DNA of 64,000 nt from an uncultured Lachnospiraceae bacterium (GTDB taxonomy: Bacteria; Bacillota; Clostridia; Lachnospirales; Lachnospiraceae), in contig CAUWLL010000007.1 of NCBI GenBank assembly GCA_963559605.1, positions 19,966-83,965 of the forward strand, read 5' to 3'. Below the pieces are notes generated by a model. It made no database searches. It was given only the letters and a program-made list of their open reading frames with translations, and was not told the DNA's origin. The position numbers were made by a program, and so were the translations under genes. Below, one piece after another: positions 1 through 64,000 of the stretch. How positions within the stretch are numbered: position 1 is the first letter of the stretch; every line of letters begins with the position of its first letter.

Positions 1-6
1 AAGTTT

Positions 7-27
7 AAAAGGGCTACGTCCCCAGTT
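7..27. repeat. Partial copy of a dispersed palindromic repeat, just downstream of the pyrF stop; cut by the window edge
   Basis: AAAAGGGCTACGTCC at 7-21 is identical to 51793-51807; the flank resembles 50317-50332. Confidence 0.7.
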
Positions 28-33
28 AAAACT

Positions 34-960
34 TTAACGATTTTCTAACGCACTTCTGACATCGGCAACCATATCCTCTACTGCCGCTCTTGACGCTTCT
101 CCGAAATTCTCCTCTCCGAATTTCGCGTATTTTTCCTGCTTATACGCTGCGATGATACCACGGGAGGAATTGATAATCGCACCCAGTCCATCCTCATTAA
201 AGAAATGCACCAGATCTTTGCCCTGTCCTCCCTGAGCGCCATATCCCGGAACAAGGATATAGGCTTTTGGCATTACTTTCCGAAGTACTTTTCCCATCTC
301 CGGATAAGTAGCGCCCACGACCGCGCCTACATAGCTATATGTATCACCCATATGCTGTTCGCCCCATTCAGCGACTTTCTCACCTACTAATTCATAGAGT
401 GGTCTGCCGTCGATAAGACGGTCCTGAAACTCACCACTGGATGGGTTGGATGTTTTTACCAAGATAAACATTCCCTTTTTCTCTTCCTTACATACGTCAA
501 GGAATGGATTCACTCCGTCAGAACCGAGGTATGGATTCACGGTCACGAAATCTTCATCAAAAGGAACATAAGATTTGCTTCCCACCTGAACTCTTCCCAG
601 ATGCCCTGTTGCATACGCCGCAGAAGTAGAACCGATGTCTCCACGCTTAATGTCTCCTATCACTACCAGACCTTTTTCTTTACAGTAATCTACGGTCTTT
701 TTAAATACTTCAAGTCCCGGAAGTCCGAACTGCTCGTACATGGCGATCTGTGGTTTTACCGCCGGGATCAAATCATACGTTTTGTCTACAATCTCTTTGT
801 TAAACTGCCAGATCGCTTCCACCGCTCCCTCTAATGTCTCTCCATACTCTGCAAATGCTTTCTCCTGTACTTTTGCCGGAATGTAATTTAACATGGGATC
901 CAGCCCTACTACGATCGGCGCTCCTGTTTTCTGTATATTCGCTACTAACTTATTGATCAT
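34..960 (-). CDS. pyrF: Orotidine-5'-phosphate decarboxylase (long subfamily)
   Basis: VGLDP, KPQ, DIKRGDIGST, TSNP, GAVVGAT, PGYGAQGG and NSSRGI motifs. Confidence 0.95.
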   Translation of the reverse strand: MINKLVANIQKTGAPIVVGLDPMLNYIPAKVQEKAFAEYGETLEGAVEAIWQFNKEIVDKTYDLIPAVKPQIAMYEQFGLPGLEVFKKTVDYCKEKGLVVIGDIKRGDIGSTSAAYATGHLGRVQVGSKSYVPFDEDFVTVNPYLGSDGVNPFLDVCKEEKKGMFILVKTSNPSSGEFQDRLIDGRPLYELVGEKVAEWGEQHMGDTYSYVGAVVGATYPEMGKVLRKVMPKAYILVPGYGAQGGQGKDLVHFFNEDGLGAIINSSRGIIAAYKQEKYAKFGEENFGEASRAAVEDMVADVRSALENR

Positions 961-973
961 CTTTTTTTACCTC

Positions 974-2260
974 CTATGTTCTGTTTTTCTGATATACAAC
1001 TTTTCCGTCCACCAGCGTGCATATTACTTCTCCGCTTACTTCATAGCCGTGAAACGGTGTGTTTTTTCCCTTGGACACAAATGTCTCTTTATCAATTTTA
1101 TACGTTTTATCGGGATCAAAAATTACAAGATCTGCCGTCATTCCCTCAGACACCGAGCCTTTGTCGGATAATCCCAGTATCTTTGCCGGATTATAGCTCA
1201 TCTTCTCCGCCATATCCATCACACTTAAAATCCCCGGTTTTACAAGAGCTGTATATGTGAGAGATGCTGACGTCTCCAGTCCCACGATCCCAAACGCCGC
1301 CTGCGCCATGGATTTATTCTTTTCTTCAGCAGAATGGGGCGCATGATCGGTAGAAATCACATCCATGATCCCCTCTTTCAATCCTCTCCGAAGCGCTTCT
1401 ACGTCTTTCTTTCCTCGAAGTGGCGGATTCATTTTATAATTTCCGTCATCTTCTTCTATATCGTCCGCTGTCAAAATAAAGTGATGCGGACAAACTTCTC
1501 CGGTCACCGGAAGCCCTTCTTCCTTGGCAAGTCTCACCATTTCCACACTATCCTCTGTAGAACAGTGACACAGGTGCAGCCTTACTCCTGTCTCTTTTGC
1601 CAACAAAATATCCCTTGCCACAATAACATCCTCTACAGAATTGGTAATTCCTTTTAATCCAAGGCGTACTGCATTTTCATCGGCGTTCATCACACCACCC
1701 TCTACCATGGTAATATCCTCACAATGTGCAAACACACTGATACCTGCCTCTTTCGCCGCTTTCATACCTTTCCGGTAAAGCGAAGCATTCATGACTGATT
1801 TCCCATCCTCGCTGATAGCATGACAACCTGCCTCTGCCATTCCGGCTACGTCTGCAAGCTCTGTCCCTGCCTGGCAGACCGTTACTGCACCAAGCTGGAT
1901 CACATGGGCAGGGGATTCTTCTTTAGCCCTACGGTGAACATCTGACACTTTTTCCTTTGTATCTATAACCGGCTTTGTATTTGGCATCGCACAAACCGTG
2001 GTAACGCCTCCTTTTACTGCCGCTTTGCCCCCTGTTTCCAGAGTTTCTTTGTACTCCAGTCCCGGATCTCTCAAATGTACATGAAGATCGATAAAGCCAG
2101 GCATAACATAACAGCCCTGCGCATCGATCACTTCGTCTGCCTGTGTCTCCACTTTCTCCGCGACCTTTTTGATTTTATCATTTTCGATCAGAACATCATA
2201 AATTCCGTCTTTCTTTGTATGCGGATCCACCACATGTCCATGTTTAATTAATACTGTCAT
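974..2260 (-). CDS. pyrC: Dihydroorotase (type I)
   Basis: PGFIDLHVHLRDPG, MPNT, KMNPPLR and TDHAPH motifs; start moved to ATG 2260 (RBS AAAGGA). Confidence 0.93.
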   Translation of the reverse strand: MTVLIKHGHVVDPHTKKDGIYDVLIENDKIKKVAEKVETQADEVIDAQGCYVMPGFIDLHVHLRDPGLEYKETLETGGKAAVKGGVTTVCAMPNTKPVIDTKEKVSDVHRRAKEESPAHVIQLGAVTVCQAGTELADVAGMAEAGCHAISEDGKSVMNASLYRKGMKAAKEAGISVFAHCEDITMVEGGVMNADENAVRLGLKGITNSVEDVIVARDILLAKETGVRLHLCHCSTEDSVEMVRLAKEEGLPVTGEVCPHHFILTADDIEEDDGNYKMNPPLRGKKDVEALRRGLKEGIMDVISTDHAPHSAEEKNKSMAQAAFGIVGLETSASLTYTALVKPGILSVMDMAEKMSYNPAKILGLSDKGSVSEGMTADLVIFDPDKTYKIDKETFVSKGKNTPFHGYEVSGEVICTLVDGKVVYQKNRT

Positions 2261-2310
2261 ATCTGTAATCCTTTCCGAATCCATACTATTTCTTATTTTA
2301 TCATAAGGAA

Positions 2311-2343
2311 AGTTAAAAGGGAATGCCAAAACAGGCATTCCCC
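2311..2343 (-). terminator. Rho-independent terminator after the S41 protease gene
   Basis: GGGAATGCC/GGCATTCCC stem (2319-2327, 2334-2342) followed by TTTT on the minus strand. Confidence 0.75.
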
Positions 2344-2352
2344 ATCAAAAAT

Positions 2353-3522
2353 TTACATCTCTTTTTTTAATTCCTCTATAGCTTTCTTAAGCTGGTTATC
2401 TGCTGTCGGAGCTTTTGTGTCATATTTGTATTCTACCTTTACGTCCGGAGTGATCCCTTTCCCGTTAATCGTCCTTCCCTTCGGCGTAAAATATTCTGAC
2501 ACAGTAAGCTTCACACTGCTTCCATCCCGAAGCATAAAGATACTCTGCACAACACCTTTACCGTAAGTCTGTGTTCCCACAATCTTACCTTCGCCGTAGT
2601 CCTGCACCGCTCCCGCAAAGATTTCAGAAGCACTGGCGCTGTTTCCATTGACAAGAACCGTCATGGGAAGGTCAAGAATATCTTCTTTGTCTGACTTATA
2701 TTCTTTCTTCGTTCCCTCCTTATCTTCCGTATAGACAAGCACTCCCTCCGGCAAGATCAAATCTAACATCTGACAAACTGCGTCCAGATCGCCGCCGGGA
2801 TTATTCCGAAGATCGATCACAATCCCTTTCATCCCCTGTTCCAGCAGATCGCGAAGCGCCTCTTCATACTGCTTTACTGTAACCGTATCAAAAGCAGAAA
2901 TCACAAGATACCCGATCTTCCCTTCCCGCATTTCATAGGCGATCGTCTGCTCTTCCACAATATCCCTTACAGCCGTCACCGTAATCTCTTCGGCTTCCGC
3001 GCCTCTTAGCACCGTAAGTTTTACTTTCGTCCCTTTTTCTCCACGGATACCGGATACCACTTGATCCAAATCCTGCCCGGAGATGTCTTTCCCGTCAACT
3101 TTATACAAAATATCTCCATCTTCTAATCCGGCTTTCATAGCAGGAGAATTCTCATATACTTTCGTAATCGTGATCAGTCCTGTGTCGCGATTCTGGCTTA
3201 AAAGAGCGCCCACTCCGCTAAATTCTCCACTGATGCTTTCTGTCAGCTCTTTCGTCTCTTTCTCATCATAATACTCGGAGTACGGATCGCCCAAAGCCTC
3301 CATATATCCCTTATAAAGTCCTTCGGTAAGTTCCGAGTCATCTACTTCTCCCAGATAATTCTCGTCGATCATCTGTCGGAGCGCAGATAATTTCTGCTCC
3401 GAATCCGATGATACAATATTCCTGCCCGCTCCTATAATTCCGCAGGAGACAAGCCCCATAATTATAAATACTACAAGGGCGCCAACCAACGCCCCTTGTA
3501 AGAACCCTTTTTTATTTTTCAA
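2353..3522 (-). CDS. S41A carboxy-terminal processing protease with PDZ domain
   Basis: LGDPYS, PDZ (FSGVG), DLRNNPGG, SASASE catalytic Ser, GKG catalytic Lys; N-terminal membrane or lipoprotein anchor. Confidence 0.92.
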   Translation of the reverse strand: MKNKKGFLQGALVGALVVFIIMGLVSCGIIGAGRNIVSSDSEQKLSALRQMIDENYLGEVDDSELTEGLYKGYMEALGDPYSEYYDEKETKELTESISGEFSGVGALLSQNRDTGLITITKVYENSPAMKAGLEDGDILYKVDGKDISGQDLDQVVSGIRGEKGTKVKLTVLRGAEAEEITVTAVRDIVEEQTIAYEMREGKIGYLVISAFDTVTVKQYEEALRDLLEQGMKGIVIDLRNNPGGDLDAVCQMLDLILPEGVLVYTEDKEGTKKEYKSDKEDILDLPMTVLVNGNSASASEIFAGAVQDYGEGKIVGTQTYGKGVVQSIFMLRDGSSVKLTVSEYFTPKGRTINGKGITPDVKVEYKYDTKAPTADNQLKKAIEELKKEM

Positions 3523-3538
3523 AATCTTGCTTCCTATC

Positions 3539-4666
3539 CTATAAATAATTTTGTGGATTTACCGGTGTTCCGTTGGACATCACTTGAAAATGCAGATGTG
3601 GTCCGGTTGAATTTCCGGTGTTTCCTACCTGTGCTACGTTTTGACCTTTACTTACTTTCTGTCCGCTCCTCACATAGATCTTATTGCAGTGCATATAGAT
3701 TGTCTGAAGTCCACCGCCATGATTGATCACCAGCATATTTCCCGCATTACCGCTGTAACCTGCGGACACTACCGTTCCTCCTGCCGCAGCATAAATCGGG
3801 GTTCCTATAGGCGCAGCCATATCAATTCCTTTATGATTCGTACTTGCTCCCGGCAATGGCTGTGCTCTCCATCCAAATGTACTGGAAATCCGAGTCAGCC
3901 CCGGACATGGATGAGTAAATGTACCGTTTCCGGATACAACCGCCGCTCCCGCGCCACTGTTTCCCGACGCGGCTTCCGCTTTGGCTCTTGCCGCCTCCGC
4001 TTTCTTTCTTGCCGCTTCTGCCGCCGCTTTCTCAAGAGCTGCCAGCCTTCTTGCGTTATCGCCAATTTCCTCTTTCAGATTACTAATCTCAGCGCTCTTG
4101 CTTGCAATCATCTCTTCTACAGATTTTTGCTTTGCGATCAGTTCATCCTGCATCTGTTCCATTTCTTTATACTCTGCCTGCAAAGCTCTTTCCTGCTCCT
4201 GCACAGATTTTACAACATCCTGGAACTTCACAAGCATATCTCTGTCATACTCGGAAATCGTCGAAATATACTCCGCATTATTCAAAAAGTCACCGAGCGT
4301 CTTAGACTGGAACAAAATCTCGATAAACTGAGAATTCCCATTCTCGTACATATATTTAATGCGCTTTTTCATGTCTTCATACTGATTGTTTTCGTCAATC
4401 TTGGCATTGATCAGCTCTTCCTCTTTCAGCGTGATCTCATCTTCTTTTTTCTTAATCTTTGCTTCCATCTCTTCCACATCGGAAAGAATACCGTTTAGTT
4501 CTTTTGCGAGAGATGCTTTCTCAGCTTCTGCCTCCTTTTTCTGGTTCTCCAGCTCTTTCGCTTTTTCCTTGGCGTCGCTGATTTTAGAAGCCTCAACCTG
4601 CATTGTCATGCCCATGCACAGCATTAACACAAGAATAAGACTTATAACTCTTTTCTTTTGCATCAT
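3539..4666 (-). CDS. Coiled-coil + M23 peptidoglycan hydrolase (EnvC/PcsB-like FtsEX partner)
   Basis: Signal peptide, long coiled coil, HKGID (HxxxD) and HLH zinc motifs; directly downstream of ftsX. Confidence 0.9.
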   Translation of the reverse strand: MMQKKRVISLILVLMLCMGMTMQVEASKISDAKEKAKELENQKKEAEAEKASLAKELNGILSDVEEMEAKIKKKEDEITLKEEELINAKIDENNQYEDMKKRIKYMYENGNSQFIEILFQSKTLGDFLNNAEYISTISEYDRDMLVKFQDVVKSVQEQERALQAEYKEMEQMQDELIAKQKSVEEMIASKSAEISNLKEEIGDNARRLAALEKAAAEAARKKAEAARAKAEAASGNSGAGAAVVSGNGTFTHPCPGLTRISSTFGWRAQPLPGASTNHKGIDMAAPIGTPIYAAAGGTVVSAGYSGNAGNMLVINHGGGLQTIYMHCNKIYVRSGQKVSKGQNVAQVGNTGNSTGPHLHFQVMSNGTPVNPQNYL

Positions 4667-4722
4667 GTTTACCCCCTATAATGCTTCGTTAATGATTCCC
4701 CTCGTAATATTCTGAGCTCTCC

Positions 4723-5631
4723 CTATACTCTCAGATGTTTACGGATCGTGAAGAAACTTCCCACAAAACCAATACCTACTCCCAAAGCGATCCCTACCGG
4801 AAGAAGTGTCTTATACACTTGGAATACCGGAAGAAAATCAATAATATTATTCAAAAGGCTGTATCTTGTCATAATGTAAGCAACCGCTTTATCATACATA
4901 AAATATAACATGACGAGCGGAATGATTGCGCCTACAACACCGATCAAAAGACCCTCAAACACGAAAGGCGCCCTTACGAATCCGTCTTTCGCACCGATGT
5001 ATTTCATGATCGCAATCTCTTCACGTCTAACGGTAATACCCATAGTGACTGTATTACTGATCAGGAAAATAGAAACCGCCAGCAAAATAATAATAATAGC
5101 TGCCGAAATATATCCTACCAGTTTGTTTACGCTTGTAAGTGTCTTTGCTACCACGTCGGACTTATTAACGTCGCGCACTCCCTCAAGACTTTCTGCAAAT
5201 GCTACTACGTCCTTTTGTTTCTCTACATCCGCCATGTAAACTTCGTAGTTATCGGAGTTGGCAAGCGGATTGTCGTTTTTAAATCCTTCTGCCGCATCTT
5301 TGGACTCTTTGAAGTAATTATCCTGGAATCCTTCCCATGCTTCCTCCGCACTTACATAGTTTACCTCCAGAACACCGTCTGTATCCTCCAGTTCTTTACC
5401 GATTTCCTGTTTTCTGGCATCAGTTGTGTCTTCGTTGAAGAAAACGGTAATCGCAACACCTTCTTCTGCTTTTTCCACAATATAATTAAAATTCACTACA
5501 ATAGAGTAAAATAATCCGAATAAAAAGATACATGCTGCCATTGTCGCAATAGATGCGATAGAAAACATCTTGTTTCTTCCTATGTTCTTTACCCCTTGTT
5601 TCATCGAATATCCAAATGTACTAATTCTCAT
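4723..5631 (-). CDS. ftsX: Cell division permease FtsX
   Basis: RREEIAIMKYIGA and PFVFEG motifs, 4 TM; overlaps the ftsE stop; start moved to 5631. Confidence 0.93.
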   Translation of the reverse strand: MRISTFGYSMKQGVKNIGRNKMFSIASIATMAACIFLFGLFYSIVVNFNYIVEKAEEGVAITVFFNEDTTDARKQEIGKELEDTDGVLEVNYVSAEEAWEGFQDNYFKESKDAAEGFKNDNPLANSDNYEVYMADVEKQKDVVAFAESLEGVRDVNKSDVVAKTLTSVNKLVGYISAAIIIILLAVSIFLISNTVTMGITVRREEIAIMKYIGAKDGFVRAPFVFEGLLIGVVGAIIPLVMLYFMYDKAVAYIMTRYSLLNNIIDFLPVFQVYKTLLPVGIALGVGIGFVGSFFTIRKHLRV

Positions 5632-6307
5632 TACTATACCCACCTTTTTTCTCGTCGCTGACAATAACTCCCTTTTTCATTGTTACAACGCGCTTTTTCA
5701 TTTCGTTTACAATCTCCTGGTTATGTGTAACGACAAGAACAGTCGTACCTCTGTCATTTGCCTCCTCCAGAAGCTTCATGATCTCCCATGAGTTCGTCGG
5801 ATCAAGGTTACCGGTAGGCTCATCTGCCAAAAGAATAGACGGCTCGTTAACAATAGCCCTTGCAATGGCAACTCGCTGCTGCTCACCACCGGACAACTCC
5901 TTTGGAAATGCTTTGTATTTTTGTGCCAGTCCGACTAAGGATAAGGCAGCCGGCACCTTCTTCTTAATGATCCTGTTCGGGATCTCTGTAACTCTCTGCG
6001 CGAAAGCTATATTTTCATAAATATTTCTGTCCTTTAACAGACGGAAATCCTGGAACACAACTCCAAGATTCCTACGATACAACGGAATCTTTCTGTGTTT
6101 CATGCGGTTCAGGTTGATTCCGTTAACCACAATAGAGCCGGACGTCGGATCAAGCTCTTTCATGATCAGACGAATCAAAGTGGATTTACCGGAACCACTG
6201 TCTCCTACGATAAATACAAATTCGCCCTGCTCAATCTTAAGATTAATACCATTCAGGGCGGCCACCCCTTTTGAGTACTCTTTCTTTACGTCTTTTAATT
6301 CAATCAT
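5621..6307 (-). CDS. ftsE: Cell division ATP-binding protein FtsE
   Basis: GDSGSGKS, VVFQDFRLL, LSGGEQQRVAIARA, ADEPTGNLD. Confidence 0.95.
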   Translation of the reverse strand: MIELKDVKKEYSKGVAALNGINLKIEQGEFVFIVGDSGSGKSTLIRLIMKELDPTSGSIVVNGINLNRMKHRKIPLYRRNLGVVFQDFRLLKDRNIYENIAFAQRVTEIPNRIIKKKVPAALSLVGLAQKYKAFPKELSGGEQQRVAIARAIVNEPSILLADEPTGNLDPTNSWEIMKLLEEANDRGTTVLVVTHNQEIVNEMKKRVVTMKKGVIVSDEKKGGYSNEN

Positions 6308-6323
6308 ATGCTCCTCCTAATTA

Positions 6324-7412
6324 TTAATACTCCAACGACTCCATGTACTTCATATATTTTACAACCATGAGCGCAATCTTAAATGTGATCGCATCCTCAA
6401 ATACACGAAGATCGAGTCCTGTACTTTTCTGAAGTTTATCCAGACGATACACCAGAGTATTACGGTGAATATAAAGCTGTCTGGATGTCTCTGAAACATT
6501 CAGGTTGTTCTCAAAGAATTTATTGATGGTCGTCAATGTCTCCTCATCGAAATCATCCGGCGATTTCCCCTCAAAAATCTCCCGGATAAACATTTTGCAA
6601 AGCGGGATCGGAAGCTGATAAATGAGTCGCCCGATACCAAGCGCACTGTATGCGATAATGCTCCTATCCGCAAAAAATATCTTGCCTACGTCAAGAGCAA
6701 GTTTTGCTTCTTTGTATGATTTGGACACTTCTTTAATGTCATTCACTACAGTTCCATAGGCAATCAGTATATCCTCTTCTCCGTCATTCTTCAACAGATC
6801 ATAGAAATTCTGCGCCATTTTGTGCAGCTCTGCGTGACCGTCACTGATTTCTAATTCTTTGACAACAATAATGTTCTTTTCATCCACTGCCGTCACAAAA
6901 TCTCTGGACTTGCCTCCCAAGAGCATCCTGACATTATCAAGGGCACTGCTGTCCTTTTCGTGTTTTGTCTCAATAATAAAGATAACACGTCTCACCTCTG
7001 TGTCAATATGTAATTTTTTGGCACGATTATAAATATCTACTAAAAGCAGATTGTCAAGCAGAAGATTCTTAATAAAGTTATCTTTGTCGAACCTTTCTTT
7101 ATAGGCAACAATAAGATTCTGTATCTGAAAGGCTGCGATTTTGCCTAACATATACACATCATCTCCGCCACCATTCGCCAAAAGTATATACTCTAACTGG
7201 TGTTCGTCAAAAATCTTAAAAAACTGATACCCTTTTACAACCTGACTGTCTGCCGGAGATTCTACAAAGGATACAATCTCTTCTTTATAATTCCCCTGTT
7301 CAGAAAACGTGCTGGCAAGAAATTTCCCGTCAGTGTCTAACACACAGAAGTCAATTCTTGTAATGCCTTTCAACCCTTCAATTGTATTCTGAAGTATCTG
7401 ATTAGATATCAT
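6324..7412 (-). CDS. CdaR/PucR-family transcriptional regulator
   Basis: C-terminal PucR HTH (NLNVSETSRQLYIHRNTLVYRL) and GGDEF-like middle domain; start moved to 7412. Confidence 0.9.
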   Translation of the reverse strand: MISNQILQNTIEGLKGITRIDFCVLDTDGKFLASTFSEQGNYKEEIVSFVESPADSQVVKGYQFFKIFDEHQLEYILLANGGGDDVYMLGKIAAFQIQNLIVAYKERFDKDNFIKNLLLDNLLLVDIYNRAKKLHIDTEVRRVIFIIETKHEKDSSALDNVRMLLGGKSRDFVTAVDEKNIIVVKELEISDGHAELHKMAQNFYDLLKNDGEEDILIAYGTVVNDIKEVSKSYKEAKLALDVGKIFFADRSIIAYSALGIGRLIYQLPIPLCKMFIREIFEGKSPDDFDEETLTTINKFFENNLNVSETSRQLYIHRNTLVYRLDKLQKSTGLDLRVFEDAITFKIALMVVKYMKYMESLEY

Positions 7413-7513
7413 ATATGTCTCCTCCACTCATTTCAATATACATTTTTCACAACAAAATAAAGTACTATTTTGAAAAAAGCATACTACTAGAACTTATATT
7501 AATACATATTTAC

Positions 7514-7556
7514 AAAAAAAGAAAGAGGAAATCCACATTTTTTTGTTGATTTCCTC
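7514..7556 (-). terminator. Rho-independent terminator after the TagA-like gene
   Basis: GAGGAAATC/GATTTCCTC stem (7525-7533, 7548-7556) followed by a long U tract on the minus strand. Confidence 0.7.
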
Positions 7557-7626
7557 AATTATTATGCAAAAATATATAAAAAAAGCAGTATACATAGTAA
7601 CCAAAACGTAATTTCTTATATTTTTC

Positions 7627-8301
7627 TTATCTTTCTTTTTTTCTCTTTTTCATCTCTTTTTTGAAAATCCGCTTTAACAGAAACCGAGACATTCTCCCGA
7701 TCCTCGTGTCACGGTTAAATACCGGAACCATCTCTTTTCCGATTCCTAACACCATCCTCGTATTTAAAAGGTTTTTGTTGCATACCGCAAAGTCTTCCTG
7801 AAGCGGTGAGGACAACACCGACAACACGCAATCCGCTTCCGCTCCGTTGATCGCATTCACAAGCATGTCGTCCGCCCGGTCTTCGGCGATCACCTTTGCC
7901 ATTCCCACAATCTGGATACCTCCATAGTGCCTGTCAAGATATTCATAGAGGATCTGCCCTTCTTCCTCTGTTTCCACCAGAAGATAGATTCGTTTGTGAT
8001 TCTTATGAAGATACCTCAGGAACATTTTAAGAAACAAGGCGCGCTCCGTCTCCTGCAAATATTTCCTTTCCTCAATATCTGCCGCCTCCAAAATCGTCCG
8101 GTCGCCTGCAAGTACAAGATCGAACGCTGAAATCTCCTCTTTCAGTCCTGTCGAGCCCTCCATCTCCATCACAGTATTCACTGTCACCAGATCAACAATG
8201 TTCACCGGTTCAGACTCCATGTACTCTACCGACTGCTTCATAGCTTCCTTCGCTGTGTAGTTGTCTATATAAATCCCAAGAACATTGATCTTACTGCCCA
8301 T
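7627..8301 (-). CDS. WecB/TagA/CpsF-family glycosyltransferase-like protein (divergent)
   Basis: KINVLGIYIDN N-terminus, INGAEADCVL and PLQE segments match the TagA fold; start moved to 8301. Confidence 0.75.
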   Translation of the reverse strand: MGSKINVLGIYIDNYTAKEAMKQSVEYMESEPVNIVDLVTVNTVMEMEGSTGLKEEISAFDLVLAGDRTILEAADIEERKYLQETERALFLKMFLRYLHKNHKRIYLLVETEEEGQILYEYLDRHYGGIQIVGMAKVIAEDRADDMLVNAINGAEADCVLSVLSSPLQEDFAVCNKNLLNTRMVLGIGKEMVPVFNRDTRIGRMSRFLLKRIFKKEMKKRKKER

Positions 8302-8334
8302 ATCTCCACCTGCTACACCTTTGTCAGTTTTTTG

Positions 8335-8363
8335 ATTATAGCAAAAGGACCATGCCTGTTCAA
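8335..8363 (-). promoter_or_regulatory. SigA-type promoter of the TagA-like gene
   Basis: TTGAAC-N17-TATAAT with extended TG. Confidence 0.65.
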
Positions 8364-8443
8364 CCTTTGTCACGAATTGTTCATAGTAGTTAACATTACT
8401 GTAACTATTATACGCAGGCCGGGCCACCTACAGGACGAACTGT

Positions 8444-8638
8444 CTACTTCTGCCCTGCCTGACGTTTCTTTCTTGCCAGCATTCCTCCAATGCGCCCGGT
8501 CTCTTTTGAAGACAGAGATTTCCAGCCATCTGTCAGAACTCTGTCCAACAGCCCCAGTTCCTCGGCAATCTCGTATTTCATTTTCTCTTCTTTGGTTAAT
8601 TCTTCTAATTTGATCGGTTTATTTTTCTTCGCTGCCAT
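8444..8638 (-). CDS. Small acid-soluble spore protein, alpha/beta type (SspF-like)
   Basis: KYEIAEELGL and LSSKETGRIGG motifs; start moved to 8638. Confidence 0.85.
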   Translation of the reverse strand: MAAKKNKPIKLEELTKEEKMKYEIAEELGLLDRVLTDGWKSLSSKETGRIGGMLARKKRQAGQK

Positions 8639-8663
8639 TTCTGATACCCCTTTCATTTTTTAT

Positions 8664-8692
8664 AAGTATTGACAGCTCCGAAGATTCTATAC
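8664..8692 (-). promoter_or_regulatory. Candidate forespore (SigG-type) promoter of the SASP gene
   Basis: GTATA-N17-AATACTT resembles GYATA...MATAMTA. Confidence 0.5.
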
Positions 8693-8693
8693 A

Positions 8694-8727
8694 CAAAACA
8701 GCGGCTCATTCAAAAGAATGAGCGCTG
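8694..8727 (-). terminator. Terminator of the PadR-DUF1700-DUF4097 operon
   Basis: CAGCG-CTCATTC stem with one bulge, then TTTT on the minus strand. Confidence 0.7.
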
Positions 8728-8739
8728 CGATCCGAAATA

Positions 8740-9585
8740 TTATGCTCCTGTAAAATCGACGGTAACATCACCGATGCCACATTCAATATTCATAAGTTTC
8801 CCCGCGTTATTATGGACGTTCTCTCTTTCTTTTATTCCCGAGTACACTTCCTCTCCAATCCTAACTTCTCCTACATCACAACCGATATTATAATTATATT
8901 CCTTCTGATTTCCTGTGACATGGCAGATAATATCTCCAATATCATTTTCCAGATCCAGTTCTGTCCCGGCGTTTCCTGTGACTTCCAGAGAACCCGTGCC
9001 GCATTTCAGACTCGCCTTGTCAGCATGGAAATTATGAACCACAGCATTTCCGACACCCATTTCTACAGATAATTCTTTGGCATTTATGTCCTCCGCCCGG
9101 AGTTCTCCCACCTTAATCTGCATGGAAACATCGTCCGGTTTCATCTCTCTCGGAATCCGGAGATAAATCGTTCCTATCTCGCCTCCGCCGTTGACTCCCA
9201 CAACTCTCTTTCTCGTTCTGAGGTTCAAAGTATCTCCTTCCATATAAGAACGGAACTTTAAATGTTCCGTCACATTCTGAGTCTCTACGCTAACGCTCTC
9301 GCCGTCATAAAGCTCAACTATGACATTCCCGGCGCCCATTTCCACATCGATTTCTCTTACACCCGGATAATTTTCTACAGAATTTGTTCCTCTATATTCC
9401 GTATTCTCTCTGTCATGACAGAGGAAACCGACATACTCTGAGCCCAGACCAATACAGCCGTTGGGGAAATGCTTGGCAATTGCCTCTACCGTCACGCCCA
9501 GCGAAAGTGACATTACACAGCAAATAATCCCGACAACCATTGACACGCCACAGACGCTCCAGAATATTTTCCATCCTTTCTTCAT
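8740..9585 (-). CDS. DUF4097-type beta-strand repeat membrane-anchored protein
   Basis: N-terminal TM; repeated GxGx beta repeats (EMGAGNV, KCGTGSL, ECGIGDV). Confidence 0.8.
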   Translation of the reverse strand: MKKGWKIFWSVCGVSMVVGIICCVMSLSLGVTVEAIAKHFPNGCIGLGSEYVGFLCHDRENTEYRGTNSVENYPGVREIDVEMGAGNVIVELYDGESVSVETQNVTEHLKFRSYMEGDTLNLRTRKRVVGVNGGGEIGTIYLRIPREMKPDDVSMQIKVGELRAEDINAKELSVEMGVGNAVVHNFHADKASLKCGTGSLEVTGNAGTELDLENDIGDIICHVTGNQKEYNYNIGCDVGEVRIGEEVYSGIKERENVHNNAGKLMNIECGIGDVTVDFTGA

Positions 9586-9588
9586 AAC

Positions 9589-10260
9589 TTATGCCACCGC
9601 CTTTCTGTGAAACAATTTTCTGCCAAGTTTTACAACTGCCCTGAAAATTGCCGGAAGCACGATCATACAAAGTCTTATGACTGCCACCGAAAAGACAGTG
9701 CCAAATACGGTCAGGATCAAACCGATTCCCAGCAGACCGATCCCGACTACGAAATCCGGTATCAATATGATTATGCCTTTTATGATCAAAACGATGCCGA
9801 CAATTGCCACGGATACCGCTACCGCTACAAGAGACCCCAAAAAAGCAAGCAGTGAAACAACACCCGCCAGAACCACTGCCAGAACAGCAAGCGCCAATGG
9901 AACAAGTATTGGAATCCCCACAAGGATCATTACTATAACAAGGATAAGCTTTGACGTATTCTTCGTTTCCGGCGCATCTGTCTGCTCTGACTGCCTTTGA
10001 TATTCACAGTCTTTCTTCTGCGGCATCTGCATCCCGGCATCTGTAAATCCTCCGTCATCTTCGGATGTTCCTTTTAAATCGTCTTTCAGATTTTCTGCCA
10101 CCTTTTTCGGACTCTCCAACTCTGCGATCACCTTCTGCTCATTCTCAGCCCCTGCATCGTCAAAATAGTCATTATAATACTGCATTGCCTCTCTGCGTTC
10201 TTCTACCGGTACATCCTGCAATAAAGCTGCCAATTGTGTCATAAATTCTATACGGTTCAT
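9589..10260 (-). CDS. DUF1700-type membrane protein
   Basis: MNRIEFMTQL...EAMQYYNDYFDDAG...LESP N-terminus plus a hydrophobic C-terminal half. Confidence 0.85.
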   Translation of the reverse strand: MNRIEFMTQLAALLQDVPVEERREAMQYYNDYFDDAGAENEQKVIAELESPKKVAENLKDDLKGTSEDDGGFTDAGMQMPQKKDCEYQRQSEQTDAPETKNTSKLILVIVMILVGIPILVPLALAVLAVVLAGVVSLLAFLGSLVAVAVSVAIVGIVLIIKGIIILIPDFVVGIGLLGIGLILTVFGTVFSVAVIRLCMIVLPAIFRAVVKLGRKLFHRKAVA

Positions 10261-10580
10261 GCAGTCACACCTCCCTCAAACATACTTGTAATCTTCTTTG
10301 AATAATTCTTCCATTCTATCCGGTACAAATTCAACTGTGCTGTTCCTTTTTCCGTCACTTTATAATAACGTCGGTTACGCCCGTCAAACTGCCGGTCGTA
10401 AACTTCCAGACATTCGTCTTTCTGAAGCCTTCGAAGAACCGGATATAGTGTAGATTCTGATACATCCAGCACTTTTCGTACATCCTGCGTGATCTTGTAG
10501 CCGTAAGTTCCCTCTTCTTCTCTCGACACAACCGCCAGCACGATCGCGTCCAAAAGAGCAGCTCCGGTGTTAAATACCAT
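10257..10580 (-). CDS. PadR-family transcriptional regulator
   Basis: TYGYKI, ESTLYPVLRRL, GRNRRYYKVT; start moved to 10580 (RBS AGAAAGGA). Confidence 0.92.
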   Translation of the reverse strand: MVFNTGAALLDAIVLAVVSREEEGTYGYKITQDVRKVLDVSESTLYPVLRRLQKDECLEVYDRQFDGRNRRYYKVTEKGTAQLNLYRIEWKNYSKKITSMFEGGVTA

Positions 10581-10641
10581 TCCTGTCACTTCCTTTCTAT
10601 GAAGCACCACGTACTTGATTCCATACAAATATTATTTTTAT

Positions 10642-10676
10642 AATCATATTATATGTTGTATAATATGATTTGTCAA
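10642..10676 (-). promoter_or_regulatory. Consensus SigA promoter overlapped by a perfect 12-5-12 inverted repeat (probable PadR operator)
   Basis: TTGACA (10676-10671)-N17-TATAAT (10653-10648); AATCATATTATA-N5-TATAATATGATT at 10642-10670. Confidence 0.8.
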
Positions 10677-10738
10677 CGAGTATTATATTAAGAATCATAA
10701 AAGAGAATCAAAAGAACTTCTAAGAGAAAGTCCCTTCC

Positions 10739-10767
10739 TTGAAAAACTTTCTTCCATCTATTATAAT
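10739..10767 (+). promoter_or_regulatory. SigA-type promoter of the response regulator
   Basis: TTGAAA-N17-TATAAT. Confidence 0.7.
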
Positions 10768-10797
10768 CTCAATAAAAAGTCAGTAGGAGACACCGCC

Positions 10798-11475
10798 ATG
10801 AAACATATCTTAATTGTTGATGATGATATAAATATCGGAAATATGCTGGAAGAAACTTTGACAAAAGAAGGCTATCTCGTGAGCCGCGCCTACTCCGGTA
10901 CAGAAGCGCTTCTTGTACTGAACAACCGGACTCCCGATCTTATCCTTTTAGATCTGATGCTTCCGGGATTAAGCGGAGAAGAAGTGCTGCCTAAAATCAA
11001 AAGTATCCCTGTCATTGTTTTGAGCGCGAAAACAAGCATAGACAACAAAGTACATCTATTACTAAACGGCGCCATGGATTACATGACAAAACCTTTTGAT
11101 ATGAAAGAACTGCTTGCAAGAATCACCGTGCAGCTCCGCAGCGCCTCTCCCGCTCAAAGAACGGCTGATTCCGTATTACGTTTTCAAGAAATCGAAATGA
11201 ATACGGATATTCATACCGTTACCGTATCTAAAGGAGACGTCCATTTAACAAGAACCGAATATGCCATCTTAAAACTGCTCTTAACAAATCCTTCTCAGGT
11301 TATCCCTAAATCACTGATGCTGGAACAGATCAGCGAAGATACCCCTGACTGCATGGAAAGTTCCCTGAAGGTTCATATCAGCAATCTGAGGAAGAAGCTT
11401 CGGACCATAAGCGGCAAAGACTATATTGAAGCGGTCTGGGGCATCGGATTTAAGCTAAAAGAGGAAGATCACTAA
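10798..11475 (+). CDS. OmpR-family response regulator
   Basis: Receiver (IVDDD, DLMLP, KPF) plus winged helix (LKVHISNLRKK, VWGIGF). Confidence 0.93.
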   Translation: MKHILIVDDDINIGNMLEETLTKEGYLVSRAYSGTEALLVLNNRTPDLILLDLMLPGLSGEEVLPKIKSIPVIVLSAKTSIDNKVHLLLNGAMDYMTKPFDMKELLARITVQLRSASPAQRTADSVLRFQEIEMNTDIHTVTVSKGDVHLTRTEYAILKLLLTNPSQVIPKSLMLEQISEDTPDCMESSLKVHISNLRKKLRTISGKDYIEAVWGIGFKLKEEDH

Positions 11476-11478
11476 TAT

Positions 11479-11519
11479 CTTTACATTTTCTTAACGCTTT
11501 CCTTAACCGCTTTCTTAAC
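11479..11519 (+). promoter_or_regulatory. Four CTTAAC-like direct repeats upstream of the ABC gene (probable response regulator sites)
   Basis: CTTTAC at 11479 and CTTAAC at 11490, 11502 and 11514; TAAAAT -10 at 11530-11535. Confidence 0.6.
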
Positions 11520-11567
11520 TTTATCAGATTAAAATATCAGTAACAACTTGAAAGGAGAGCGAAATAT

Positions 11568-12482
11568 ATGAACTACATTCTGACAACAGACGGACTTACT
11601 AAGCAATATAAGCACTTTAAAGCTTTAGATAACTTTTCCATGCATGTCCCAAAAGGCTCTATCTACGGTTTTGTCGGAAAAAACGGCGCCGGAAAGACCA
11701 CCTTGATACGATTGATCTGCGGACTGCAAAATCCTACGTCCGGCGAATACCTTTTATATGGAAAGAAAGGTACAGATAAAGCTATAGCAAAAGCCCGCAG
11801 GCGAATGGGAGCGGTCGTGGAAACACCATCCATTTATCAAAATATGACCGCAAGGGAGAACTTAAGACAACAATTTGACATCTTAGGACTTCCCTCTTAC
11901 GAAGGAATAGACGAACTACTGTCACTCACCGGACTTTCCGACACCGGGAAGAAAAAAGCAAAAGACTTTTCCCTTGGTATGCGCCAACGCCTCGGCATTG
12001 CCATTGCACTTTCCGGAGATCCTGATTTTCTTGTATTGGACGAACCTGCAAATGGCCTTGATCCTCAAGGTATTATTGAGATAAGAGAGCTGATCTTAAA
12101 GTTGAACAAAGAAAGACAGATCACAGTACTTATCTCCAGCCATATTTTAGACGAATTATCCCGTCTTGCCACACATTATGGATTTATCGATCATGGACAG
12201 ATGATAAAAGAAATCAGTGCAAAAGATTTAGAAAGTGCCTGCCGCAAATGTACCAGAATCGAAGTCCGCGATACGCGCCCGCTTGCATATACACTGGACA
12301 AAATGGGCGTGGACTACAATATCCTATCTGATGAGACCGCCGATATTTATGCAAAGATCAATCTCACACAGCTAGCACTTGCACTTGCCGAAGAGTCCTG
12401 TGACATTTACTCTGTGCAGGAAAAAGACGAAAGTTTAGAAAGCTATTACATCAGTTTGCTTGGAGGTGGAAAACATGAGTAG
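11568..12482 (+). CDS. ABC transporter ATP-binding protein (BcrA/lantibiotic-resistance type)
   Basis: GKNGAGKT, FSLGMRQRLG, LDEPANGLD, SSH. Confidence 0.92.
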   Translation: MNYILTTDGLTKQYKHFKALDNFSMHVPKGSIYGFVGKNGAGKTTLIRLICGLQNPTSGEYLLYGKKGTDKAIAKARRRMGAVVETPSIYQNMTARENLRQQFDILGLPSYEGIDELLSLTGLSDTGKKKAKDFSLGMRQRLGIAIALSGDPDFLVLDEPANGLDPQGIIEIRELILKLNKERQITVLISSHILDELSRLATHYGFIDHGQMIKEISAKDLESACRKCTRIEVRDTRPLAYTLDKMGVDYNILSDETADIYAKINLTQLALALAEESCDIYSVQEKDESLESYYISLLGGGKHE

Positions 12483-13320
12483 ATTATTACACGCCGGATA
12501 TTATCGGTTGAGAAAAAACAAATTAACATGGGCATGCCTTATACTGACAATTTCTTACTGCTTATTTATCTATGTTACGCAGTACCACAATATACGGCAA
12601 TATGGAGGCGCTGTTTCTTTAGACCCTTTATTTTTTAATTTTGTAATCTATATGGGCATTCTGACCGCCGTACTGACCAGCCTTTTTATCGGAACGGAAT
12701 ATCACGACGGTACGATCCGCAATAAAATTGTCTGTGGGCTTTCCCGAAACAGTATTTATCTCTCCAACCTCCTGCTCTGCGTTTTTACAGGAACCATCCT
12801 CCTGCTGGTAAGTTTTTTGATCGGACTTTTGGTAGGGATTCCTTTATTCGGAACGTTTACCATGACAACACCGACCTTACTTTCTCTATGTATGATTTCT
12901 CTTTTGTCAACCTGGGCCTACATTTCTATCTTTACGATGGTAACCACGTTAAGTCCCAGCCGGACAACCGCTGCCATACTCAATCTGCTGCTTGCATTTG
13001 GGCTTCTGTTTATCGGTATGATCATACTGAACAAGTTATGCCAGCCGGAATATATCCAGCAAGTAGTCGCCACGCCGGATACCGACGCAATCATTACCGG
13101 AGAAGCAGAACTGGAATGGGTGAAAAATCCGTTCTATCTCACAGGGATGAAACGAGAAATCTATCAGCATCTTTTAGATTTTCTTCCTTCCGGGCAGGTC
13201 ATGCAGATTTTTAACGAAAGCGCAACAAATATTCTCCGAATGATACTGTATTCCTTCTCTATCATTATCGGAACAAATGTCGTGGGACTTCTGCTGTTTC
13301 ATAAAAAAAATATCAAATAA
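12475..13320 (+). CDS. ABC-2 type permease
   Basis: Multiple TM segments and the EYHDGTIRNK motif; ATG overlaps the ATPase stop. Confidence 0.88.
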   Translation: MSRLLHAGYYRLRKNKLTWACLILTISYCLFIYVTQYHNIRQYGGAVSLDPLFFNFVIYMGILTAVLTSLFIGTEYHDGTIRNKIVCGLSRNSIYLSNLLLCVFTGTILLLVSFLIGLLVGIPLFGTFTMTTPTLLSLCMISLLSTWAYISIFTMVTTLSPSRTTAAILNLLLAFGLLFIGMIILNKLCQPEYIQQVVATPDTDAIITGEAELEWVKNPFYLTGMKREIYQHLLDFLPSGQVMQIFNESATNILRMILYSFSIIIGTNVVGLLLFHKKNIK

Positions 13321-13348
13321 CCATTCTGTCATAACACGAGGAACTGTC

Positions 13349-14242
13349 ATGCAAAGTCAAGTTTTAATAGGGGGAATCGCCAGTATATGTCTGCTGACGA
13401 TTCTCATTCTGGCTATAAAATTACATATGATCCGAAAATCTGCGGATGAAATTTCTGAGTCTTTAACAGAACGATTATCGGAGGATACGAATACTCTGAT
13501 CGACATCAGCTCAAAGGACTCCCATATGAGGCATCTTGCGTCCTCGATCAATCAGGAGTTAAAAACTCTGCGCTCGCAAAGGCACAAATTCCAACAAGGC
13601 GATTGGGAGCTCAAAGAAGCTGTCACCAACATTTCCCATGACCTCCGTACGCCATTAACTGCTATTTACGGTTATCTTTCCTTATTAGAGCAAGAAGATG
13701 TTTCTGAAAATGCCGAACGTTATCTTCGTATTATTAAAGAGCGTACAGACACACTGCACTCTTTGACCGAAGAACTGTTCAACTATTCCCTTGTAACGTC
13801 CTCCGATGATCTAACTTTAGAAGAAGTTGTACTGAACAGCCAGCTGGAAGAAACTATTTCTGCTTACTACGCTTCTTTAAAAGGCTGTGGTATTACCCCG
13901 GAAATAACACTCCCGGATAAGAAAGTTGTAAGGACATTAAACAAGAAATCTCTGTCACGGATTTTTGGCAACATTATCAGTAACTGTATCAAATACAGTA
14001 CCGGTGATCTAAAAATCACGCTCACGGAACAAGGAGAAATCACCTTCTCTAACTATGCCCCCGGCTTAGACGAGGTACAGGTAGGACAACTCTTTGAGCG
14101 GTTCTACACCGTTGAAAACGCCAAAAACTCTACCGGACTCGGCTTGTCCATTGCAAAAGCACTCACAGAACAGACAGGCGGTAAAATTACCGCCAATTAT
14201 AAAGGCGGAATCCTCAGCATCCTGCTGATCTTCCGCCCTTAA
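13349..14242 (+). CDS. Intramembrane-sensing histidine kinase
   Basis: NISHDLRTPL H-box, NIISNCIKY, FERFY, TGLGLSIA; short N-terminal TM; start moved to 13349. Confidence 0.92.
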   Translation: MQSQVLIGGIASICLLTILILAIKLHMIRKSADEISESLTERLSEDTNTLIDISSKDSHMRHLASSINQELKTLRSQRHKFQQGDWELKEAVTNISHDLRTPLTAIYGYLSLLEQEDVSENAERYLRIIKERTDTLHSLTEELFNYSLVTSSDDLTLEEVVLNSQLEETISAYYASLKGCGITPEITLPDKKVVRTLNKKSLSRIFGNIISNCIKYSTGDLKITLTEQGEITFSNYAPGLDEVQVGQLFERFYTVENAKNSTGLGLSIAKALTEQTGGKITANYKGGILSILLIFRP

Positions 14243-14281
14243 TAAAGAATCCTTAATAAATACCGTGAATATGCAATCGTA

Positions 14282-17200
14282 CTACGGCAGCATAATCTCT
14301 TTCCCCAGTGTGAAGGAGTAGATTATCTTTTCTTTGACCTTCTTTCCTGTCAATTGCTCCAATGCTCTGGCGTAGTAATCCAGCTGGCCGTGGTATTTTT
14401 CTACTAATATATTTTCAGAAAATATCTGATCCGTTTTATAATCCAATACCACCAGCCCGTCCGGCTCTTCAAAGTATACGTCGATAATTCCCTGTACCAG
14501 TACTTTCTCCCCAGACATATCGTCCGGGTACACATCCTGCGACGGAATACCGAGGACAAAAGGCTGCTCTCTCCTCAAACCTCCTGTTCCGGCGCTTGCC
14601 TGCATCCGTTTTGCACACGAGCTCTCAAAAAAACGCTTCAGATCTTCCACTTTAATACAAGATGACATCTCTTTGGTAAGCCTGCCGGATTCGCAGAATT
14701 TTTCAATTTCCTTCTCCAAGATCGCACAAGTCTTGTGCTCCTTACCATCCTCTGCTGTGTAGCTCTTTGTAAAATCCAGAAGTTCCAAGATCCGATGATA
14801 TGCCGTACCTCTTGCAGCGCCGCCAAGTTCTTCTTCCTCTTGCAGGAACTTCGGGAGAAGAGGCACAACCTCCGGCTCCTCGTAGAGAAATTCACCTGCT
14901 TCTGTCGCTTCCTCTTTCAGATTTTCTTCTATATAGATACGTTTCTTTAATTCCGACACCGTAAATTTTAACTTCCGTTGCTTACTTTCCTCGTAAGGAT
15001 AACTGTACGCAAACTGTTCCTTTAAAAATTCTTTCACCTCGGGTTCGTATATCTTATTCGTATCCCAATTTCGAAGAACTGCCTTTGTCATCCGTTCTTT
15101 TACTTCCTCTTTTACTTCCCCGTGGATAATATCTTCCACATGAAGCACCCGGACTTCCATAGGGATTTCATCCGTCAGACGTATCATGGCAGGCAGGAGA
15201 AAATCCCAATAGGTCGCCGCCTTACTAAGCTGCAGAAAGGAAAGCTCCTGCTCTTTTCGGCTGCGGATAATATCATAAGCCGCCAGAACCTTCTCCGGCT
15301 CAGAAACCGTTCCGGTAATGATCAGCTTCTCTTTCGCACGGGTAAGGGCTACGTAAAGCACACGCAGTTCTTCCCCCAGACTGTCAAGAGCCTCTTCTTT
15401 CTGTATTGCCTTCTTAACAAGTGTCGGACTTTTTGTCCGCATTTCCAGATGGACTGCATCCATGCCGATCCCCAGCCCGGAATGCAGCACCACGCTACTT
15501 CTGGCATCCTGCATATTGAACCGCTTCCCCATGCCTGCCACAAAGACAATGGGGAACTCCAGACCTTTGCTTTTGTGGATCGTCATCACACGCACCGTAT
15601 CGGACTGCTCATCTTCCACATTTGCCTCTCCGTAATCCACATTGTATTTCTGTAACTCTTCCATATAACGGATAAAATGAAACAGCCCCTTGTAACCGGA
15701 TGATTCAAACGCTCTTGCCTTTTCCGACAGCATCTCAAGATTTGCTTTTCTCTGCAAGCCGCCCGGAAGCATAGACACATAATCTCCGTAGCCCGTATCT
15801 CTGAGGATCTGAAATAACAGTTCGTGCATAGGCGTATACGGCACAATCTCTTTCAGACCTTCCATCGTTCCCATGCACAGCTCCAGCTTTTCTCGTATCT
15901 CTTTCTCTTCCCCCTCAGCACGATATTTCATCACCGCCTCATGAAAAGGCACTTCTTTATATGCACTTTTTATGACCGCAAGCTCTGTCTCATCCAAATT
16001 GCCGATGGCAGAATGAAGAACTGCTGCCAGTGGAATGTCCTGCCTGCGATTATCCAGTACTCTCAGATAATTCAGCAGAACGCCGATTTCCTGTGTGGAA
16101 AAATATCCCTCTCTCGTGCCCGCATATGCCGGAATCCCTTCTGCATTCAACACCTCCGTAAAAACATCCGCGAATCCTTTGATACTCCTTGTCAGAATCA
16201 CAATATCGGAATACCGCACCGGGCGAAGCTCACCCGTTCTCTTATCCGTCACTTGGGCAGATTGGCGCAGTTCCTTTATGCGCCCGGCGATCGCGCGGGC
16301 TTCCAGCTCTCGCTCTGTGGGCTTTTCAAGCCTTTCCCTTTCCGGCATCCAGGCATCCATATCCTTATCGATCACAAGAACTTCCGTCTCATTTTCCGCT
16401 CCATCTTTATAAGATGCCCCCACATAGAGCGCAGCCTCGGCATCGTAAGTGATCCCGCCGAGACTTCTGGTCATAATCTGTCGGAAAATGTAATTCACGC
16501 TATCCAGAACTTCTGCCCTGCTTCGGAAATTTTTATGGAGATCGATACGTTGTGTGACAGAATCTTCGGTACTATATGCGTCAAACTTCTCCATAAAAAG
16601 TTCCGGCCTGGACAGGCGGAAGCGATAAATACTCTGTTTTACATCTCCTACCATGAAAATATTGTACCGGCCCTCAGAAACAGTGGAAATACTGGTCAGG
16701 ATCGTTTCCTGTATCAGGTTACTGTCCTGATATTCATCGATCATAATCTCTGCAAACTGTTCCTGGTATTCCTTTGCAACCGCCGAAGAGACAAACGTCT
16801 CTCCCTCTTTCTCTGTCAGGATCCGTAATGCATACTGCTCCATATCCGAAAAATCAATGACATTTCCGGCGCGTTTTTTCTCCTCAAATGCAGACGCAAA
16901 GGCACGCACCAGATGTGTAAGCTCTTCTGCCATAGGTTTACATCTTTGCATATCCTCTAAAAGCCCCTCCGGTGTATCATAAAAATACTGACTCTTCATA
17001 TCTTTTACCAGTCCTTTGACATCCTCCCGGATCGCCTTCACCTGCGCAATCTTTTCTTCGGACACCGTCTGGTCTTTATTCACCTTCAGACGCGCCCATT
17101 TTACATCCTTCATTTTCTGTGACAGCTCACAATAAGATTGTGACGACTGTAAAGTATCTATGATCTCCACGTCTTTTAATAATACACTCTCATAGACTGC

Positions 17201-17932
17201 CGGACCGTCCGCCTCCTGACAAATAGAGATTCCCTGATGCACCAGCTTCTCTGCATCCTCCAAATACTGTTTTATATTTTTTACGATCAGCTTTATATAC
17301 GCGCTGTTTTCCAACTCCTCTAAAGTTTCTGCCCCATACGCCTGCACACAAGAAACAAGCCATCCGTCTGCGTCCGGATAACTTCTGGAATAATCATAGA
17401 TTTTCGAAACCAGTTCTTCAATCTTCTTATCGCTTTTACCTGTACTGTATGCCGAAGTAAAATCAAGAAATTCCTGTCTTCCCTCTGCATAATGTTCTTC
17501 CAGTACTTCCTCCAGCACATCATGTCTCAGAAGTTTTAACTCTCCCTCTTCGCCGATGCGAAAACCGGGATCCAGAGAAATAGCATGAAAATGATCTTTT
17601 ATCACCGACAGACAAAAACTGTGGATCGTTGTAATCCTGGCATTGTGTATCAGCGTCGCCTGTTGTTTCAAATGCTCGTTATCCGGGTCCTGTTCCAACG
17701 CTTTCTCAATAGCAGTACGGATACGCTCTTTCATCTCTGCTGCCGCCGCTTCTGTAAATGTCACGATCAGCAGCCGATCCACATCCATCGGGTTCTCTCC
17801 CTTTGTCAGCATCGTAATAATGCGCTCCACCAGAACCGCAGTCTTACCGGAACCTGCCGCCGCAGACACAAGAATATTTCGGTCACGAAGATCTATCACT
17901 CTCTGTTGTTCTGTTGTCCATGATACGCTCAT
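14282..17932 (-). CDS. addA: Helicase-nuclease AddAB subunit A
   Basis: AAAGSGKT, IDEYQD, VGDVKQSIYRFR, TIHKSKGLEF, C-terminal QGIID...LDYKTD nuclease. Confidence 0.96.
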   Translation of the reverse strand: MSVSWTTEQQRVIDLRDRNILVSAAAGSGKTAVLVERIITMLTKGENPMDVDRLLIVTFTEAAAAEMKERIRTAIEKALEQDPDNEHLKQQATLIHNARITTIHSFCLSVIKDHFHAISLDPGFRIGEEGELKLLRHDVLEEVLEEHYAEGRQEFLDFTSAYSTGKSDKKIEELVSKIYDYSRSYPDADGWLVSCVQAYGAETLEELENSAYIKLIVKNIKQYLEDAEKLVHQGISICQEADGPAVYESVLLKDVEIIDTLQSSQSYCELSQKMKDVKWARLKVNKDQTVSEEKIAQVKAIREDVKGLVKDMKSQYFYDTPEGLLEDMQRCKPMAEELTHLVRAFASAFEEKKRAGNVIDFSDMEQYALRILTEKEGETFVSSAVAKEYQEQFAEIMIDEYQDSNLIQETILTSISTVSEGRYNIFMVGDVKQSIYRFRLSRPELFMEKFDAYSTEDSVTQRIDLHKNFRSRAEVLDSVNYIFRQIMTRSLGGITYDAEAALYVGASYKDGAENETEVLVIDKDMDAWMPERERLEKPTERELEARAIAGRIKELRQSAQVTDKRTGELRPVRYSDIVILTRSIKGFADVFTEVLNAEGIPAYAGTREGYFSTQEIGVLLNYLRVLDNRRQDIPLAAVLHSAIGNLDETELAVIKSAYKEVPFHEAVMKYRAEGEEKEIREKLELCMGTMEGLKEIVPYTPMHELLFQILRDTGYGDYVSMLPGGLQRKANLEMLSEKARAFESSGYKGLFHFIRYMEELQKYNVDYGEANVEDEQSDTVRVMTIHKSKGLEFPIVFVAGMGKRFNMQDARSSVVLHSGLGIGMDAVHLEMRTKSPTLVKKAIQKEEALDSLGEELRVLYVALTRAKEKLIITGTVSEPEKVLAAYDIIRSRKEQELSFLQLSKAATYWDFLLPAMIRLTDEIPMEVRVLHVEDIIHGEVKEEVKERMTKAVLRNWDTNKIYEPEVKEFLKEQFAYSYPYEESKQRKLKFTVSELKKRIYIEENLKEEATEAGEFLYEEPEVVPLLPKFLQEEEELGGAARGTAYHRILELLDFTKSYTAEDGKEHKTCAILEKEIEKFCESGRLTKEMSSCIKVEDLKRFFESSCAKRMQASAGTGGLRREQPFVLGIPSQDVYPDDMSGEKVLVQGIIDVYFEEPDGLVVLDYKTDQIFSENILVEKYHGQLDYYARALEQLTGKKVKEKIIYSFTLGKEIMLP

Positions 17933-20900
17933 GACTGCTCCTCCTCTGCCTGCATAGCCTGAATGGCTTCTTCCATACTCATCTTTCCAATCTCCCGGTA
18001 ACGGTACCCGGGTATCTTTGTATCAAAGCCACACACATGACGGTAACTGCAATAATCACACCCGCTTTCCTGTCCTCTTCGGTATGGATTTGCAGATACC
18101 TCTCCGTCGAGAATCTGTTCCCTTGTCTTTTCTATCTTCCCGACGGCATAGTTCATCATCGTCTCGAAGGCTTCTGAAGACACTGCCTTGGAAGTTTTAG
18201 AAAGACTTCCATCTTTATTATACTTCACCGGAATGACCGCCGACTCTCCGCTCATACAATGATCCAGATGGTTCAGCACCTCATCTTTCAAATGAATGAT
18301 CCCATCCGGCTTCAACTCTTTTAACACTGCTTCTTCCACCTGTTCCTGTGGCTGCTTCTCTACCAACGGCTCGTTGATCCGGTAATAGAATACCCCGGCA
18401 GGGACAACTTCCTTATCCGCGTGTCGTTTCTCTTGATCCTTCACCGCCGCGTCCATATACACCATAAGCTGTAGCTGTAATCCATGATACAAGGCAGATA
18501 TGTCAAACGCCTTATTTCCCGTCTTGTAATCCAACACTTTTACATAGATTTTATCGCCATCCTCACAAGTATCTACCCGGTCGATCTTACCATTTCCAAA
18601 GCGGAGCTCATACGCACCCGGCTTAAAATCTCCGGCTTCCAGCTGTTTCGTAAGCGCCCACACCGTACAGGTCAGCATCCGCTTCATGCGGACGATCATA
18701 TATTCATTGCGCGCAGAACTGTAAAGCACAGAGTTTCCGTAATCTGTGACTGCCTCCTCCACACTTTCTTCAATATACTGCGCCCGCATTTGCGACGTCA
18801 AGGACGTCCAGCTCTCGTTACTTCTCTCCACCTTTCTTCCAAACCGCTCCAACGCCAGATGGCAGACATTTCCCAGATCCATCGCCTGAAAATCATATTC
18901 CTGCCGTTCCCGAAGTTCCAGTCCGTAAGTCAAAAAGTGTGCAAATGCACAGACGCAGAAACGCTCCATACGGGTAATACTTTTTTCAAATTCTGCCCCA
19001 TACAGCTTTTCTGCCACTGCCTGCGTAAGCTGAGCCGACGGTTTCTTATAATATCCTGCCTGCAAAAATCTTTCTATTTTCTCCTGCCACTTGGGAGAGC
19101 TTCTATACCAGCTATAAAGCTCACACCAGATTTCGTCTAAAGTATTACTCTGAAATCCCCGGATCAGATACTCCATTCCCATCGTTTCTGTAAGCTCCCT
19201 AGCAGTCAGCCATTTTTTCTCTTCATCTTCCGTCACAATCTGAGGATACAGCTTCTGCAAGTCCTGTACCAGATAGGACGGACGGATACTTTTTCCGTCA
19301 GAAGATACCTTGCTATAATAAATATCCAGTTTTTCCGAGGGTTTCGTCAGATTCATATACAGATAAAATTTCTGTACATAAGCTTTTTCCTTTCCCCCTG
19401 ACGATAATGCCAGCTTTTCTTTGCTGAATTTTTCCCGGTCACGTTCGGACAATAATCCGGTGCGAAGCAAAGAACCCGGAAGATACACATCGTTAGCCCC
19501 CACGAACAAGAGCGCTTTTATGTCTTTCAGTCTTGTTCTCTCCATGTCTCCCACAACCACCTGGTCGGCTCCCGGAGGAATCACACCCACTCTTGCTTCC
19601 TCAAGTCCTGCATCCAGAAGTTTACAGTATTCGTTCAAACTGACTGCTTCATCCCCCAGAAGTTCCACAAATTTATCAAACAACTCAATCACGATCCGAT
19701 AAATCTGCGCATACTCTTTGGCAAGGGCAAGTTCTCCGGAGGCTTTAAACTTCTCCTCCTGCGCGGCAAGACGCACTTGCAGATTCTCCCGCACCATAAA
19801 TTCATAAACGGCAACGGTAATGTCCCGCACAGTCTTCTTCCTCTGTTTCAGTACAAACATCAGCGCATCTACTTTTTCCACCAATTCCACACGGCAGTGG
19901 TTCAGCCGTTCCAGCTCTTCCTCTTTCATTCCCTTCAAACGACGTACCCATTTTTCCTGCCAGCGTTTATACCCTTTGATCCCCACACCGATGACGTAAT
20001 TTTCCAGCTCATCTGTCTGCTCATAGGTAAATCCCGCAAGATTGGTCCTCAAAAACCGAAAGACACTCTCATAAGTAAAATTCTGTTCTGCCATATTCAA
20101 AAGGCTTCTCAGATACTCCACAAAAGAATTTAAAAGAATGCTTCTCTTGTGATCCATAAATACCGGAATTTCATACTCTACAGCCGCCTGTTTCAGATAA
20201 TCTCCATAGACCTCCATATCACTTACAATAACGCCAATGTCCCGACACCGGAACCCCTCCTTCCGCAGAAGGCGGCGGACATTTCCCATGGCATCGTAAG
20301 CTTCTTCCTTCGGATTTCTGGCAACATGGAGCCGAATCGTCTCTGCGCTTTCATGCGTTGCATGTCCATACCGAAACAAATTTCTCTCCAAAAAAGCAAG
20401 TTCTTCGTTTTCCCGAAAACGATAAGGAACTTTCCCATACAGTTCCTCCGGCTCTTCTATCTCAATCTTCTCCTTCCTTGCAATGTCCACAAGAGACGTA
20501 ACCATCTGCTTGCTCAGTCCGAAGAGCTGGTACGGATGCCGATATACATACGGATTCTCCCGTTCATCCATGGTAACCGTTACCACCACTTCCCGACATT
20601 GTTTCAAAAGCTCTGCAAGCAAACGGTTCTGCACCGGAGTAAATCCTGTGAATCCATCCAGTACAACTGTACTGTTTTTCAAAAGCTCTGACTGCGTGAC
20701 TACGCGGCTTAACACATCCAGAAGCTCCTCTTTTGTAATATATTTTTCTTCCAGATATTGTGTAAACGCTTCGTATAACAATTTAATATCCTGTAATTTA
20801 TAATAAAGTCTGGAGGTCTCTCCCACAGACTCCATCACTCTTTCCAACTCTTCACTTCCAATATCATACTGGACAAACTCGGAAATGACGGACTTTACTT

Positions 20901-21261
20901 CACTGATATACCCAAGCTTCTTCATATTGCCCCGCAGAACTTTCAAGTCCTTCTCACAATTCCCTGCAATTTTCCTGAGGATCAAGTTTTTTCCCTCATC
21001 ATCCAGAACCGGCAACGCTCCTGCCCCGGTCTCTTCAAACACACGATAAGCAAGACGTGCAAAGCTAAGCACGTCGATATTCATAATGCCGCCCCGGTCA
21101 TGCATGGTTACCAGATCTTTCTGTGTCTGCATGGTAAACTGCTCCGGCACTAATACGATATAATTTCTATCCGGATAACGGATAGACTGCTCGATAACAT
21201 ACCGATATAAAGAATGTGACTTTCCTGACCCCGATGGTCCGAATATAAATTTTAAAGGCAT
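17929..21261 (-). CDS. addB: Helicase-nuclease AddAB subunit B
   Basis: GPSGSGKS, VPEQFT, GKIDRVD...VLDYKTG, QL..Y, Fe-S cysteines (CVC; CDYC...C). Confidence 0.95.
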   Translation of the reverse strand: MPLKFIFGPSGSGKSHSLYRYVIEQSIRYPDRNYIVLVPEQFTMQTQKDLVTMHDRGGIMNIDVLSFARLAYRVFEETGAGALPVLDDEGKNLILRKIAGNCEKDLKVLRGNMKKLGYISEVKSVISEFVQYDIGSEELERVMESVGETSRLYYKLQDIKLLYEAFTQYLEEKYITKEELLDVLSRVVTQSELLKNSTVVLDGFTGFTPVQNRLLAELLKQCREVVVTVTMDERENPYVYRHPYQLFGLSKQMVTSLVDIARKEKIEIEEPEELYGKVPYRFRENEELAFLERNLFRYGHATHESAETIRLHVARNPKEEAYDAMGNVRRLLRKEGFRCRDIGVIVSDMEVYGDYLKQAAVEYEIPVFMDHKRSILLNSFVEYLRSLLNMAEQNFTYESVFRFLRTNLAGFTYEQTDELENYVIGVGIKGYKRWQEKWVRRLKGMKEEELERLNHCRVELVEKVDALMFVLKQRKKTVRDITVAVYEFMVRENLQVRLAAQEEKFKASGELALAKEYAQIYRIVIELFDKFVELLGDEAVSLNEYCKLLDAGLEEARVGVIPPGADQVVVGDMERTRLKDIKALLFVGANDVYLPGSLLRTGLLSERDREKFSKEKLALSSGGKEKAYVQKFYLYMNLTKPSEKLDIYYSKVSSDGKSIRPSYLVQDLQKLYPQIVTEDEEKKWLTARELTETMGMEYLIRGFQSNTLDEIWCELYSWYRSSPKWQEKIERFLQAGYYKKPSAQLTQAVAEKLYGAEFEKSITRMERFCVCAFAHFLTYGLELRERQEYDFQAMDLGNVCHLALERFGRKVERSNESWTSLTSQMRAQYIEESVEEAVTDYGNSVLYSSARNEYMIVRMKRMLTCTVWALTKQLEAGDFKPGAYELRFGNGKIDRVDTCEDGDKIYVKVLDYKTGNKAFDISALYHGLQLQLMVYMDAAVKDQEKRHADKEVVPAGVFYYRINEPLVEKQPQEQVEEAVLKELKPDGIIHLKDEVLNHLDHCMSGESAVIPVKYNKDGSLSKTSKAVSSEAFETMMNYAVGKIEKTREQILDGEVSANPYRRGQESGCDYCSYRHVCGFDTKIPGYRYREIGKMSMEEAIQAMQAEEEQS

Positions 21262-21312
21262 AGGGTTTTCCTCCTATGCCTTAGTATATCATACCTTAAA
21301 ATGTTCTCCAAC

Positions 21313-22170
21313 TTATACACTTCTTAATTTTTCTACAAATTCATTGCTAAGTGTCAGCTTTGCCACGTAGAATACGTCTCCGGTCATATAGATCGTCCAG
21401 TCGTCCTCTACCTCCACCTGCAGCTCTCCTCCCGGCATATGTACCACGACTTTATTATTGGTCATGCCAAGTCTGTAAGCCACTCCTGCCGCCGCACAGG
21501 CGCCTGTTCCTGATGCCAACGTATATCCTGCGCCACGCTCATAAATTTCAATCGCCAGATTCTCTTTATCGATCACCTTCATGATCTGTGTATTCACACG
21601 GTTCGGGAAATATCTTGCAATCTCTGCATAATCTCCGATCTTCGTTACCAACGGTTTGGAAATCTCTTTCATCGGGATGACACAGTGCGGATTTCCGATA
21701 TTCACACAGGTAACCGGATACAATGTCCTGCCAAAAACCATGTCTTCATTAATGACCTCTCGGCGTTCCCCTGTCATAGGAATGTCGTCACTCCAAAAAG
21801 ATAATTTTCCCATCGATACACGCAGACGGCTTCCGTCCTCATTCAAAAAAGTAACCTCTGTAGGACCGTTGCCTGTATATAATTTAAAGCTTTTTTTCTG
21901 AATATAAGATGCGTCTTTTAAATATTTCGCAAAGATACGCACACCGTTTCCACTGGTTTCGGACTCGCTTCCGTCCGGATTCCATACTTTCACATGCATA
22001 CCGTCATCTTTTAATATCGGACCTTCCAGCACACCGTCTGAACCAAGTCCTGCATTACGATCACAGATAATCTTTACATTCTCCGGCGTCAGCTCTAACT
22101 CATTTTTATTTGGATCAAATACTACATAATCGTTACCCAGTCCATGGTAACGCTCTAATACGACTTTCAT
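21313..22170 (-). CDS. dapF: Diaminopimelate epimerase-family protein with a Ser/Ser catalytic pair
   Basis: HGLGNDY, NPDGS, GNPH and ERG are conserved, but ETSGNG and TLASGTG replace the ExCGNG and TxACGTG motifs. Confidence 0.8.
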   Translation of the reverse strand: MKVVLERYHGLGNDYVVFDPNKNELELTPENVKIICDRNAGLGSDGVLEGPILKDDGMHVKVWNPDGSESETSGNGVRIFAKYLKDASYIQKKSFKLYTGNGPTEVTFLNEDGSRLRVSMGKLSFWSDDIPMTGERREVINEDMVFGRTLYPVTCVNIGNPHCVIPMKEISKPLVTKIGDYAEIARYFPNRVNTQIMKVIDKENLAIEIYERGAGYTLASGTGACAAAGVAYRLGMTNNKVVVHMPGGELQVEVEDDWTIYMTGDVFYVAKLTLSNEFVEKLRSV

Positions 22171-22214
22171 AATCTACCTCCGATCATTGCGGAACTGCTT
22201 ATTATACCTTTCTT

Positions 22215-22243
22215 ATCATAACAGGCATCTATTTCCATTTCAA
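22215..22243 (-). promoter_or_regulatory. SigA-type promoter of the dapF-like gene
   Basis: TTGAAA-N17-TATGAT with extended TG. Confidence 0.65.
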
Positions 22244-22249
22244 GAAGAT

Positions 22250-23485
22250 TTACACTTTATGAAAAATTTCTGCCGGAACATATGCCCTCACAAAGATGCC
22301 ATCCTCTCTGTATTCCTCCGCTTCCAGTTCGCCGTACTTACGGATTGTCTGTATCTTTGCAGCGTCGCTGTAGGGATATGTTTTCTCGAGAAAAACTTTC
22401 CGCTCCCTTAATACCGCCTCGATCGTCTTCGTAAGTTCTTCCAGTCCACTGCCTGTCTTAGCGGAAATCTGCACCGTATAATCCGCCTTAAAATCACGGA
22501 TCACCGGTACACGTTCCAATTTATCCTGCTTATTAAATACGGTAATGACAGGTTTATCTTTCACACCCAGGTTAGAGAGCGTCTCATAAACCGTATACAT
22601 CTGAGCATCCATCTGCGGACTGGAAACATCCACCACATGAAGGATCAGGTCTGCATACTTCGCCTCCTCCAACGTACTTTTAAATGCCTCGATCAGGTGA
22701 TGGGGCAGCTTCTTAATAAAACCTACCGTATCTGTCAGCAAGATTTCCTGTCCCTTAGAAAGAACCAGACTTCTTGTGGTCGGATCTAAGGTGGCAAACA
22801 ACTTATCTTCCGCTAAAATACCGGCTCCGGTCAGTGTATTGAGCAATGTGGATTTCCCTGCGTTCGTATAACCTACGATCGCCGCTACGGGAACCTGATT
22901 TTTACTTCGTCTCTCCCTCGTAACCTTCCGGTGTCTCTTTACTTCTTTCAGCTCCCGGTTCAGCTGTGCAATACGGTTCTTAATAAGACGCCTGTCCATC
23001 TCCAGTTTTTTCTCTCCCGGCCCTCTTGTACCGATGCCTCCGCCAAGTCTTGAAAGAGCGGTACCAAACCCGGTCAATCTGGTCTGCCTATATTTCAGCT
23101 GCGCCAGTTCCACCTGTATCTTTCCCTCTCCTGTAGAAGCTCTTGAAGCGAAAATATCCAGAATGACGAGTGTTCTGTCCATAACCTTCACATCCAGCTC
23201 ATCCTGTAGATTCTTCATCTGCACCGGAGATAATTCGTCATCACAAATAATACCTGTTGCGTCCAATTCCCACAACAGGTCTTTGATCTCCTCCATCTTT
23301 CCTTTTCCCACATAAGTACCTGGATGCGGCTGCTCCCTGCTCTGTATCACATACCCTACAGTTTCTGCTCCCGCGGTCTGCGCCAGTTCTGACAGTTCCT
23401 TTAAAGAATCTTCTGTGTCGTCCTGCCCCGGAAGGCTGACCCCCACAAGAAGCACCCTTTCTGCCGTTTCTTTTAATTCTATCAT
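22250..23485 (-). CDS. hflX: Ribosome-splitting GTPase HflX
   Basis: ILDIFASRA, GPGEKKLE, GYTNAGKST, DTVGFI, NKQD. Confidence 0.96.
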   Translation of the reverse strand: MIELKETAERVLLVGVSLPGQDDTEDSLKELSELAQTAGAETVGYVIQSREQPHPGTYVGKGKMEEIKDLLWELDATGIICDDELSPVQMKNLQDELDVKVMDRTLVILDIFASRASTGEGKIQVELAQLKYRQTRLTGFGTALSRLGGGIGTRGPGEKKLEMDRRLIKNRIAQLNRELKEVKRHRKVTRERRSKNQVPVAAIVGYTNAGKSTLLNTLTGAGILAEDKLFATLDPTTRSLVLSKGQEILLTDTVGFIKKLPHHLIEAFKSTLEEAKYADLILHVVDVSSPQMDAQMYTVYETLSNLGVKDKPVITVFNKQDKLERVPVIRDFKADYTVQISAKTGSGLEELTKTIEAVLRERKVFLEKTYPYSDAAKIQTIRKYGELEAEEYREDGIFVRAYVPAEIFHKV

Positions 23486-23503
23486 AGACTCCCCTTTTTC
23501 TTC

Positions 23504-24028
23504 TTACCTCGTCTCCAAAAACTCCTGCTCCTTCAAAGCCTGCTTGTCGTCGGGATACTTTTCTATATATTTCTCCAGACGCTCTCTTGCTTCCTCCCAA
23601 TTCTTTGCTCCCTCATAAGAAACAATGAGATTGTACTCAATCTCCTGGAGCAGCTCCTTACTGTTCTTCTCATCTTCCAGCGCTTCTTTATAATACTTGA
23701 CAGCCTTCTTATAATTCCCAAGCTCCAGTTCACAGCTTCCCAGCAGATTGCAAAGTGTACCGTTCTTCTTACTGCCTTCTTTAACTGCATTTGCAAGCGC
23801 ATCTTTTGCGCCCTCGTAATCTTGCTGCTCCCATAGCGCGATTCCAAGCCCGCGATATGCGTCCGCTGTATGCTTCTCTTTTTTTACAGACTGCTTAAAA
23901 CTTGCCTCTGCCTCTTTATACTTCCCAGCTTCTAACTGCTCTATACCCTCTTCATACGGATTGCTTCCGCAACCGGATAAGAAAAGTGCCGCCAGAAGAA
24001 GCACCGGTATCATCCGAAATTTTCTCAT
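23504..24028 (-). CDS. TPR-repeat lipoprotein
   Basis: Lipobox LSGC followed by several TPR-like helical repeats. Confidence 0.8.
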   Translation of the reverse strand: MRKFRMIPVLLLAALFLSGCGSNPYEEGIEQLEAGKYKEAEASFKQSVKKEKHTADAYRGLGIALWEQQDYEGAKDALANAVKEGSKKNGTLCNLLGSCELELGNYKKAVKYYKEALEDEKNSKELLQEIEYNLIVSYEGAKNWEEARERLEKYIEKYPDDKQALKEQEFLETR

Positions 24029-24036
24029 ATTTCCTC

Positions 24037-25899
24037 CTAAGCTTTAAATTTCACTACCCATACAGCATTTAACACTGCCGCAAATACTACGCCCACCTCG
24101 GCGATGATCGCTTCCCACATTCCAAAATATCCGATCACTGCCAATACCAGGATCATAACTTTTATTACCATGGCAAATGTAATGTTCTGACTCACCACAC
24201 GAAGCGTCTCTTTGGCAATCCGAATGGCGTCTACAATTTTAGGAAGTTCGTCTTCCATTAAAACAATATCCGCCGCTTCGATAGCCGCCGCCGAACCTAA
24301 CGCACCCATGGCTATACCGACGTCTGCCCTCGCCAGTATGGGCGCGTCATTGACGCCGTCACCGACACAGACTAACCGTTCCATGTCATCTTGTACGACC
24401 AGAAAATCCTCCAGCTGTTCCAGTTTATCTGCCGGCATCAGTTCCGTGTACGCATAATCCATGTCCAGCTCCCGAGCCACATCCATTCCCGCAGCTTCCG
24501 TATCTCCCGTAAGCATGACCAGTACGCCATGACATTTTTCTTTCAAGTATTTGAGCGTCCACTTGGCATCTTCCTTGATGACATCAGAAATCAAAATATA
24601 TCCCGCATATTGATTTGCCACGGCAACATATACTACGGTTCCGGCAGTATAGACCTCTTCTGCCTCAACACCATATCGGCTCATCATACGATAATTGCCG
24701 ACATAAACCTTTTTCCCCCCATACATGGCGCTGATCCCATATCCCGGAATTTCTTTCACACGGTATACCGCAGACTTATCGATCGCTCCTTCATAGACCT
24801 GTAAAAGCGTCTGTGCAATGGGATGATTCGAATAGCTTTCCGCATGTGCGGCAATTTTAAGCAGTTCTTTCTCTTCCATCCCCACCGGATGCACTTCCTG
24901 CACCGTAAATACGCCTTCCGTCAAAGTACCCGTCTTATCAAACACAAAAGTGTCCGCTTTTGATAAATCTTCCAGATAATTGGCTCCCTTAATAACAATC
25001 CCCTGTCTCGCCGCAGAAGCAAGACCGCCAAGAAACGCGATCGGAATAGACATAACAAGCCCACTTGGACAAGCCACGATTAAAAAAATGAGTCCGCGAT
25101 AAATCCACGTATCCCAATTTCCATAGGAAAAAGAAAGTGGAGGATAAATCATGACAAGAAATGCAAAGACAAACATTACCGGCGTGTAAACTCTGGAAAA
25201 TTTGGACACAAAGGTTTCACTGTCTGATTTCTTATTCTGAGCCTCCTCTACCATTTCCATAATCTTAGAAACCGTAGAATCACTGTACTCCTTCGTTACT
25301 TTCGCTACCAGCACACCACTTAAGTTAATACATCCACTGTAAATCCGATCGCCTGCAACAGCCTTTCTCGGAACGGGCTCACCGGTCACTGCCTTTGTAT
25401 CGATCATAGAAGAGCCGCCCCTGACGACCGCATCCACCGGAATACGCTCCCCCGGCTTAATGACGATCACATCATTCCGTCTCAATTCTGCCGGGTCTAC
25501 CTGTACCTCTTTGTCATTTATCTTTCTTGTGGCATACGGCGGACGGATGTCGACCATTTCCTCAATCGAACGTTTTGCACTATCCGTAGCATAAGACTCA
25601 AAGATTATTCCCAGCTCAAACAGAAGCATAACAAGTACGCCCTCAATATATCTTCCTATACCAAACGCACCTACAGTAGCCAGCGTCATCAGCGTATATT
25701 CTGTCAAAAATCTCTTCTGCATAAATCGTTCGCAAAGATTTTTAAACACATCATAACCGATGATCAAGTAAGCAATCAAAAACCATATGAACTTTATCCG
25801 GTCGTCCAGTGTATTATATGTAGTAATTATAATAGCACACACATATAGCAATACGCCGGCTCCATAAATAATACTTCTCTTTTTCAATTGTGCTGTCAT
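24037..25899 (-). CDS. P1B-type heavy-metal ATPase, variant metal site, no N-terminal metal-binding domain
   Basis: TGE, CPS, DKTGTLT, SNHP, GDGVNDAP. Confidence 0.9.
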   Translation of the reverse strand: MTAQLKKRSIIYGAGVLLYVCAIIITTYNTLDDRIKFIWFLIAYLIIGYDVFKNLCERFMQKRFLTEYTLMTLATVGAFGIGRYIEGVLVMLLFELGIIFESYATDSAKRSIEEMVDIRPPYATRKINDKEVQVDPAELRRNDVIVIKPGERIPVDAVVRGGSSMIDTKAVTGEPVPRKAVAGDRIYSGCINLSGVLVAKVTKEYSDSTVSKIMEMVEEAQNKKSDSETFVSKFSRVYTPVMFVFAFLVMIYPPLSFSYGNWDTWIYRGLIFLIVACPSGLVMSIPIAFLGGLASAARQGIVIKGANYLEDLSKADTFVFDKTGTLTEGVFTVQEVHPVGMEEKELLKIAAHAESYSNHPIAQTLLQVYEGAIDKSAVYRVKEIPGYGISAMYGGKKVYVGNYRMMSRYGVEAEEVYTAGTVVYVAVANQYAGYILISDVIKEDAKWTLKYLKEKCHGVLVMLTGDTEAAGMDVARELDMDYAYTELMPADKLEQLEDFLVVQDDMERLVCVGDGVNDAPILARADVGIAMGALGSAAAIEAADIVLMEDELPKIVDAIRIAKETLRVVSQNITFAMVIKVMILVLAVIGYFGMWEAIIAEVGVVFAAVLNAVWVVKFKA

Positions 25900-25931
25900 A
25901 TTCTTTTTCCTTTTTTGTAACTATATGCAAA

Positions 25932-26291
25932 TTATTCCGTTATATGCTCCATTCCCTGACTGATGATGTTCTGAATATGCCCATCCGCCAGAGAATAATA
26001 TACCGTTTTGCCTTCTCGTCTGTTTTTTACAAGCTTCATCTGTTTGAGTATACGTAATTGATGCGAAATTGCCGACTGCGTCATACCGAGCACTTCTGCA
26101 AGATCGCAGACACACATCTCTGCCTTTAAAAGCACACACAACAGCTTGATTCTTGTGGCGTCTCCGAAAACCTTATAAAAGTCCGCCAGTTCTTTGATCA
26201 GCTCTTCCTCCGGTATTTCTATTAAAACTTCTTTCACCTTCCCATCATGAACATATACTTCCTCACAGCATTCCACTTCTAACTTTTTCAT
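25932..26291 (-). CDS. ArsR/SmtB-family metal-responsive repressor (CadC-like)
   Basis: ELCVCD-like EMCVCDL, QSAISHQLRIL, DGHI alpha5 site, N-terminal CCEEVYVH. Confidence 0.92.
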   Translation of the reverse strand: MKKLEVECCEEVYVHDGKVKEVLIEIPEEELIKELADFYKVFGDATRIKLLCVLLKAEMCVCDLAEVLGMTQSAISHQLRILKQMKLVKNRREGKTVYYSLADGHIQNIISQGMEHITE

Positions 26292-26337
26292 ACATCCTTC
26301 CTTTCGACTGTACTTATATCAGTCTATCTATTAATTA

Positions 26338-26372
26338 TGCCAAATGGCGAAAAGTATTTCAACCATTTGGCA
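26338..26372. other. Stem-loop between the first ATPase and the repressor gene
   Basis: TGCCAAATGG/CCATTTGGCA perfect 10-bp arms; no good U tract. Confidence 0.5.
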
Positions 26373-26382
26373 CAAAAATCAA

Positions 26383-28695
26383 CTATTTTTTACAACTATT
26401 CAGCCACAGCATCCGTATTGCGTTCAATACACAGAGCATTGCCACCCCTGTATCGGCAAAAACCGCCATCCACATATTGGCATACCCGAAAAATCCTAAA
26501 AGCATCACCAGGAATTTCACGGCGAGCGCAAATACTACGTTCTGCATGGCAATCCTTCCCGTCGTCCGGGCAATCTTCACAGATTCCGAAATGGCATCTA
26601 CGGAAGAGGTCATAAACACTACGTCCGCCGCTTCAATGGCAGCGTCTGCTCCACTTCCCATGGCTGCCCCCACATCTGCTCCTGCAAGTACCGGAGCATC
26701 GTTGATGCCGTCTCCCACAAACATAACAGCGCCGTATCTTTTACGAATGTCCTGCAAATGTGTTAATTTATCCTGAGGAAGCAGTCCTGCATGCACTTCG
26801 TCAATCCCTATCGCCTGCGCCACTTTCTTGGCGCTGTTTTTTTCGTCTCCGGTAAGCATTGCCGTCATCAGACCGGCTTTCTTCATGCGCGCTATAGATT
26901 CTTCTGCCTCCGGCTTGATCACATCGGATACGACCATATATCCTTCTAAAACGCCGTCCACCGCTACCAGTACTTCCGAACCGTAATCACTGTTTTGATA
27001 ACTGCCGACATCTACACCGTACAGATTCATCAATCCTCTGCTTCCGCAAAGTACAACCCCTTCTGAAAATACTGCGCGGATTCCTTTTCCGGAAATCTCT
27101 TCCACTTCTTTCGGTCTCATAAGCGTAAGTTCTTTTTCTCTTGCCAGACCGACAATACTTGTTCCGATCGGGTGCGTAGAAACAAGTTCACAATCTGCCG
27201 CTATGGTAAGCAATTGTTTCTCTGCCAGTTTGCCAAGCGTCACTACTTTACGGACCACAAAATTCCCCTTGGTAAGCGTCCCTGTCTTATCCATAACAAC
27301 TGCCTTGACGTCTTTAAGCGCCTCAATCGCCACACCGCCTTTGAACAAAATCCCCTTTTTGGAACCGGATCCGATGCCGGAGAAAAATGCCAGAGGAACA
27401 CTGAGTACCAGAGCACACGGACAACTGATCACAAGAAATGTGATCGCCGTATAGATCCAATGGTTCCAATCTCCCGTGATCAAAGACGGAATGATCGCCG
27501 TTATCAACGCCAGAACTACTACGATCGGCGTATATACTCCGGCAAATCTCGTGATAAACCGGTCGATCTTCGGTTTGCTTGCCGCCGCATTTTCTACCGA
27601 ATCCAGAATACGTGTTACCATAGATTCACTTAACGGCTTTTGAACTTCCATTTTAAGCATTCCCTGCTCATTTACACAGCCGGACAAAACTTCCGTGCCC
27701 GGATACACATTGACCGGGACCGGCTCTCCCGTCACAGCAGAAGTATCCACCTGGCTCTGTCCTTCTACAATTTTTCCGTCCAATGGAATGCGATCCCCCG
27801 GACGTATTAACAAAATGTCCGAAACCTTCGCCTCCTGCGCCGGAATTACCTTTACCTCTCCGTCTGCAAAAAGATTCACAACTTCCGGTCTCAGATCCAC
27901 AGCATCCATAATCTGAGAACGGCTGCGGCTGACTGCAATTTCCTCAAACAGCTCTCCCACACGGTAAAATAACATCACACCCACCGCCTCTGCGAAATCT
28001 CCGATAACAAAAGCTGCAAGGGTGGCAACGCTCATAAGGAAATTTTCGTCAAGCACCTTCCCTTTCCGCAGGTTCTTCACTGCCGTCCACAAAATTCTCA
28101 AGCCTAAAACCACATAAGCCGCCACAAACAATACGGCTGATACAGGAAAATCAAAGACTATATCCTCTGTGAATATTCCCGCCGCAAATAAAACCGCTCC
28201 GGCAATAACGGAAAAAATATCTTTTTTATTTTCCTCGAAAACACTTTTCTTCTCTTTCTTTTGACGTTCAGACTCTTCCCTTGGGACAACCACCACCTCT
28301 TCCTCAATGGAAGAACAAATCTCCTGTAGTTTGGGAAGCATATTTTCTGAATGATCAGATGCCACCACCAGCTGTTTCGTGGCATAGGTGAGAATCGCTT
28401 TCTCTACCTCCGGCAAAGCATTGATCTGACGCTCCATCTTGGCGGCACAATTGGCACAACCTAAGTTTTCCAGAATATACACTTTCTTTTCCATTCCCTG
28501 CCAAAACTCTGTCTGCGCCAATTCTTCATGAGACTCACAAGCATGTGCACAGCCGTCGTGACATTCGTGCGCGTGGTCGTGATGTTCATGGTGATGATGC
28601 TCATGGTGATGATGCTCATGATGCTCGTGACTATGTCCGCAGCCACAGCTTTCCCCATGCTGATGTATTTTATTAATCGCTTTATCTTTCATCAT
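26383..28695 (-). CDS. cadA: P1B-2 Zn/Cd/Pb-exporting ATPase with His-rich N-terminus and HMA domain
   Basis: His tract, LGCANCA, TGE, CPC, DKTGTLT, STHP, GDGINDAP, VK in TM7, ADTG in TM8. Confidence 0.9.
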   Translation of the reverse strand: MMKDKAINKIHQHGESCGCGHSHEHHEHHHHEHHHHEHHDHAHECHDGCAHACESHEELAQTEFWQGMEKKVYILENLGCANCAAKMERQINALPEVEKAILTYATKQLVVASDHSENMLPKLQEICSSIEEEVVVVPREESERQKKEKKSVFEENKKDIFSVIAGAVLFAAGIFTEDIVFDFPVSAVLFVAAYVVLGLRILWTAVKNLRKGKVLDENFLMSVATLAAFVIGDFAEAVGVMLFYRVGELFEEIAVSRSRSQIMDAVDLRPEVVNLFADGEVKVIPAQEAKVSDILLIRPGDRIPLDGKIVEGQSQVDTSAVTGEPVPVNVYPGTEVLSGCVNEQGMLKMEVQKPLSESMVTRILDSVENAAASKPKIDRFITRFAGVYTPIVVVLALITAIIPSLITGDWNHWIYTAITFLVISCPCALVLSVPLAFFSGIGSGSKKGILFKGGVAIEALKDVKAVVMDKTGTLTKGNFVVRKVVTLGKLAEKQLLTIAADCELVSTHPIGTSIVGLAREKELTLMRPKEVEEISGKGIRAVFSEGVVLCGSRGLMNLYGVDVGSYQNSDYGSEVLVAVDGVLEGYMVVSDVIKPEAEESIARMKKAGLMTAMLTGDEKNSAKKVAQAIGIDEVHAGLLPQDKLTHLQDIRKRYGAVMFVGDGINDAPVLAGADVGAAMGSGADAAIEAADVVFMTSSVDAISESVKIARTTGRIAMQNVVFALAVKFLVMLLGFFGYANMWMAVFADTGVAMLCVLNAIRMLWLNSCKK
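28587..28616. repeat. 15-bp tandem repeat (2 exact copies) in the His-rich tract
   Basis: CATGGTGATGATGCT at 28587-28601 and 28602-28616, encoding EHHHH units. Confidence 0.85.
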
Positions 28696-28720
28696 GGATT
28701 CCTCCCTGCATTATGTTTTG

Positions 28721-28781
28721 ATATATGAACAACTATTCATATGTTCATTTATATAATATTCCCGGAATCCAAAAATGTCAA
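28721..28781 (-). promoter_or_regulatory. SigA promoter with SmtB/CzrA-type operator
   Basis: TTGACA (28781-28776)-N17-TATTAT (28758-28753); ATATATGAACAACTATTCATAT at 28721-28742. Confidence 0.8.
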
Positions 28782-28811
28782 GTTTAATTTTCATATAAAT
28801 GTATCAATCTT

Positions 28812-29480
28812 CTATTCTATCTGCCAATCTATCGGCTCTACGCCATGCTCTGACAAAAACTCGTTGGTCTGACTAAAAGGCTTGCTTCCGAAGAACCCCC
28901 GGTATGCGGACAGTGGACTCGGATGTGGCGCTTTCAAAATCAGATGTTTCGGATTGTGAAGCATCTGTGCCTTTCTTTGTGCCGGACTTCCCCACAGAAT
29001 AAATACCATCGGTCTGTCCTGCGTATCGAGCGCTCGGATTGCCGCGTCTGTAAATTCCTCCCAGCCAATCCCCCTATGTGAATTTGCCTGATGGGCGCGC
29101 ACTGTGAGAACCGTATTCAGCATTAACACGCCCTGCTCTGCCCATTTTGTCAAATACCCGTGATCTGGAATTGCGCAGCCAAGATCATCGTGCAGCTCCT
29201 TATAAATATTGACCAGCGACGGGGGAATATCCACACCTTTTTTCACAGAAAAACAAAGTCCGTGTGCCTGTCCGTGATTGTGGTAGGGATCCTGTCCGAG
29301 AATGACCACCTTTACTTTACTAAGAGGCGTCAGATGAAAGGCATTGAAAATATCTTCCGCCGGAGGAAAGATCAATCTCGTCTTGTATTCCTCATTCACC
29401 GTCTCGAATAATTTTTTGTAATAAGGCTTTTTAAACTCTTCCTTCAGAGCGTCCAGCCAATCATTGTTAATTGCCGCCAT
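28812..29480 (-). CDS. ung: Uracil-DNA glycosylase (family 1)
   Basis: GQDPYH, GLCFSV, LNTVLTV, HPSPLS; start moved to 29480. Confidence 0.96.
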   Translation of the reverse strand: MAAINNDWLDALKEEFKKPYYKKLFETVNEEYKTRLIFPPAEDIFNAFHLTPLSKVKVVILGQDPYHNHGQAHGLCFSVKKGVDIPPSLVNIYKELHDDLGCAIPDHGYLTKWAEQGVLMLNTVLTVRAHQANSHRGIGWEEFTDAAIRALDTQDRPMVFILWGSPAQRKAQMLHNPKHLILKAPHPSPLSAYRGFFGSKPFSQTNEFLSEHGVEPIDWQIE

Positions 29481-29554
29481 ATTCCTCTCACCCTTTATCT
29501 TTTGAATCGTACCCACTGTAACCCTGCTCCTTGTGAGCATCTACGAACGCCTGT

Positions 29555-30316
29555 CTATAACCGCACAGACACGCCCCTGTCTCTTAAGTATTCCTTTACT
29601 TCTTTTATCTCCAGTTCCTTAAAATGAAACAGAGATGCCGCAAGCGCCGCATCTGCTTTCCCTTCCGTCAGTGCGTCATAAAAATGTTCCGGCTTCCCTG
29701 CTCCGCCGGAAGCAATCACCGGAATCGACACCGCCTCTGCGATCGCCTTTGTCAGTTCCAGATCATAACCTGCTTTTGTGCCGTCACCGTCCATACTGGT
29801 AAGAAGGATCTCTCCTGCACCCAGACGCTCTACCTTCCTTGCCCACTCAACCGCATCCATTCCAACGTCTACGCGTCCTCCGTTTTTATAAATGTTCCAC
29901 CCCGTACCGTCTGCACGTTTCTTCGCATCAATCGCCACAACCACACACTGGCTTCCGAATTTCTCAGCCGCTTCTGTGATCAGATTGGGCGTATTAATGG
30001 CAGAGGAATTAATAGAGATCTTATCCGCACCCTCCCGGAGAAGTGCTTTGAAATCATCCACCGTACGGATACCTCCGCCTACCGTAAACGGAATAAATAC
30101 ATTCTCTGCCACCTTCCGTACCATATCTGCCACCGTTTCTCTGGCATCAGAGGTAGCCGTAATATCCAGAAATACCAGTTCGTCCGCTCCCGCTCTACCA
30201 TAGGCTTTTCCGATCTCCACCGGATCTCCTGCATCTTTTAAATCTACGAAATTCACGCCTTTTACCACACGCCCGTTGTGTACGTCCAAACACGGAATAA
30301 TCCTCTTTGTGTGCAT
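29555..30316 (-). CDS. hisF: Imidazole glycerol phosphate synthase cyclase subunit
   Basis: [37 protein letters not shown]. Confidence 0.97.
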
Positions 30317-30357
30317 AACTCTCTCCTTTATACCGTAATTACTGCCATATCCTGCTC

Positions 30358-30966
30358 TTAGGACAGCTCCACAAAATTCTTTAATATCTGAAGTCCCACA
30401 TCACTGCTCTTTTCCGGGTGGAACTGACAGGCAAATACATTGTCCTGCTCTACCGAAGCATGAATGTGCGTACCATATTCTGTCGTTGCCGTTACTATCT
30501 CTTCCTCCTCCGCTTTCAGATAGTAGGAATGTACAAAATAAACGTACGGATCCGCAGGCAGGTTCCGAAACAGCCTGCCCTCTCTCGGAAACTCCAGGGA
30601 GTTCCATCCCATATGCGGAATCTTAAGCCCTGATGTCTCCGGGATACGAAGAATCTCTCCTTTTAAAATACCAAGACCTTCCACCCCCGGTGTCTCGTTA
30701 CTGCGCTCAAATAATAATTGCAGTCCCAGACAGATTCCAAGAAACGGAGTGTTCTTCTCCACTACTTTTCGTATCACTTCCTCCAGTCCGTACTGCCGAA
30801 GCTTACCCATAGCATCTCCGAAAGAACCAACTCCCGGCAAAATCACTTTATCTGCGCTGAGAATCCTCTGTGCATCTCTTGTAACCACAACGTCCTGTCC
30901 CAGATAAACCAGCGCTTTCTCCACACTTCTTATATTTCCCGCATCATAGTCGATAATCGCAATCAT
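30358..30966 (-). CDS. hisH: Imidazole glycerol phosphate synthase glutaminase subunit
   Basis: PGVGSF, GICLG, PHMGWN, QFHPEKS. Confidence 0.97.
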
Positions 30967-31008
30967 TGTATCCGTCCTTCCATTATTTTCATCTTTCTGC
31001 TATCCTAA

Positions 31009-32481
31009 CTATACCTCAAGAGTAAACCAAAATTCAACTCCATTGTCGTAATTATTCACTCCGTACTCCTGATGAAAAGACTCCATAATCGCTTTCACAA
31101 TAGAAAGTCCGATTCCGTTTCCGCCGTACTCTCTTGTATGTGCCTTATCCACCTTATAAAACTTGTCCCAGATCCGGGGAATATCCTCCTGTGGAATCGG
31201 CGTCCCCGTATTAAACACCGTAACTTTCGCCCGCTCATCCTCTTTCGTGACCTTCACTTCCACAACCATATCACCGTCCAGATGATGAAATGCATTGCTT
31301 ACATAATTACGGATCACCTGCTCTGTTTTAAATTCATCCGCCCACACATATACCGACTCTGGCTGCCGGAAGATCACCTTCGCCTCTTTTTGCTGTGCCA
31401 GAATCTCCATACTTTGTAACACACCGCGGATAAGGCCTGTCAGATCAAACCGCTCAAACGCAATCTCATCTCCGCCAAACTCCAGTTGGTTCAAGGTCAA
31501 CAGGTTTTTCACCATCTGGTTCATCTTATCCGCTTCGTCCATAATAACGTCACAGTAAAACTCCATACTCTCCCTGTCGCATGCAACCCCGTCCTTCAAC
31601 CCTTCCGCATAGCCTTGGATCAGCGCAATAGGCGTCTTTAATTCATGAGAGACGTTCCCCATAAAATCATTGCGCATTTGCTCCAGCTTCTCTTTCTGCT
31701 CAATATCCTTCCGAAGGTTGTTGTTGGCGCTTTTCAGCTCGGAGATCGTCCTCTCCAATTTTCCGGACATCCGGTTAAAATTCGCCCCAAGCTCCCCGAT
31801 TTCATTTTGACCGCCGCTTGTATATTTCACTTCAAAATCCAGATTCGCCATCCGATCAGAAAGTACCGCAAGCTCCCGTATGGGATCGGTCAGTTTCTTA
31901 GAAAAATACCATACAAGCACTATACTTACAACAATCGCCGCACTCCCGATATAAATAAGAAAACGATTGGACAGCATAGCGCTCTCTTTGATGCTTTCCA
32001 GTGGGCTTCGAATCAGAAAATGACTTCTGTCATCCAGAATCCCCCACATCTCAATATAATCCGTCTGCGTCCACGGATCCTTTGCCTGACTGATCTGGTA
32101 CGTGTCTGTACTTTCCAATATCCTGTTGTTTTTCTGCGCCTGATTCAACAAATATCCCATCAGCTGCTTCCGAAGAACGTCCATGTCGTGAACGTTGGTA
32201 ATCACACCCATATCCTCTTCTCCATTATTATTAATGACAAGAAAAGAGAGATTATTTCTCTCCGCCATTCCCCGGAGTTCTTCCGAAATATCAGTGGAAC
32301 AGGCCGTTCCTTCTGTCATCGCCTGATTCAGGCTCTCATACATACGGATGAATTTGGTCTCTTTGTTCTTCACATAAAAGGAACTCAGATAATTCGCATT
32401 AACAACAAACAGGACAAGAAAGACACAAAGAATCAGTCCAAGGAACATTACTATCATCTGACGCTTGATCGAACGTTTCAT
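31009..32481 (-). CDS. HAMP-domain sensor histidine kinase
   Basis: Two TM, HAMP, NVSHELKTPIA, FYKVDKA, GNGIGLSI. Confidence 0.93.
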   Translation of the reverse strand: MKRSIKRQMIVMFLGLILCVFLVLFVVNANYLSSFYVKNKETKFIRMYESLNQAMTEGTACSTDISEELRGMAERNNLSFLVINNNGEEDMGVITNVHDMDVLRKQLMGYLLNQAQKNNRILESTDTYQISQAKDPWTQTDYIEMWGILDDRSHFLIRSPLESIKESAMLSNRFLIYIGSAAIVVSIVLVWYFSKKLTDPIRELAVLSDRMANLDFEVKYTSGGQNEIGELGANFNRMSGKLERTISELKSANNNLRKDIEQKEKLEQMRNDFMGNVSHELKTPIALIQGYAEGLKDGVACDRESMEFYCDVIMDEADKMNQMVKNLLTLNQLEFGGDEIAFERFDLTGLIRGVLQSMEILAQQKEAKVIFRQPESVYVWADEFKTEQVIRNYVSNAFHHLDGDMVVEVKVTKEDERAKVTVFNTGTPIPQEDIPRIWDKFYKVDKAHTREYGGNGIGLSIVKAIMESFHQEYGVNNYDNGVEFWFTLEV

Positions 32482-32484
32482 CTT

Positions 32485-33162
32485 CTATATCACCTCAAAC
32501 TTATAACCCATGCCCCAGATGGTCTTGATGTAGTTTCCCTTTTCTCCCAATTTACTTCTTAGTTTCTTCACATGGGTATCGATCGTTCTTGCATCTCCAA
32601 AATAGTCATAATTCCACACATTATTTAGAATCTTCTCTCTGGAAAGAGCAATTCCCTGATTTTCCACAAAATATGTCAGAAGTTCAAATTCTTTAAAACT
32701 CAGATCAACCGTTTCCGTTCCAATCCTTACCGTATGAGCCGCCTTATCAATGAGGATCCCTCCTGCATCCACGGACGCTTCGCTGTCCGCGCCCCTGCTT
32801 CTTCTAAGCACTGCCTCCACTCTGGCAACCAGGATCTTCGGACTGAACGGCTTGGAGATGTATTCGTCCACGCCAAGTTCAAACCCCTGCAGCTCATCCC
32901 GCTCATCCCCACGTGCCGTCAGCATGATGATCGGAACCTTGGAATTCTGTCGTACTTCCCGACACACCTGCCAGCCATCCATCTTCGGCATCATAATATC
33001 CAAAATCAAAAGGTCAATCCCCTTATTTTCATAAAAAATCTCCATCGCCTCAAGACCGTCTCCTGCCTCCAGCACATAGTATCCTGCCCGTTCCAGAAAA
33101 TCCCGGACTAATTTCCGCATTCTGCTCTCATCATCTACGATCAATATCTTCGTCTTATCCAT
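32485..33162 (-). CDS. OmpR-family response regulator
   Basis: IVDDE, DIMMP, KPFS, RTIDTHVKKLR. Confidence 0.94.
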   Translation of the reverse strand: MDKTKILIVDDESRMRKLVRDFLERAGYYVLEAGDGLEAMEIFYENKGIDLLILDIMMPKMDGWQVCREVRQNSKVPIIMLTARGDERDELQGFELGVDEYISKPFSPKILVARVEAVLRRSRGADSEASVDAGGILIDKAAHTVRIGTETVDLSFKEFELLTYFVENQGIALSREKILNNVWNYDYFGDARTIDTHVKKLRSKLGEKGNYIKTIWGMGYKFEVI

Positions 33163-33294
33163 GACCTGCCTCCACCTGAAATCTGATTCTCCTATTTTCT
33201 GCCTTTCATCTTACCAGACAAATATGTCAGAACTGTGAACACAGGGCGGTCTTAGAAGCATTTGAAAACACGGACATCTGAGAGCCTATTTTCA

Positions 33295-34452
33295 TTACAG
33301 CGACCATTGGATGTCCATGATATATGCGCCCTCCACAGACGAATCTTCCAGCATATCCAGAAGTTCCTCTTTCGTTGCTGATACAACTGCGCCATACGCC
33401 CGGATACCGTTGTCTTCAACCTCCATAAGAATAGCCTCATAATTAGATTCCTTGAATGCGATCCCCTTCTGAACAAGGTTAAATGCCTTTCCAAACTCCG
33501 GATGATCTCCCACATACCGAATAAGTGACTTCAGATGCTCTTCCAGCATCTCTGCAGTGATACGCTCCGGATATTTTCCATTCTCCTGTTGTTCCACTTC
33601 CAAATACGGATATTTCTCATGATCATAAAGCTCACTTCTGTCATATCCGGGACTAGGTGTAAATCCCCAATAGCCCTGCGGATCACCTTCCAACGCCGTC
33701 GGAACATACATATAATACGCCTCGTGCGCATCCATAAAATCAACAACTTCCTGCGCATTCTTTATAGCATCAAAGGAAACCGCCGCCTGGATCAAAAGAT
33801 TGTCCGGTAATTTTGAAATTTTATCTATCGCCTCCTCTTTTGCCAACCCACAATAATCAGAATCTCTCGTAAAAGCATTAATCGGAAGGGATGTTACGTC
33901 CCATGAGGAATCTGATGCATACAGGCGATTCCTTGTAAGCTGTAGCGGATACGTCGTTGTTTTCCCTGCATACTGGCGTAGCACTTCAATAGAATACTTT
34001 CCGTATCCTTCTTCCTGCACCCACACATCTGTCACACCTTTTTCCCCACTGAATAATTCCAAGTACGCATCCATTCCCATCACAAACTCATCCTTAACAG
34101 CTGTTATTTTCGCCCCTTCTTCATCCTTATACCTTTTTACCGGGGAATAATAAATACTATTTAAAAGAGGGGATAATCCGTAAATGATCAGCAACACAAC
34201 GACCGTTGCCAATGCAACCGCCAGCAAGACATAGTTACGGAACTTCTTTCGAACTGCGCCGGATACCCGTTTACTGAAAATATCCTCTTTCTTTTTTGGA
34301 GCTTCTTCCTCCGACAAAAATTCCTCCTCCGGCTCTATATCCATATGTTCCAACAGTACCTGCATTTTCTCCATGTCCTGTTCTATCTCTTCGGACTCTT
34401 TCCGATCCAGTTCACCCTGCAAATATTTCTTGAATTTCTCTTCATACTTCAT
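33295..34452 (-). CDS. Membrane-anchored anti-sigma factor
   Basis: Acidic N-terminus, one TM, extracellular domain; 17 nt downstream of an ECF sigma gene. Confidence 0.75.
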   Translation of the reverse strand: MKYEEKFKKYLQGELDRKESEEIEQDMEKMQVLLEHMDIEPEEEFLSEEEAPKKKEDIFSKRVSGAVRKKFRNYVLLAVALATVVVLLIIYGLSPLLNSIYYSPVKRYKDEEGAKITAVKDEFVMGMDAYLELFSGEKGVTDVWVQEEGYGKYSIEVLRQYAGKTTTYPLQLTRNRLYASDSSWDVTSLPINAFTRDSDYCGLAKEEAIDKISKLPDNLLIQAAVSFDAIKNAQEVVDFMDAHEAYYMYVPTALEGDPQGYWGFTPSPGYDRSELYDHEKYPYLEVEQQENGKYPERITAEMLEEHLKSLIRYVGDHPEFGKAFNLVQKGIAFKESNYEAILMEVEDNGIRAYGAVVSATKEELLDMLEDSSVEGAYIMDIQWSL

Positions 34453-34469
34453 AACTTCACCTTCCTCTG

Positions 34470-34961
34470 CTATATGGATTCCTGTTCCATATACTTTTTT
34501 AATTTTTTCTTCGCCCGATACAAGATCACTCTTACATTTCCATGAGAAAGCTGCAAAAGCCTGCCTACCTCCTCCTGAGACAAACCCGAAAACCAGTAAA
34601 GTATAACCGCTTCTTTTTCCATTTCACTCAAGCGAAGAATCGCCCGATATAACTGTCGGTTTCTTTCATCCTGTATCAGCCGCTCCAACACTCCCACATC
34701 TTCACATGGCTGATTCTCATCCGGTTCGTCAAATGACCGGCGACATTCTTTTCTATAGACATCTATGTAAAGATTCCTTGCCACCCGGAAAAGCCACGGC
34801 AGGATTTCTTCTTCTGATACATCTACAGAAAGAAGCGCTTTTACAAATGTCTCCTGCATCAAATCCTCTGCCAGAGCATGGTTATGGCAAAGAGAATACA
34901 GATACAAATAAACTTTTTTCGTATATTTATCATATACCTGCTGCAATATATCGTTTTCCAC
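34470..34961 (-). CDS. ECF RNA polymerase sigma factor
   Basis: AEDLMQETFVKA, WLFRVARN, region 4 (EEVGRLL...RVILYRAK); GTG start with AAGGAGG RBS. Confidence 0.93.
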   Translation of the reverse strand: MENDILQQVYDKYTKKVYLYLYSLCHNHALAEDLMQETFVKALLSVDVSEEEILPWLFRVARNLYIDVYRKECRRSFDEPDENQPCEDVGVLERLIQDERNRQLYRAILRLSEMEKEAVILYWFSGLSQEEVGRLLQLSHGNVRVILYRAKKKLKKYMEQESI

Positions 34962-34983
34962 TTTGCCACCTCCTTATATGATT

Positions 34984-35009
34984 AACGGATGAGTTTCCAA
35001 AATGTTACA
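34984..35009 (-). promoter_or_regulatory. Candidate autoregulatory ECF promoter
   Basis: TGTAAC-N16-CGTT directly upstream of the sigma gene RBS. Confidence 0.65.
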
Positions 35010-35051
35010 GGAAAGTTCAAATTATTTATCTTTCAAACCGATCATAACACA

Positions 35052-35094
35052 AAAACGAACCGGACAGAGAATCACACTCTGCCCGATTCGTTTT
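35052..35094 (-). terminator. Terminator after the MCP gene
   Basis: 18-bp stem with two G-U pairs on the minus strand, ending in TTTT. Confidence 0.75.
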
Positions 35095-35155
35095 ACACCA
35101 TTTCTATGTGTAAAATTAATCTTACTTCTATCACATAATAATATAGTTATTGCTG

Positions 35156-37132
35156 TTATACGTTCGGAAGCCGGAATTGTCCAACCAAATCGTTCAAAAG
35201 CTGTGCCTGTGAAGAAAGCTCTTCGCTGGCTGCCGCCGATTCTTCGCTGGTTGCGGAATTGGTCTGGACTACAGAAGAGATCTGATCTAATCCCTCTGTA
35301 ACCTGGGAAATCGCTGTTGCCGCCTCATCTACCATTCCTGCAACTTTCACCATATCGCCAACGGCGAGTTCTGCTAATTCTGTCGTCTTTTTCAGCGCCG
35401 CCGTCACATCATTTACAATTGCGTTTCCGTTTTCTACAGATATAATGGAATTTTCAATCAGTTCTTTTGTAGCTTTCGCTGCTTGATCTGATTTTGACGC
35501 CAGATTGCGGACTTCATCTGCCACCACGGCAAAGCCTTTGCCGGCTTCTCCTGCCCGGGCGGATTCTACTGCCGCATTCAATGCCAGAATATTTGTCTGG
35601 AAAGCAATGTCTTCTATGGTTGTGATGATCTTACTGATCTTATCGGAGGAATCGCTGATCTCTTTCATCGCAGTTATCATCTCAGTCATCATCTCATTAC
35701 TGCGTATCACTTCTCCTCCTGCTTCCTCTACGTGGTCTTTTGTAGACTCGGACGCTGTTGCCGTCTGTCTGGAACTCTGTGAGATTTCCTGGATCGTAGC
35801 CGCCAGTTCCTGTATAGAACTTGCCTGCTCTGTCGCTCCCTGCGCCAGAGACTGCGCGCCGTCCGATACCTGAGACGCTCCTGCGGAGATCTGCTCCGAA
35901 CTTGTATGGATCTGCATAAGGACATCGCTCAGTTTGTTTCGAATCTTGCGCATAGAAACCAGCATTCCCTCAAAATTACCAATATAACGCTCCGGTACTT
36001 TAGAATCTACCACAAAGTTTCCTCTTCCCATCTGATCAAGCAGATAATCCGTATCCTTCAAAATCATACCTAAGCCTTCTACAATAATTCCGGTTGACAC
36101 CACAAGATTTCCGACCTCGTCTTTGCTCTTGAACTCAGGAACCGGTGCGTCCAGATCACCTTTTGACAAAAGCTCCAGACGTTTGGCACATGCCTTGATC
36201 GGTGTTCCGATGTTTGCCGCAATCCGTATCGCGATAAGACTTGCAATAATCGCAGTTATGATGAGCAATACGATCGTCACAATGATCCCTCTCACAGACG
36301 CCCCGTTAAAATCAGAAACCGGCGCCGTGATCGCTATGCTCCATCCGTTCGTATCCGGTACTGCCGAATAGGCGGAAAATTTATCGTCTCCTCCGTAAGA
36401 GTACTCTGCAAATCCATTCTCTCCTGCAATCATATCTTTTTCGATTGCCGCCAAAGCCTTCAAGGAAGAATCTGACTTAGCGTCTTCAATAGTATTCTCC
36501 TGCTCACGGACAGCTTCTATATTCTTATGAGCAATGGTATTCCCATCTGCATCCAGCATATAAGCAGAACCGCCCTTACTCACCCGAAGACCGCCTACAA
36601 TATCATTTAAAAAGGTTTCCTTCGGCACGAAATAAACAACGCCGTCTATCTCCCCATTCATGATCCCGTCTTTCCATATAGGCGCGGAAACGATGATCGT
36701 AAGTTCCCCCGTCACCTTTGAAACAAGGGGTTCGGAAACAAAAGCTTTTCCTTCCATTGCCTCTTTAAAGTATGCACGGTCGCTGTAGTCCTTTCCGTCT
36801 ATCAGACTGTGCCCCTTTTTATCCAGAAGATTGTACCGTACGAGTTCATAAGCCTCCACCTTCTGCTGCAGAATTTCCTGTTTCTTCTCCAGCGTTGTAC
36901 TTTTCGCGGATAATATCGGCATAGCTCCTGTCTCTAACGCAACCGTTTTATACTCCTTTAGCTGGTACGATACTCTCTCCGATGCAATGGAAGCTGTCTC
37001 TGTCATACTGACCTTCAATATAGACTGCGTTCCGTTGTACCCAAGGGCACATGCAATCCCCCCTACTAATGCCAGCGAAATCGTAACAGTCAAAATCATG
37101 GATACCAAAATTTTTGACTTAATACTTTTCAT
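35156..37132 (-). CDS. Methyl-accepting chemotaxis protein with dCache-type sensor
   Basis: TM-sensor-TM-HAMP; IAFQTNILALNAAVESARAGEAGKGFAVVADEVR hairpin tip; start moved to 37132. Confidence 0.95.
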   Translation of the reverse strand: MKSIKSKILVSMILTVTISLALVGGIACALGYNGTQSILKVSMTETASIASERVSYQLKEYKTVALETGAMPILSAKSTTLEKKQEILQQKVEAYELVRYNLLDKKGHSLIDGKDYSDRAYFKEAMEGKAFVSEPLVSKVTGELTIIVSAPIWKDGIMNGEIDGVVYFVPKETFLNDIVGGLRVSKGGSAYMLDADGNTIAHKNIEAVREQENTIEDAKSDSSLKALAAIEKDMIAGENGFAEYSYGGDDKFSAYSAVPDTNGWSIAITAPVSDFNGASVRGIIVTIVLLIITAIIASLIAIRIAANIGTPIKACAKRLELLSKGDLDAPVPEFKSKDEVGNLVVSTGIIVEGLGMILKDTDYLLDQMGRGNFVVDSKVPERYIGNFEGMLVSMRKIRNKLSDVLMQIHTSSEQISAGASQVSDGAQSLAQGATEQASSIQELAATIQEISQSSRQTATASESTKDHVEEAGGEVIRSNEMMTEMITAMKEISDSSDKISKIITTIEDIAFQTNILALNAAVESARAGEAGKGFAVVADEVRNLASKSDQAAKATKELIENSIISVENGNAIVNDVTAALKKTTELAELAVGDMVKVAGMVDEAATAISQVTEGLDQISSVVQTNSATSEESAAASEELSSQAQLLNDLVGQFRLPNV

Positions 37133-37222
37133 TTGTCCCACCTCTTTCTCTCTCTTTTGTATCTTGTCTGTGTATTCTCAGATACGCTAATATACTAATA
37201 CTATTATAATACATATCCCCGA

Positions 37223-39169
37223 CTATTTACAAGTGGTGTTCTGTTCCTTTTCCTGATTTTTCCGGGCTTTTTTCTCCTCATACATCCGCTGGTCCGCCAG
37301 TCTCATAAGCAAGTGAATATCTTGCCCGTCTGTCGGGTAAACAGCCGCCCCCATGGAAAATTCCAGTGTGTACCGGATATTCCCTTGAACTTGTGCAAAG
37401 AACTTTCCTCTCTCCGCTTTCATACGCTCCATCACTGCATTTAGGTCTTTTATATTCGAAAATCCGCTTAAAAAGACAACAAATTCATCTCCCCCCAGCC
37501 GGGCACAGACAGCATTCTCTCCCGCCGACTCTTTCAGCGAATCCGCAATAAGTTTCAAGTATTTATCTCCCATATAGTGTCCGGAGCAGTCGTTGATCTT
37601 CTTCAAGTCATCCGCATCTACCATAATAACTGCATCATATCCGTCAACCACCTTGGGCGTATCCGACAGCTGTTCCATCTTCTCGTAAAATCCTCTCCGG
37701 TTATAAAGACCTGTGAGCACATCTATTTCAACCTGCTCCTTCACTTCATGGAAACCTTTCCACCAGGAAGTCATATCTGTCACATAATATATGGTGCTCT
37801 GGTCATCTATCAGCTTCTCAATATGAAGATATTTTACGACTCCGTCTTTGTCATATTCAAAGACATGACTGCTTTCATCGATAACATTTTTCTCAATCCG
37901 GATCAACAGCTCTTCCAGTAATTCAGCCGTCTCCATGGAAGGCTTCTGCTCTTGTGTATTTAAGCACAAAATATCCTTCAGCCGCTCATTTACGAAAGTC
38001 CGTTTATGAAAAATATTTTTTTCAAAGATTCCGATCGGAAGTTCTCCCCTGTCCATAAGGTAAACAAGCTTATTCCAGCTTGAATTAATACTTTGCAGCA
38101 TCTGGTTAATGTACAGCAGAAGCTCGTCAAACTCAAGAATGTTTGTCTTAACTTCAATTCTTTCTATACTTCCGCTCCTTATCTTATTCAATTCATACAT
38201 GATCACATTCAGATTTTTGATCAGCTTTTCATGCACATACCACCGTATGATAACGATAATTCCGATAGAACCCAGGATAATATACAGCAGGACCAGCGCT
38301 GAAGATTCCAGAATATCCAAAAAAATATCCGAGGATTTATATGCCCGCACCAGAATGTAATCTCCGTACATTTTCGCATAGACACAAAACATCGATCCAC
38401 CATACTTCGCATGATATTCCTTCAGTTTTCTATCCCGATAATTTATCTGCTCTTGTGGGTACATCTCTTTTCCCACTAACGTTTTTTTCGTAGAAGCTAC
38501 CGTCTGACGTGTGTTTTTATCAATGATATGTAAATAACCGTTCACCTCAAACGGCATCTTATCAACAATATTCTGTAAACTGTTCTCTTTTATTTTCTGT
38601 TGGATATGCCGCGGTTCCATACCGATCTGTACAATCCCGCTTCCGTCCTCCATCCATACGGCTGCATACTGCATCTCCTTTTGCATTGCCGTATTCGGAG
38701 CAATATCCTGACAAAGTTTTAAAGATTTATCCTGAAGCATCGGTTTAAAAAAACCGATCTGCTCTCCGGAATCAAAACTAAGCCCAAAATATTCGGGGTG
38801 TGTACCTGCAAAAATCTTTCCTTCCGGCGTAAAATAATGGATTTCATCCACTTCCAGCCTTTCTGCCAGTTCTCTTGTTATATTTATATCATATAGCGCT
38901 TCTTTATTATATGCTATATAATAAGCAACTGTATCGGCAGAGCGGATACACCTGTTTTTAAATAATTGCTTTTCGCTCTCTATATCCTTGATATTCGTCT
39001 GAATAACCTGCTTTAATTGTCCGAACATCTCCCGGGTACTTTGTAACTGGGAATTATGCTTCATATTAAATTGGATAATGATATTCACAGGGATAATCAT
39101 TATTAAAAAAAGTAATACAACCACAGTTGCCAATCGCGGCAATGTTTTTCTAATACTCTTGCTTGCCAT
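37223..39169 (-). CDS. Membrane sensor diguanylate cyclase
   Basis: DVLTGLYNR, NDCSGHYMGD, intact RLGGDEF, no RxxD I-site; two TM; start moved to 39169. Confidence 0.92.
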   Translation of the reverse strand: MASKSIRKTLPRLATVVVLLFLIMIIPVNIIIQFNMKHNSQLQSTREMFGQLKQVIQTNIKDIESEKQLFKNRCIRSADTVAYYIAYNKEALYDINITRELAERLEVDEIHYFTPEGKIFAGTHPEYFGLSFDSGEQIGFFKPMLQDKSLKLCQDIAPNTAMQKEMQYAAVWMEDGSGIVQIGMEPRHIQQKIKENSLQNIVDKMPFEVNGYLHIIDKNTRQTVASTKKTLVGKEMYPQEQINYRDRKLKEYHAKYGGSMFCVYAKMYGDYILVRAYKSSDIFLDILESSALVLLYIILGSIGIIVIIRWYVHEKLIKNLNVIMYELNKIRSGSIERIEVKTNILEFDELLLYINQMLQSINSSWNKLVYLMDRGELPIGIFEKNIFHKRTFVNERLKDILCLNTQEQKPSMETAELLEELLIRIEKNVIDESSHVFEYDKDGVVKYLHIEKLIDDQSTIYYVTDMTSWWKGFHEVKEQVEIDVLTGLYNRRGFYEKMEQLSDTPKVVDGYDAVIMVDADDLKKINDCSGHYMGDKYLKLIADSLKESAGENAVCARLGGDEFVVFLSGFSNIKDLNAVMERMKAERGKFFAQVQGNIRYTLEFSMGAAVYPTDGQDIHLLMRLADQRMYEEKKARKNQEKEQNTTCK

Positions 39170-41321
39170 GTTCATCTCTCCATTTTTCAAACAGCTCTAA
39201 AGGAACTGGCTTGGAATAAACGTATCCCTGAATAAAATCACACCCATACCCCCACAATTCCTCTACCTGCCCAAAGTCCTCAATTCCTTCAGCCACGACA
39301 CATATGTCAAGACTGTGAGCGAGCCGGATGATGTTTTCCACAATTCGTTTGGATTTTGCCGTCTCGTCTATGAAAAAGCTTCTGTCTAATTTAATCGTAT
39401 CTACCTCAAAAGATTTCAAAATAGACAAAGACGAATACGCAAATCCAAAGTCATCCAGAGCCACATTCAGACCACAAGCCCGAAGTCTTTTTAATATTTG
39501 CTGAATGAAAGTAATCTGATTTCTGTCAAGTAACGCCGTTTCTGTCATTTCTATTTCCAGCGCTCCGTCCGGTATATGATATTTATCTTTCATCGCCTTA
39601 TACTTTTCTCCGATGGATTCGCCCACTTGCCTTAAAGTAACGCGGGAAAGGTTGACAGAAATTTCTATTATATCTTTCCCCTCCCGTATCCGTTCGGACA
39701 GTATACGGCACACCTCCTCAAAAACATAAAAATCCAGCTTACAGATTTTCCCGTTATTCTCGAACAACGGAATAAATCTATCCGGCGCGATCACACCCTT
39801 CTCGGGATGCACCCAACGCACCAGCGCTTCTGCCTTGACTTCTCCTCTTTTTGACATTTTCGGCTGAAAATAAATCTGGAAATCATGATTTTTCACAGAT
39901 TCCTCAAACAATTCGTTCAACTCATATTCTTCTGCTATTTTCTTCGAAATTTCCTTGTCGAAGAACACACACACATCTTTCTCATGCTTTTGCTTACTTA
40001 CATAGATTCCGTTGCTGATCGCCGTTACTATATCTTCCTCCAAAGACAACTGGCAGGCGCCGATAAAGAATCCAAGATTATATCCTTCATGCTTTTGATT
40101 GATGATCTGATTCATATCCTGAATATGCTCTGTGATTCTCTCGGAAATTCTCTCTTTTTTATTTTCCTGAAGAAGCAGGAGAAAATTATCCACGTTACTT
40201 CTGCACACCAGCTCCTTTTCATCCATGTTTTTGGATAAGATCCGGTAAACAAAGCGCAAAAGGTCATTACCCGTATTTTCTCCCCACAATTCATTGATCC
40301 TTCGAAACCCACAGATATTCAGGCACACAACCGTATAGGCATCTTTCCCATACTGCCGGACATACTCGTGCCCCAAACGCAGGAACCCCTCCCTGTTGTA
40401 TCCTCCGGTGATCAGATCCGTCAAAAAAAGCTCTTCTCTCTTCTTCGTCTCTTTTCTGCCCATGTAAAAAAACAAAGTCAGCAAAATCGCTTCTGCTATG
40501 GTCAACAGAAAGTAAATACTGATATTCCGGGAAAATATCTCTGTGATTACTTTATTTTTTTTCGTGAACACCTGCACCCAGTCTGTTCCTTCGATCGGAA
40601 CCGCAGAAATGATACGTCCATTTTCATATATGTTATCTTTATAATTTTCTTTTTTTAGTTTTTCCTGAAGAGCCTTTATCTCAGACTTTGACACCCCCTC
40701 AGATTCATCGTCTGCCATCATCAAAATCTGCCCCGTGGTTTTATCTACCAAAAGCTGTAACCCTTGTTTCCATTTTACTTCCTGCTGGTACGAGGCAAGA
40801 ACACTTTCATAACTCTCGATACCGAGCACCAGCTTTTCTGCCTTTTCCCCTTTGAACACCGGAGCAGAAAAGACAAAACTTTGATTATCCAAAACGAAAA
40901 CCGCGGGCTTCTCCCATATATCTTCCGGCAGATCTTCTGTTCGAACGTCCAGATCGTCCTCTGCCAATCCACCTTCCTTGTTCCACTCCTCTTCCGTAAC
41001 CATAAAGACTTTCTCGAAATCTCCTGCTTGAGCTTTCCGTCTGAAAAGGCTTTCCGTTGACAAATGCTCAGGCATACGACTTAATGCATCTGCCAAATCC
41101 TTGATAAACACGCTGTTAAATGTCAGATGATCCTCTATATTATTCGCCAGTTTATGATTACCGTCCAGAACATCTTCTCTCTCCGTCACATTCAATTTTT
41201 GATAAACGATCACTGTATTCCCTACAAATCCCGCCAAAAGAACACCTGCCAAAATACTTCCTGCGATCAAGCGTTTCTTTTGTTTCTTCAACCATTCTGC
41301 CAGCATTTGTACTTTCCTCAC
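39150..41321 (-). CDS. Membrane sensor c-di-GMP phosphodiesterase (degenerate GGDEF + EAL)
   Basis: EALVRW, DDFGFAYSS, IKLDRSF, AEGIE, QGY; the GGDEF site reads SNVDNF. Confidence 0.9.
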   Translation of the reverse strand: MRKVQMLAEWLKKQKKRLIAGSILAGVLLAGFVGNTVIVYQKLNVTEREDVLDGNHKLANNIEDHLTFNSVFIKDLADALSRMPEHLSTESLFRRKAQAGDFEKVFMVTEEEWNKEGGLAEDDLDVRTEDLPEDIWEKPAVFVLDNQSFVFSAPVFKGEKAEKLVLGIESYESVLASYQQEVKWKQGLQLLVDKTTGQILMMADDESEGVSKSEIKALQEKLKKENYKDNIYENGRIISAVPIEGTDWVQVFTKKNKVITEIFSRNISIYFLLTIAEAILLTLFFYMGRKETKKREELFLTDLITGGYNREGFLRLGHEYVRQYGKDAYTVVCLNICGFRRINELWGENTGNDLLRFVYRILSKNMDEKELVCRSNVDNFLLLLQENKKERISERITEHIQDMNQIINQKHEGYNLGFFIGACQLSLEEDIVTAISNGIYVSKQKHEKDVCVFFDKEISKKIAEEYELNELFEESVKNHDFQIYFQPKMSKRGEVKAEALVRWVHPEKGVIAPDRFIPLFENNGKICKLDFYVFEEVCRILSERIREGKDIIEISVNLSRVTLRQVGESIGEKYKAMKDKYHIPDGALEIEMTETALLDRNQITFIQQILKRLRACGLNVALDDFGFAYSSLSILKSFEVDTIKLDRSFFIDETAKSKRIVENIIRLAHSLDICVVAEGIEDFGQVEELWGYGCDFIQGYVYSKPVPLELFEKWRDEHGKQEY

Positions 41322-41339
41322 ATTCTACTTGAAACGACA

Positions 41340-41963
41340 CTACCAAACAGTTACCTTTCTCTTTCTCCGAACTACTTCTTCATGAAATACAAAATTCCGA
41401 ACGACAGATTCTGTTGTCGGCGGTAAATTCACAAACTGACAACCGTAGCTTTTCAGTTCTCCCTCTCCAGAAGGATACTGATGCTTGATGTCTCCTGTGA
41501 TAAATACCGGCGACTTTCCGAGTGTGAACAAAAAAGAGACGCCCATGCCTTCCGGCACGTCTTCCTCTGATACAAACCGAAAGCCTCCGGCGCTCATATC
41601 TTTCACCTGAGCTTCTATGGTTCGTCCATCCTCCAGTTCAATCTCCACAGGAAAAGTAACGTTGATCCTCACATCATCTCGAAACTCCGGCAGTCCCTTT
41701 ACCGTTCCCGTCACTCTGTAGCAATCCTTCTCCTGCTCGTCCGTAATCTCCTTACAGCCTGTCAGCGTACATGCAAAAGAAACATCGTCGTACTGTTCGC
41801 CTACCGTACGAAAAACAACTTCCAGCGGATAAGTTATATCCGGTTCTTCCTCAAAGAAAAAATAGGCTGTTGTGGCAGATACTCTTTTATAGCCCACTTC
41901 AGACAAGAGCGTTGTATCTGAATAATAAAGAGAGCCTCTGCGTACATCAAACAATGCATCCAT
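41340..41963 (-). CDS. PilZ-domain c-di-GMP receptor (flagellar brake-like)
   Basis: RDDVR (RxxxR) and DMSAGG (DxSxxG) motifs, plus an N-terminal beta domain. Confidence 0.88.
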   Translation of the reverse strand: MDALFDVRRGSLYYSDTTLLSEVGYKRVSATTAYFFFEEEPDITYPLEVVFRTVGEQYDDVSFACTLTGCKEITDEQEKDCYRVTGTVKGLPEFRDDVRINVTFPVEIELEDGRTIEAQVKDMSAGGFRFVSEEDVPEGMGVSFLFTLGKSPVFITGDIKHQYPSGEGELKSYGCQFVNLPPTTESVVRNFVFHEEVVRRKRKVTVW

Positions 41964-42027
41964 ATGAATACCTCCCCGATCATTAAAATTTTATGTACTC
42001 TTTCCTTTGTTTTATGTATATTTATCA

Positions 42028-42056
42028 GTATATCACACCCCATCTTTCAGCGTCCA
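42028..42056 (-). promoter_or_regulatory. SigA-type promoter of the PilZ-EAL-GGDEF cluster
   Basis: TGGACG-N17-TATACT with extended TG. Confidence 0.6.
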
Positions 42057-42094
42057 GAGCTTTTCAGAAATAGTACGGACCCGCAAAACAGACT

Positions 42095-42141
42095 GCAAAA
42101 ACGGACCGAGGCGAAGAATCATCCTCCCGGTCCGTTTTTGC
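42095..42141. terminator. Terminator hairpin after DUF3169
   Basis: GCAAAAACGGACCG/CGGTCCGTTTTTGC perfect 14-bp arms. Confidence 0.7.
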
Positions 42142-42154
42142 GTCCCACTTTATT

Positions 42155-42922
42155 TTATGACTTTCTTTTCACAGCATGATAAGTATAGATTACTGTAGAT
42201 ATAATGTTACACATTGTCAATAGTACAGCAGCCGTCAAACCATCCCCACCGAAAAATTCAAGTGTCAGGGCAATCACAGTTGCTGCTAAAAGAAGGGTTC
42301 TTGTTGCGGTATAGGCTTTATAACTCGCCTCATAGATTAGCTTTTGTTCTGCCTCGTCGCAGTTTGCCATCCACTCTTTTTGGAAGTTCCAGTCTGCCGC
42401 ATCTCCCTTTTTCAAGGGATCTTTCTTACGAATCTGTTTAACCGCAGCCACCTGATAGAAACCTACAACTACTCCGAGCCCCACAAACAACAATGCCGTC
42501 GCCAAAAAGCCGAATACATTAGACTTTGCTGCCTCTTCAATCCCTGAACCAAATCCAAGCAGCGGAAATGCAAGATAGAGAATAACCGTTGTTCCTGTAA
42601 TCCCAATATTTGCCCAAAAATCATAGCGTTTGTCGAGTCCATCCTGCTCGTCATCATCCTCTTCCTTTTGATACTGCCGGAGCAGCGCCTCGCCTTTCCG
42701 GTAACAGACTACGCTCAATACAAGAGCGAACATCAGCATGAGCGCCATAATAAAAAATGACTGCTCACCAATCCAAGCAGCCGCCGCAGCAAAGCCGGAT
42801 TTTACGCCTTCCTCCCAATATACAGATCCAAAACCAAAAGCTCCTCCGATGACACCTCCGATCGCCATCCAGCCGATAAATTTAAGATAAGAATTTATTT
42901 TTCTTTCTTTACTCTTTGTCAT
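42155..42922 (-). CDS. DUF3169-type membrane protein
   Basis: Multi-TM, GGVIGG N-terminus, DEAEQKLIYEASYKAY motif; start moved to 42922. Confidence 0.75.
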   Translation of the reverse strand: MTKSKERKINSYLKFIGWMAIGGVIGGAFGFGSVYWEEGVKSGFAAAAAWIGEQSFFIMALMLMFALVLSVVCYRKGEALLRQYQKEEDDDEQDGLDKRYDFWANIGITGTTVILYLAFPLLGFGSGIEEAAKSNVFGFLATALLFVGLGVVVGFYQVAAVKQIRKKDPLKKGDAADWNFQKEWMANCDEAEQKLIYEASYKAYTATRTLLLAATVIALTLEFFGGDGLTAAVLLTMCNIISTVIYTYHAVKRKS

Positions 42923-43130
42923 CCTGCTCATCCTCCTTATAAACAAATATATCTTCTACCGATACCTCGAATATCTTCGCAAGCTTTAACGCCAGCGTCA
43001 CCGATGGGGAGTAGTCTCCTCTCTCGATCAGACTGATGGTCTGTCTGGACACACTTGCAAGCTTCCCAAGCTCCGACTGGTTAATTCCAAGTCTTGCTCT
43101 ATGCTCTTTTAATCTGTTTTCCAGCGCCAT
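42909..43130 (-). CDS. XRE-family HTH regulator
   Basis: NRLKEHR...QSELG...VSRQTISLIERGDYSPS; start moved to 43130 (RBS GGAGG). Confidence 0.92.
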   Translation of the reverse strand: MALENRLKEHRARLGINQSELGKLASVSRQTISLIERGDYSPSVTLALKLAKIFEVSVEDIFVYKEDEQDDKE

Positions 43131-43153
43131 AAGTACCTCCTTCACGATTTATT

Positions 43154-43267
43154 TGACAACTTTTCATTGCGAAATGACAACTTTTCTTGTCATCATTAAT
43201 ATAGCACATGACAACTTTACTTGTCAATTACTTTTGACAACTTTTTTTGTCATCGAACTTTTTGTCA
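43154..43267 (-). promoter_or_regulatory. Promoter with an array of TGACAA-N6-TTGTCA operators
   Basis: Full palindromes at 43175-43192, 43209-43226 and 43235-43252, half-sites at 43154 and about 43256-43267; TTGACA (43227-43222)-N18-TATATT (43203-43198) with extended TG. Confidence 0.82.
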
Positions 43268-43291
43268 GAAGCTAAGTGTGTGCTTTTATAC

Positions 43292-43326
43292 ATAAAAACT
43301 CCGGGCAAACTACCCGGAGTTTTTAT
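43292..43326. terminator. Bidirectional-type terminator closing the rnr-smpB operon
   Basis: ATAAAAACTCCGGG/CCCGGAGTTTTTAT perfect 14-bp arms. Confidence 0.85.
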
Positions 43327-43340
43327 TCTATAAACTTTCT

Positions 43341-43580
43341 CTAATCTTCCTGAATCCCCAATATCTCTGCCAGCACTTCAATCATGATCTCATTGGTACA
43401 AGACTTTACATACCCCATCATATGTAGCGATATTTCATCCTGCTTCTGCGCCTCTGTTAATTCCGTGTTATGTTTCGTCTCGTCGATCAGCTTAATGAGG
43501 TGTGGAGTTAGTTCCTCATAAATTTCTATTGTCGTTTCTGTTACTAATTTTCTTAAATCTTCTTTCTTTACCGGTACCAT
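43341..43580 (-). CDS. Small acidic hypothetical protein
   Basis: 79 aa, RBS AGGAGG, 8 nt after the smpB stop, upstream of the terminator. Confidence 0.8.
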   Translation of the reverse strand: MVPVKKEDLRKLVTETTIEIYEELTPHLIKLIDETKHNTELTEAQKQDEISLHMMGYVKSCTNEIMIEVLAEILGIQED

Positions 43581-43588
43581 AATTCCTC

Positions 43589-44056
43589 CTAACCGAAGTT
43601 TCTCACTTTGAAATCTCGTTCCGCTTCACGTTTCTGGTCTTTCTTGGCAATATCCTGACGTTTATCATACAGCTTCTTACCTTTTGCCAGCCCAATTTCA
43701 ACTTTCACAAGGCTTCCTTTAAAATAAACTTTCAGTGGCACAATTGCCATACCTTTTTCTTTTGTCTTTCCAAGCATCTTATGAATCTCGCTTTTATGCA
43801 GCAAAAGTTTTCGCACACGCAAAGGATCTTTATTGAAGATATTTCCCTTTTCATAGGGGCTGATATGCATACCATAGATAAACATCTCCCCGTTTTCCAC
43901 ACGGATAAACGCTTCCTTGATGCTACATTTTCCCATGCGGAGCGACTTCACCTCCGTACCGTGAAGGGCAATGCCCGCCTCATAATTTTCCAGAATAAAA
44001 TAATCATGATATGCCTTTTTATTATTGGCGATCATCTTTCCATTCGTCTTTGCCAT
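43589..44056 (-). CDS. smpB: SsrA-binding protein
   Basis: [33 protein letters not shown]; TGATG coupling to rnr. Confidence 0.97.
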
Positions 44057-46197
44057 CACATTTCCTCCCATTTTTCTTCAATCTTAAAATCTATCGTTCT
44101 GGTCATACGATCTGCGCCTGCCACACAAACTGTTATTTTCTGTCCTAACTTGTACGTCTTTCCGGTATGTTCTCCCACCATCTCATGGCGTTCTTCCACA
44201 TAATTATAATGGTCGTCGGTCATATTTACCACATGAACCAGACCTTCAATCGTATTTTCCAATTCTACATACATTCCCCAACGGGTAATGCTGGAAATCA
44301 CCCCTTCAAAGCATGCGCCGATCCTTTCCTGCATATATTCTGCTTTTTTGAGCTTCACAGTCTCTCGTTCTGCTTCCTCTGCGCGTCGCTCCGTCTCGCA
44401 GGCATGCTTTGCCACTTCCAGCAGAATTTTACGATAATGCTCCTGCCTCGCGTCATTCATCCGTCCCCGCAGATTGTCTTTAATGATCCGATGGATCTGA
44501 AGATCCGGGTAACGACGAATGGGAGAGGTAAAATGGGTGTAATAATTTGCCGCCAGTCCGAAATGCCCGGTATTCTCTGGCGTGTATTTTGCCTGCCTCA
44601 TAGAACGCAGCGCAAGACGGCTGATCAATGCCTCCTCCGGCGTTCCCTCTACTTTTCCCAAAAGCTTCTGAACTTCTTTCGGACGGATCTCATTTGCCCC
44701 AATGTGCATGGAGTATCCGAAATTATTGATAAATGTGGCAAGTGCATGGATCTTTTCCTCATCCGGAGTTTCATGGGTACGGTATACAAAAGGAAGCTCC
44801 TGCCAGAAATAGTCCTCTGCCACAGTCTCATTGGCAAGAAGCATAAAATCCTCGATGATCTTTGTCGCCACATTTCTGTCATAAGGCTTTATTTCCATAG
44901 GTTTCCCTTTTTCGTCCAGAACCATCTTCGTCTCCGGAAAATCAAAATCAATAGAACCTCTCTTTTTCCTTCGCTCCCTCAGTATACCGGACAATTCCTG
45001 CATCCGTTCAAACATCGGCACAAGTGTTTCGTATTTTTTACATGCTTCCTCATCGTGATCTTCCAAAATTTTCTTTACACTTGTATAACTCATTCTCTCC
45101 GACACACAGATCACTGTCTCTGCGATTTCATGATCAACGACAACCCCTTTCGGATCCACTGTCATAATACAGCTTAATGCAAGACGGTCTTCCCCTGCAT
45201 TCAAAGAACAGATTCCGTTAGACAGCGTATGCGGAAGCATAGGGATCACACGATCTGCCAGATATACGCTGGTCCCCCTGCTAAGAGCCTCCCGGTCAAG
45301 CGCGCTGTTCTCCTGCACATAGTTCGTCACGTCGGCAATATGCACCCCCAGAACATAATTTTCTCCGTCACGCACAAGAGACACTGCATCGTCCAGATCC
45401 TTGGCATCCTCTCCGTCTATGGTCACCATCTCCCAGTCCCGGAGATCCTTTCTTCCTGCCATGTCTGCGCTGCTTACAGGCTTCGCCACACGCTCTGCCT
45501 GTTTCCATATTTTCTCCGAAAATTCCACCGGAATCTCGTACGCTTTTACAATAGACATAATATCTGTCCCCGGGTCATTCACATGCCCGATAATTTCCTC
45601 AATAACACCTTCCGGCTTATGTCTGTCATCCCCGTAGGAGGTCAGCTTCACAACCACTTTATGACCATCTACCGCCCCTTTTGATTTTTCAACAGGGATA
45701 AATATATCTTTTAAAATTTTCTGATCATCCGGGATCACAAAGCCGTAATTTTTTCCGGGCTTTCTCTCATATAATCCTACGACCGTTTTCATGCCACGCT
45801 CCGTTACACGAGTAATCTTCCCCTCCCGGCTTCTTTCCCCGGACTCTTTCGTAATTACAAATTCAACGGCATCTCCGTCAAATGCGCCGTTTGTATTCTC
45901 TTCTGCAATAAATACATCGGAGCTTCCGTCCTCCAAAATGACAAATCCGAATCCTCGGGCATTGGCGCGGTAAACCCCTGTCAGCCGTTTCGCCTCACCT
46001 TTACAGTATTTTCCCCGCTTGGACAGATAGATCTTCCCCTCCGTCTCCAAGGCTTCTAATGTCTGTCGAAGCTCCTGCCTTCTTTCTTTCGGAACTTGCA
46101 AAAGCATTGCAAGTTCTTTAAACTTCATAGGCGTATATAAACTGTCGCACATCAGGTCATATACGACCTTTTTTCGTTTTTCAAATGTCTTGTCCAC
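44056..46197 (-). CDS. rnr: Ribonuclease R
   Basis: [31 protein letters not shown]-terminal S1 domain. Confidence 0.96.
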
Positions 46198-46238
46198 TTT
46201 TACAAGCCCTCCTGTTTCATCATTTTCCGTACAATGCT

Positions 46239-46264
46239 AAAAGACACTCCCATACAGGAGTGTC
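46239..46264 (-). terminator. Terminator between secG and rnr
   Basis: GACACTCC/GGAGTGTC stem followed by TTTT on the minus strand. Confidence 0.7.
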
Positions 46265-46289
46265 CCACCGTTCTCTTAAAACTATTCTC

Positions 46290-46532
46290 TTAAGCAAATA
46301 CTTTTAAATTCAACACTGCTGCCAGTACAATAAACAGAACCGCCAGAAACTTTGTAGACTTTACAAGCGCGCCTTCCATAGAACGTCCTTTGTTCTGTCC
46401 CCAGTAAGAATCTGCCATACCGCCAATCGTTCCAAGCCCTGCCGACTTACCTTCCTGTAGTAATACGATAGCAGATAATGCGATACAATCTATTGCAAAT
46501 ATAATCATTAAAACTGTTTTTAAAATCTCCAC
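46290..46532 (-). CDS. secG: Preprotein translocase subunit SecG
   Basis: Two TM, LLQEGKSAGLG motif, eno-secG-rnr-smpB synteny. Confidence 0.93.
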   Translation of the reverse strand: MEILKTVLMIIFAIDCIALSAIVLLQEGKSAGLGTIGGMADSYWGQNKGRSMEGALVKSTKFLAVLFIVLAAVLNLKVFA

Positions 46533-46563
46533 TTTCTACACCTCCTGCGGATAAACCACTGTT

Positions 46564-46592
46564 ATTCTAACACAAGGCAGTCCATATGACAA
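46564..46592 (-). promoter_or_regulatory. SigA-type promoter of secG
   Basis: TTGTCA-N17-TAGAAT with extended TG. Confidence 0.7.
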
Positions 46593-46631
46593 GTGGAAAA
46601 TCACAGAATCCAAAATTCAGAGAACAAAATT

Positions 46632-47945
46632 TCATATATTCGTAGATGATACAAACGGATTTTCGTATTCCGCCACTTTTCCCAGTCGTTCCTCGATCCT
46701 CAGAAGTCGGTTGTATTTCTCCACTCTCTCGGAACGGCAAGGCGCTCCGGTTTTAATCTGTCCTGCATTAAAAGCCACCGCAATGTCCGCAATCACGGAA
46801 TCTGCCGTCTCGCCGGAACGGTGCGAGATAATCGTTTTATACCCTGCATTTTTTGCCATTTCTATAGCGTCAAAGGCTTCTGTCAGTGTTCCTATCTGAT
46901 TGACCTTCACCAAAACAGCATTTGCCACTTTTTTCTTGATCCCTTTTTGTAACCGTTTCGTATTTGTCACAAATAAATCGTCTCCCACAAGCTGAACCGA
47001 TAATCCAAGCCGTGTGGTAAGCAGTTCCCAGCCGTCCCAGTCTTCTTCGTCCAAAGGGTCTTCAATGGACACGATCGGAAATTCCTCCATTAATTCCTGA
47101 TAATAATCAATCAGTTCTTCTGCGGAACGGACAACGGCCTCTCCTTTCATCTTCCCTTCACCTTCGAACACATATTTTTTAAAGTTGCTATCGTATAACT
47201 CCGTCGCTGCTACATCCAGTGCAAGACAAATATCTCTTCCCGGCTGATAGCCCGCTTTCTCCACCGCATCTACGATCAATTGAAGGGCAGCTTTGGCATT
47301 CGGAAGATTCGGTGCGAAACCTCCTTCATCACCAACAGCAGTGCTGAAGCCCTCTTCTTTTAACAGGTTTTTCAGAACATGGTATATCTCCGCACACATA
47401 CGCAGCCCTTCTTTGAAGCTCTCTGCCCCCGTTGGCATGATCATAAATTCCTGAATATCAATGGTATTATCTGCATGTTTTCCACCGTTCATAATATTCA
47501 TCATAGGAACCGGCATTTTCTTTGCGTTCACCCCTCCGAGATATGCATATAAGGGCATGCCGAGAGCCTTTGCCGCCGCTCTTGCCGCCGCCATAGATAC
47601 GCCCAGAAGTGCATTTGCCCCCATGTTGGATTTATCCTTTGTACCGTCAATTTCCAATAAAATCTCATCTAAAGTCACCTGGTCAAATATATTTAATCCG
47701 ATGATGACCGGAGCAATTCTGGCATTTACATTATCTACCGCCAGTTCTACACCATTTCCATGGTATCTTTCTTCCTGGTCCCGAAGCTCCAACGCCTCGA
47801 ACCTGCCGGTAGAAGCGCCGGACGGCACACTTGCCTTGCCGCAATACTCGTCTCCTGCCAGTACTTCTACCTCTATCGTCGGATTCCCTCTGGAATCAAG
47901 AATTTCTCTTGCGTATACATCTGTAATCGGTAAATATTTATACAT
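46632..47945 (-). CDS. eno: Enolase
   Basis: [42 protein letters not shown]. Confidence 0.96.
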
Positions 47946-48148
47946 AAGTTCCCCTTTCGCGTTTACTTCCAGCCACTTCCTTTTTTTCTGACTTTATCCT
48001 ATAGTGTGTTCTATTTTTCCCATTCCGATACCAAAATAAATAATAATAAAATTTATTACTTGTTTTTCGTAATTATTTCACTCTTTTTACCAAATTGTGC
48101 TATAATCATATTATAAAATTAAGCGTCAGGACAGAAGGAGGAAGGATT

Positions 48149-48751
48149 ATGAGTGGACATATCATTACTATTAACCGTCTGTATGGAAGCAACGGACGAC
48201 GGATCGGAAAGGCGCTTGCTGAAAGACTTGGCATCCGTTTCTATGACAGCGAACTTTTAAAACTTGCCGGTGAACGCAAGGGAATCCCTTACGAAGAGCT
48301 TGTAAAGGTGGATGAAAAAAGGGCAAACCTGTGGAGATACCCCGTAGAAGATGAATATCAGATGTCTCCTCAGTATCGTACCGAACCTCTCAATGATGTA
48401 TTATTCGAAGCAGAGAAGGAAATTATCCTGGAACTTGCCGAAAAAGAAGACTGTATCATCGTGGGGCGATGCGCCAATGCTATTTTGAAAGATTATCAAA
48501 GCTGCCGCAGCGTATTTGTATATGCGCCTGTAGAAACTCGTATTGCCACCATTATGCAAAGAGCTTCCACCGATGAGAAAAACGCGAAATCTCTTGTTCG
48601 CCGCATGGATAAACAGCGTAAATGCTATTATGAATACTATACGGATGAGAAATGGACGGATATGAATCAATACACACTCTGTGTGGACAGTAGCCGTATC
48701 CCGGAAAAAGAGCTGCTCACACTTCTTGAAAATTTATACAAAGGAATTTAA
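48149..48751 (+). CDS. Cytidylate kinase-like family protein
   Basis: IITINRLYGSNG P-loop-like, FYDSELL, IIVGRCA; start moved to 48149. Confidence 0.85.
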   Translation: MSGHIITINRLYGSNGRRIGKALAERLGIRFYDSELLKLAGERKGIPYEELVKVDEKRANLWRYPVEDEYQMSPQYRTEPLNDVLFEAEKEIILELAEKEDCIIVGRCANAILKDYQSCRSVFVYAPVETRIATIMQRASTDEKNAKSLVRRMDKQRKCYYEYYTDEKWTDMNQYTLCVDSSRIPEKELLTLLENLYKGI

Positions 48752-48765
48752 TATCTGTCTATAGA

Positions 48766-48810
48766 CGAAAAGAGAGATGTGCTTCTTTTTGAAGTACGTC
48801 TCTCTTTTCG
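48766..48810. terminator. Terminator between the convergent kinase-like gene and glmM
   Basis: 20-bp stem CGAAAAGAGAGA...TCTCTCTTTTCG with two G-U pairs. Confidence 0.8.
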
Positions 48811-48844
48811 CCAAAAAATATCCATCCTTCTATGAACTTCTGTA

Positions 48845-50191
48845 TTAAGATACAACCAAGCCTTCTGATTTGATCACGTCGATCACCTGATTTACATATT
48901 GCGCGCAGAGTTCATCTGTAGCAGCCTCGACCATCACTCGGATCACCGGCTCTGTACCGCTTTCTCTTACAAGAATACGCCCGTCATCTCCAAGGGCTTC
49001 TGTCACTGCGTCAATTGCTTTGAGCACTTCCGCATTCTCTCTTGCTGTCTGTTTATTTGCCACACGGACATTTTTTAAAAGCTGCGGATAAATCTTTACT
49101 TCTTCTGTCAGTTTTCCAAGTGTCTGCTTCTTTTCCATGATCACTTCCATCAACATCAGAGAGGTTAAGATACCGTCCCCGGTTGTTGCATGTTTGCTGA
49201 AAATAATATGACCGGACTGTTCGCCTCCGAGGGAGAAGTTATTGCGCACCATATTTTCGTATACATACTTATCTCCTACGGCAGTCTTTTCATACTTCAG
49301 CCCCGCTTTATCACAAGCTTTGTAAAGCCCTAAGTTTGACATGATCGTTGTCACGATCGTATCTCCGTTCAAACGTCCCTGTTCTTTCAAATATTTTCCG
49401 CACACATAAAGGATCAGATCGCCATCCACTACATTTCCGTTTTCGTCTACCGCAATACACCTGTCTGCGTCTCCGTCATAAGCAAAGCCCACGTCCAGAC
49501 CTTTCTCTTTTACAAACGCCTGCAGCACTTCAATATGTGTAGAACCACAATTGGTGTTAATATTAGTTCCGTCCGGTTCGTTATTGATCACATAAGTCTT
49601 AGCGCCCAGCGCGTCATAAACACTTTTGGCAATGGCAAATGCACTTCCGTTCGAGCAGTCCAGACCAATCTTCATATCTTTAAAGGAACGAGTCGCAAGA
49701 GAAATCAGATGCCCAATATAACGATTTCTTCCGGCAGCATAATCTACGGTGCGACCAATCGCCTCTTTTTTTGCCAGGGGTAATTCGTCAACCTTCCCGT
49801 CAATATATGCTTCTATTTTTTCCTCAACTTCAGCTTCTATCTTATGTCCTTTTCCGTTGATAACTTTGATACCGTTATCATAATACGGATTGTGACTTGC
49901 TGAAATCATAATACCACAATCAAAATCTTCCGTCCTCGTCACATAAGACACACTTGGTGTGGTCGTAACATGAAGAAGGTAAGCATCCGCACCGGATGCG
50001 GTAAGTCCTGCCGCCAATGCATACTCAAACATGTAACTGCTTCGTCTCGTATCTTTTCCGATGACCACGCGGGCTTTGTGCTCCTGCCCGAAATACCAGC
50101 CTAAGTATCTTCCCACCTTAAAAGCATGCTCCACTGTTAATACTTCATTCGCTTCTCCTCGGAATCCGTCTGTTCCAAAATATTTTCCCAT
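48845..50191 (-). CDS. glmM: Phosphoglucosamine mutase
   Basis: GKYFGTDGFRG, ISASHNP, DGDADR, GGEQSGH, RESGTEP. Confidence 0.95.
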   Translation of the reverse strand: MGKYFGTDGFRGEANEVLTVEHAFKVGRYLGWYFGQEHKARVVIGKDTRRSSYMFEYALAAGLTASGADAYLLHVTTTPSVSYVTRTEDFDCGIMISASHNPYYDNGIKVINGKGHKIEAEVEEKIEAYIDGKVDELPLAKKEAIGRTVDYAAGRNRYIGHLISLATRSFKDMKIGLDCSNGSAFAIAKSVYDALGAKTYVINNEPDGTNINTNCGSTHIEVLQAFVKEKGLDVGFAYDGDADRCIAVDENGNVVDGDLILYVCGKYLKEQGRLNGDTIVTTIMSNLGLYKACDKAGLKYEKTAVGDKYVYENMVRNNFSLGGEQSGHIIFSKHATTGDGILTSLMLMEVIMEKKQTLGKLTEEVKIYPQLLKNVRVANKQTARENAEVLKAIDAVTEALGDDGRILVRESGTEPVIRVMVEAATDELCAQYVNQVIDVIKSEGLVVS

Positions 50192-50282
50192 AGTTGATTC
50201 TCCTTCGCGTCATTTGGCTTATTTACCGTTTTTTTTGCACAATCGGTTTTTACATCTTTGTTATTATATAGTTTTTTACAAA

Positions 50283-50370
50283 AAAATGCAACTGAGGACG
50301 TAGTATTTTTTAATTTTACTACGTCCTCAGTTGCATTTTGGGGTGTACCCAAATGAAAAACAGGGTGTAC
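50283..50370. repeat. Dispersed palindromic repeat copy: perfect 23-bp inverted repeat plus two GGTGTACC units
   Basis: AAAATGCAACTGAGGACGTAGTA (50283-50305), 11-nt loop, complement at 50317-50339, then GGGGTGTACCCAAATGAAAAACAGGGTGTACC. Confidence 0.85.
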
Positions 50371-51762
50371 CTATTTGTTTAAAATACTTCTCGCAACATA
50401 TAATCCGTTGGCAGATGCCTGCTGTAATCCTCGGGTAATAGAGGCCCCGTCCCCCATGGTCCGAAGTCCTTTAATGTTCGTTTCAAACTTATCATTTACG
50501 ACTACTTTATTCGAATAGAATTTTACCTCCACTCCATAAAGCAGTGTTTCATCAGAAGCAATCCCCGGTGTTACTTTATCAAGCGCCTGGATCATCTCGT
50601 CAATTGCCACCATAATCCGATGCGGGAATACTAAAGATAAATCCCCGGGAACAGCGTCTTTTAAGGTCGGCGTAATGTTATTTCTCAGCAAACGCTCTTC
50701 CGTCGTACGTCTTCCTCTGCGAAAATCGCCGTACCTCTGCAACAGGATCTTGCCGTCACAAAGCATGTTTCCAAGCTGGGCAATGTGTTTACCATACTCA
50801 ATCGGTGACTTAAACGGCTCAGTAAAGTTCTTGGATACTAAAAGGGCAAAGTTCGTATTCTTCGTTTTCATATCCTGGGATTTGTAAGCGTGTCCATTTA
50901 CCACAGCGAGCCCTTCGTCATAATATTCTGTCGCAACCTCTCCGGACGGGTTGGTACAAAATACTCTTACCTTGTCGTCAAAGGTCGGCGTATAATAAAC
51001 GAGCTTCGCCTCATATAACTTCTCATTAAGCTCTTTCATAATCTCATCTCGGACTTCTACACGGACACCTACATCTACTGTACCATTCTTCGTCTCAATA
51101 TTATGCTCTTTACAAATATGAGAAAACCACTCCGAACCTTCACGCCCGATTCCTGCCACTATTTCCGGCGCATAGTATTCCTCGCCTTTGTCTGTAACAA
51201 CACCTTTTGCCACTCCATCTTCCACGATAATATTTTTCACCATGGTCATAAACTGAATCTCTACACCACTGGCAATCAGGTGCTCCTGAAGTCTGGTATA
51301 GATCTTATACCCTTCTTCTGTTCCCAGATGACGGATTGGACATTCGATCAATTTTAGGTTGGCACGGATTGCTTTGGAGCGAATCCGTTCAATCGCCTCA
51401 TAATCATCCACTCCGTAAACCTTCTCATCCGCACCAAATTTCAGATAAATACTGTCCGCTTCGTTGATAAGCTCTATAGTTTTATCATAGCCCAGAATCT
51501 CCGGAAGCGTTCCGCCAACATCCGGTGATAGAGATAATTTTCCATCCGAAAATGCTCCCGCTCCGGCAAACCCTGTAGTAATAGAGCAAGGCTGACAGCC
51601 TACACATACTTTTGTCTTTCTCTTCGGACATTGTCTCTGTTCAATAGAACGTCCCTTTTCAATCATAAGCACCTTCATATCCGGTTTCTGCCTGATCAAC
51701 TCATAGGCGCAGAAAATACCGGATGGTCCGGCGCCGATAATAATCACATCATATTGCTTCAT
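50371..51762 (-). CDS. Uncharacterized FAD-dependent oxidoreductase with an N-terminal Cys cluster
   Basis: IIIGAGPSG dinucleotide fold, CPKRKTKVCVGCQPC, GAGAFSDGKL, GVEVKFYS; start moved to 51762. Confidence 0.85.
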   Translation of the reverse strand: MKQYDVIIIGAGPSGIFCAYELIRQKPDMKVLMIEKGRSIEQRQCPKRKTKVCVGCQPCSITTGFAGAGAFSDGKLSLSPDVGGTLPEILGYDKTIELINEADSIYLKFGADEKVYGVDDYEAIERIRSKAIRANLKLIECPIRHLGTEEGYKIYTRLQEHLIASGVEIQFMTMVKNIIVEDGVAKGVVTDKGEEYYAPEIVAGIGREGSEWFSHICKEHNIETKNGTVDVGVRVEVRDEIMKELNEKLYEAKLVYYTPTFDDKVRVFCTNPSGEVATEYYDEGLAVVNGHAYKSQDMKTKNTNFALLVSKNFTEPFKSPIEYGKHIAQLGNMLCDGKILLQRYGDFRRGRRTTEERLLRNNITPTLKDAVPGDLSLVFPHRIMVAIDEMIQALDKVTPGIASDETLLYGVEVKFYSNKVVVNDKFETNIKGLRTMGDGASITRGLQQASANGLYVARSILNK

Positions 51763-51774
51763 AAATTTCCTTTC

Positions 51775-51875
51775 TAGGACGTAGCCCTTTTCAAAAGGGC
51801 TACGTCCTAATTTGCATTTTGACCTGTACCTTTTTGCATTTTGACCTGTACCCAAATGTAAAATAGGGTGTACCC
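51775..51875. repeat. Dispersed palindromic repeat copy with an internal 20-bp duplication
   Basis: TAGGACGTAGCCCTTTT-C-AAAAGGGCTACGTCCTA (51775-51809); TTTGCATTTTGACCTGTACC at 51811-51830 and 51833-51852. Confidence 0.85.
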
Positions 51876-51877
51876 GA

Positions 51878-53056
51878 CTAGTGATGGAACAATCTTAATC
51901 CTGTAAAGAACATCACCATACCATACTTATTACAGGTGTCGATAACATGGTCATCTCTCACAGAACCGCCCGGCTGTGCAATATATTTTACCCCGCTTTT
52001 ATGTGCGCGCTCAATATTATCGCCAAACGGAAAGAAAGCATCAGAGCCAAGGCTTACGTCTGTCAATTTGTCAAGCCACTCTCTTTTTGCTTCTCTTGTA
52101 AATACTTCCGGTTTTTCTTTGAAAATCTTCTCCCACGCGCCGTCTGCAAGCACATCCATATAATCCTCACCAATATAAAGGTCAATGGCGTTATCTCTGT
52201 CAGCGCGGCGAATATTATCTACAAACGGAAGACTCATCACCTGTGGAGACTGTCTCAACCACCAATTATCTGCTTTAGAACCGGCAAGGCGTGTGCAGTG
52301 GATCCTGGACTGCTGCCCTGCGCCGATACCGATCGCCTGCCCGTCTTTCACGAAGCAAACAGAGTTAGACTGTGTGTATTTTAACGTGATCATGGAAATG
52401 GCAAGGTCAATCTTTGCCTGTTCCGTCAGTTCTTTATTCTCTGTCACAATATTGGTGAAAAATTCATCGTCGATCACCAATTCATTTCTTCCCTGCTCAA
52501 AAGTAATCCCGAATACTTCTTTTCGTTCCAACTGTCTCGGTACATAATCCGGGTTAATCTGAATCACATTATAATTGCCGTTTTTCTTTGCTTTTAAAAT
52601 CTCCAGCGCCTCCGGCTCGTATCCCGGTGCAATAACACCGTCGGAAACCTCTCTCTTGATCAGTTTTGCCGTGTCTACGTCGCACACATCGGACAAAGAG
52701 ATAAAATCTCCAAAGGAGGACATTCTGTCCGCTCCTCTTGCTCTGGCATAGGCACTTGCAAGGGGTGAAAGCTCTCCCAGATCATCTACCCAGTAAATCT
52801 TTGCCAATGTATCGTCAAGGTGCAGACCTACCGCCGCACCTGCCGGAGATACATGCTTAAAGGAAGTTGCCGCCGGAAGTCCGGTAGCTTTTTTAAGCTC
52901 GCTCACTAACTGCCAGCCGTTAAATGCGTCTAAGAAGTTAATATATCCCGGTCTGCCGTTTAACACTTCAATAGGCAGCTCTTCTCCGGTCTCCATATAG
53001 ATTCTGGAAGGTTTCTGATTGGGGTTACAGCCATACTTTAATTCTAATTCTTTCAT
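51878..53056 (-). CDS. purH: AICAR transformylase (stand-alone, lacks the IMP cyclohydrolase domain)
   Basis: Starts at LKYGCNPNQ; FKHVSPAG, KYTQSN, GAGQQSR, SDAFFPF, QPGGS. Confidence 0.92.
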   Translation of the reverse strand: MKELELKYGCNPNQKPSRIYMETGEELPIEVLNGRPGYINFLDAFNGWQLVSELKKATGLPAATSFKHVSPAGAAVGLHLDDTLAKIYWVDDLGELSPLASAYARARGADRMSSFGDFISLSDVCDVDTAKLIKREVSDGVIAPGYEPEALEILKAKKNGNYNVIQINPDYVPRQLERKEVFGITFEQGRNELVIDDEFFTNIVTENKELTEQAKIDLAISMITLKYTQSNSVCFVKDGQAIGIGAGQQSRIHCTRLAGSKADNWWLRQSPQVMSLPFVDNIRRADRDNAIDLYIGEDYMDVLADGAWEKIFKEKPEVFTREAKREWLDKLTDVSLGSDAFFPFGDNIERAHKSGVKYIAQPGGSVRDDHVIDTCNKYGMVMFFTGLRLFHH

Positions 53057-53105
53057 ATTCTCGCTCCTTCTAAATCATGTATCTTTTTAAATTATCTTCA
53101 TCATC

Positions 53106-53819
53106 CTACCGGTTCTTGTTTACGATCTTTGTCTCATAAGTACCTGTCGCAATATCAATATAACGTACAAAGAGAGACACTTTATTCTCCTCATTCAAAC
53201 TATTCCAGAGCAAATCCACAAACTCCTCCATGTTATCCGGAATAGCAATCATTTTCGGCTCTCCCTCAAAACTTGGCAATGGATTCCCGTCACATTTATA
53301 CGTATGGATGAAATGTCCTTCTCCTGCCGCCGGATTTTCATAGGCAAATGTATAGCGACGGCAACTGTCTGCATTTCCGTTGTTACTCTTTAAAATAGAC
53401 ATTGCATAGTTATATTTCCCATTTTCGATATGCATGATACCGGAAATACGTGGTGTATAATTTGGAGCGTCAGGCTCAAATTCTCTGCTTCGAAGCGACT
53501 GCTCAAACGTCATCTGCTTGTCCATTCCTTCATAAATCGTATCAGTCTGATCTCCGTTTGTCACAATTGTTTTATTCCCAAGTACACGCACCGGCGCATA
53601 AATAATAAGGCTCGGGTCGGTCAGTTTCGCAGGATCGAATGCCTGTGTGCGAATTCCCTGCCCATCCTCTACAAATACACGGTTACGGCTGTTCTCACTT
53701 CTTCCCATAATAAAATAAGCAGTTACAGCCTTACTTCCGTCTGCACTCCTGCCTATAATGATCCCGCGTCCCGGATATGAATTTTCTTTCAATTCTTTTT
53801 CAATTGATAACATTTCCAT
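53106..53819 (-). CDS. IMP cyclohydrolase, PurO-like
   Basis: YPGRGIIIG, YFIMGRS, SRNR, TNGDQT, EPDAPNYTPRISG; directly upstream of the truncated purH. Confidence 0.85.
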   Translation of the reverse strand: MEMLSIEKELKENSYPGRGIIIGRSADGSKAVTAYFIMGRSENSRNRVFVEDGQGIRTQAFDPAKLTDPSLIIYAPVRVLGNKTIVTNGDQTDTIYEGMDKQMTFEQSLRSREFEPDAPNYTPRISGIMHIENGKYNYAMSILKSNNGNADSCRRYTFAYENPAAGEGHFIHTYKCDGNPLPSFEGEPKMIAIPDNMEEFVDLLWNSLNEENKVSLFVRYIDIATGTYETKIVNKNR

Positions 53820-54032
53820 GAATCTGTCTCCTTTTCCTTGGTTTAACTTGTCTCTGCTTCTTTATTATATAGAAAAAAGACCTCGTTTACTAGTGTAATT
53901 TGCATACTTTTGTTAAAAATATATTACTTATTTGTTACATTTTTGTTTATTTTCCATCTTGTTCTTACTTCCGTCTATCGGTTACAATGTATGCTGTTAA
54001 AATAAAATCATTCTTCAATAGGAGTTTTATAT

Positions 54033-55130
54033 ATGTCTACAACGACAAAATCAAGAGATTATCTATTTGACAATTATAAAGCATTTCTCGTTGTCCTCGT
54101 AGTTCTGGGTCACTTTATCGAGCCCTGCTGCAGAAACAACTCTGCTTTATATACCTTAAAGTGGTTTATCTTTTCTTTTCATATGCCGGCGTTTATTTTT
54201 ATCTCGGGGTATTTCTCAAAAAGAGAGCTTCCACTTTCGGTGCTGATAAAAAAATTAGCAGTTCCATATCTTGTATACCAGTTCTGCTATTACCTTTTAT
54301 ATATCGTCATATTGGGGGAAAGCACATCGTATAATCCGATTCTTCCGAAATTTTCTCTCTGGTATCTCATGGCGCTGTTTGTATGGCGCTCGCTGACACC
54401 TTATGTGAAAAAAATCCCATATTATATGCCCCTTTCTATTGTGGCAGGACTTTTCATCGGATGCGTGGATATGCAGAGTAATTTTCTCAGTATACCGAGG
54501 ATTCTGGTATATTTTCCGTTCTTTTTGGCAGGAATTAATTTTGACCGCAATATACTGGAGAAATTCCGTTCCCCGAGGTGGAGGCTGCTTTCTGCTGCCG
54601 CAATAACAGCATTTACCGTTCTCCTTTCATGGGAGCCTGTGCGTACCATGTATCCTGTAAAAATTTTCTACGGAAGATACAACTATGAATTTTTACACCA
54701 GACAATGCTTGAAGGCATCTTCGTTCGTCTTATTTGCTACGGTATCGGATTTTTCATGACCTTTGCCTTTATGATTCTGATAACGGAACGTAAAACCTGT
54801 TATTCCTACATAGGCGGACGGACAATGGCAGTTTATCTCTTCCACGGACTGATTTACACTTATATAAAAGACAGCACGGATCTGCTTCAAAATATAAATA
54901 CCGCCCCGGAGACGGCTACACTGCTTGTATTCTGTGTTGTGTTAAGTGTGGCGCTTACAATTCCACAGCTTACCGCTTTCACAAATGCAGTAACAGCTCT
55001 GCAATTACCACGTATACCCGTCTCTGTTCCGCGTGTACAGAATATCCGCTGTCGGAATCCATTCTACAAAATCCCTGTCCTTCGGACCAGTGGATATATG
55101 GCATTAGTCCTCAGCACGATAAAATTATAA
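54033..55130 (+). CDS. Acyltransferase-3 family membrane O-acyltransferase
   Basis: RDYLFDNYKA...LVVLGH, FHMPAFIFISGYFS, LWYL motifs; about 10 TM. Confidence 0.88.
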   Translation: MSTTTKSRDYLFDNYKAFLVVLVVLGHFIEPCCRNNSALYTLKWFIFSFHMPAFIFISGYFSKRELPLSVLIKKLAVPYLVYQFCYYLLYIVILGESTSYNPILPKFSLWYLMALFVWRSLTPYVKKIPYYMPLSIVAGLFIGCVDMQSNFLSIPRILVYFPFFLAGINFDRNILEKFRSPRWRLLSAAAITAFTVLLSWEPVRTMYPVKIFYGRYNYEFLHQTMLEGIFVRLICYGIGFFMTFAFMILITERKTCYSYIGGRTMAVYLFHGLIYTYIKDSTDLLQNINTAPETATLLVFCVVLSVALTIPQLTAFTNAVTALQLPRIPVSVPRVQNIRCRNPFYKIPVLRTSGYMALVLSTIKL

Positions 55131-55153
55131 ACACAGACATTTTTTATGAAATG

Positions 55154-55224
55154 AAAAAGCCTCCGGCAGGATGCACACTACAGCATAAGATGTAGATGTC
55201 GCACGTAGCTGCCGCAGGCTTTTT
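55154..55224. terminator. Long imperfect hairpin between convergent genes
   Basis: AAAAAGCCT-C-CGGCAG ... CTGCCG-C-AGGCTTTTT outer arms with inner CTACA/TGTAG pairing. Confidence 0.7.
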
Positions 55225-55237
55225 TCTATTTTGGTTC

Positions 55238-55825
55238 TCAAACCTGTTCTCCGGGTTTCACAATACGCTTTACCCACTCCTTTTTAATCTCCCAAATGTT
55301 TCCGCACACATTGAATATCGTCCAATTATCAATACGAAAGGCTCGCTTCCAGCTTTCCCGGATTCTTGCTTCCTCTTCCGGGTATTGTCCTTTGTAGCGT
55401 CCCTGAAAAAATTCGAATCCGTTGGCAACGCCTATGTCCTTCAAATGCTGTTTGTACGCCTTCTCATCCTCCTCATCGTCGGGAAGATATATGCGGTTCA
55501 GCACATAATCCCATTTCACATCATCGAAATACATGACCTTATCTTCTGGCACTTCCAACACATAAACCACCGTTCCTGGAATGGGCTTCAGACAATTGTC
55601 CGGGCTTATGGAGCACCAGATGGGTGCATGGACATCCTCCGGCTTCGGCACACGTTTTGCCGCCTCTTTTGTAAACCAGTCGTAACTCTCCATAAAGAGG
55701 GGCGCAATATCTCCGAAGTGCATCTCTACATAAGCGCGGTGATTGATAATGCGGCCGTCACGCTCCAGCTGACGCAAGGTTTTATCATTTTGACGGGTAT
55801 ATAAAGTTACTGTTTTCTCTGCCAT
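55238..55825 (-). CDS. DUF3841-like protein of unknown function
   Basis: LYTRQ, YDWF, PIWCS, LEVPEDKV, WDYVLN..YLP pattern recognised from memory. Confidence 0.7.
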   Translation of the reverse strand: MAEKTVTLYTRQNDKTLRQLERDGRIINHRAYVEMHFGDIAPLFMESYDWFTKEAAKRVPKPEDVHAPIWCSISPDNCLKPIPGTVVYVLEVPEDKVMYFDDVKWDYVLNRIYLPDDEEDEKAYKQHLKDIGVANGFEFFQGRYKGQYPEEEARIRESWKRAFRIDNWTIFNVCGNIWEIKKEWVKRIVKPGEQV

Positions 55826-55837
55826 AACGAACTCTCC

Positions 55838-57163
55838 TTAATCCAAAAATGTCTTTCTATATATCTCCCGCTCTTCTTCCGGCACGAGGCTTCCGCCTGT
55901 CGCCCACACAATATGTGTTGCCTTATTCATCTTATGACCGAGTTGATTTTCCGCAATATATTTTCTCGTCTCCTCATAATTCAACAGGTTTACCGGACCT
56001 GCAAATGCCGCACATGCGCTTGGCTCTATGAAAATATTTTCCGTATCAAGAAGCGCCCGCATATATTCATACAGCCACTTGTCTTCTACTGTAAATTCGC
56101 CGCTCAAGATTGGCTCCATAACTTTGCCTACAAAGCCAGAAGGCCGTCCTACCGCAAGCCCATCTGCATGGGTGATTCCTGTAAGCCCAACGTCTTGTAC
56201 GCAAATCCGATTATGAAGTTCTGTCGCCATGCCCAGCACCATACACGGAGCTTGCGTTGGCTCCACAAAAAATACATGAACATGATCTCCCCACACGGTC
56301 TTCAAACCAAAGGCAACTCCTCCCGGCGCTCCGCCCACACCACATGGAATGTAGACGAATAAAGGATGTTCTTCATCCACTTTGATCTTCCGTTCTTCTA
56401 TCTGCTTTTTTAGTCTTCTCGCCGCGACTGCATAGCCCATAAATAAATCTTTTGAATTTTCATCATCTACAAAATAGCTTTTCGGGTTGGCATCTGACTC
56501 TTTCCGCCCATTTTCCACTGCTTTACTATAATCCCCTTCATATTCTATTACGGTCACGCCATGACTTCGAAGCAAATCTTTCTTCCACTGCTTTGCATCC
56601 GCCGACATATGCACAATGGCATGATAGCCAACTGCCGCGCTTGCGATACCGATACTAAGCCCTAAGTTTCCGGTGGAACCGACCTGCACAGTGTATTGAC
56701 TGAAAAATTTCCGACATTCTTCCGATGCCAGTTTTGCATAGTCGTCATCTGCTGTAATCAATCCTTCTCGCAACGCCAATTCTTCTGTATGCTTTAGCAC
56801 TTCATAGATTCCGCCTCTTGCTTTCACAGAACCTGCAACCGCCAGATGACTGTCCTGTTTAAGAAGCAGATTTCCCTCTATTCTTTCTCCGTAGGCAGCA
56901 TTCAAAAAACGCTTCATTTCCGGTATCGGCGTCAAAGCCGACTCAATCATTCCGTTTTGTCCTGCCGTTTCTGGAAAGCACTTCATAATAAACGGAGCAA
57001 ATCGCTTTAATCTTTCTTCTGCCTCATCAATTTCTTCCGTAGTAACGGAAATGTTCTCCTTAGCATCTTCCCACGGCAAAGCCCTCGGATTTACCCAGCC
57101 AATTTCCGTTCCCTCAGAAATCTTACACACAACCGGATTTGTCAGATACGTGTTTTCCCTCAT
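55838..57163 (-). CDS. dsdA: D-serine ammonia-lyase
   Basis: [20 protein letters not shown] lysine, [28 protein letters not shown]. Confidence 0.93.
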
Positions 57164-57253
57164 ACGTGCCTCCTCCTTTTGTACTTTTCTTGTAAACTAA
57201 TCATAACAAACTTTTCGCTTTATCGCAATAAAGAGAACATCCTACAAAAAGTC

Positions 57254-57283
57254 AAAAAAGAGCCGACTTACATCAGCTCTTTT
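57254..57283 (-). terminator. Terminator of the low-GC cassette
   Basis: GAGCTGA/TCGGCTC stem followed by TTTTTT on the minus strand. Confidence 0.75.
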
Positions 57284-57288
57284 CATTA

Positions 57289-57669
57289 TCAGATATTAAT
57301 ATATATCGGTATATCGTCTATTTTCTTCATGTCTATCTTATCTGTCCCCTCTATACCTACTATGGTAATTGTTTCTTTATCTACAGTCACTTCATAAAGC
57401 TTTTCTACTTTCTCTGATTTGAGTTTATAGGTTTTGTAGTCAGCATCCGTCGGATAATATTCCCCTTTATCTATAATTCTATCCTGCTGATATAATAAAT
57501 AGGTTCCCTCTTTCTCAAACACTAAATAAGTGGCATCTACATCCATTCCATTATAGTAAGTTCCTTTAAGAGGTTCATTATTATCAGAAATATAGATTCC
57601 ATAAATAATACTACATATGCACAATAAAATTGCTAATACACTTAACGTCTTTTTTGCTTTACTACTCAT
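57289..57669 (-). CDS. Low-GC membrane-anchored hypothetical protein
   Basis: 126 aa, one N-terminal TM, beta-rich remainder; own promoter and terminator. Confidence 0.8.
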   Translation of the reverse strand: MSSKAKKTLSVLAILLCICSIIYGIYISDNNEPLKGTYYNGMDVDATYLVFEKEGTYLLYQQDRIIDKGEYYPTDADYKTYKLKSEKVEKLYEVTVDKETITIVGIEGTDKIDMKKIDDIPIYINI

Positions 57670-57708
57670 CTTTAGTTCACCTCTTTATGGTCCTTTTTAT
57701 TTAATCTC

Positions 57709-57737
57709 ATTATATCTATAGATTTATACGTTGTCAA
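57709..57737 (-). promoter_or_regulatory. Perfect-consensus SigA promoter
   Basis: TTGACA (57737-57732)-N17-TATAAT (57714-57709). Confidence 0.8.
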
Positions 57738-57826
57738 TAGTGTATCTTTGTTCTATGTGTTTTTGATATGTATAATATCTATTATAATCGTATCGGGTTT
57801 TTATCGCCTCTTAAATTGTCATTTTG

Positions 57827-58165
57827 TCAAAGGATCTTCACTACCAGTCCAACGATTCCCCCGTCCCGTCTCACCTCCAGTACCTGACACTCTTTTTCTT
57901 CAACACTTTCGCACATTTCCTGTATCTGTTCTTTTACAAGCCTCCACACTTCTGCTTCTCCCGACCAATCATCTGCCTCTGTTTTCTCGCCTAAAACTAC
58001 AGAAAGGTGCCGATTGATACTCAGCACCTCCATTAAATATTCCATATATCCTGACGGAAAGAGGGCATGGGATGAAAGATAAAGTTCCGGCGCACCGGCT
58101 TTCATTCCGGCAATCTGCTCGACAATTTCCGGTGCAAGAACCGTAAACTTACGTCTCTTTTTCAT
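57827..58165 (-). CDS. Hypothetical protein, last gene of the ABC operon
   Basis: 112 aa, 1 nt after the permease stop, GGAG RBS. Confidence 0.7.
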   Translation of the reverse strand: MKKRRKFTVLAPEIVEQIAGMKAGAPELYLSSHALFPSGYMEYLMEVLSINRHLSVVLGEKTEADDWSGEAEVWRLVKEQIQEMCESVEEKECQVLEVRRDGGIVGLVVKIL

Positions 58166-58166
58166 T

Positions 58167-60278
58167 TTAATGAACTCCTAATGCTTTCCCTACTGTCATT
58201 ACTGATTTTCGATACAACACATACTGGTAAATGGCTGCTGCCACAGAAGTTGCCAATCCGATGAGCATAATCTTTACTTCATAATCTAAAAACGCTCCGT
58301 CATTTCCCCAAAGAATCATAAATTGATAAACCATCGTTATGGCAATGCCGATGACTGTCGGTAGTACGTACACTTTGGAAATCTGTTTTCTAAGCAGCCA
58401 CTTTCGATAAGCCTTATCTGCCCCCAGCTTCTTAATATCTTCAAAGATCTGCGCGTTACTGCTTCCTACGTCCTGACTTCTGGTGTAACCGATGATTCCC
58501 ACCGATACAAAGCAAATGACCGCAACGTAGATAAACATCATAAATTTTACTGCATTTCCAAGAATGGTCTGTTGGTCAAGAAGAGGGGTAAAAATCGGTC
58601 TATACTTCCAGTCCGTACCTTTCGCAGGAGTCTCGGGATCCACAATGGCACCGGTTAAATCTTCAGGATTAGAATCTTTGGACCACGTCTCTGCCTGAGG
58701 ATTATAATAGTCCATCACGTCCATTCCCTCCGACATTCCAAGCGCAAATTCCTTATAAAGTTCTGTGGCAAATCCAATCTCTTTGTCACTCTCTTTTGTA
58801 TTAAATAACACCTGTGTCCCGGTCTTTTCTTTTGGAAGTCCCTGACGAAGTTTCTCGTAGTCGTTATCATTTAATACAAATCTCGCGTCTGAACCGACTC
58901 CATTATTTGGCGTCAGAATCAAGGATGTATACTCTGTATTTCCCGCGTAAGAAAGCTCTGTCTTCTCACCGGACGCATCATAAAGAGCACTCATATCATC
59001 AAAGGAAAACCATGTGGTTTCCACCGCATTTTTCGGCTGAATCAAATAATATTTCCCCTGTGGGACATCTAACTTGATTTTCGTCAGCTTCTCATAATTT
59101 GTCGCACTGATACAGTCATATTCAGAATACGTCTCATATATATCTTCCGTAATATTGCCATCGTCATCGGAATTTCGCTCCACTCCATTCCCAACGATGC
59201 AGGCATACTCTGTCTCTCGGTAGTTTTCTATTTCTACACCGTGCTTTTCTGCCATTTCGAAAATTTCCTCTTCCGTAGGTTCTTTCGCATCATTTAGATA
59301 CCGATAAGAAAAGTCGTCCTGATATGCCGCCTCGGTAGCTGTCTGACTTCCCGTCATGGTCGGTACATAGGAAATCGAATACAGACCGCCCACAATCAGA
59401 AGGGTAATCACCAGCATATTTTTTACAATGGAACTTCCTTGAAATTTCAGCATTCCGTAGTTTAATAAATTATTATAATATTTCTGCGGATTACGCCCTC
59501 TCTGGTGGCAGGAAATGGAGTAAACCAGAAGCTGATAGACGCCGATCACTGTCAGAATATAGAATAGATTCGTCCATCCGCCGAGAACTTTTCCCATTAG
59601 TTCTGCCACAATAATTTTCAGAAAATAGCCAAGAAAGATTCCTGATACGGTCAACGCAAGCCCCGACACCAGATAACGCTTTGTAACAGATCTGCGCATG
59701 GGCTCCTGCTTTCTCTGCTCGTTGATGACGTCCATAATGTTCGTCCGTTTCATTGCCTGTCTGGTAAGAACCATGGCAAGGATAAGAAGAAGCACACCAT
59801 AAATCACTGCTCCCACAATACTCATTACAGAAAATCCAAAGGGGACATCATTTACCTCTCTTGTAACAAATTCCATAACTTTTCCTACAACCACTGCTAC
59901 GACGCCACCGCACAAAATTCCTTCCAGAGCGTAAGTACCAATCATACTGGATATTTCTGCAAAAAGCGCGCCGGACAACATTCCTTTTTCTGCGCCAAGA
60001 GCCATGAAAATGCCGATCTCACGACTTTTGTATCGAAGGAAACGTCTGGTTGCGTACCACACAAACATGGTACAGCCAATGACTACGATTCCCAAGTTCA
60101 AATACGCCATTTTTCCTGTATCTCCGCCCTCTGGCATGGCACTTTTCACCAGAGGACTATAAAGCATCATCAAGTAAGAAGATACCAGCATCATGGCAAA
60201 TACAATACAGAACTGAAACTGTCTGTAGTCTTTTTTATTTCGTTTTCTAAGTCTTCTCCAAAGTACACGAAGTGTCAT
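58167..60278 (-). CDS. FtsX/BceB-like ABC permease with a large extracellular domain
   Basis: REIGIFMALGA and LKKLG-type motifs, about 10 TM, long extracellular loop. Confidence 0.88.
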   Translation of the reverse strand: MTLRVLWRRLRKRNKKDYRQFQFCIVFAMMLVSSYLMMLYSPLVKSAMPEGGDTGKMAYLNLGIVVIGCTMFVWYATRRFLRYKSREIGIFMALGAEKGMLSGALFAEISSMIGTYALEGILCGGVVAVVVGKVMEFVTREVNDVPFGFSVMSIVGAVIYGVLLLILAMVLTRQAMKRTNIMDVINEQRKQEPMRRSVTKRYLVSGLALTVSGIFLGYFLKIIVAELMGKVLGGWTNLFYILTVIGVYQLLVYSISCHQRGRNPQKYYNNLLNYGMLKFQGSSIVKNMLVITLLIVGGLYSISYVPTMTGSQTATEAAYQDDFSYRYLNDAKEPTEEEIFEMAEKHGVEIENYRETEYACIVGNGVERNSDDDGNITEDIYETYSEYDCISATNYEKLTKIKLDVPQGKYYLIQPKNAVETTWFSFDDMSALYDASGEKTELSYAGNTEYTSLILTPNNGVGSDARFVLNDNDYEKLRQGLPKEKTGTQVLFNTKESDKEIGFATELYKEFALGMSEGMDVMDYYNPQAETWSKDSNPEDLTGAIVDPETPAKGTDWKYRPIFTPLLDQQTILGNAVKFMMFIYVAVICFVSVGIIGYTRSQDVGSSNAQIFEDIKKLGADKAYRKWLLRKQISKVYVLPTVIGIAITMVYQFMILWGNDGAFLDYEVKIMLIGLATSVAAAIYQYVLYRKSVMTVGKALGVH

Positions 60279-60280
60279 TT

Positions 60281-61024
60281 TTACTCACCACCATTCAAAT
60301 CTCTTAATACGTCCAATAATTCTTCCAAAAATGCTTTGCGGTCGCCTTTATTCACAAGTTCTGTATAAACCGTTCCGTCTTTCATCACGATCACCCGGTC
60401 ACAATAGCTTGCGGAAAAGCTGTCGTGAGTCACCATAAATGTCGTGGCGTTTAATTTCTTTTGCGCCTCTAAAAATGCACCGATCACCGCCTCACTGGAA
60501 CGACTGTCTAAGTTGCCGGTGGGCTCGTCTGCCAAAATCAGAAACGGATCGTTCATAAGCGCTCTTGCCACTGCGGTTCTCTGCTTTTGTCCACCGGATA
60601 TTTCTGCCGGAAATTTATTTGCAATCTCTGCAATGCCGAACATTTTAAGAAGACCTTTCGCCTTTTTCTCCATCACTTTGTAGGGCTCCTTTTTAATCAC
60701 TTTCGGAACACAGACATTTTCCAGAATGCTCAGTCCATCCAACAACATAAAATCTTGAAATACAAAACCCAATTTTTCATTTCTTACTTTTGCGATCTGC
60801 TTTTCATCCAACTTAGATAAATTTACATTTTTCAACGTAATCTCACCTTTATCATAAGGAATAAAGCAGGAAATACAGTTAAGAAGCGTGGTTTTGCCGG
60901 AGCCGGACGGTCCCATTACTGCCACAAACTCGCCCTCTCTTACTTCAAAGCACACATCTTTCAGCACTTCATATTTTGTTTTCCCTGTCTGATAACTTTT
61001 GTATAAATGCTCTACTTTTAACAT
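60281..61024 (-). CDS. ABC ATP-binding protein (BceA/LolD type)
   Basis: GPSGSGKT, ISGGQKQR, ADEPTGNLD, VTHD; start moved to 61024. Confidence 0.93.
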   Translation of the reverse strand: MLKVEHLYKSYQTGKTKYEVLKDVCFEVREGEFVAVMGPSGSGKTTLLNCISCFIPYDKGEITLKNVNLSKLDEKQIAKVRNEKLGFVFQDFMLLDGLSILENVCVPKVIKKEPYKVMEKKAKGLLKMFGIAEIANKFPAEISGGQKQRTAVARALMNDPFLILADEPTGNLDSRSSEAVIGAFLEAQKKLNATTFMVTHDSFSASYCDRVIVMKDGTVYTELVNKGDRKAFLEELLDVLRDLNGGE

Positions 61025-61100
61025 TTCACTCTCTCCTTTTTTCTTGCTTTCATTGATTCTTATTGTACGGAAAAACATTCACTTTTCCCATTCCTGCAAA

Positions 61101-61149
61101 TGTCAAGTTTGGCATGAATATTGTAAAGTTTTACAAATAGTGGTAAAAT
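61101..61149. promoter_or_regulatory. LytTR-type direct repeats with 21-bp period, overlapping the divergent promoters
   Basis: TGTCAAGTTT (61101-61110) and TGTAAAGTTT (61122-61131); plus-strand TTGTAA-N17-TAAAAT at 61121-61149. Confidence 0.7.
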
Positions 61150-61189
61150 CGGATTGGAAAATTTCATTTTCAGAAAGGTTATAGACATC

Positions 61190-61891
61190 ATGGTTGAACT
61201 TGTATTATGTGATGATGAAAAAATATACAGAAATGATTTGAAAAAGATTCTCGGCACAGAACTGGAACTGTCGGGAATTGATTATCGTGTGACAGAATTT
61301 TCCTGCGGCGAGGACTTGCTCTCGGGACTGTCCGCCGAGGGCTTACAGATTATTTTTTTAGATATTGAAATGAAGGATTTGGACGGTGTTGAGACTGCGA
61401 AAAAGCTTCGCATGAAAAATAGCTCTGCTGTCATTATCTTTGTCACTTCTCATCCTGATTTTGTGTTCCAAGGGTACGAAGTGCGGGCGCTTAATTATAT
61501 TTTGAAGCCTTACAAACCGGATAAAATTAAGGAAGTGCTTCACAAAGCATTAGAAGCTCTTGATGTTTCCACTGAAAAATATTTATGTCTCGAACAGCGC
61601 TCCGGCGCTATCCGTATTCCTTTAAGTTCCATCCGCTACTTTACCAGCGACAAACGTATCGTACGGGTGGTGACAGATAACGGAACTTATGATTTTTATG
61701 ACAAATTAAATGATTTGGAAACGAAGCTTTCCGACGCATTTGTGCGCATTCACAATCGTTATCTCATCCATTTAAAGTATTTGAATGAGATTCAAGGAAA
61801 TCAGGCAATCGTGGACGGCGAATCCCTTCCCGTCAGCCGTTCCTGCAAATCTGCGCTATCTATTGCATTTGCAAAATTCATGCTCCAATAA
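61190..61891 (+). CDS. LytTR-family response regulator
   Basis: LCDDE, FLDIEM, KP, LytTR FVRIHNRYLI; start moved to 61190. Confidence 0.93.
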   Translation: MVELVLCDDEKIYRNDLKKILGTELELSGIDYRVTEFSCGEDLLSGLSAEGLQIIFLDIEMKDLDGVETAKKLRMKNSSAVIIFVTSHPDFVFQGYEVRALNYILKPYKPDKIKEVLHKALEALDVSTEKYLCLEQRSGAIRIPLSSIRYFTSDKRIVRVVTDNGTYDFYDKLNDLETKLSDAFVRIHNRYLIHLKYLNEIQGNQAIVDGESLPVSRSCKSALSIAFAKFMLQ

Positions 61892-61957
61892 CGTGAGGTT
61901 TCCTGATTTCCGATATAGCGAAATTCATTTACACGAAAGAAATGTGAGGTTTTCATT

Positions 61958-63255
61958 ATGATGACTTGGACTGTGCCATACTTGGCAGAAACAATTATAC
62001 TCTGGATGATCAGCATCCTTTTCGGCTATCTGATTTTCTCTGTGGTGCGAAGTTTTCTAACACCGAGGTGGAACATCCGGTTTGCACCGCTTTTTCGGTA
62101 TTACTGTTGTTTAGCTCCGCAAATATTGTAGTTTATCCGGAAGAACTGACAGGCACTGTCGGCTTCTTCTTTTGCTTTATATTGATTATTTTTCTCTTAT
62201 TCAAAAATGAATGGTACTTGAAATTATCCGCAGCGGTTTTGATCTTTCCTGTGGTTGTTTCTATTAACTATATTACGCAGGATATTGGTCATCTCATTTG
62301 GGTCTATGCCTTTGATCGTACGTCTTCTTCCATCGTACAGACAATTTTGCATACGACAACATTAGCCCTTCGCCTCCCTATCTGGTATCTTCTGTACCGG
62401 TTAGTGAAACACTGGATTTCTTATACGGTAAAACTTTTACTTCCCCGCATGTGGAGCGTGCTTGATCTGGTGGCTCTTACTTCCTTTACCGGAATTATAA
62501 CTGTCATCAAAAACACAGAAACTGCACATTCTTACACCGCATATCCGGCTTGTGTCGCCTGTGTTTTCACAACCCTTGGCTGCTGCTACTTATGCACTTA
62601 TATGGCGAAGACGGTGCGCTCCGATATGGCGCTTGAAACGTTCCAATACCAGCAGTCTTACTACCAAGAACTGGAACAAAACCAGCAGACGGTGCGAAGA
62701 CTTCGGCACGATATGAAAAATCATCTGAATATCATCGGCACATTTTTAAGAGACAACGAGATTGAACAGGCAAAAGAATATTTTCAAGAATTAAATCAAG
62801 AATTTGCTTCCAATCTTAAAGTTTATTGTCCTAATAAAATTGTAAATGCCGTTTTAAACAGCAAAGAACAACTTGCCTTGGCCTCTAAGATCCAGTGTGA
62901 TTTTCAGATCGATTTAGAAACGTCTCCGAAAATCGATGACATTGACCTTTGTTCCATCCTTGGAAACACCATTGACAACGCCATTGAAGCTCTCAGAAAA
63001 GTGCCCGAATTATCCGAGCGGACACTGTCTCTGAAAGCCAGATATACAAACCATTTCTTCAGCTATGAAATAAAAAACACGAAAATCAACGAAATCCAGA
63101 AAAAAGGCGGGCGCTTCCTCACCGACAAAATAGAAAAAGAAGCCCACGGAATTGGGCTTCGAAGCGTGCAAACTATCGTAGAAAAATACAACGGTGATAT
63201 GGACATCTCTTATACCGATGATACCTTTACGGTGACGATTTTGATACAAGGCTAA
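61958..63255 (+). pseudogene. AgrC-like GHKL sensor kinase split by a -1 frameshift near 62072
   Basis: RBS GAGGT + ATG 61958 opens MMTWTVPYLAETIILWMISILFGYLIFSVVRSFLTPRW, which stops at 62129-62131; the rest (HPVCTAF...RHDMKNH...NAIEA...HGIGL) is in the -1 frame. Confidence 0.8.
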
Positions 63256-63263
63256 TTTGCTTC

Positions 63264-63593
63264 TTACAGCAATCTCTTGCGCCACTGGAACTGCTCCATG
63301 TCCACCTTTCCAGCCACAAGTTTTACCCCTTCTTTTTTCAACAATGTTGCTTGAATATTGCAGCCACTTCCGTCCTTGCAGGAAAATAATTTTCCTTCCT
63401 TCGTTACTACCCGATGCCAAGGCACATCACTTCCGGACGGGAGTGCATGAAGGGCATAGCCCACTACTCGCACCCACCTGCGATTTCCGGCAAGCTCTGC
63501 AACCTGTCCGTAAGATGCCACCTTTCCTTCTGGAATTTCACGAATCACATCATATATTTTCTCGTATGCATTTTTCTCTTTCATAGTAGTCAT
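63264..63593 (-). CDS. Alkyltransferase-like protein (Atl/YbaZ type, MGMT family)
   Basis: IPEGKVASYGQVA, VGYAL, and PWHRV (Trp replaces the catalytic Cys); start moved to 63593. Confidence 0.88.
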   Translation of the reverse strand: MTTMKEKNAYEKIYDVIREIPEGKVASYGQVAELAGNRRWVRVVGYALHALPSGSDVPWHRVVTKEGKLFSCKDGSGCNIQATLLKKEGVKLVAGKVDMEQFQWRKRLL

Positions 63594-63603
63594 AGTTCTC
63601 CCG

Positions 63604-63828
63604 TTACTCTGCAAACATTTTTCTGGCATTCGTGACCTCTTCTTTCGTACAATTGTACTTCTTTGCCAGCTCCTCATCTGTAATATTCACGCATTGTACT
63701 AATTCCTTACAGATTTTTACCGCAAGCTGAAAACCTTCACTTCTGCCAAATTTCTCTCCCTCTATTCTCCCAATTTTTTCTCCTTCTATTCTATAATCTT
63801 CACATAACGCATCTAATGATCCACACAT
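63604..63828 (-). CDS. Putative internally initiated small C-terminal Rpn-like protein (74 aa)
   Basis: AAGGAGGT (63843-63836) 7 nt before ATG 63828; MCGSLDAL...EGEKIGRIEGEKFGRSEG. Confidence 0.6.
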   Translation of the reverse strand: MCGSLDALCEDYRIEGEKIGRIEGEKFGRSEGFQLAVKICKELVQCVNITDEELAKKYNCTKEEVTNARKMFAE

Positions 63829-64000
63829 ATCTACAACCTCCTTATTTTCCTTTTCTAATATTTTCTCCATCTTTTTATTTAGATTCATCAGCTCACGGAT
63901 GGCAAGAAAATCATCCCAGCTGAGACACCCAAATATTCTCTATGTTCATTTACATAACTTTGTATTTCTTTTTTATATTTACTTCCCTTATATTTTATCA
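63604..64000 (-). pseudogene. 3' part of an Rpn-like PD-(D/E)XK family gene with a -1 frameshift; runs off the window
   Basis: Frame 1 reads IKY...EIQSYVNEHREY and frame 2 reads FGCLSWDDFLAIRELMN...DMCGSL; they join if one T is added at 63931-63933. Confidence 0.65.

What the first reader, a model, noticed from the sequence alone, without database searches (positions are those of the whole stretch)
21313..22170. DapF-fold enzyme with both catalytic cysteines replaced by serine
Seen: ETSGNG (Ser codon AGT, 21952-21954) and TLASGTG (Ser codon TCA, 21511-21513). The DAP-binding residues are retained: GND, NPDGS, GNPH, the Asn of VNTQ, and ERG. The gene has its own SigA promoter. Established: DapF uses two Cys thiolates (C73/C217 in H. 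influenzae numbering), and in the related proline racemase family replacing a Cys with Ser/Thr changes the reaction. TCA is two changes from any Cys codon, so this is not a simple sequencing error. Inference: this is either an oxidation-resistant Ser/Ser epimerase or an enzyme with a different reaction or substrate (a DAP analogue or other wall amino acid).
Basis: partly seen in the sequence, partly recalled or inferred. Interest (0 to 1): 0.66.

Follow-up and report, generated by a model that had tools for sequence, protein, structure and literature searches.

The report
Thiol-free paralog of diaminopimelate epimerase
This gut-bacterium gene encodes a second, extremely conserved copy of the cell-wall and lysine enzyme DapF in which both catalytic cysteines are serines; it belongs to a large, apparently unstudied family that databases simply label as ordinary DapF.

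Summary
ORF 21313-22170 (-) encodes a 285-aa DapF-fold protein. Ser73 (AGT) and Ser220 (TCA) sit exactly where the two catalytic cysteines belong, and every diaminopimelate (DAP)-binding residue is kept. This is neither an error nor a one-off.

- **Family:** 115 of the 150 best 50%-identity cluster representatives are Ser/Ser. They come from many phyla and split cleanly from Cys/Cys DapF. Two further changes co-vary: Cys79 to Ile and Glu213 to Tyr (H. influenzae numbering).
- **Paralogy:** in the window's lineage (Lachnospiraceae near Dorea) it is a paralog. At least 20 related assemblies also carry a canonical Cys/Cys dapF, usually next to dapL.
- **Constraint:** the Ser/Ser copy evolves more slowly than the canonical one. 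Against the closest genome it shows 103 synonymous and 2 non-synonymous codon differences. Metatranscriptome contigs cover it.
- **Contexts elsewhere:** Ser/Ser genes sit in a dapB-dapA-X-dapL-like operon of reduced endosymbionts, are fused to LysA, MurE or Alr, or lie in natural-product clusters.

No paper on natural Ser/Ser DapF was found. My best guess (0.4) is a thiol-free DAP epimerase isozyme. The rivals are a DAP-binding non-enzyme and a different reaction. A sister clade has Thr or Asn at site 2, which argues against a classic two-base mechanism.

The parts
21313..22170 (-). ORF of 285 aa: DapF-fold protein of the Ser/Ser subfamily
   Evidence: AF2 model pLDDT 94.9. Foldseek TM 0.89-0.91 to cyanobacterial DapF 9mro.
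21952..21954 (-). Codon AGT = Ser73, at the position of catalytic Cys73 (H. influenzae numbering)
   Evidence: Invariant Ser in 205 Ser/Ser-family sequences. The model helix starts at residue 74.
21511..21513 (-). Codon TCA = Ser220, at the position of catalytic Cys217
   Evidence: It is Ser in Dorea-like genomes, and Thr or Asn in the Faecalicatena/Mediterraneibacter sister clade. The model helix starts at residue 221.
21934..21936 (-). Codon ATC = Ile79. Canonical DapF has a conserved third Cys here (CGNGxRC).
   Evidence: Ile in 98-100% of Ser/Ser sequences, Cys in 99% of Lachnospiraceae Cys/Cys sequences and 6 of 7 diverse ones.
21523..21525 (-). Codon TAT = Tyr216. Canonical DapF has Glu here (ERGAGET).
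   Evidence: Tyr in 89-100% of Ser/Ser sequences, Glu in the Cys/Cys sequences. Invariant in all Lachnospiraceae copies.
22177..22181 (-). GGAGG ribosome-binding site, 6 nt before the ATG
   Evidence: Read directly from the sequence.
22215..22243 (-). Promoter-like site TTGAAA-17-TATGAT (TG-extended) in the hflX/ORF spacer
   Evidence: The number of such sites in the region is no higher than in shuffles, so this is a plausible position only.
22250..23485 (-). Context only: hflX immediately upstream, same strand
   Evidence: TIGR03156, 479.8 bits. The TPR-hflX-X-addB order is conserved in about 45 of 71 related loci.
17929..21261 (-). Context only: addB (then addA at 14282-17932) immediately downstream, same strand

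Best explanation
The gene encodes a thiol-free member of the DapF family: a second, strongly constrained DapF-like protein beside the organism's canonical Cys/Cys DapF. The most likely working is as follows. The two pseudo-symmetric domains close around LL- or meso-diaminopimelate using the same ligand residues as DapF. The alpha-proton is then exchanged without thiolates, either by the two helix-N-terminal hydroxyls (Ser73, Ser220) or by waters that these polar side chains position. The family-specific Tyr216 may help. That would make it a DAP epimerase isozyme with altered acid/base chemistry. Shown: the fold, the intact pocket, the Ser/Ser signature, membership of a distinct ancient subfamily, paralogy with a canonical dapF-dapL locus in relatives, very strong purifying selection, coverage by metatranscriptome contigs, and the dap-pathway contexts of other family members. 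Inferred: that DAP is the ligand, and that any proton transfer occurs.
For: All DAP-contacting residues are invariant: N13, N64, G74/N75, N160, N193, E211/R212 and G221/T222. Ser at site 1 is 100% conserved over sequences only about 46% identical to each other, and it is encoded by both AGY and TCN codon classes, which indicates long selection for the hydroxyl. Family contexts point to meso-DAP supply. One is the overlapping operon dapB-dapA-Ser/Ser-(LL-DAP aminotransferase-like) in Ca. Bandiella numerosa, in the complete 1.13-Mb genome of Ca. B. euplotis, and on a third roughly 1.3-Mb contig whose protein is 83% identical. Others are fusions to LysA (three separate 50% clusters, two scoring 360 and 410 bits on TIGR01048), to meso-DAP-type MurE (8 members) and to alanine racemase (4 members). 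The window protein has the same active-site signature as these members. Constraint is strong. There are 103 synonymous and 2 non-synonymous codon differences against the closest genome, with 99.3% amino-acid identity compared with 91% for HflX and 88% for AddB. Omega is about 0.04 against 0.13 for the canonical copy. The Ser/Ser copy is the more conserved one in 159 of 171 genome pairs. Metatranscriptome contigs cover 21530-22146.
Against: Cys-to-Ser mutants of canonical DapF-fold racemases are described as hindered in catalysis (PMC11602996; PMC12039745). In the sister clade of the same Lachnospiraceae orthogroup, site 2 is Thr or Asn while everything else stays invariant, and Asn cannot be an acid/base. 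Relatives already have a canonical dapF beside dapL, so a second epimerase is not obviously needed. The window gene has no dap, lys or mur neighbours, and no riboswitch was found. I could not show that any genome has the Ser/Ser gene as its only dapF. No biochemical data exist.
Confidence: 0.4

Rival explanations
1. It is a ligand-binding pseudoenzyme. The protein still closes on DAP or a close analogue but does not epimerise it. It would act as a sensor, a buffer, or a protein partner, for example of the canonical DapF dimer or of another enzyme, much as E. coli DapF binds and activates RppH independently of catalysis.
For: Cys-to-Ser mutants are catalytically hindered. The Ser to Thr to Asn drift at site 2 fits a hydrogen-bonding role rather than a proton-transfer role. 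A canonical dapF-dapL locus is present in relatives. In 6 loci the Ser/Thr copy and the Cys/Cys copy are adjacent on the same strand. The Ser/Ser copy is more conserved than the enzyme paralog, as expected if surfaces are also constrained. Solved RppH-DapF complexes show that the fold is used as a regulatory partner (6d13 and 6vck).
Against: Pseudoenzymes rarely keep one specific residue (Ser) at a dead catalytic site in 100% of a family this diverse. The dap-operon position in reduced endosymbionts and the fusions to LysA and MurE are easier to explain by catalysis. Family members inside biosynthetic clusters suggest enzymes.
Confidence: 0.3
2. It is an enzyme with a different reaction or substrate. 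Examples are one-base chemistry such as elimination, dehydration, hydration or tautomerisation on a DAP-pathway intermediate like tetrahydrodipicolinate/2-amino-6-oxopimelate, or epimerisation of a DAP/lysine analogue. This would parallel the proline racemase family, where Cys to Thr turns an epimerase into a dehydratase.
For: There is precedent: the Cys-to-Thr 3-hydroxyproline dehydratases and the unidirectional Thr/Cys Asp/Glu racemases (PMC8142540). Family members lie in natural-product clusters. One is ferredoxin - heme-oxygenase-like oxidase - Fe/2OG oxygenase - ThiF-like - GntC/VioD-like PLP enzyme - ArgC-like - Ser/Ser - ArsN1-like acetyltransferase in Pseudomonas and Paraburkholderia. 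Others are an NRPS cluster in Streptomyces and a heme-oxygenase-like neighbour in Archangium. One member lies beside a peptidase S51 and a dipeptide-epimerase-like gene. The taxa that carry the family overlap with those I recall using the DapL route, which is my own recollection and was not tested.
Against: Both the distal and the proximal amino-acid binding residues of DapF are unchanged, so the ligand should be DAP itself or something nearly isosteric. The LysA and MurE fusions point to meso-DAP as the product. The cluster-type members differ from the window protein by an extra Cys three residues before site 1, so they may be a specialised offshoot.
Confidence: 0.2
3. It is an artefact or a decaying gene: a sequencing error, or a pseudogene copy of dapF.
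For: None beyond the missing cysteines.
Against: The ORF is intact. The same two serines appear in hundreds of independent assemblies. Omega is about 0.04, with 103 synonymous and 2 non-synonymous differences against the nearest genome. The same DNA is present in 20 public runs. Transcript contigs cover the gene.
Confidence: 0.01

Closest known systems
Diaminopimelate epimerase DapF (EC 5.1.1.7; PF01678, TIGR00652), e.g. H. influenzae 1BWZ/2GKE, Anabaena 9MRO
   Same: The length and two-domain fold are the same (TM 0.89-0.91). The HMM score is above the trusted cutoff. All DAP-contacting residues are kept, and the two active-site residues sit at the N-termini of the two central helices.
   Different: Both catalytic Cys are Ser. 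The third conserved Cys (CGNGxRC) is Ile. The Glu of ERGAGET is Tyr. The protein forms a separate clade only about 36% identical to Cys/Cys DapF, and in this lineage it is not next to dapL.
Engineered C73S and C217S mutants of H. influenzae DapF (2Q9H, 2Q9J) and C67S/C209S mutants of F. nucleatum HisR
   Same: Ser replaces the thiol at the same positions. These mutants are among the best sequence and structure matches.
   Different: They are single mutants in a canonical background and are described as catalytically hindered. The natural family has both positions changed, plus co-varying residues and long-term selection.
Natural Cys-to-Thr variants of cofactor-independent racemase folds: trans-3-hydroxy-L-proline dehydratase (proline racemase family), EcL-DER and MMP0739 (Asp/Glu racemase family)
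   Same: A hydroxyl residue naturally replaces a catalytic Cys in a two-base racemase scaffold, with altered reaction outcome (PMC8142540). The related folds are recovered by Foldseek.
   Different: Those keep one Cys. Here neither thiol remains, and the substrate pocket is unchanged rather than remodelled.
BelM/HrmT, the 'DAP epimerase' genes of the belactosin and hormaomycin clusters
   Same: [quoted passage not shown] The Ser/Ser genes of Pseudomonas, Paraburkholderia and Archangium have similar neighbours.
   Different: Their function is untested, and I could not read their sequences, so I do not know whether they are Ser/Ser. The window gene is not in such a cluster.
DapF2 (Alr2-like PLP-dependent DAP epimerase of Staphylococcus)
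   Same: It is an alternative, non-canonical solution for the DapF step, recently confirmed by complementation.
   Different: It has an unrelated fold (the alanine racemase family) and depends on PLP. It is not a homolog of the window protein.

Membership tests
DapF, diaminopimelate epimerase (TIGR00652 / PF01678) | Profile score above the curated cutoff over the full length | tested here: met
   TIGR00652 scores 236.2 bits (cutoff 114.65) over residues 7-271. PF01678 scores 170.7 bits with two stretches. The canonical paralog of relatives scores 306.6 bits.
DapF, diaminopimelate epimerase (TIGR00652 / PF01678) | Two pseudo-symmetric alpha/beta domains with two central helices pointing end-on into the cleft | tested here: met
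   The AF2 model has pLDDT 94.9 and pTM 0.90, with helices starting at residues 74 and 221. Foldseek gives E 1.5e-33 and TM 0.89/0.91 to 9mro_A.
DapF, diaminopimelate epimerase (TIGR00652 / PF01678) | DAP-binding residues (Hi numbering: N11, N64, G74, N75, N157, N190, E208, R209, G218, S/T219) | tested here: met
   All are present and invariant in the 71 Lachnospiraceae copies aligned, and at least 98% conserved in the diverse Ser/Ser set.
DapF, diaminopimelate epimerase (TIGR00652 / PF01678) | Two catalytic cysteines (Cys73, Cys217) acting as thiolate base and thiol acid | tested here: not met
   Ser73 and Ser220 occupy these positions. No other Cys is specific to the subfamily: Cys36 and Cys163 also occur in Cys/Cys DapF.
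DapF, diaminopimelate epimerase (TIGR00652 / PF01678) | Genomic association with the DAP/lysine pathway | tested here: inconclusive
   It is not met in the window, where the neighbours are hflX and addBA and no dap genes occur in 64 kb. In relatives the dapL neighbour belongs to the Cys/Cys copy. It is met for other Ser/Ser members through the Bandiella dapB-dapA-X-aminotransferase operon and the LysA and MurE fusions.
DapF, diaminopimelate epimerase (TIGR00652 / PF01678) | LL-DAP to meso-DAP epimerase activity | not testable with these tools
   This needs an enzyme assay or complementation.
Ser/Ser DapF-like subfamily (defined here) | Signature xxSGNGxRI ... ERGAGYTxASG, with clustering apart from Cys/Cys DapF when the signature columns are masked | tested here: met
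   The window has ETSGNGVRI and ERGAGYTLASGTG. An NJ tree of 117 Ser/Ser and 28 Cys/Cys non-redundant sequences, with the 4 signature columns masked, separates the groups with no exception. The Cys/Cys sample is biased towards Lachnospiraceae.
Proline-racemase-type Cys-to-Thr dehydratases (considered as an analogy only) | One retained catalytic Cys plus Thr at the other site, and a hydroxyproline-type pocket | tested here: not met
   No catalytic Cys is retained and the pocket is DapF-type. These structures match only at TM about 0.6-0.75 and 12-15% identity.

The most novel reading that the evidence does not exclude
The Ser/Ser clade is a bona fide, widespread DAP epimerase family, and in some lineages the only DapF. 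It would remove an amino-acid alpha-proton with no thiolate and no cofactor, using hydroxyl- or water-mediated chemistry, possibly assisted by Tyr. That would be a new catalytic solution in cofactor-independent racemases. It would also be insensitive to the thiol-directed DapF inhibitors.
Probability: 0.35. Interest if true: 0.85.

Novelty: new variant of a known kind. Interest (0 to 1): 0.68.

Why it matters
DapF is a textbook two-thiol enzyme and a long-standing antibiotic target. A large natural family that keeps the whole DAP pocket but has no thiols is today annotated as 'diaminopimelate epimerase' by the standard equivalog model. There are two possible consequences. If the family is active, it shows that alpha-deprotonation of an amino acid can be done in this fold without cysteine, which bears on mechanism, inhibitor design and biocatalysis. 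If it is not active, then many genome annotations and metabolic reconstructions of lysine and cell-wall synthesis are wrong at this step, including those for gut Lachnospiraceae, Verrucomicrobiota, Planctomycetota and Chloroflexota. In that case the fold would have an unrecognised second role, such as a DAP sensor, a protein partner, or a natural-product tailoring enzyme. The question can be tested directly with a few proteins and existing assays.

Tried and rejected
- **Sequencing error or pseudogene:** rejected.
- **Conserved operon for the diverse Ser/Ser genes:** in 61 loci from many phyla, no neighbour family recurs in more than 7 loci, and none of the recurrent ones is dap-related. There is no general operon signal.
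- **Lysine riboswitch or other RNA element** separating the regulation of the two paralogs: there are no Rfam hits in the window, and only tRNAs near the canonical copies.
- **'GNDY' Tyr and Cys36 as Ser/Ser-specific substitute catalytic residues:** rejected, because both also occur in Cys/Cys DapF.
- **Compensating acid/base in the Thr and Asn variants:** none was found. Only Q195E and conservative changes appear.
- **Direct proof that the window's own genome has a Cys/Cys dapF:** not obtained. The window has none. The 80-locus limit hid the closest assembly. The canonical genes are only about 70% identical at DNA level, so no specific search pattern could be designed. The only hint is that metagenome X1 has a contig of matching depth (15.3 against 15.6) that resembles the dapF-dapL locus of Dorea CAG:317 at about 80%.
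- **Sole-copy status** of the Ser/Ser gene in any genome could not be tested, because no whole-genome access was available.
- **Roseburia context:** it gave no functional hint, with the trp operon on one side and argS on the other.
- **Literature:** ten full-text searches found no description of natural Ser/Ser DapF. Only open-access papers and bioRxiv were searched.
- **'DapF2' in the literature** turned out to be an unrelated PLP enzyme.

Full report
**1. The observation**

The minus-strand ORF 21313-22170 starts with ATG and encodes 285 aa. Reading the sequence gives ETSGNG with Ser codon AGT at 21954-21952, and TLASGTG with Ser codon TCA at 21513-21511. The protein matches PF01678 at 170.7 bits. 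It matches the NCBIfam equivalog TIGR00652 'DapF' at 236.2 bits, where the cutoff is 114.65.

Its best PDB sequence matches are all DAP epimerases, with E values down to 4e-50. In those alignments Ser73 and Ser220 stand exactly opposite the catalytic Cys pair. Fittingly, the engineered C73S and C217S mutants of H. influenzae DapF are among the top hits.

An AlphaFold model has pLDDT 94.9 and pTM 0.90. Its two central helices start at residues 74 and 221, so both serines sit at helix N-termini as the cysteines do. Foldseek gives TM 0.89/0.91 to the cyanobacterial DapF 9mro. The DAP ligands are all present: N13, N64, G74/N75, N160, N193, E211/R212 and G221/T222.

The promoter claim is weaker. 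A TG-extended TTGAAA-17-TATGAT site and a GGAGG lie in the 79-nt gap after hflX. However, such sites are no more frequent here than in shuffled sequence, and no terminator separates the gene from hflX.

**2. It is a family, not an accident**

All 120 closest database proteins (74-87% identical; Hespellia, Faecalicatena, Muricomes and other Lachnospiraceae) have Ser at site 1. At site 2 they have Ser, Thr or Asn.

A search of 1.84 billion cluster representatives returned 150 best hits. Of these, 115 are Ser/Ser, with identities down to about 35%, and the usual motifs are EKSGNG and TLASGSS.

It returned Verrucomicrobiota, Planctomycetota, Chloroflexota, Desulfobacterota, Myxococcota, SAR324, Acidobacteriota, Armatimonadota, Bacteroidota and Proteobacteria. 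Named members also occur in Pseudomonas, Paraburkholderia, Streptomyces, Archangium, Chroococcidiopsis, Orenia and Ca. Bandiella.

I compared 205 Ser/Ser sequences with 86 Cys/Cys sequences. Four positions are conserved within each group but differ between them:
- Ser73 against Cys.
- Ile79 against the third Cys of CGNGxRC.
- Tyr216 against the Glu of ERGAGET.
- Ser220 against Cys.

The DAP ligands are shared by both groups. With those four columns masked, an NJ tree of 145 non-redundant sequences separates the two groups without exception. The caveat is that the Cys/Cys sample is mostly Lachnospiraceae. Both Ser codon classes (AGY and TCN) occur at each site across the family, which speaks for old and sustained selection for Ser.

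**3. In the window's lineage it is a paralog**

The closest genome locus is L001, an uncultured Dorea sp. from mouse gut. It is only 83% identical in DNA over 6.8 kb, so the window comes from an unnamed related species. The window itself holds no second dapF.

In some relatives a 277-aa canonical DapF (EMCGNG ... ETLACGTG) lies right after the Ser/Thr copy on the same strand. Using it as a query, canonical dapF genes were found in at least 20 assemblies that also carry the Ser/Ser gene (searches compared). Examples are the complete chromosome of Mediterraneibacter glycyrrhizinilyticus f23, Dorea sp. CAG:317, UMGS566, MGBC130654, and Faecalicatena contorta ET51 and ET55.

The canonical copy scores 306.6 bits on TIGR00652. 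In 28 of 75 loci it is followed by dapL (TIGR03542, 604 bits). It is therefore the biosynthetic epimerase of the DapL route. The Ser/Ser copy has its own conserved setting, TPR-hflX-X-addB-addA, in about 45 of 71 loci. Roseburia has a 50%-identical Ser/Ser paralog in yet another housekeeping setting.

For the window's own genome I have only a hint of a canonical copy. Metagenome X1 contains a contig of matching depth that resembles a dapF-dapL locus.

**4. Constraint and expression**

Between the window and L001 the gene differs at 105 codons, of which 103 are synonymous and 2 are not. The protein is 99.3% identical, while HflX is 91%, AddB 88% and the TPR protein 80%.

Across Lachnospiraceae the median omega is about 0.04 for the Ser/Ser copy and 0.13 for the canonical copy. 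dS is near saturation, so these values are rough. In 19 genomes that hold both copies, the Ser/Ser proteins are on average 83% identical and the canonical ones 74%. The Ser/Ser copy is the more conserved one in 159 of 171 genome pairs.

Contigs of a gut metatranscriptome cover 21530-22146 at 99% identity or more. Some DNA carry-over in that library cannot be excluded.

**5. What other family members do, judged by context**

- **Reduced endosymbionts.** In Ca. Bandiella numerosa, in the complete 1.13-Mb genome of Ca. B. euplotis, and on a third roughly 1.3-Mb contig whose protein is 83% identical, the Ser/Ser gene lies in a tight, partly overlapping operon. The order is dapB, dapA, Ser/Ser gene, then an aminotransferase. 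That aminotransferase best matches LL-DAP aminotransferase models but scores below their cutoffs.
- **Fusions.** Ser/Ser domains are fused to DAP decarboxylase LysA. Two of the fusions score 360 and 410 bits on TIGR01048 (cutoff 298), and a third is a fragment. They are also fused to meso-DAP-type MurE (433.6 bits, cutoff 373, 8 cluster members), to alanine racemase (4 members on 7 or more contigs), and to a GGACT domain and a methyltransferase.
- **Natural-product clusters.** In Pseudomonas koreensis and in Paraburkholderia the gene sits in a conserved cluster: ferredoxin, heme-oxygenase-like oxidase, PF10014 Fe/2OG oxygenase, ThiF-like, GntC/VioD-like PLP enzyme, ArgC-like reductase, Ser/Ser gene, ArsN1-like acetyltransferase. 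The P. syringae-group protein is 87% identical to the P. koreensis one, but I did not fetch its context. In Streptomyces goshikiensis the gene is in an NRPS cluster, and in Archangium it is next to a heme-oxygenase-like gene. This recalls belM and hrmT, untested 'DAP epimerase' genes beside BelK/HrmI and BelL/HrmJ. These cluster-type members carry an extra Cys three residues before site 1.
- **Possible recycling cluster.** One member is followed by a peptidase S51 gene and a dipeptide-epimerase-like gene.
- **No general operon.** Across 61 diverse loci no neighbour family recurs in more than 7 loci.

**6. Mechanism**

The dap operon and the LysA and MurE fusions argue that core family members supply meso-DAP, which means they would be epimerases. 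The window protein has the same active-site signature as those members. I therefore rank 'thiol-free DAP epimerase isozyme' first, at 0.4.

Three observations argue against it:
- Cys-to-Ser mutants of DapF-fold racemases are described as hindered in catalysis.
- The lineage already has a canonical DapF.
- In the Faecalicatena/Mediterraneibacter sister clade, site 2 is Thr or Asn while every ligand residue and Ser73, Ile79 and Tyr216 remain invariant. Asn cannot shuttle protons.

The last point leaves three readings. Proton transfer could be water-mediated, with the side chain only positioning the water. The chemistry could need only one base. Or the protein could bind its ligand without turning it over.

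The rivals are therefore a DAP-binding pseudoenzyme or protein partner (0.3) and a different reaction or substrate (0.2). The first has a precedent for non-catalytic use of the fold in the E. coli DapF-RppH complexes listed. The second has the Cys-to-Thr dehydratases as precedent.

**7. Known or new**

A 2021 review of racemase mechanisms lists only Thr/Cys exceptions to the two-Cys rule. [quoted passage not shown] The 'DapF2' of Ashniev et al. and of the GapMind preprint is an unrelated PLP enzyme.

Ten full-text searches found no account of natural Ser/Ser DapF. Subscription-only literature was not searched.

I classify the finding as a new variant of a known kind. The gene fails one defining feature of DapF, the catalytic cysteines, and meets the others. 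It should not be filed as an ordinary DapF until it has been assayed.

Noticed in passing
L074:3001-4806, L075, L076, L161 (adjacent); L077 and L162 (about 2 kb apart): In Schaedlerella, Mediterraneibacter agrestimuris and related MAGs, the Ser/Thr DapF-like gene and the canonical Cys/Cys dapF lie on the same strand. They are next to each other or 2 kb apart, and two tRNA genes follow. This may be an operon, or a hint that the two proteins work together.
   Followed up: partly
L241:2638-8989, L242, L244:2898-9422, L245: A conserved cluster occurs in Pseudomonas koreensis and Paraburkholderia: ferredoxin, heme-oxygenase-like oxidase (PF14518), Fe/2OG oxygenase (PF10014), ThiF-like, GntC/VioD-like PLP enzyme, ArgC-like reductase, Ser/Ser DapF-like, ArsN1-like N-acetyltransferase. 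It looks like a pathway for a toxic non-proteinogenic amino acid with acetylation as self-protection. It resembles the belK-belL-belM / hrmI-hrmJ-hrmT triad.
   Followed up: partly
L243:133-10075: In Streptomyces goshikiensis a Ser/Ser DapF-like gene sits inside an NRPS cluster: C-A-PCP, luciferase-like oxygenase, class III aminotransferase, A-MT-PCP, then an MFS exporter.
   Followed up: no
L246:685-4331, L252:4402-8044, L256:3410-7048: Ca. Bandiella (Midichloriaceae) endosymbionts carry dapB-dapA-(Ser/Ser DapF)-aminotransferase as a tight operon surrounded by transposases. It may have been acquired as a unit. In L256 dapA is split into 62-aa and 228-aa pieces, which is either a frameshift or an assembly error.
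   Followed up: partly
P0145, P0157, P0186, P0152, P0158, P0231, P0172, P0236: Natural fusions of the Ser/Ser domain exist with LysA, MurE, alanine racemase, a GGACT-like domain and a SAM methyltransferase. The MurE and Alr fusions recur on several contigs.
   Followed up: partly
P0348, P0188, P0351, P0430, P0352, P0353, P0360: The Ser/Ser members found in secondary-metabolite contexts have a Cys three residues before the site-1 Ser (DGSxCxxSGNG). That position corresponds to substrate-contacting Val70 of H. influenzae DapF. It may be a relocated catalytic thiol in that offshoot. The window protein has Ser there.
   Followed up: no
L257:5001-8187: A Ser/Ser gene overlaps the start of a peptidase S51 gene and is followed by a split MR_MLE (dipeptide-epimerase-like) gene. 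This could be a murein-peptide recycling cluster.
   Followed up: no
L250: A record titled 'Thermoguttaceae bacterium LCP21S3_D1' (Planctomycetota) carries a protein 95% identical to the Roseburia Ser/Ser protein. It is probably a mislabelled or contaminated assembly.
   Followed up: no
window:24037-28695: Two heavy-metal P-type ATPases (620 and 770 aa) lie back to back on the minus strand upstream of the TPR-hflX genes.
   Followed up: no
window:35156-41963: This is a run of signalling genes: a dCache methyl-accepting chemotaxis protein, a GGDEF protein, a GGDEF-EAL protein and a PilZ protein. An ECF sigma/anti-sigma pair and a two-component system lie next to them (31009-34961).
   Followed up: no
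window:2353-6307 and 10798-14242: The first stretch is a cell-division hydrolase module: FtsE, FtsX, a PcsB-like M23 peptidase and a CtpB-like S41 protease. The second is a lantibiotic-protection-type ABC transporter with a VanS-like histidine kinase.
   Followed up: no
P0234 (Ca. Solincola), P0241, P0247, P0268: A few representatives have mixed or odd states (Ser/Cys, Thr/Cys, or Ser/Ser) while grouping with Cys/Cys sequences in a rough tree. Cys loss may therefore have happened more than once outside the main Ser/Ser clade.
   Followed up: no

Follow-up and report, generated by a model that had tools for sequence, protein, structure and literature searches.

The window (the whole 64,000-nt stretch analysed here, from an uncultured Lachnospiraceae bacterium) encodes on its minus strand a heavy-metal P-type ATPase that resembles the zinc/cadmium exporters ZntA and CadA and departs from them at the positions that hold the transported metal. 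Does this departure mark a new kind of pump, a variant of a known one or a pump in decay, and which metal would such a site carry? The answer turns on the following features of the gene:

24037..25899, minus strand: target pump gene, 620-aa ATPase of the P1B-2 lineage without a metal-binding domain
25063..25071, minus strand: M4 motif C277-P278-S279 (CPC in canonical pumps), mapped by script on the translation
24097..24099, minus strand: M6 Glu601 in AEVG, at the aligned position of Asp714 in ZntA and of the HEGxT Glu in sCoaT
24160..24186, minus strand: M5 N572-x7-K580, the P1B-2 signature with the built-in counter-ion Lys, invariant in 95 aligned sequences
24925..24939, minus strand: DKTGT phosphorylation motif, residues 321-325, found in every ortholog

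CPS at 25063-25071 and the Glu codon at 24097-24099 had been pointed out in a preliminary description of this DNA, and translation with script mapping places both exactly there. The motifs listed in it as intact (the TM7 Lys, DKTGT, TGE, HP and GDGxND) were all located in the 620-aa translation, with TGE at residues 172-174, DKTGT at 321-325, HP at 359-360, GDGVNDAP at 513-520 and N572-x7-K580. Two NCBIfam models match the protein, TIGR01512 (Cd/Zn subfamily; 473.5 bits, cut-off 313.5) and TIGR01525 (heavy-metal P1B family; 526.7 bits, above the cut-off), and the closest solved relative by sequence is ZntA (4umv, 8.5e-98), with the P1B-4 pump sCoaT (7QBZ) a weaker match (9e-84). The AlphaFold2 model, built on a 95-sequence alignment (pLDDT 85, pTM 0.74), has helices at residues 3-28, 33-60, 67-80, 84-116, 230-256, 262-276/279-298, 553-589 and 594-617; the eight transmembrane helices of P1B pumps (MA, MB, M1-M6) are present, M4 is unwound at 276-279, and the C-terminus lies 3 residues past M6. 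A fold search with this model returned ZntA (4umw) as the top match, with CopA also among the top matches. The reported absence of a metal-binding domain is borne out: Pfam finds E1-E2_ATPase and Hydrolase only, with no HMA, the protein has just 39 residues ahead of the position that aligns with residue 40, and the model opens with helix MA at residue 3. The absence is nevertheless not the distinctive trait for which it had been taken, since 58 of 145 canonical relatives lack the N-terminal domain as well.

Among the 95 aligned sequences N572, K580, S284 and P278 are invariant, and E67, L70, E86, P286 and N611 are conserved in at least 90%; E86, in M2, is aligned with ZntA E202. When the subclass signatures of P1B-2 and P1B-4 were compared, the target was found to have the catalytic motifs and eight transmembrane helices of class 1B P-type ATPases and, from the P1B-2 list, N(x)7K in M5, the TIGR01512 match and the phylogenetic affinity; CPC in M4 is replaced by CPS, and DxG(x)7N in M6 by E601-V-G603-x7-N611. 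Both P1B-4 motifs, SPC and HEGxT, are absent (the target reads CPS and AEVGV), and the Glu alone aligns. Judged from its sequence, the target is a pump of the P1B-2 (ZntA/CadA) lineage and not a new kind of pump.

The weight of the altered site depends on how constant it is elsewhere. We surveyed the 150 nearest 50%-identity representatives together with one bacterial family, a set in which related sequences are not independent, and distinguished 145 canonical P1B-2 representatives, a clade of 36 Glu-bearing sequences (31 distinct below 97% identity) that includes the target, and 11 Asp-bearing sister orthologs, which occupy the same locus and are 45-54% identical. The residues at and around the metal site were as follows:

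Position 276: canonical, Ser in 142/145; Glu clade, Ala in 35/36; sister orthologs, Ala in 11/11
Position 277: canonical, Cys in 145/145; Glu clade, Cys in 35 and Ser in 1; sister orthologs, Cys in 9, Leu in 1, Ile in 1
Position 279: canonical, Cys in 145/145; Glu clade, Ser in 18, Cys in 14, Thr in 2, Gly in 1, Phe in 1; sister orthologs, Cys in 9, Ser in 1, Val in 1
Position 280: canonical, Ala in 143/145; Glu clade, Gly in 32/36; sister orthologs, Gly in 11/11
Position 601: canonical, Asp in 144/145; Glu clade, Glu in 36/36; sister orthologs, Asp in 11/11
Position 603: canonical, Gly in 145/145; Glu clade, Gly in 28/36; sister orthologs, Gly in 3/11

Residues N572 and K580 do not vary in any of the three groups. 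With CPC in 145/145 and Asp in 144/145 of the canonical sequences, and Glu in 36/36 of the target's clade, a chance pattern is excluded. The preliminary description had staked its case on homologs that conserve CPS together with Glu; the Glu half of this held throughout the clade, and the CPS half failed on the mixture at position 279, where one species of the target's own genus reads CPT.

In the FastTree phylogeny the Glu clade and the sister orthologs form one clade (support 0.994-0.996) on a stem branch of length 0.28, which lies outside all other representatives when the tree is rooted with CopA, a rooting that long-branch attraction may affect. By Fitch parsimony, position 601 requires 1 change and position 277 requires 3; the minimum is 8 for position 279 and 10 for position 603. 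The early-branching members of the Glu clade read CPC, and because of this we place the replacement of Asp by Glu first and the loss of the second Cys later and repeatedly. As read from these sequences, the change from Asp to Glu occurred once within the non-canonical group and was then fixed, and position 279 is no longer constrained in the Glu clade, the second metal-binding Cys having become dispensable. CPS and Glu are thus not the paired change that had been proposed: the Glu is single and fixed, and the step from Cys to Ser is younger and labile.

Several observations on individual sequences belong here. Twenty further full-length family matches (44-48% identity) were considered as members of the clade and rejected, all being canonical SCPCAL/ADVGV pumps at other loci. 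P0244 (615 aa), outside the Lachnospiraceae clade, has replaced Asp by Glu independently (SEVGV) and is otherwise a canonical CPC pump, the sole case among the 145. The most extreme site variants within the Glu clade are found at L009:4001-5860 and L042 (G216:C6:42912-44774); one of the two reads SPG and has no Cys in its M4 motif at all, the other combines CPF with E-G-G in M6, and the catalytic motifs are intact in both. Away from the membrane, residue 537 (about 24289-24291) is a P-domain position occupied by Asp in 90% of the canonical pumps (GSDAAIEAAD) and by Ala in 94% of the Glu clade, and residue 511, which precedes GDG, is Cys in 97% of the Glu clade vs Phe in 84% of the canonical relatives.

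Within the surveyed set the non-canonical clade was met only in some Lachnospiraceae; in a sample of one genome per genus from 400 genera, about 15 have the Glu form and 7 the sister form. Target-type pumps are common in gut metagenomes, where single 90%-identity clusters are seen on 400-900 contigs, and the source databases label proteins of the Glu-clade type as cadmium-translocating or heavy-metal ATPases.

On the minus strand the gene order around the target is hisF, ung, cadA, arsR, the pump, a TPR lipoprotein gene, hflX and a dapF-like gene. The immediate neighbours are:

26383..28695, minus strand: canonical CadA-type pump, 770 aa, upstream of arsR, with a His-rich N-terminus, HMA domain (Pfam HMA match), CPC and ADTG
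25932..26291, minus strand: gene for an ArsR/SmtB-family regulator of 119 aa that carries CVC, DxHx10Hx2E and an N-terminal Cys-Cys; 32 nt separate its stop from the start of the pump gene
23504..24028, minus strand: gene for a TPR lipoprotein, 8 nt away from the pump gene on its downstream side, a neighbour and not a demonstrated member of the system

CadA has CPC and ADTG at the positions that align with CPS and AEVG in the target, as had been described, and the two proteins, with these motifs in register, are 38% identical over 605 residues. The N-terminus of CadA (window 28545-28670) carries a long His/Glu-rich repeat (HEHHHHEHHHHEHH...) ahead of the HMA domain. The genome of origin (2.7 Mb, 96% complete) encodes four P1B pumps: besides CopA, CadA and the target there is one on contig C82 (L020:3-1829, minus strand), a third P1B-2 pump with CPC in the canonical form SCPCAL and without a metal-binding domain, which the contig end cuts before M6.

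We compared 29 pump loci, 16 from named Lachnospiraceae (Dorea, Bariatricus, Faecalicatena and others) and 13 from the one-genome-per-genus sample; these were retrieved via the pump itself, so that the neighbours alone are informative. The same gene order recurs across them, with gaps among the neighbours: cadA is absent from 8/29, including one species of the target's genus, an adjacent arsR is absent from 5/29, hflX was found in 27/29, and the TPR gene follows the pump in 27/29, one of the exceptions ending at the pump and the other having no TPR match. No correlation between residue 279 and the presence of cadA was seen in the pump loci examined. Retrieval via hflX from 29 other Lachnospiraceae genera gave a complementary picture, with hflX immediately preceded by the TPR gene in about 20/29 loci and no pump within the ~1.5 kb examined; in one genus (L099, G006:C37:1652472-1656695) cadA-arsR stands directly upstream of TPR-hflX without the non-canonical pump. 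From these two results we conclude that the stretch from ung to TPR-hflX is a variable metal-efflux slot, that the TPR protein belongs with hflX, and that the target pump is not a tandem copy of cadA. The two pumps, which had been called paralogs, are so in the broad sense; in the close sense they are not, given the 38% identity, their different clades and the occurrence of either one alone at the locus.

The regulator matches NF033788 (102.6 bits), has the HTH_5 domain and the ligand motifs of its family, and these motifs are conserved in 21 orthologs. Its orthologs have an N-terminal Cys-Cys (in the sister group His-Cys ... His-x-His), CVC and an invariant DxHx10Hx2E, a set which we take to be the arrangement of CadC/SmtB-type sensors for Zn/Cd/Pb, with an alpha3N and an alpha5 site. 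The same ligand pattern is found in ArsR proteins beside canonical SCPCAL/ADVGV pumps of other Lachnospiraceae, and therefore the sensor was not altered along with the pump. The putative control regions are:

26334..26372, minus strand: arsR promoter-like TTGAAA-17-CATAAT with an overlapping inverted repeat with 10-11-bp arms (TGCCAAATGG ... CCATTTGGCA; repeat at 26338-26372)
28726..28781, minus strand: promoter-like TTGACA-17-TATTAT of cadA and, after it, the palindrome TGAACA-N10-TGTTCA

The inverted repeat flanks the -35 element of the arsR promoter-like site and overlaps its -10 element. It recurs in conserved form ahead of arsR (or the pump) across genera of the Glu clade (L001-L016, L065-L069), its arms carry matching substitutions (e.g. 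AAATGG/CCATTT to AAACGG/CTGTTT), and it is kept in L002, a locus with neither arsR nor cadA. It may be the operator of an as yet unknown factor or else a nucleic-acid structure. As a marker of a regulon it proved unusable, occurring a single time in the genome of origin. The sister group has a different arrangement, TTGACC-17-TATAAT followed by a TGAAC-N-GTTCA palindrome.

Three known kinds of pump offer a comparison. The best sequence and fold match is ZntA/CadA (ZntA of Shigella sonnei/E. coli, PDB 4UMV/4UMW), with which the target shares TIGR01512, 8 transmembrane helices, N(x)7K in M5, CPx-x4-S-x-P in M4, G(x)7N in M6, an M2 Glu equivalent to E202 and control by the ArsR family; it differs in the replacement of the M6 Asp by Glu, in the unconserved second Cys of CPC, in the flanks of CPx (A..G instead of S..A) and in the Gly of DxG, which is labile within the clade. 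P1B-4 pumps (sCoaT, PDB 7QBZ, and the CzcP/PfeT/CtpD type) have a site of one Cys and one Glu, attributed to the motifs SPC and HEGxT (PMC8880997). The target likewise conserves one Cys in M4 and one Glu in M6, Glu601 aligns with the Glu of HEGxT, and both lack a classical metal-binding domain. However, the Cys comes first in the target motif (CPx) and third in that of P1B-4 (SPC), no His precedes the target's Glu (AEVG vs HEGxT), the target keeps the M5 Lys where the counter-ion of P1B-4 is His657, and the sequence match is weaker than to ZntA. The third comparison is with Lachnospiraceae arsR-cadA pairs of the canonical type (SCPCAL ... ADVGV) whose pump has no metal-binding domain: these pumps have about 620 aa, their ArsR is 53-72% identical to that of the target in 18/20 loci examined, and one such pump is encoded in the genome of origin, on contig C82. 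They differ from the target in sequence (just 44-48% identity), have the canonical site, lie at another genomic location and have no TPR-hflX downstream.

The metal ligands of ZntA are two Cys and one Asp, the latter being paired with Lys693 once the metal has left (PMC8880997, PMC10246665, PMC6305203), and E202 is the proposed release ligand (PMC6305203). In the target this Cys2-Asp site would have changed to one thiolate (Cys277) and a longer carboxylate (Glu601) beside the M5 Asn/Lys pair, and the conserved set comprises Cys277, Glu601, Asn572 and Lys580, with Glu86 in M2 as the counterpart of the release ligand. The pump would move a divalent metal out of the cell at the expense of ATP, probably co-transcribed with and controlled by the ArsR-family sensor encoded just upstream, and most likely Zn(II), possibly Co(II) or Cd(II), would be exported once the sensor is metallated. 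The likeness of this one-Cys/one-Glu set to the P1B-4 site makes a shift in affinity and selectivity probable, with very soft ions bound more weakly. The sequence and model data establish the family, the fold, the intact catalytic motifs, the purifying selection, the conservation of the site, the operon-like gene order and the ligand motifs of the regulator; we infer which metal is carried (from the regulator and the lineage only), which way the affinity has shifted and how the pump is regulated. Given the unchanged thiolate-rich sensor, the most economical reading is that the pump exports ions of the Zn(II) class with a changed affinity or selectivity, and we think it somewhat better than an even bet that the target is an active, ArsR-controlled divalent-metal exporter of the P1B-2 lineage that most likely carries Zn(II) in this altered way. 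The 5/29 pump loci that have no adjacent arsR speak against this reading. The target could possibly serve as the low-affinity, high-capacity partner pump proposed in the preliminary description.

The main rival, a more far-reaching reading which we regard as unlikely though worth serious attention, is that the lineage has switched substrate and forms a P1B subgroup of new function, with a harder Cys/Glu site through which Fe(II), Co(II), Ni(II) or Mn(II) leave the cell in place of Zn/Cd. The Cys2-Asp site, invariant in the 145 relatives and changed in this clade, speaks for it, as do the long stem branch, which sets the group apart from all other representatives, and the two canonical Zn/Cd-type pumps (CadA and the one on contig C82) that the genome already has and that seem to leave little need for a third Zn pump. 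The P1B-4 subclass, whose site has one Cys and one Glu, carries Co/Zn/Cd and accepts a wider range of cargo than any other subclass (PMC8880997). Mutation of the M6 Asp of ZntA abolishes metal binding and activity (PMC10246665), so a Glu at this position may mean a real change of substrate and not a tuning of affinity. On the other side, the adjacent sensor keeps its thiolate-rich N-terminal/CVC and DxHx10Hx2E sites as the regulators of canonical pumps do, Cys277 is kept in 35/36 sequences, and the annotated neighbours include no regulator of the Fur, PerR, MntR or DtxR type. For the same reason nothing points to the Mn, Fe or Ca-like substrates of the preliminary description, the ligand pattern of ArsR being that of the regulators of canonical CPC/Asp pumps. 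The ZntA D714E mutant and CPC-to-Ser/His mutants are reportedly the subject of work by Dutta et al. in 2006 and 2007.

The opposite extreme, neutral drift in an ordinary Zn/Cd exporter in which Glu stands in for Asp and Zn transport needs one Cys only, agrees with the unchanged regulator and with the way position 279 toggles between Cys, Ser, Thr, Gly and Phe among close relatives, even inside one genus. We nevertheless hold it to be improbable: the same positions are constant in 145 far more divergent canonical relatives, from which it follows that the constraint changed at the base of the non-canonical group, the Glu has been fixed with zero reversals (36/36), and the flanking residues shifted in concert (Ser276 to Ala, Ala280 to Gly). 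That the gene is a decaying or non-transporting relic is suggested by the loss of otherwise invariant residues, but is scarcely credible in view of dN/dS values of 0.02-0.08 in seven ortholog pairs, which therefore describe a protein that is maintained and working; no frame-breaking stop was found in any ortholog, and the catalytic motifs are complete in all of them. A further suggestion, that the pump passes metal to the TPR lipoprotein as an extracellular partner that would metallate secreted proteins, with no role in detoxification, draws on the position of the TPR gene after the pump in 27/29 loci. The existence of TPR-hflX pairs without a pump led us to reject this partnership, to which we assign very little likelihood; the TPR protein, moreover, has no Cys/His cluster and is just 35-60% conserved.

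The exporter of altered affinity or selectivity that we favour is thus, as far as sequence comparison can tell, an uncharacterised natural variant of a zinc/cadmium-class pump. The original observation that its transport site departs from the P1B-2 signature was sound; a 2023 paper describes CPC and the Asp as 'fully conserved in P1B-2 ATPases' (PMC10246665), the departure is heritable, and the gene is under strong purifying selection. Our literature search found no paper on a pump with CPS and Glu or with CPx and Glu; the one mention of CPS that it returned is in a list of M4 variants (PMC9045314). We raise tentatively, without expecting it to prove correct, the idea that the Glu clade and the Asp-bearing sister orthologs with their degenerate CPC form an unrecognised P1B subgroup of abundant gut Lachnospiraceae, with a one-thiolate/one-glutamate, P1B-4-convergent site on a P1B-2 scaffold and a distinct selectivity. 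If this is true, the selectivity might be for e.g. Fe(II)/Co(II)/Ni(II), or for Zn with Cd/Pb excluded, and the group would be a natural experiment on the rewiring of P1B selectivity.

The M4, M5 and M6 motifs are the basis on which a P1B subclass and its predicted metal are read, and in published work on P1B-2 both CPC and the M6 Asp count as fully conserved and essential. The automatic label 'cadmium-translocating ATPase' on genes of the Glu clade should accordingly be taken with caution, as an unverified one. A bearing of these pumps on the metal homeostasis of gut commensals is plausible and secondary; above all, the pumps of the Glu clade are ready-made natural mutants with which the roles of individual ligands in the affinity and selectivity of Zn-type pumps may be tested.
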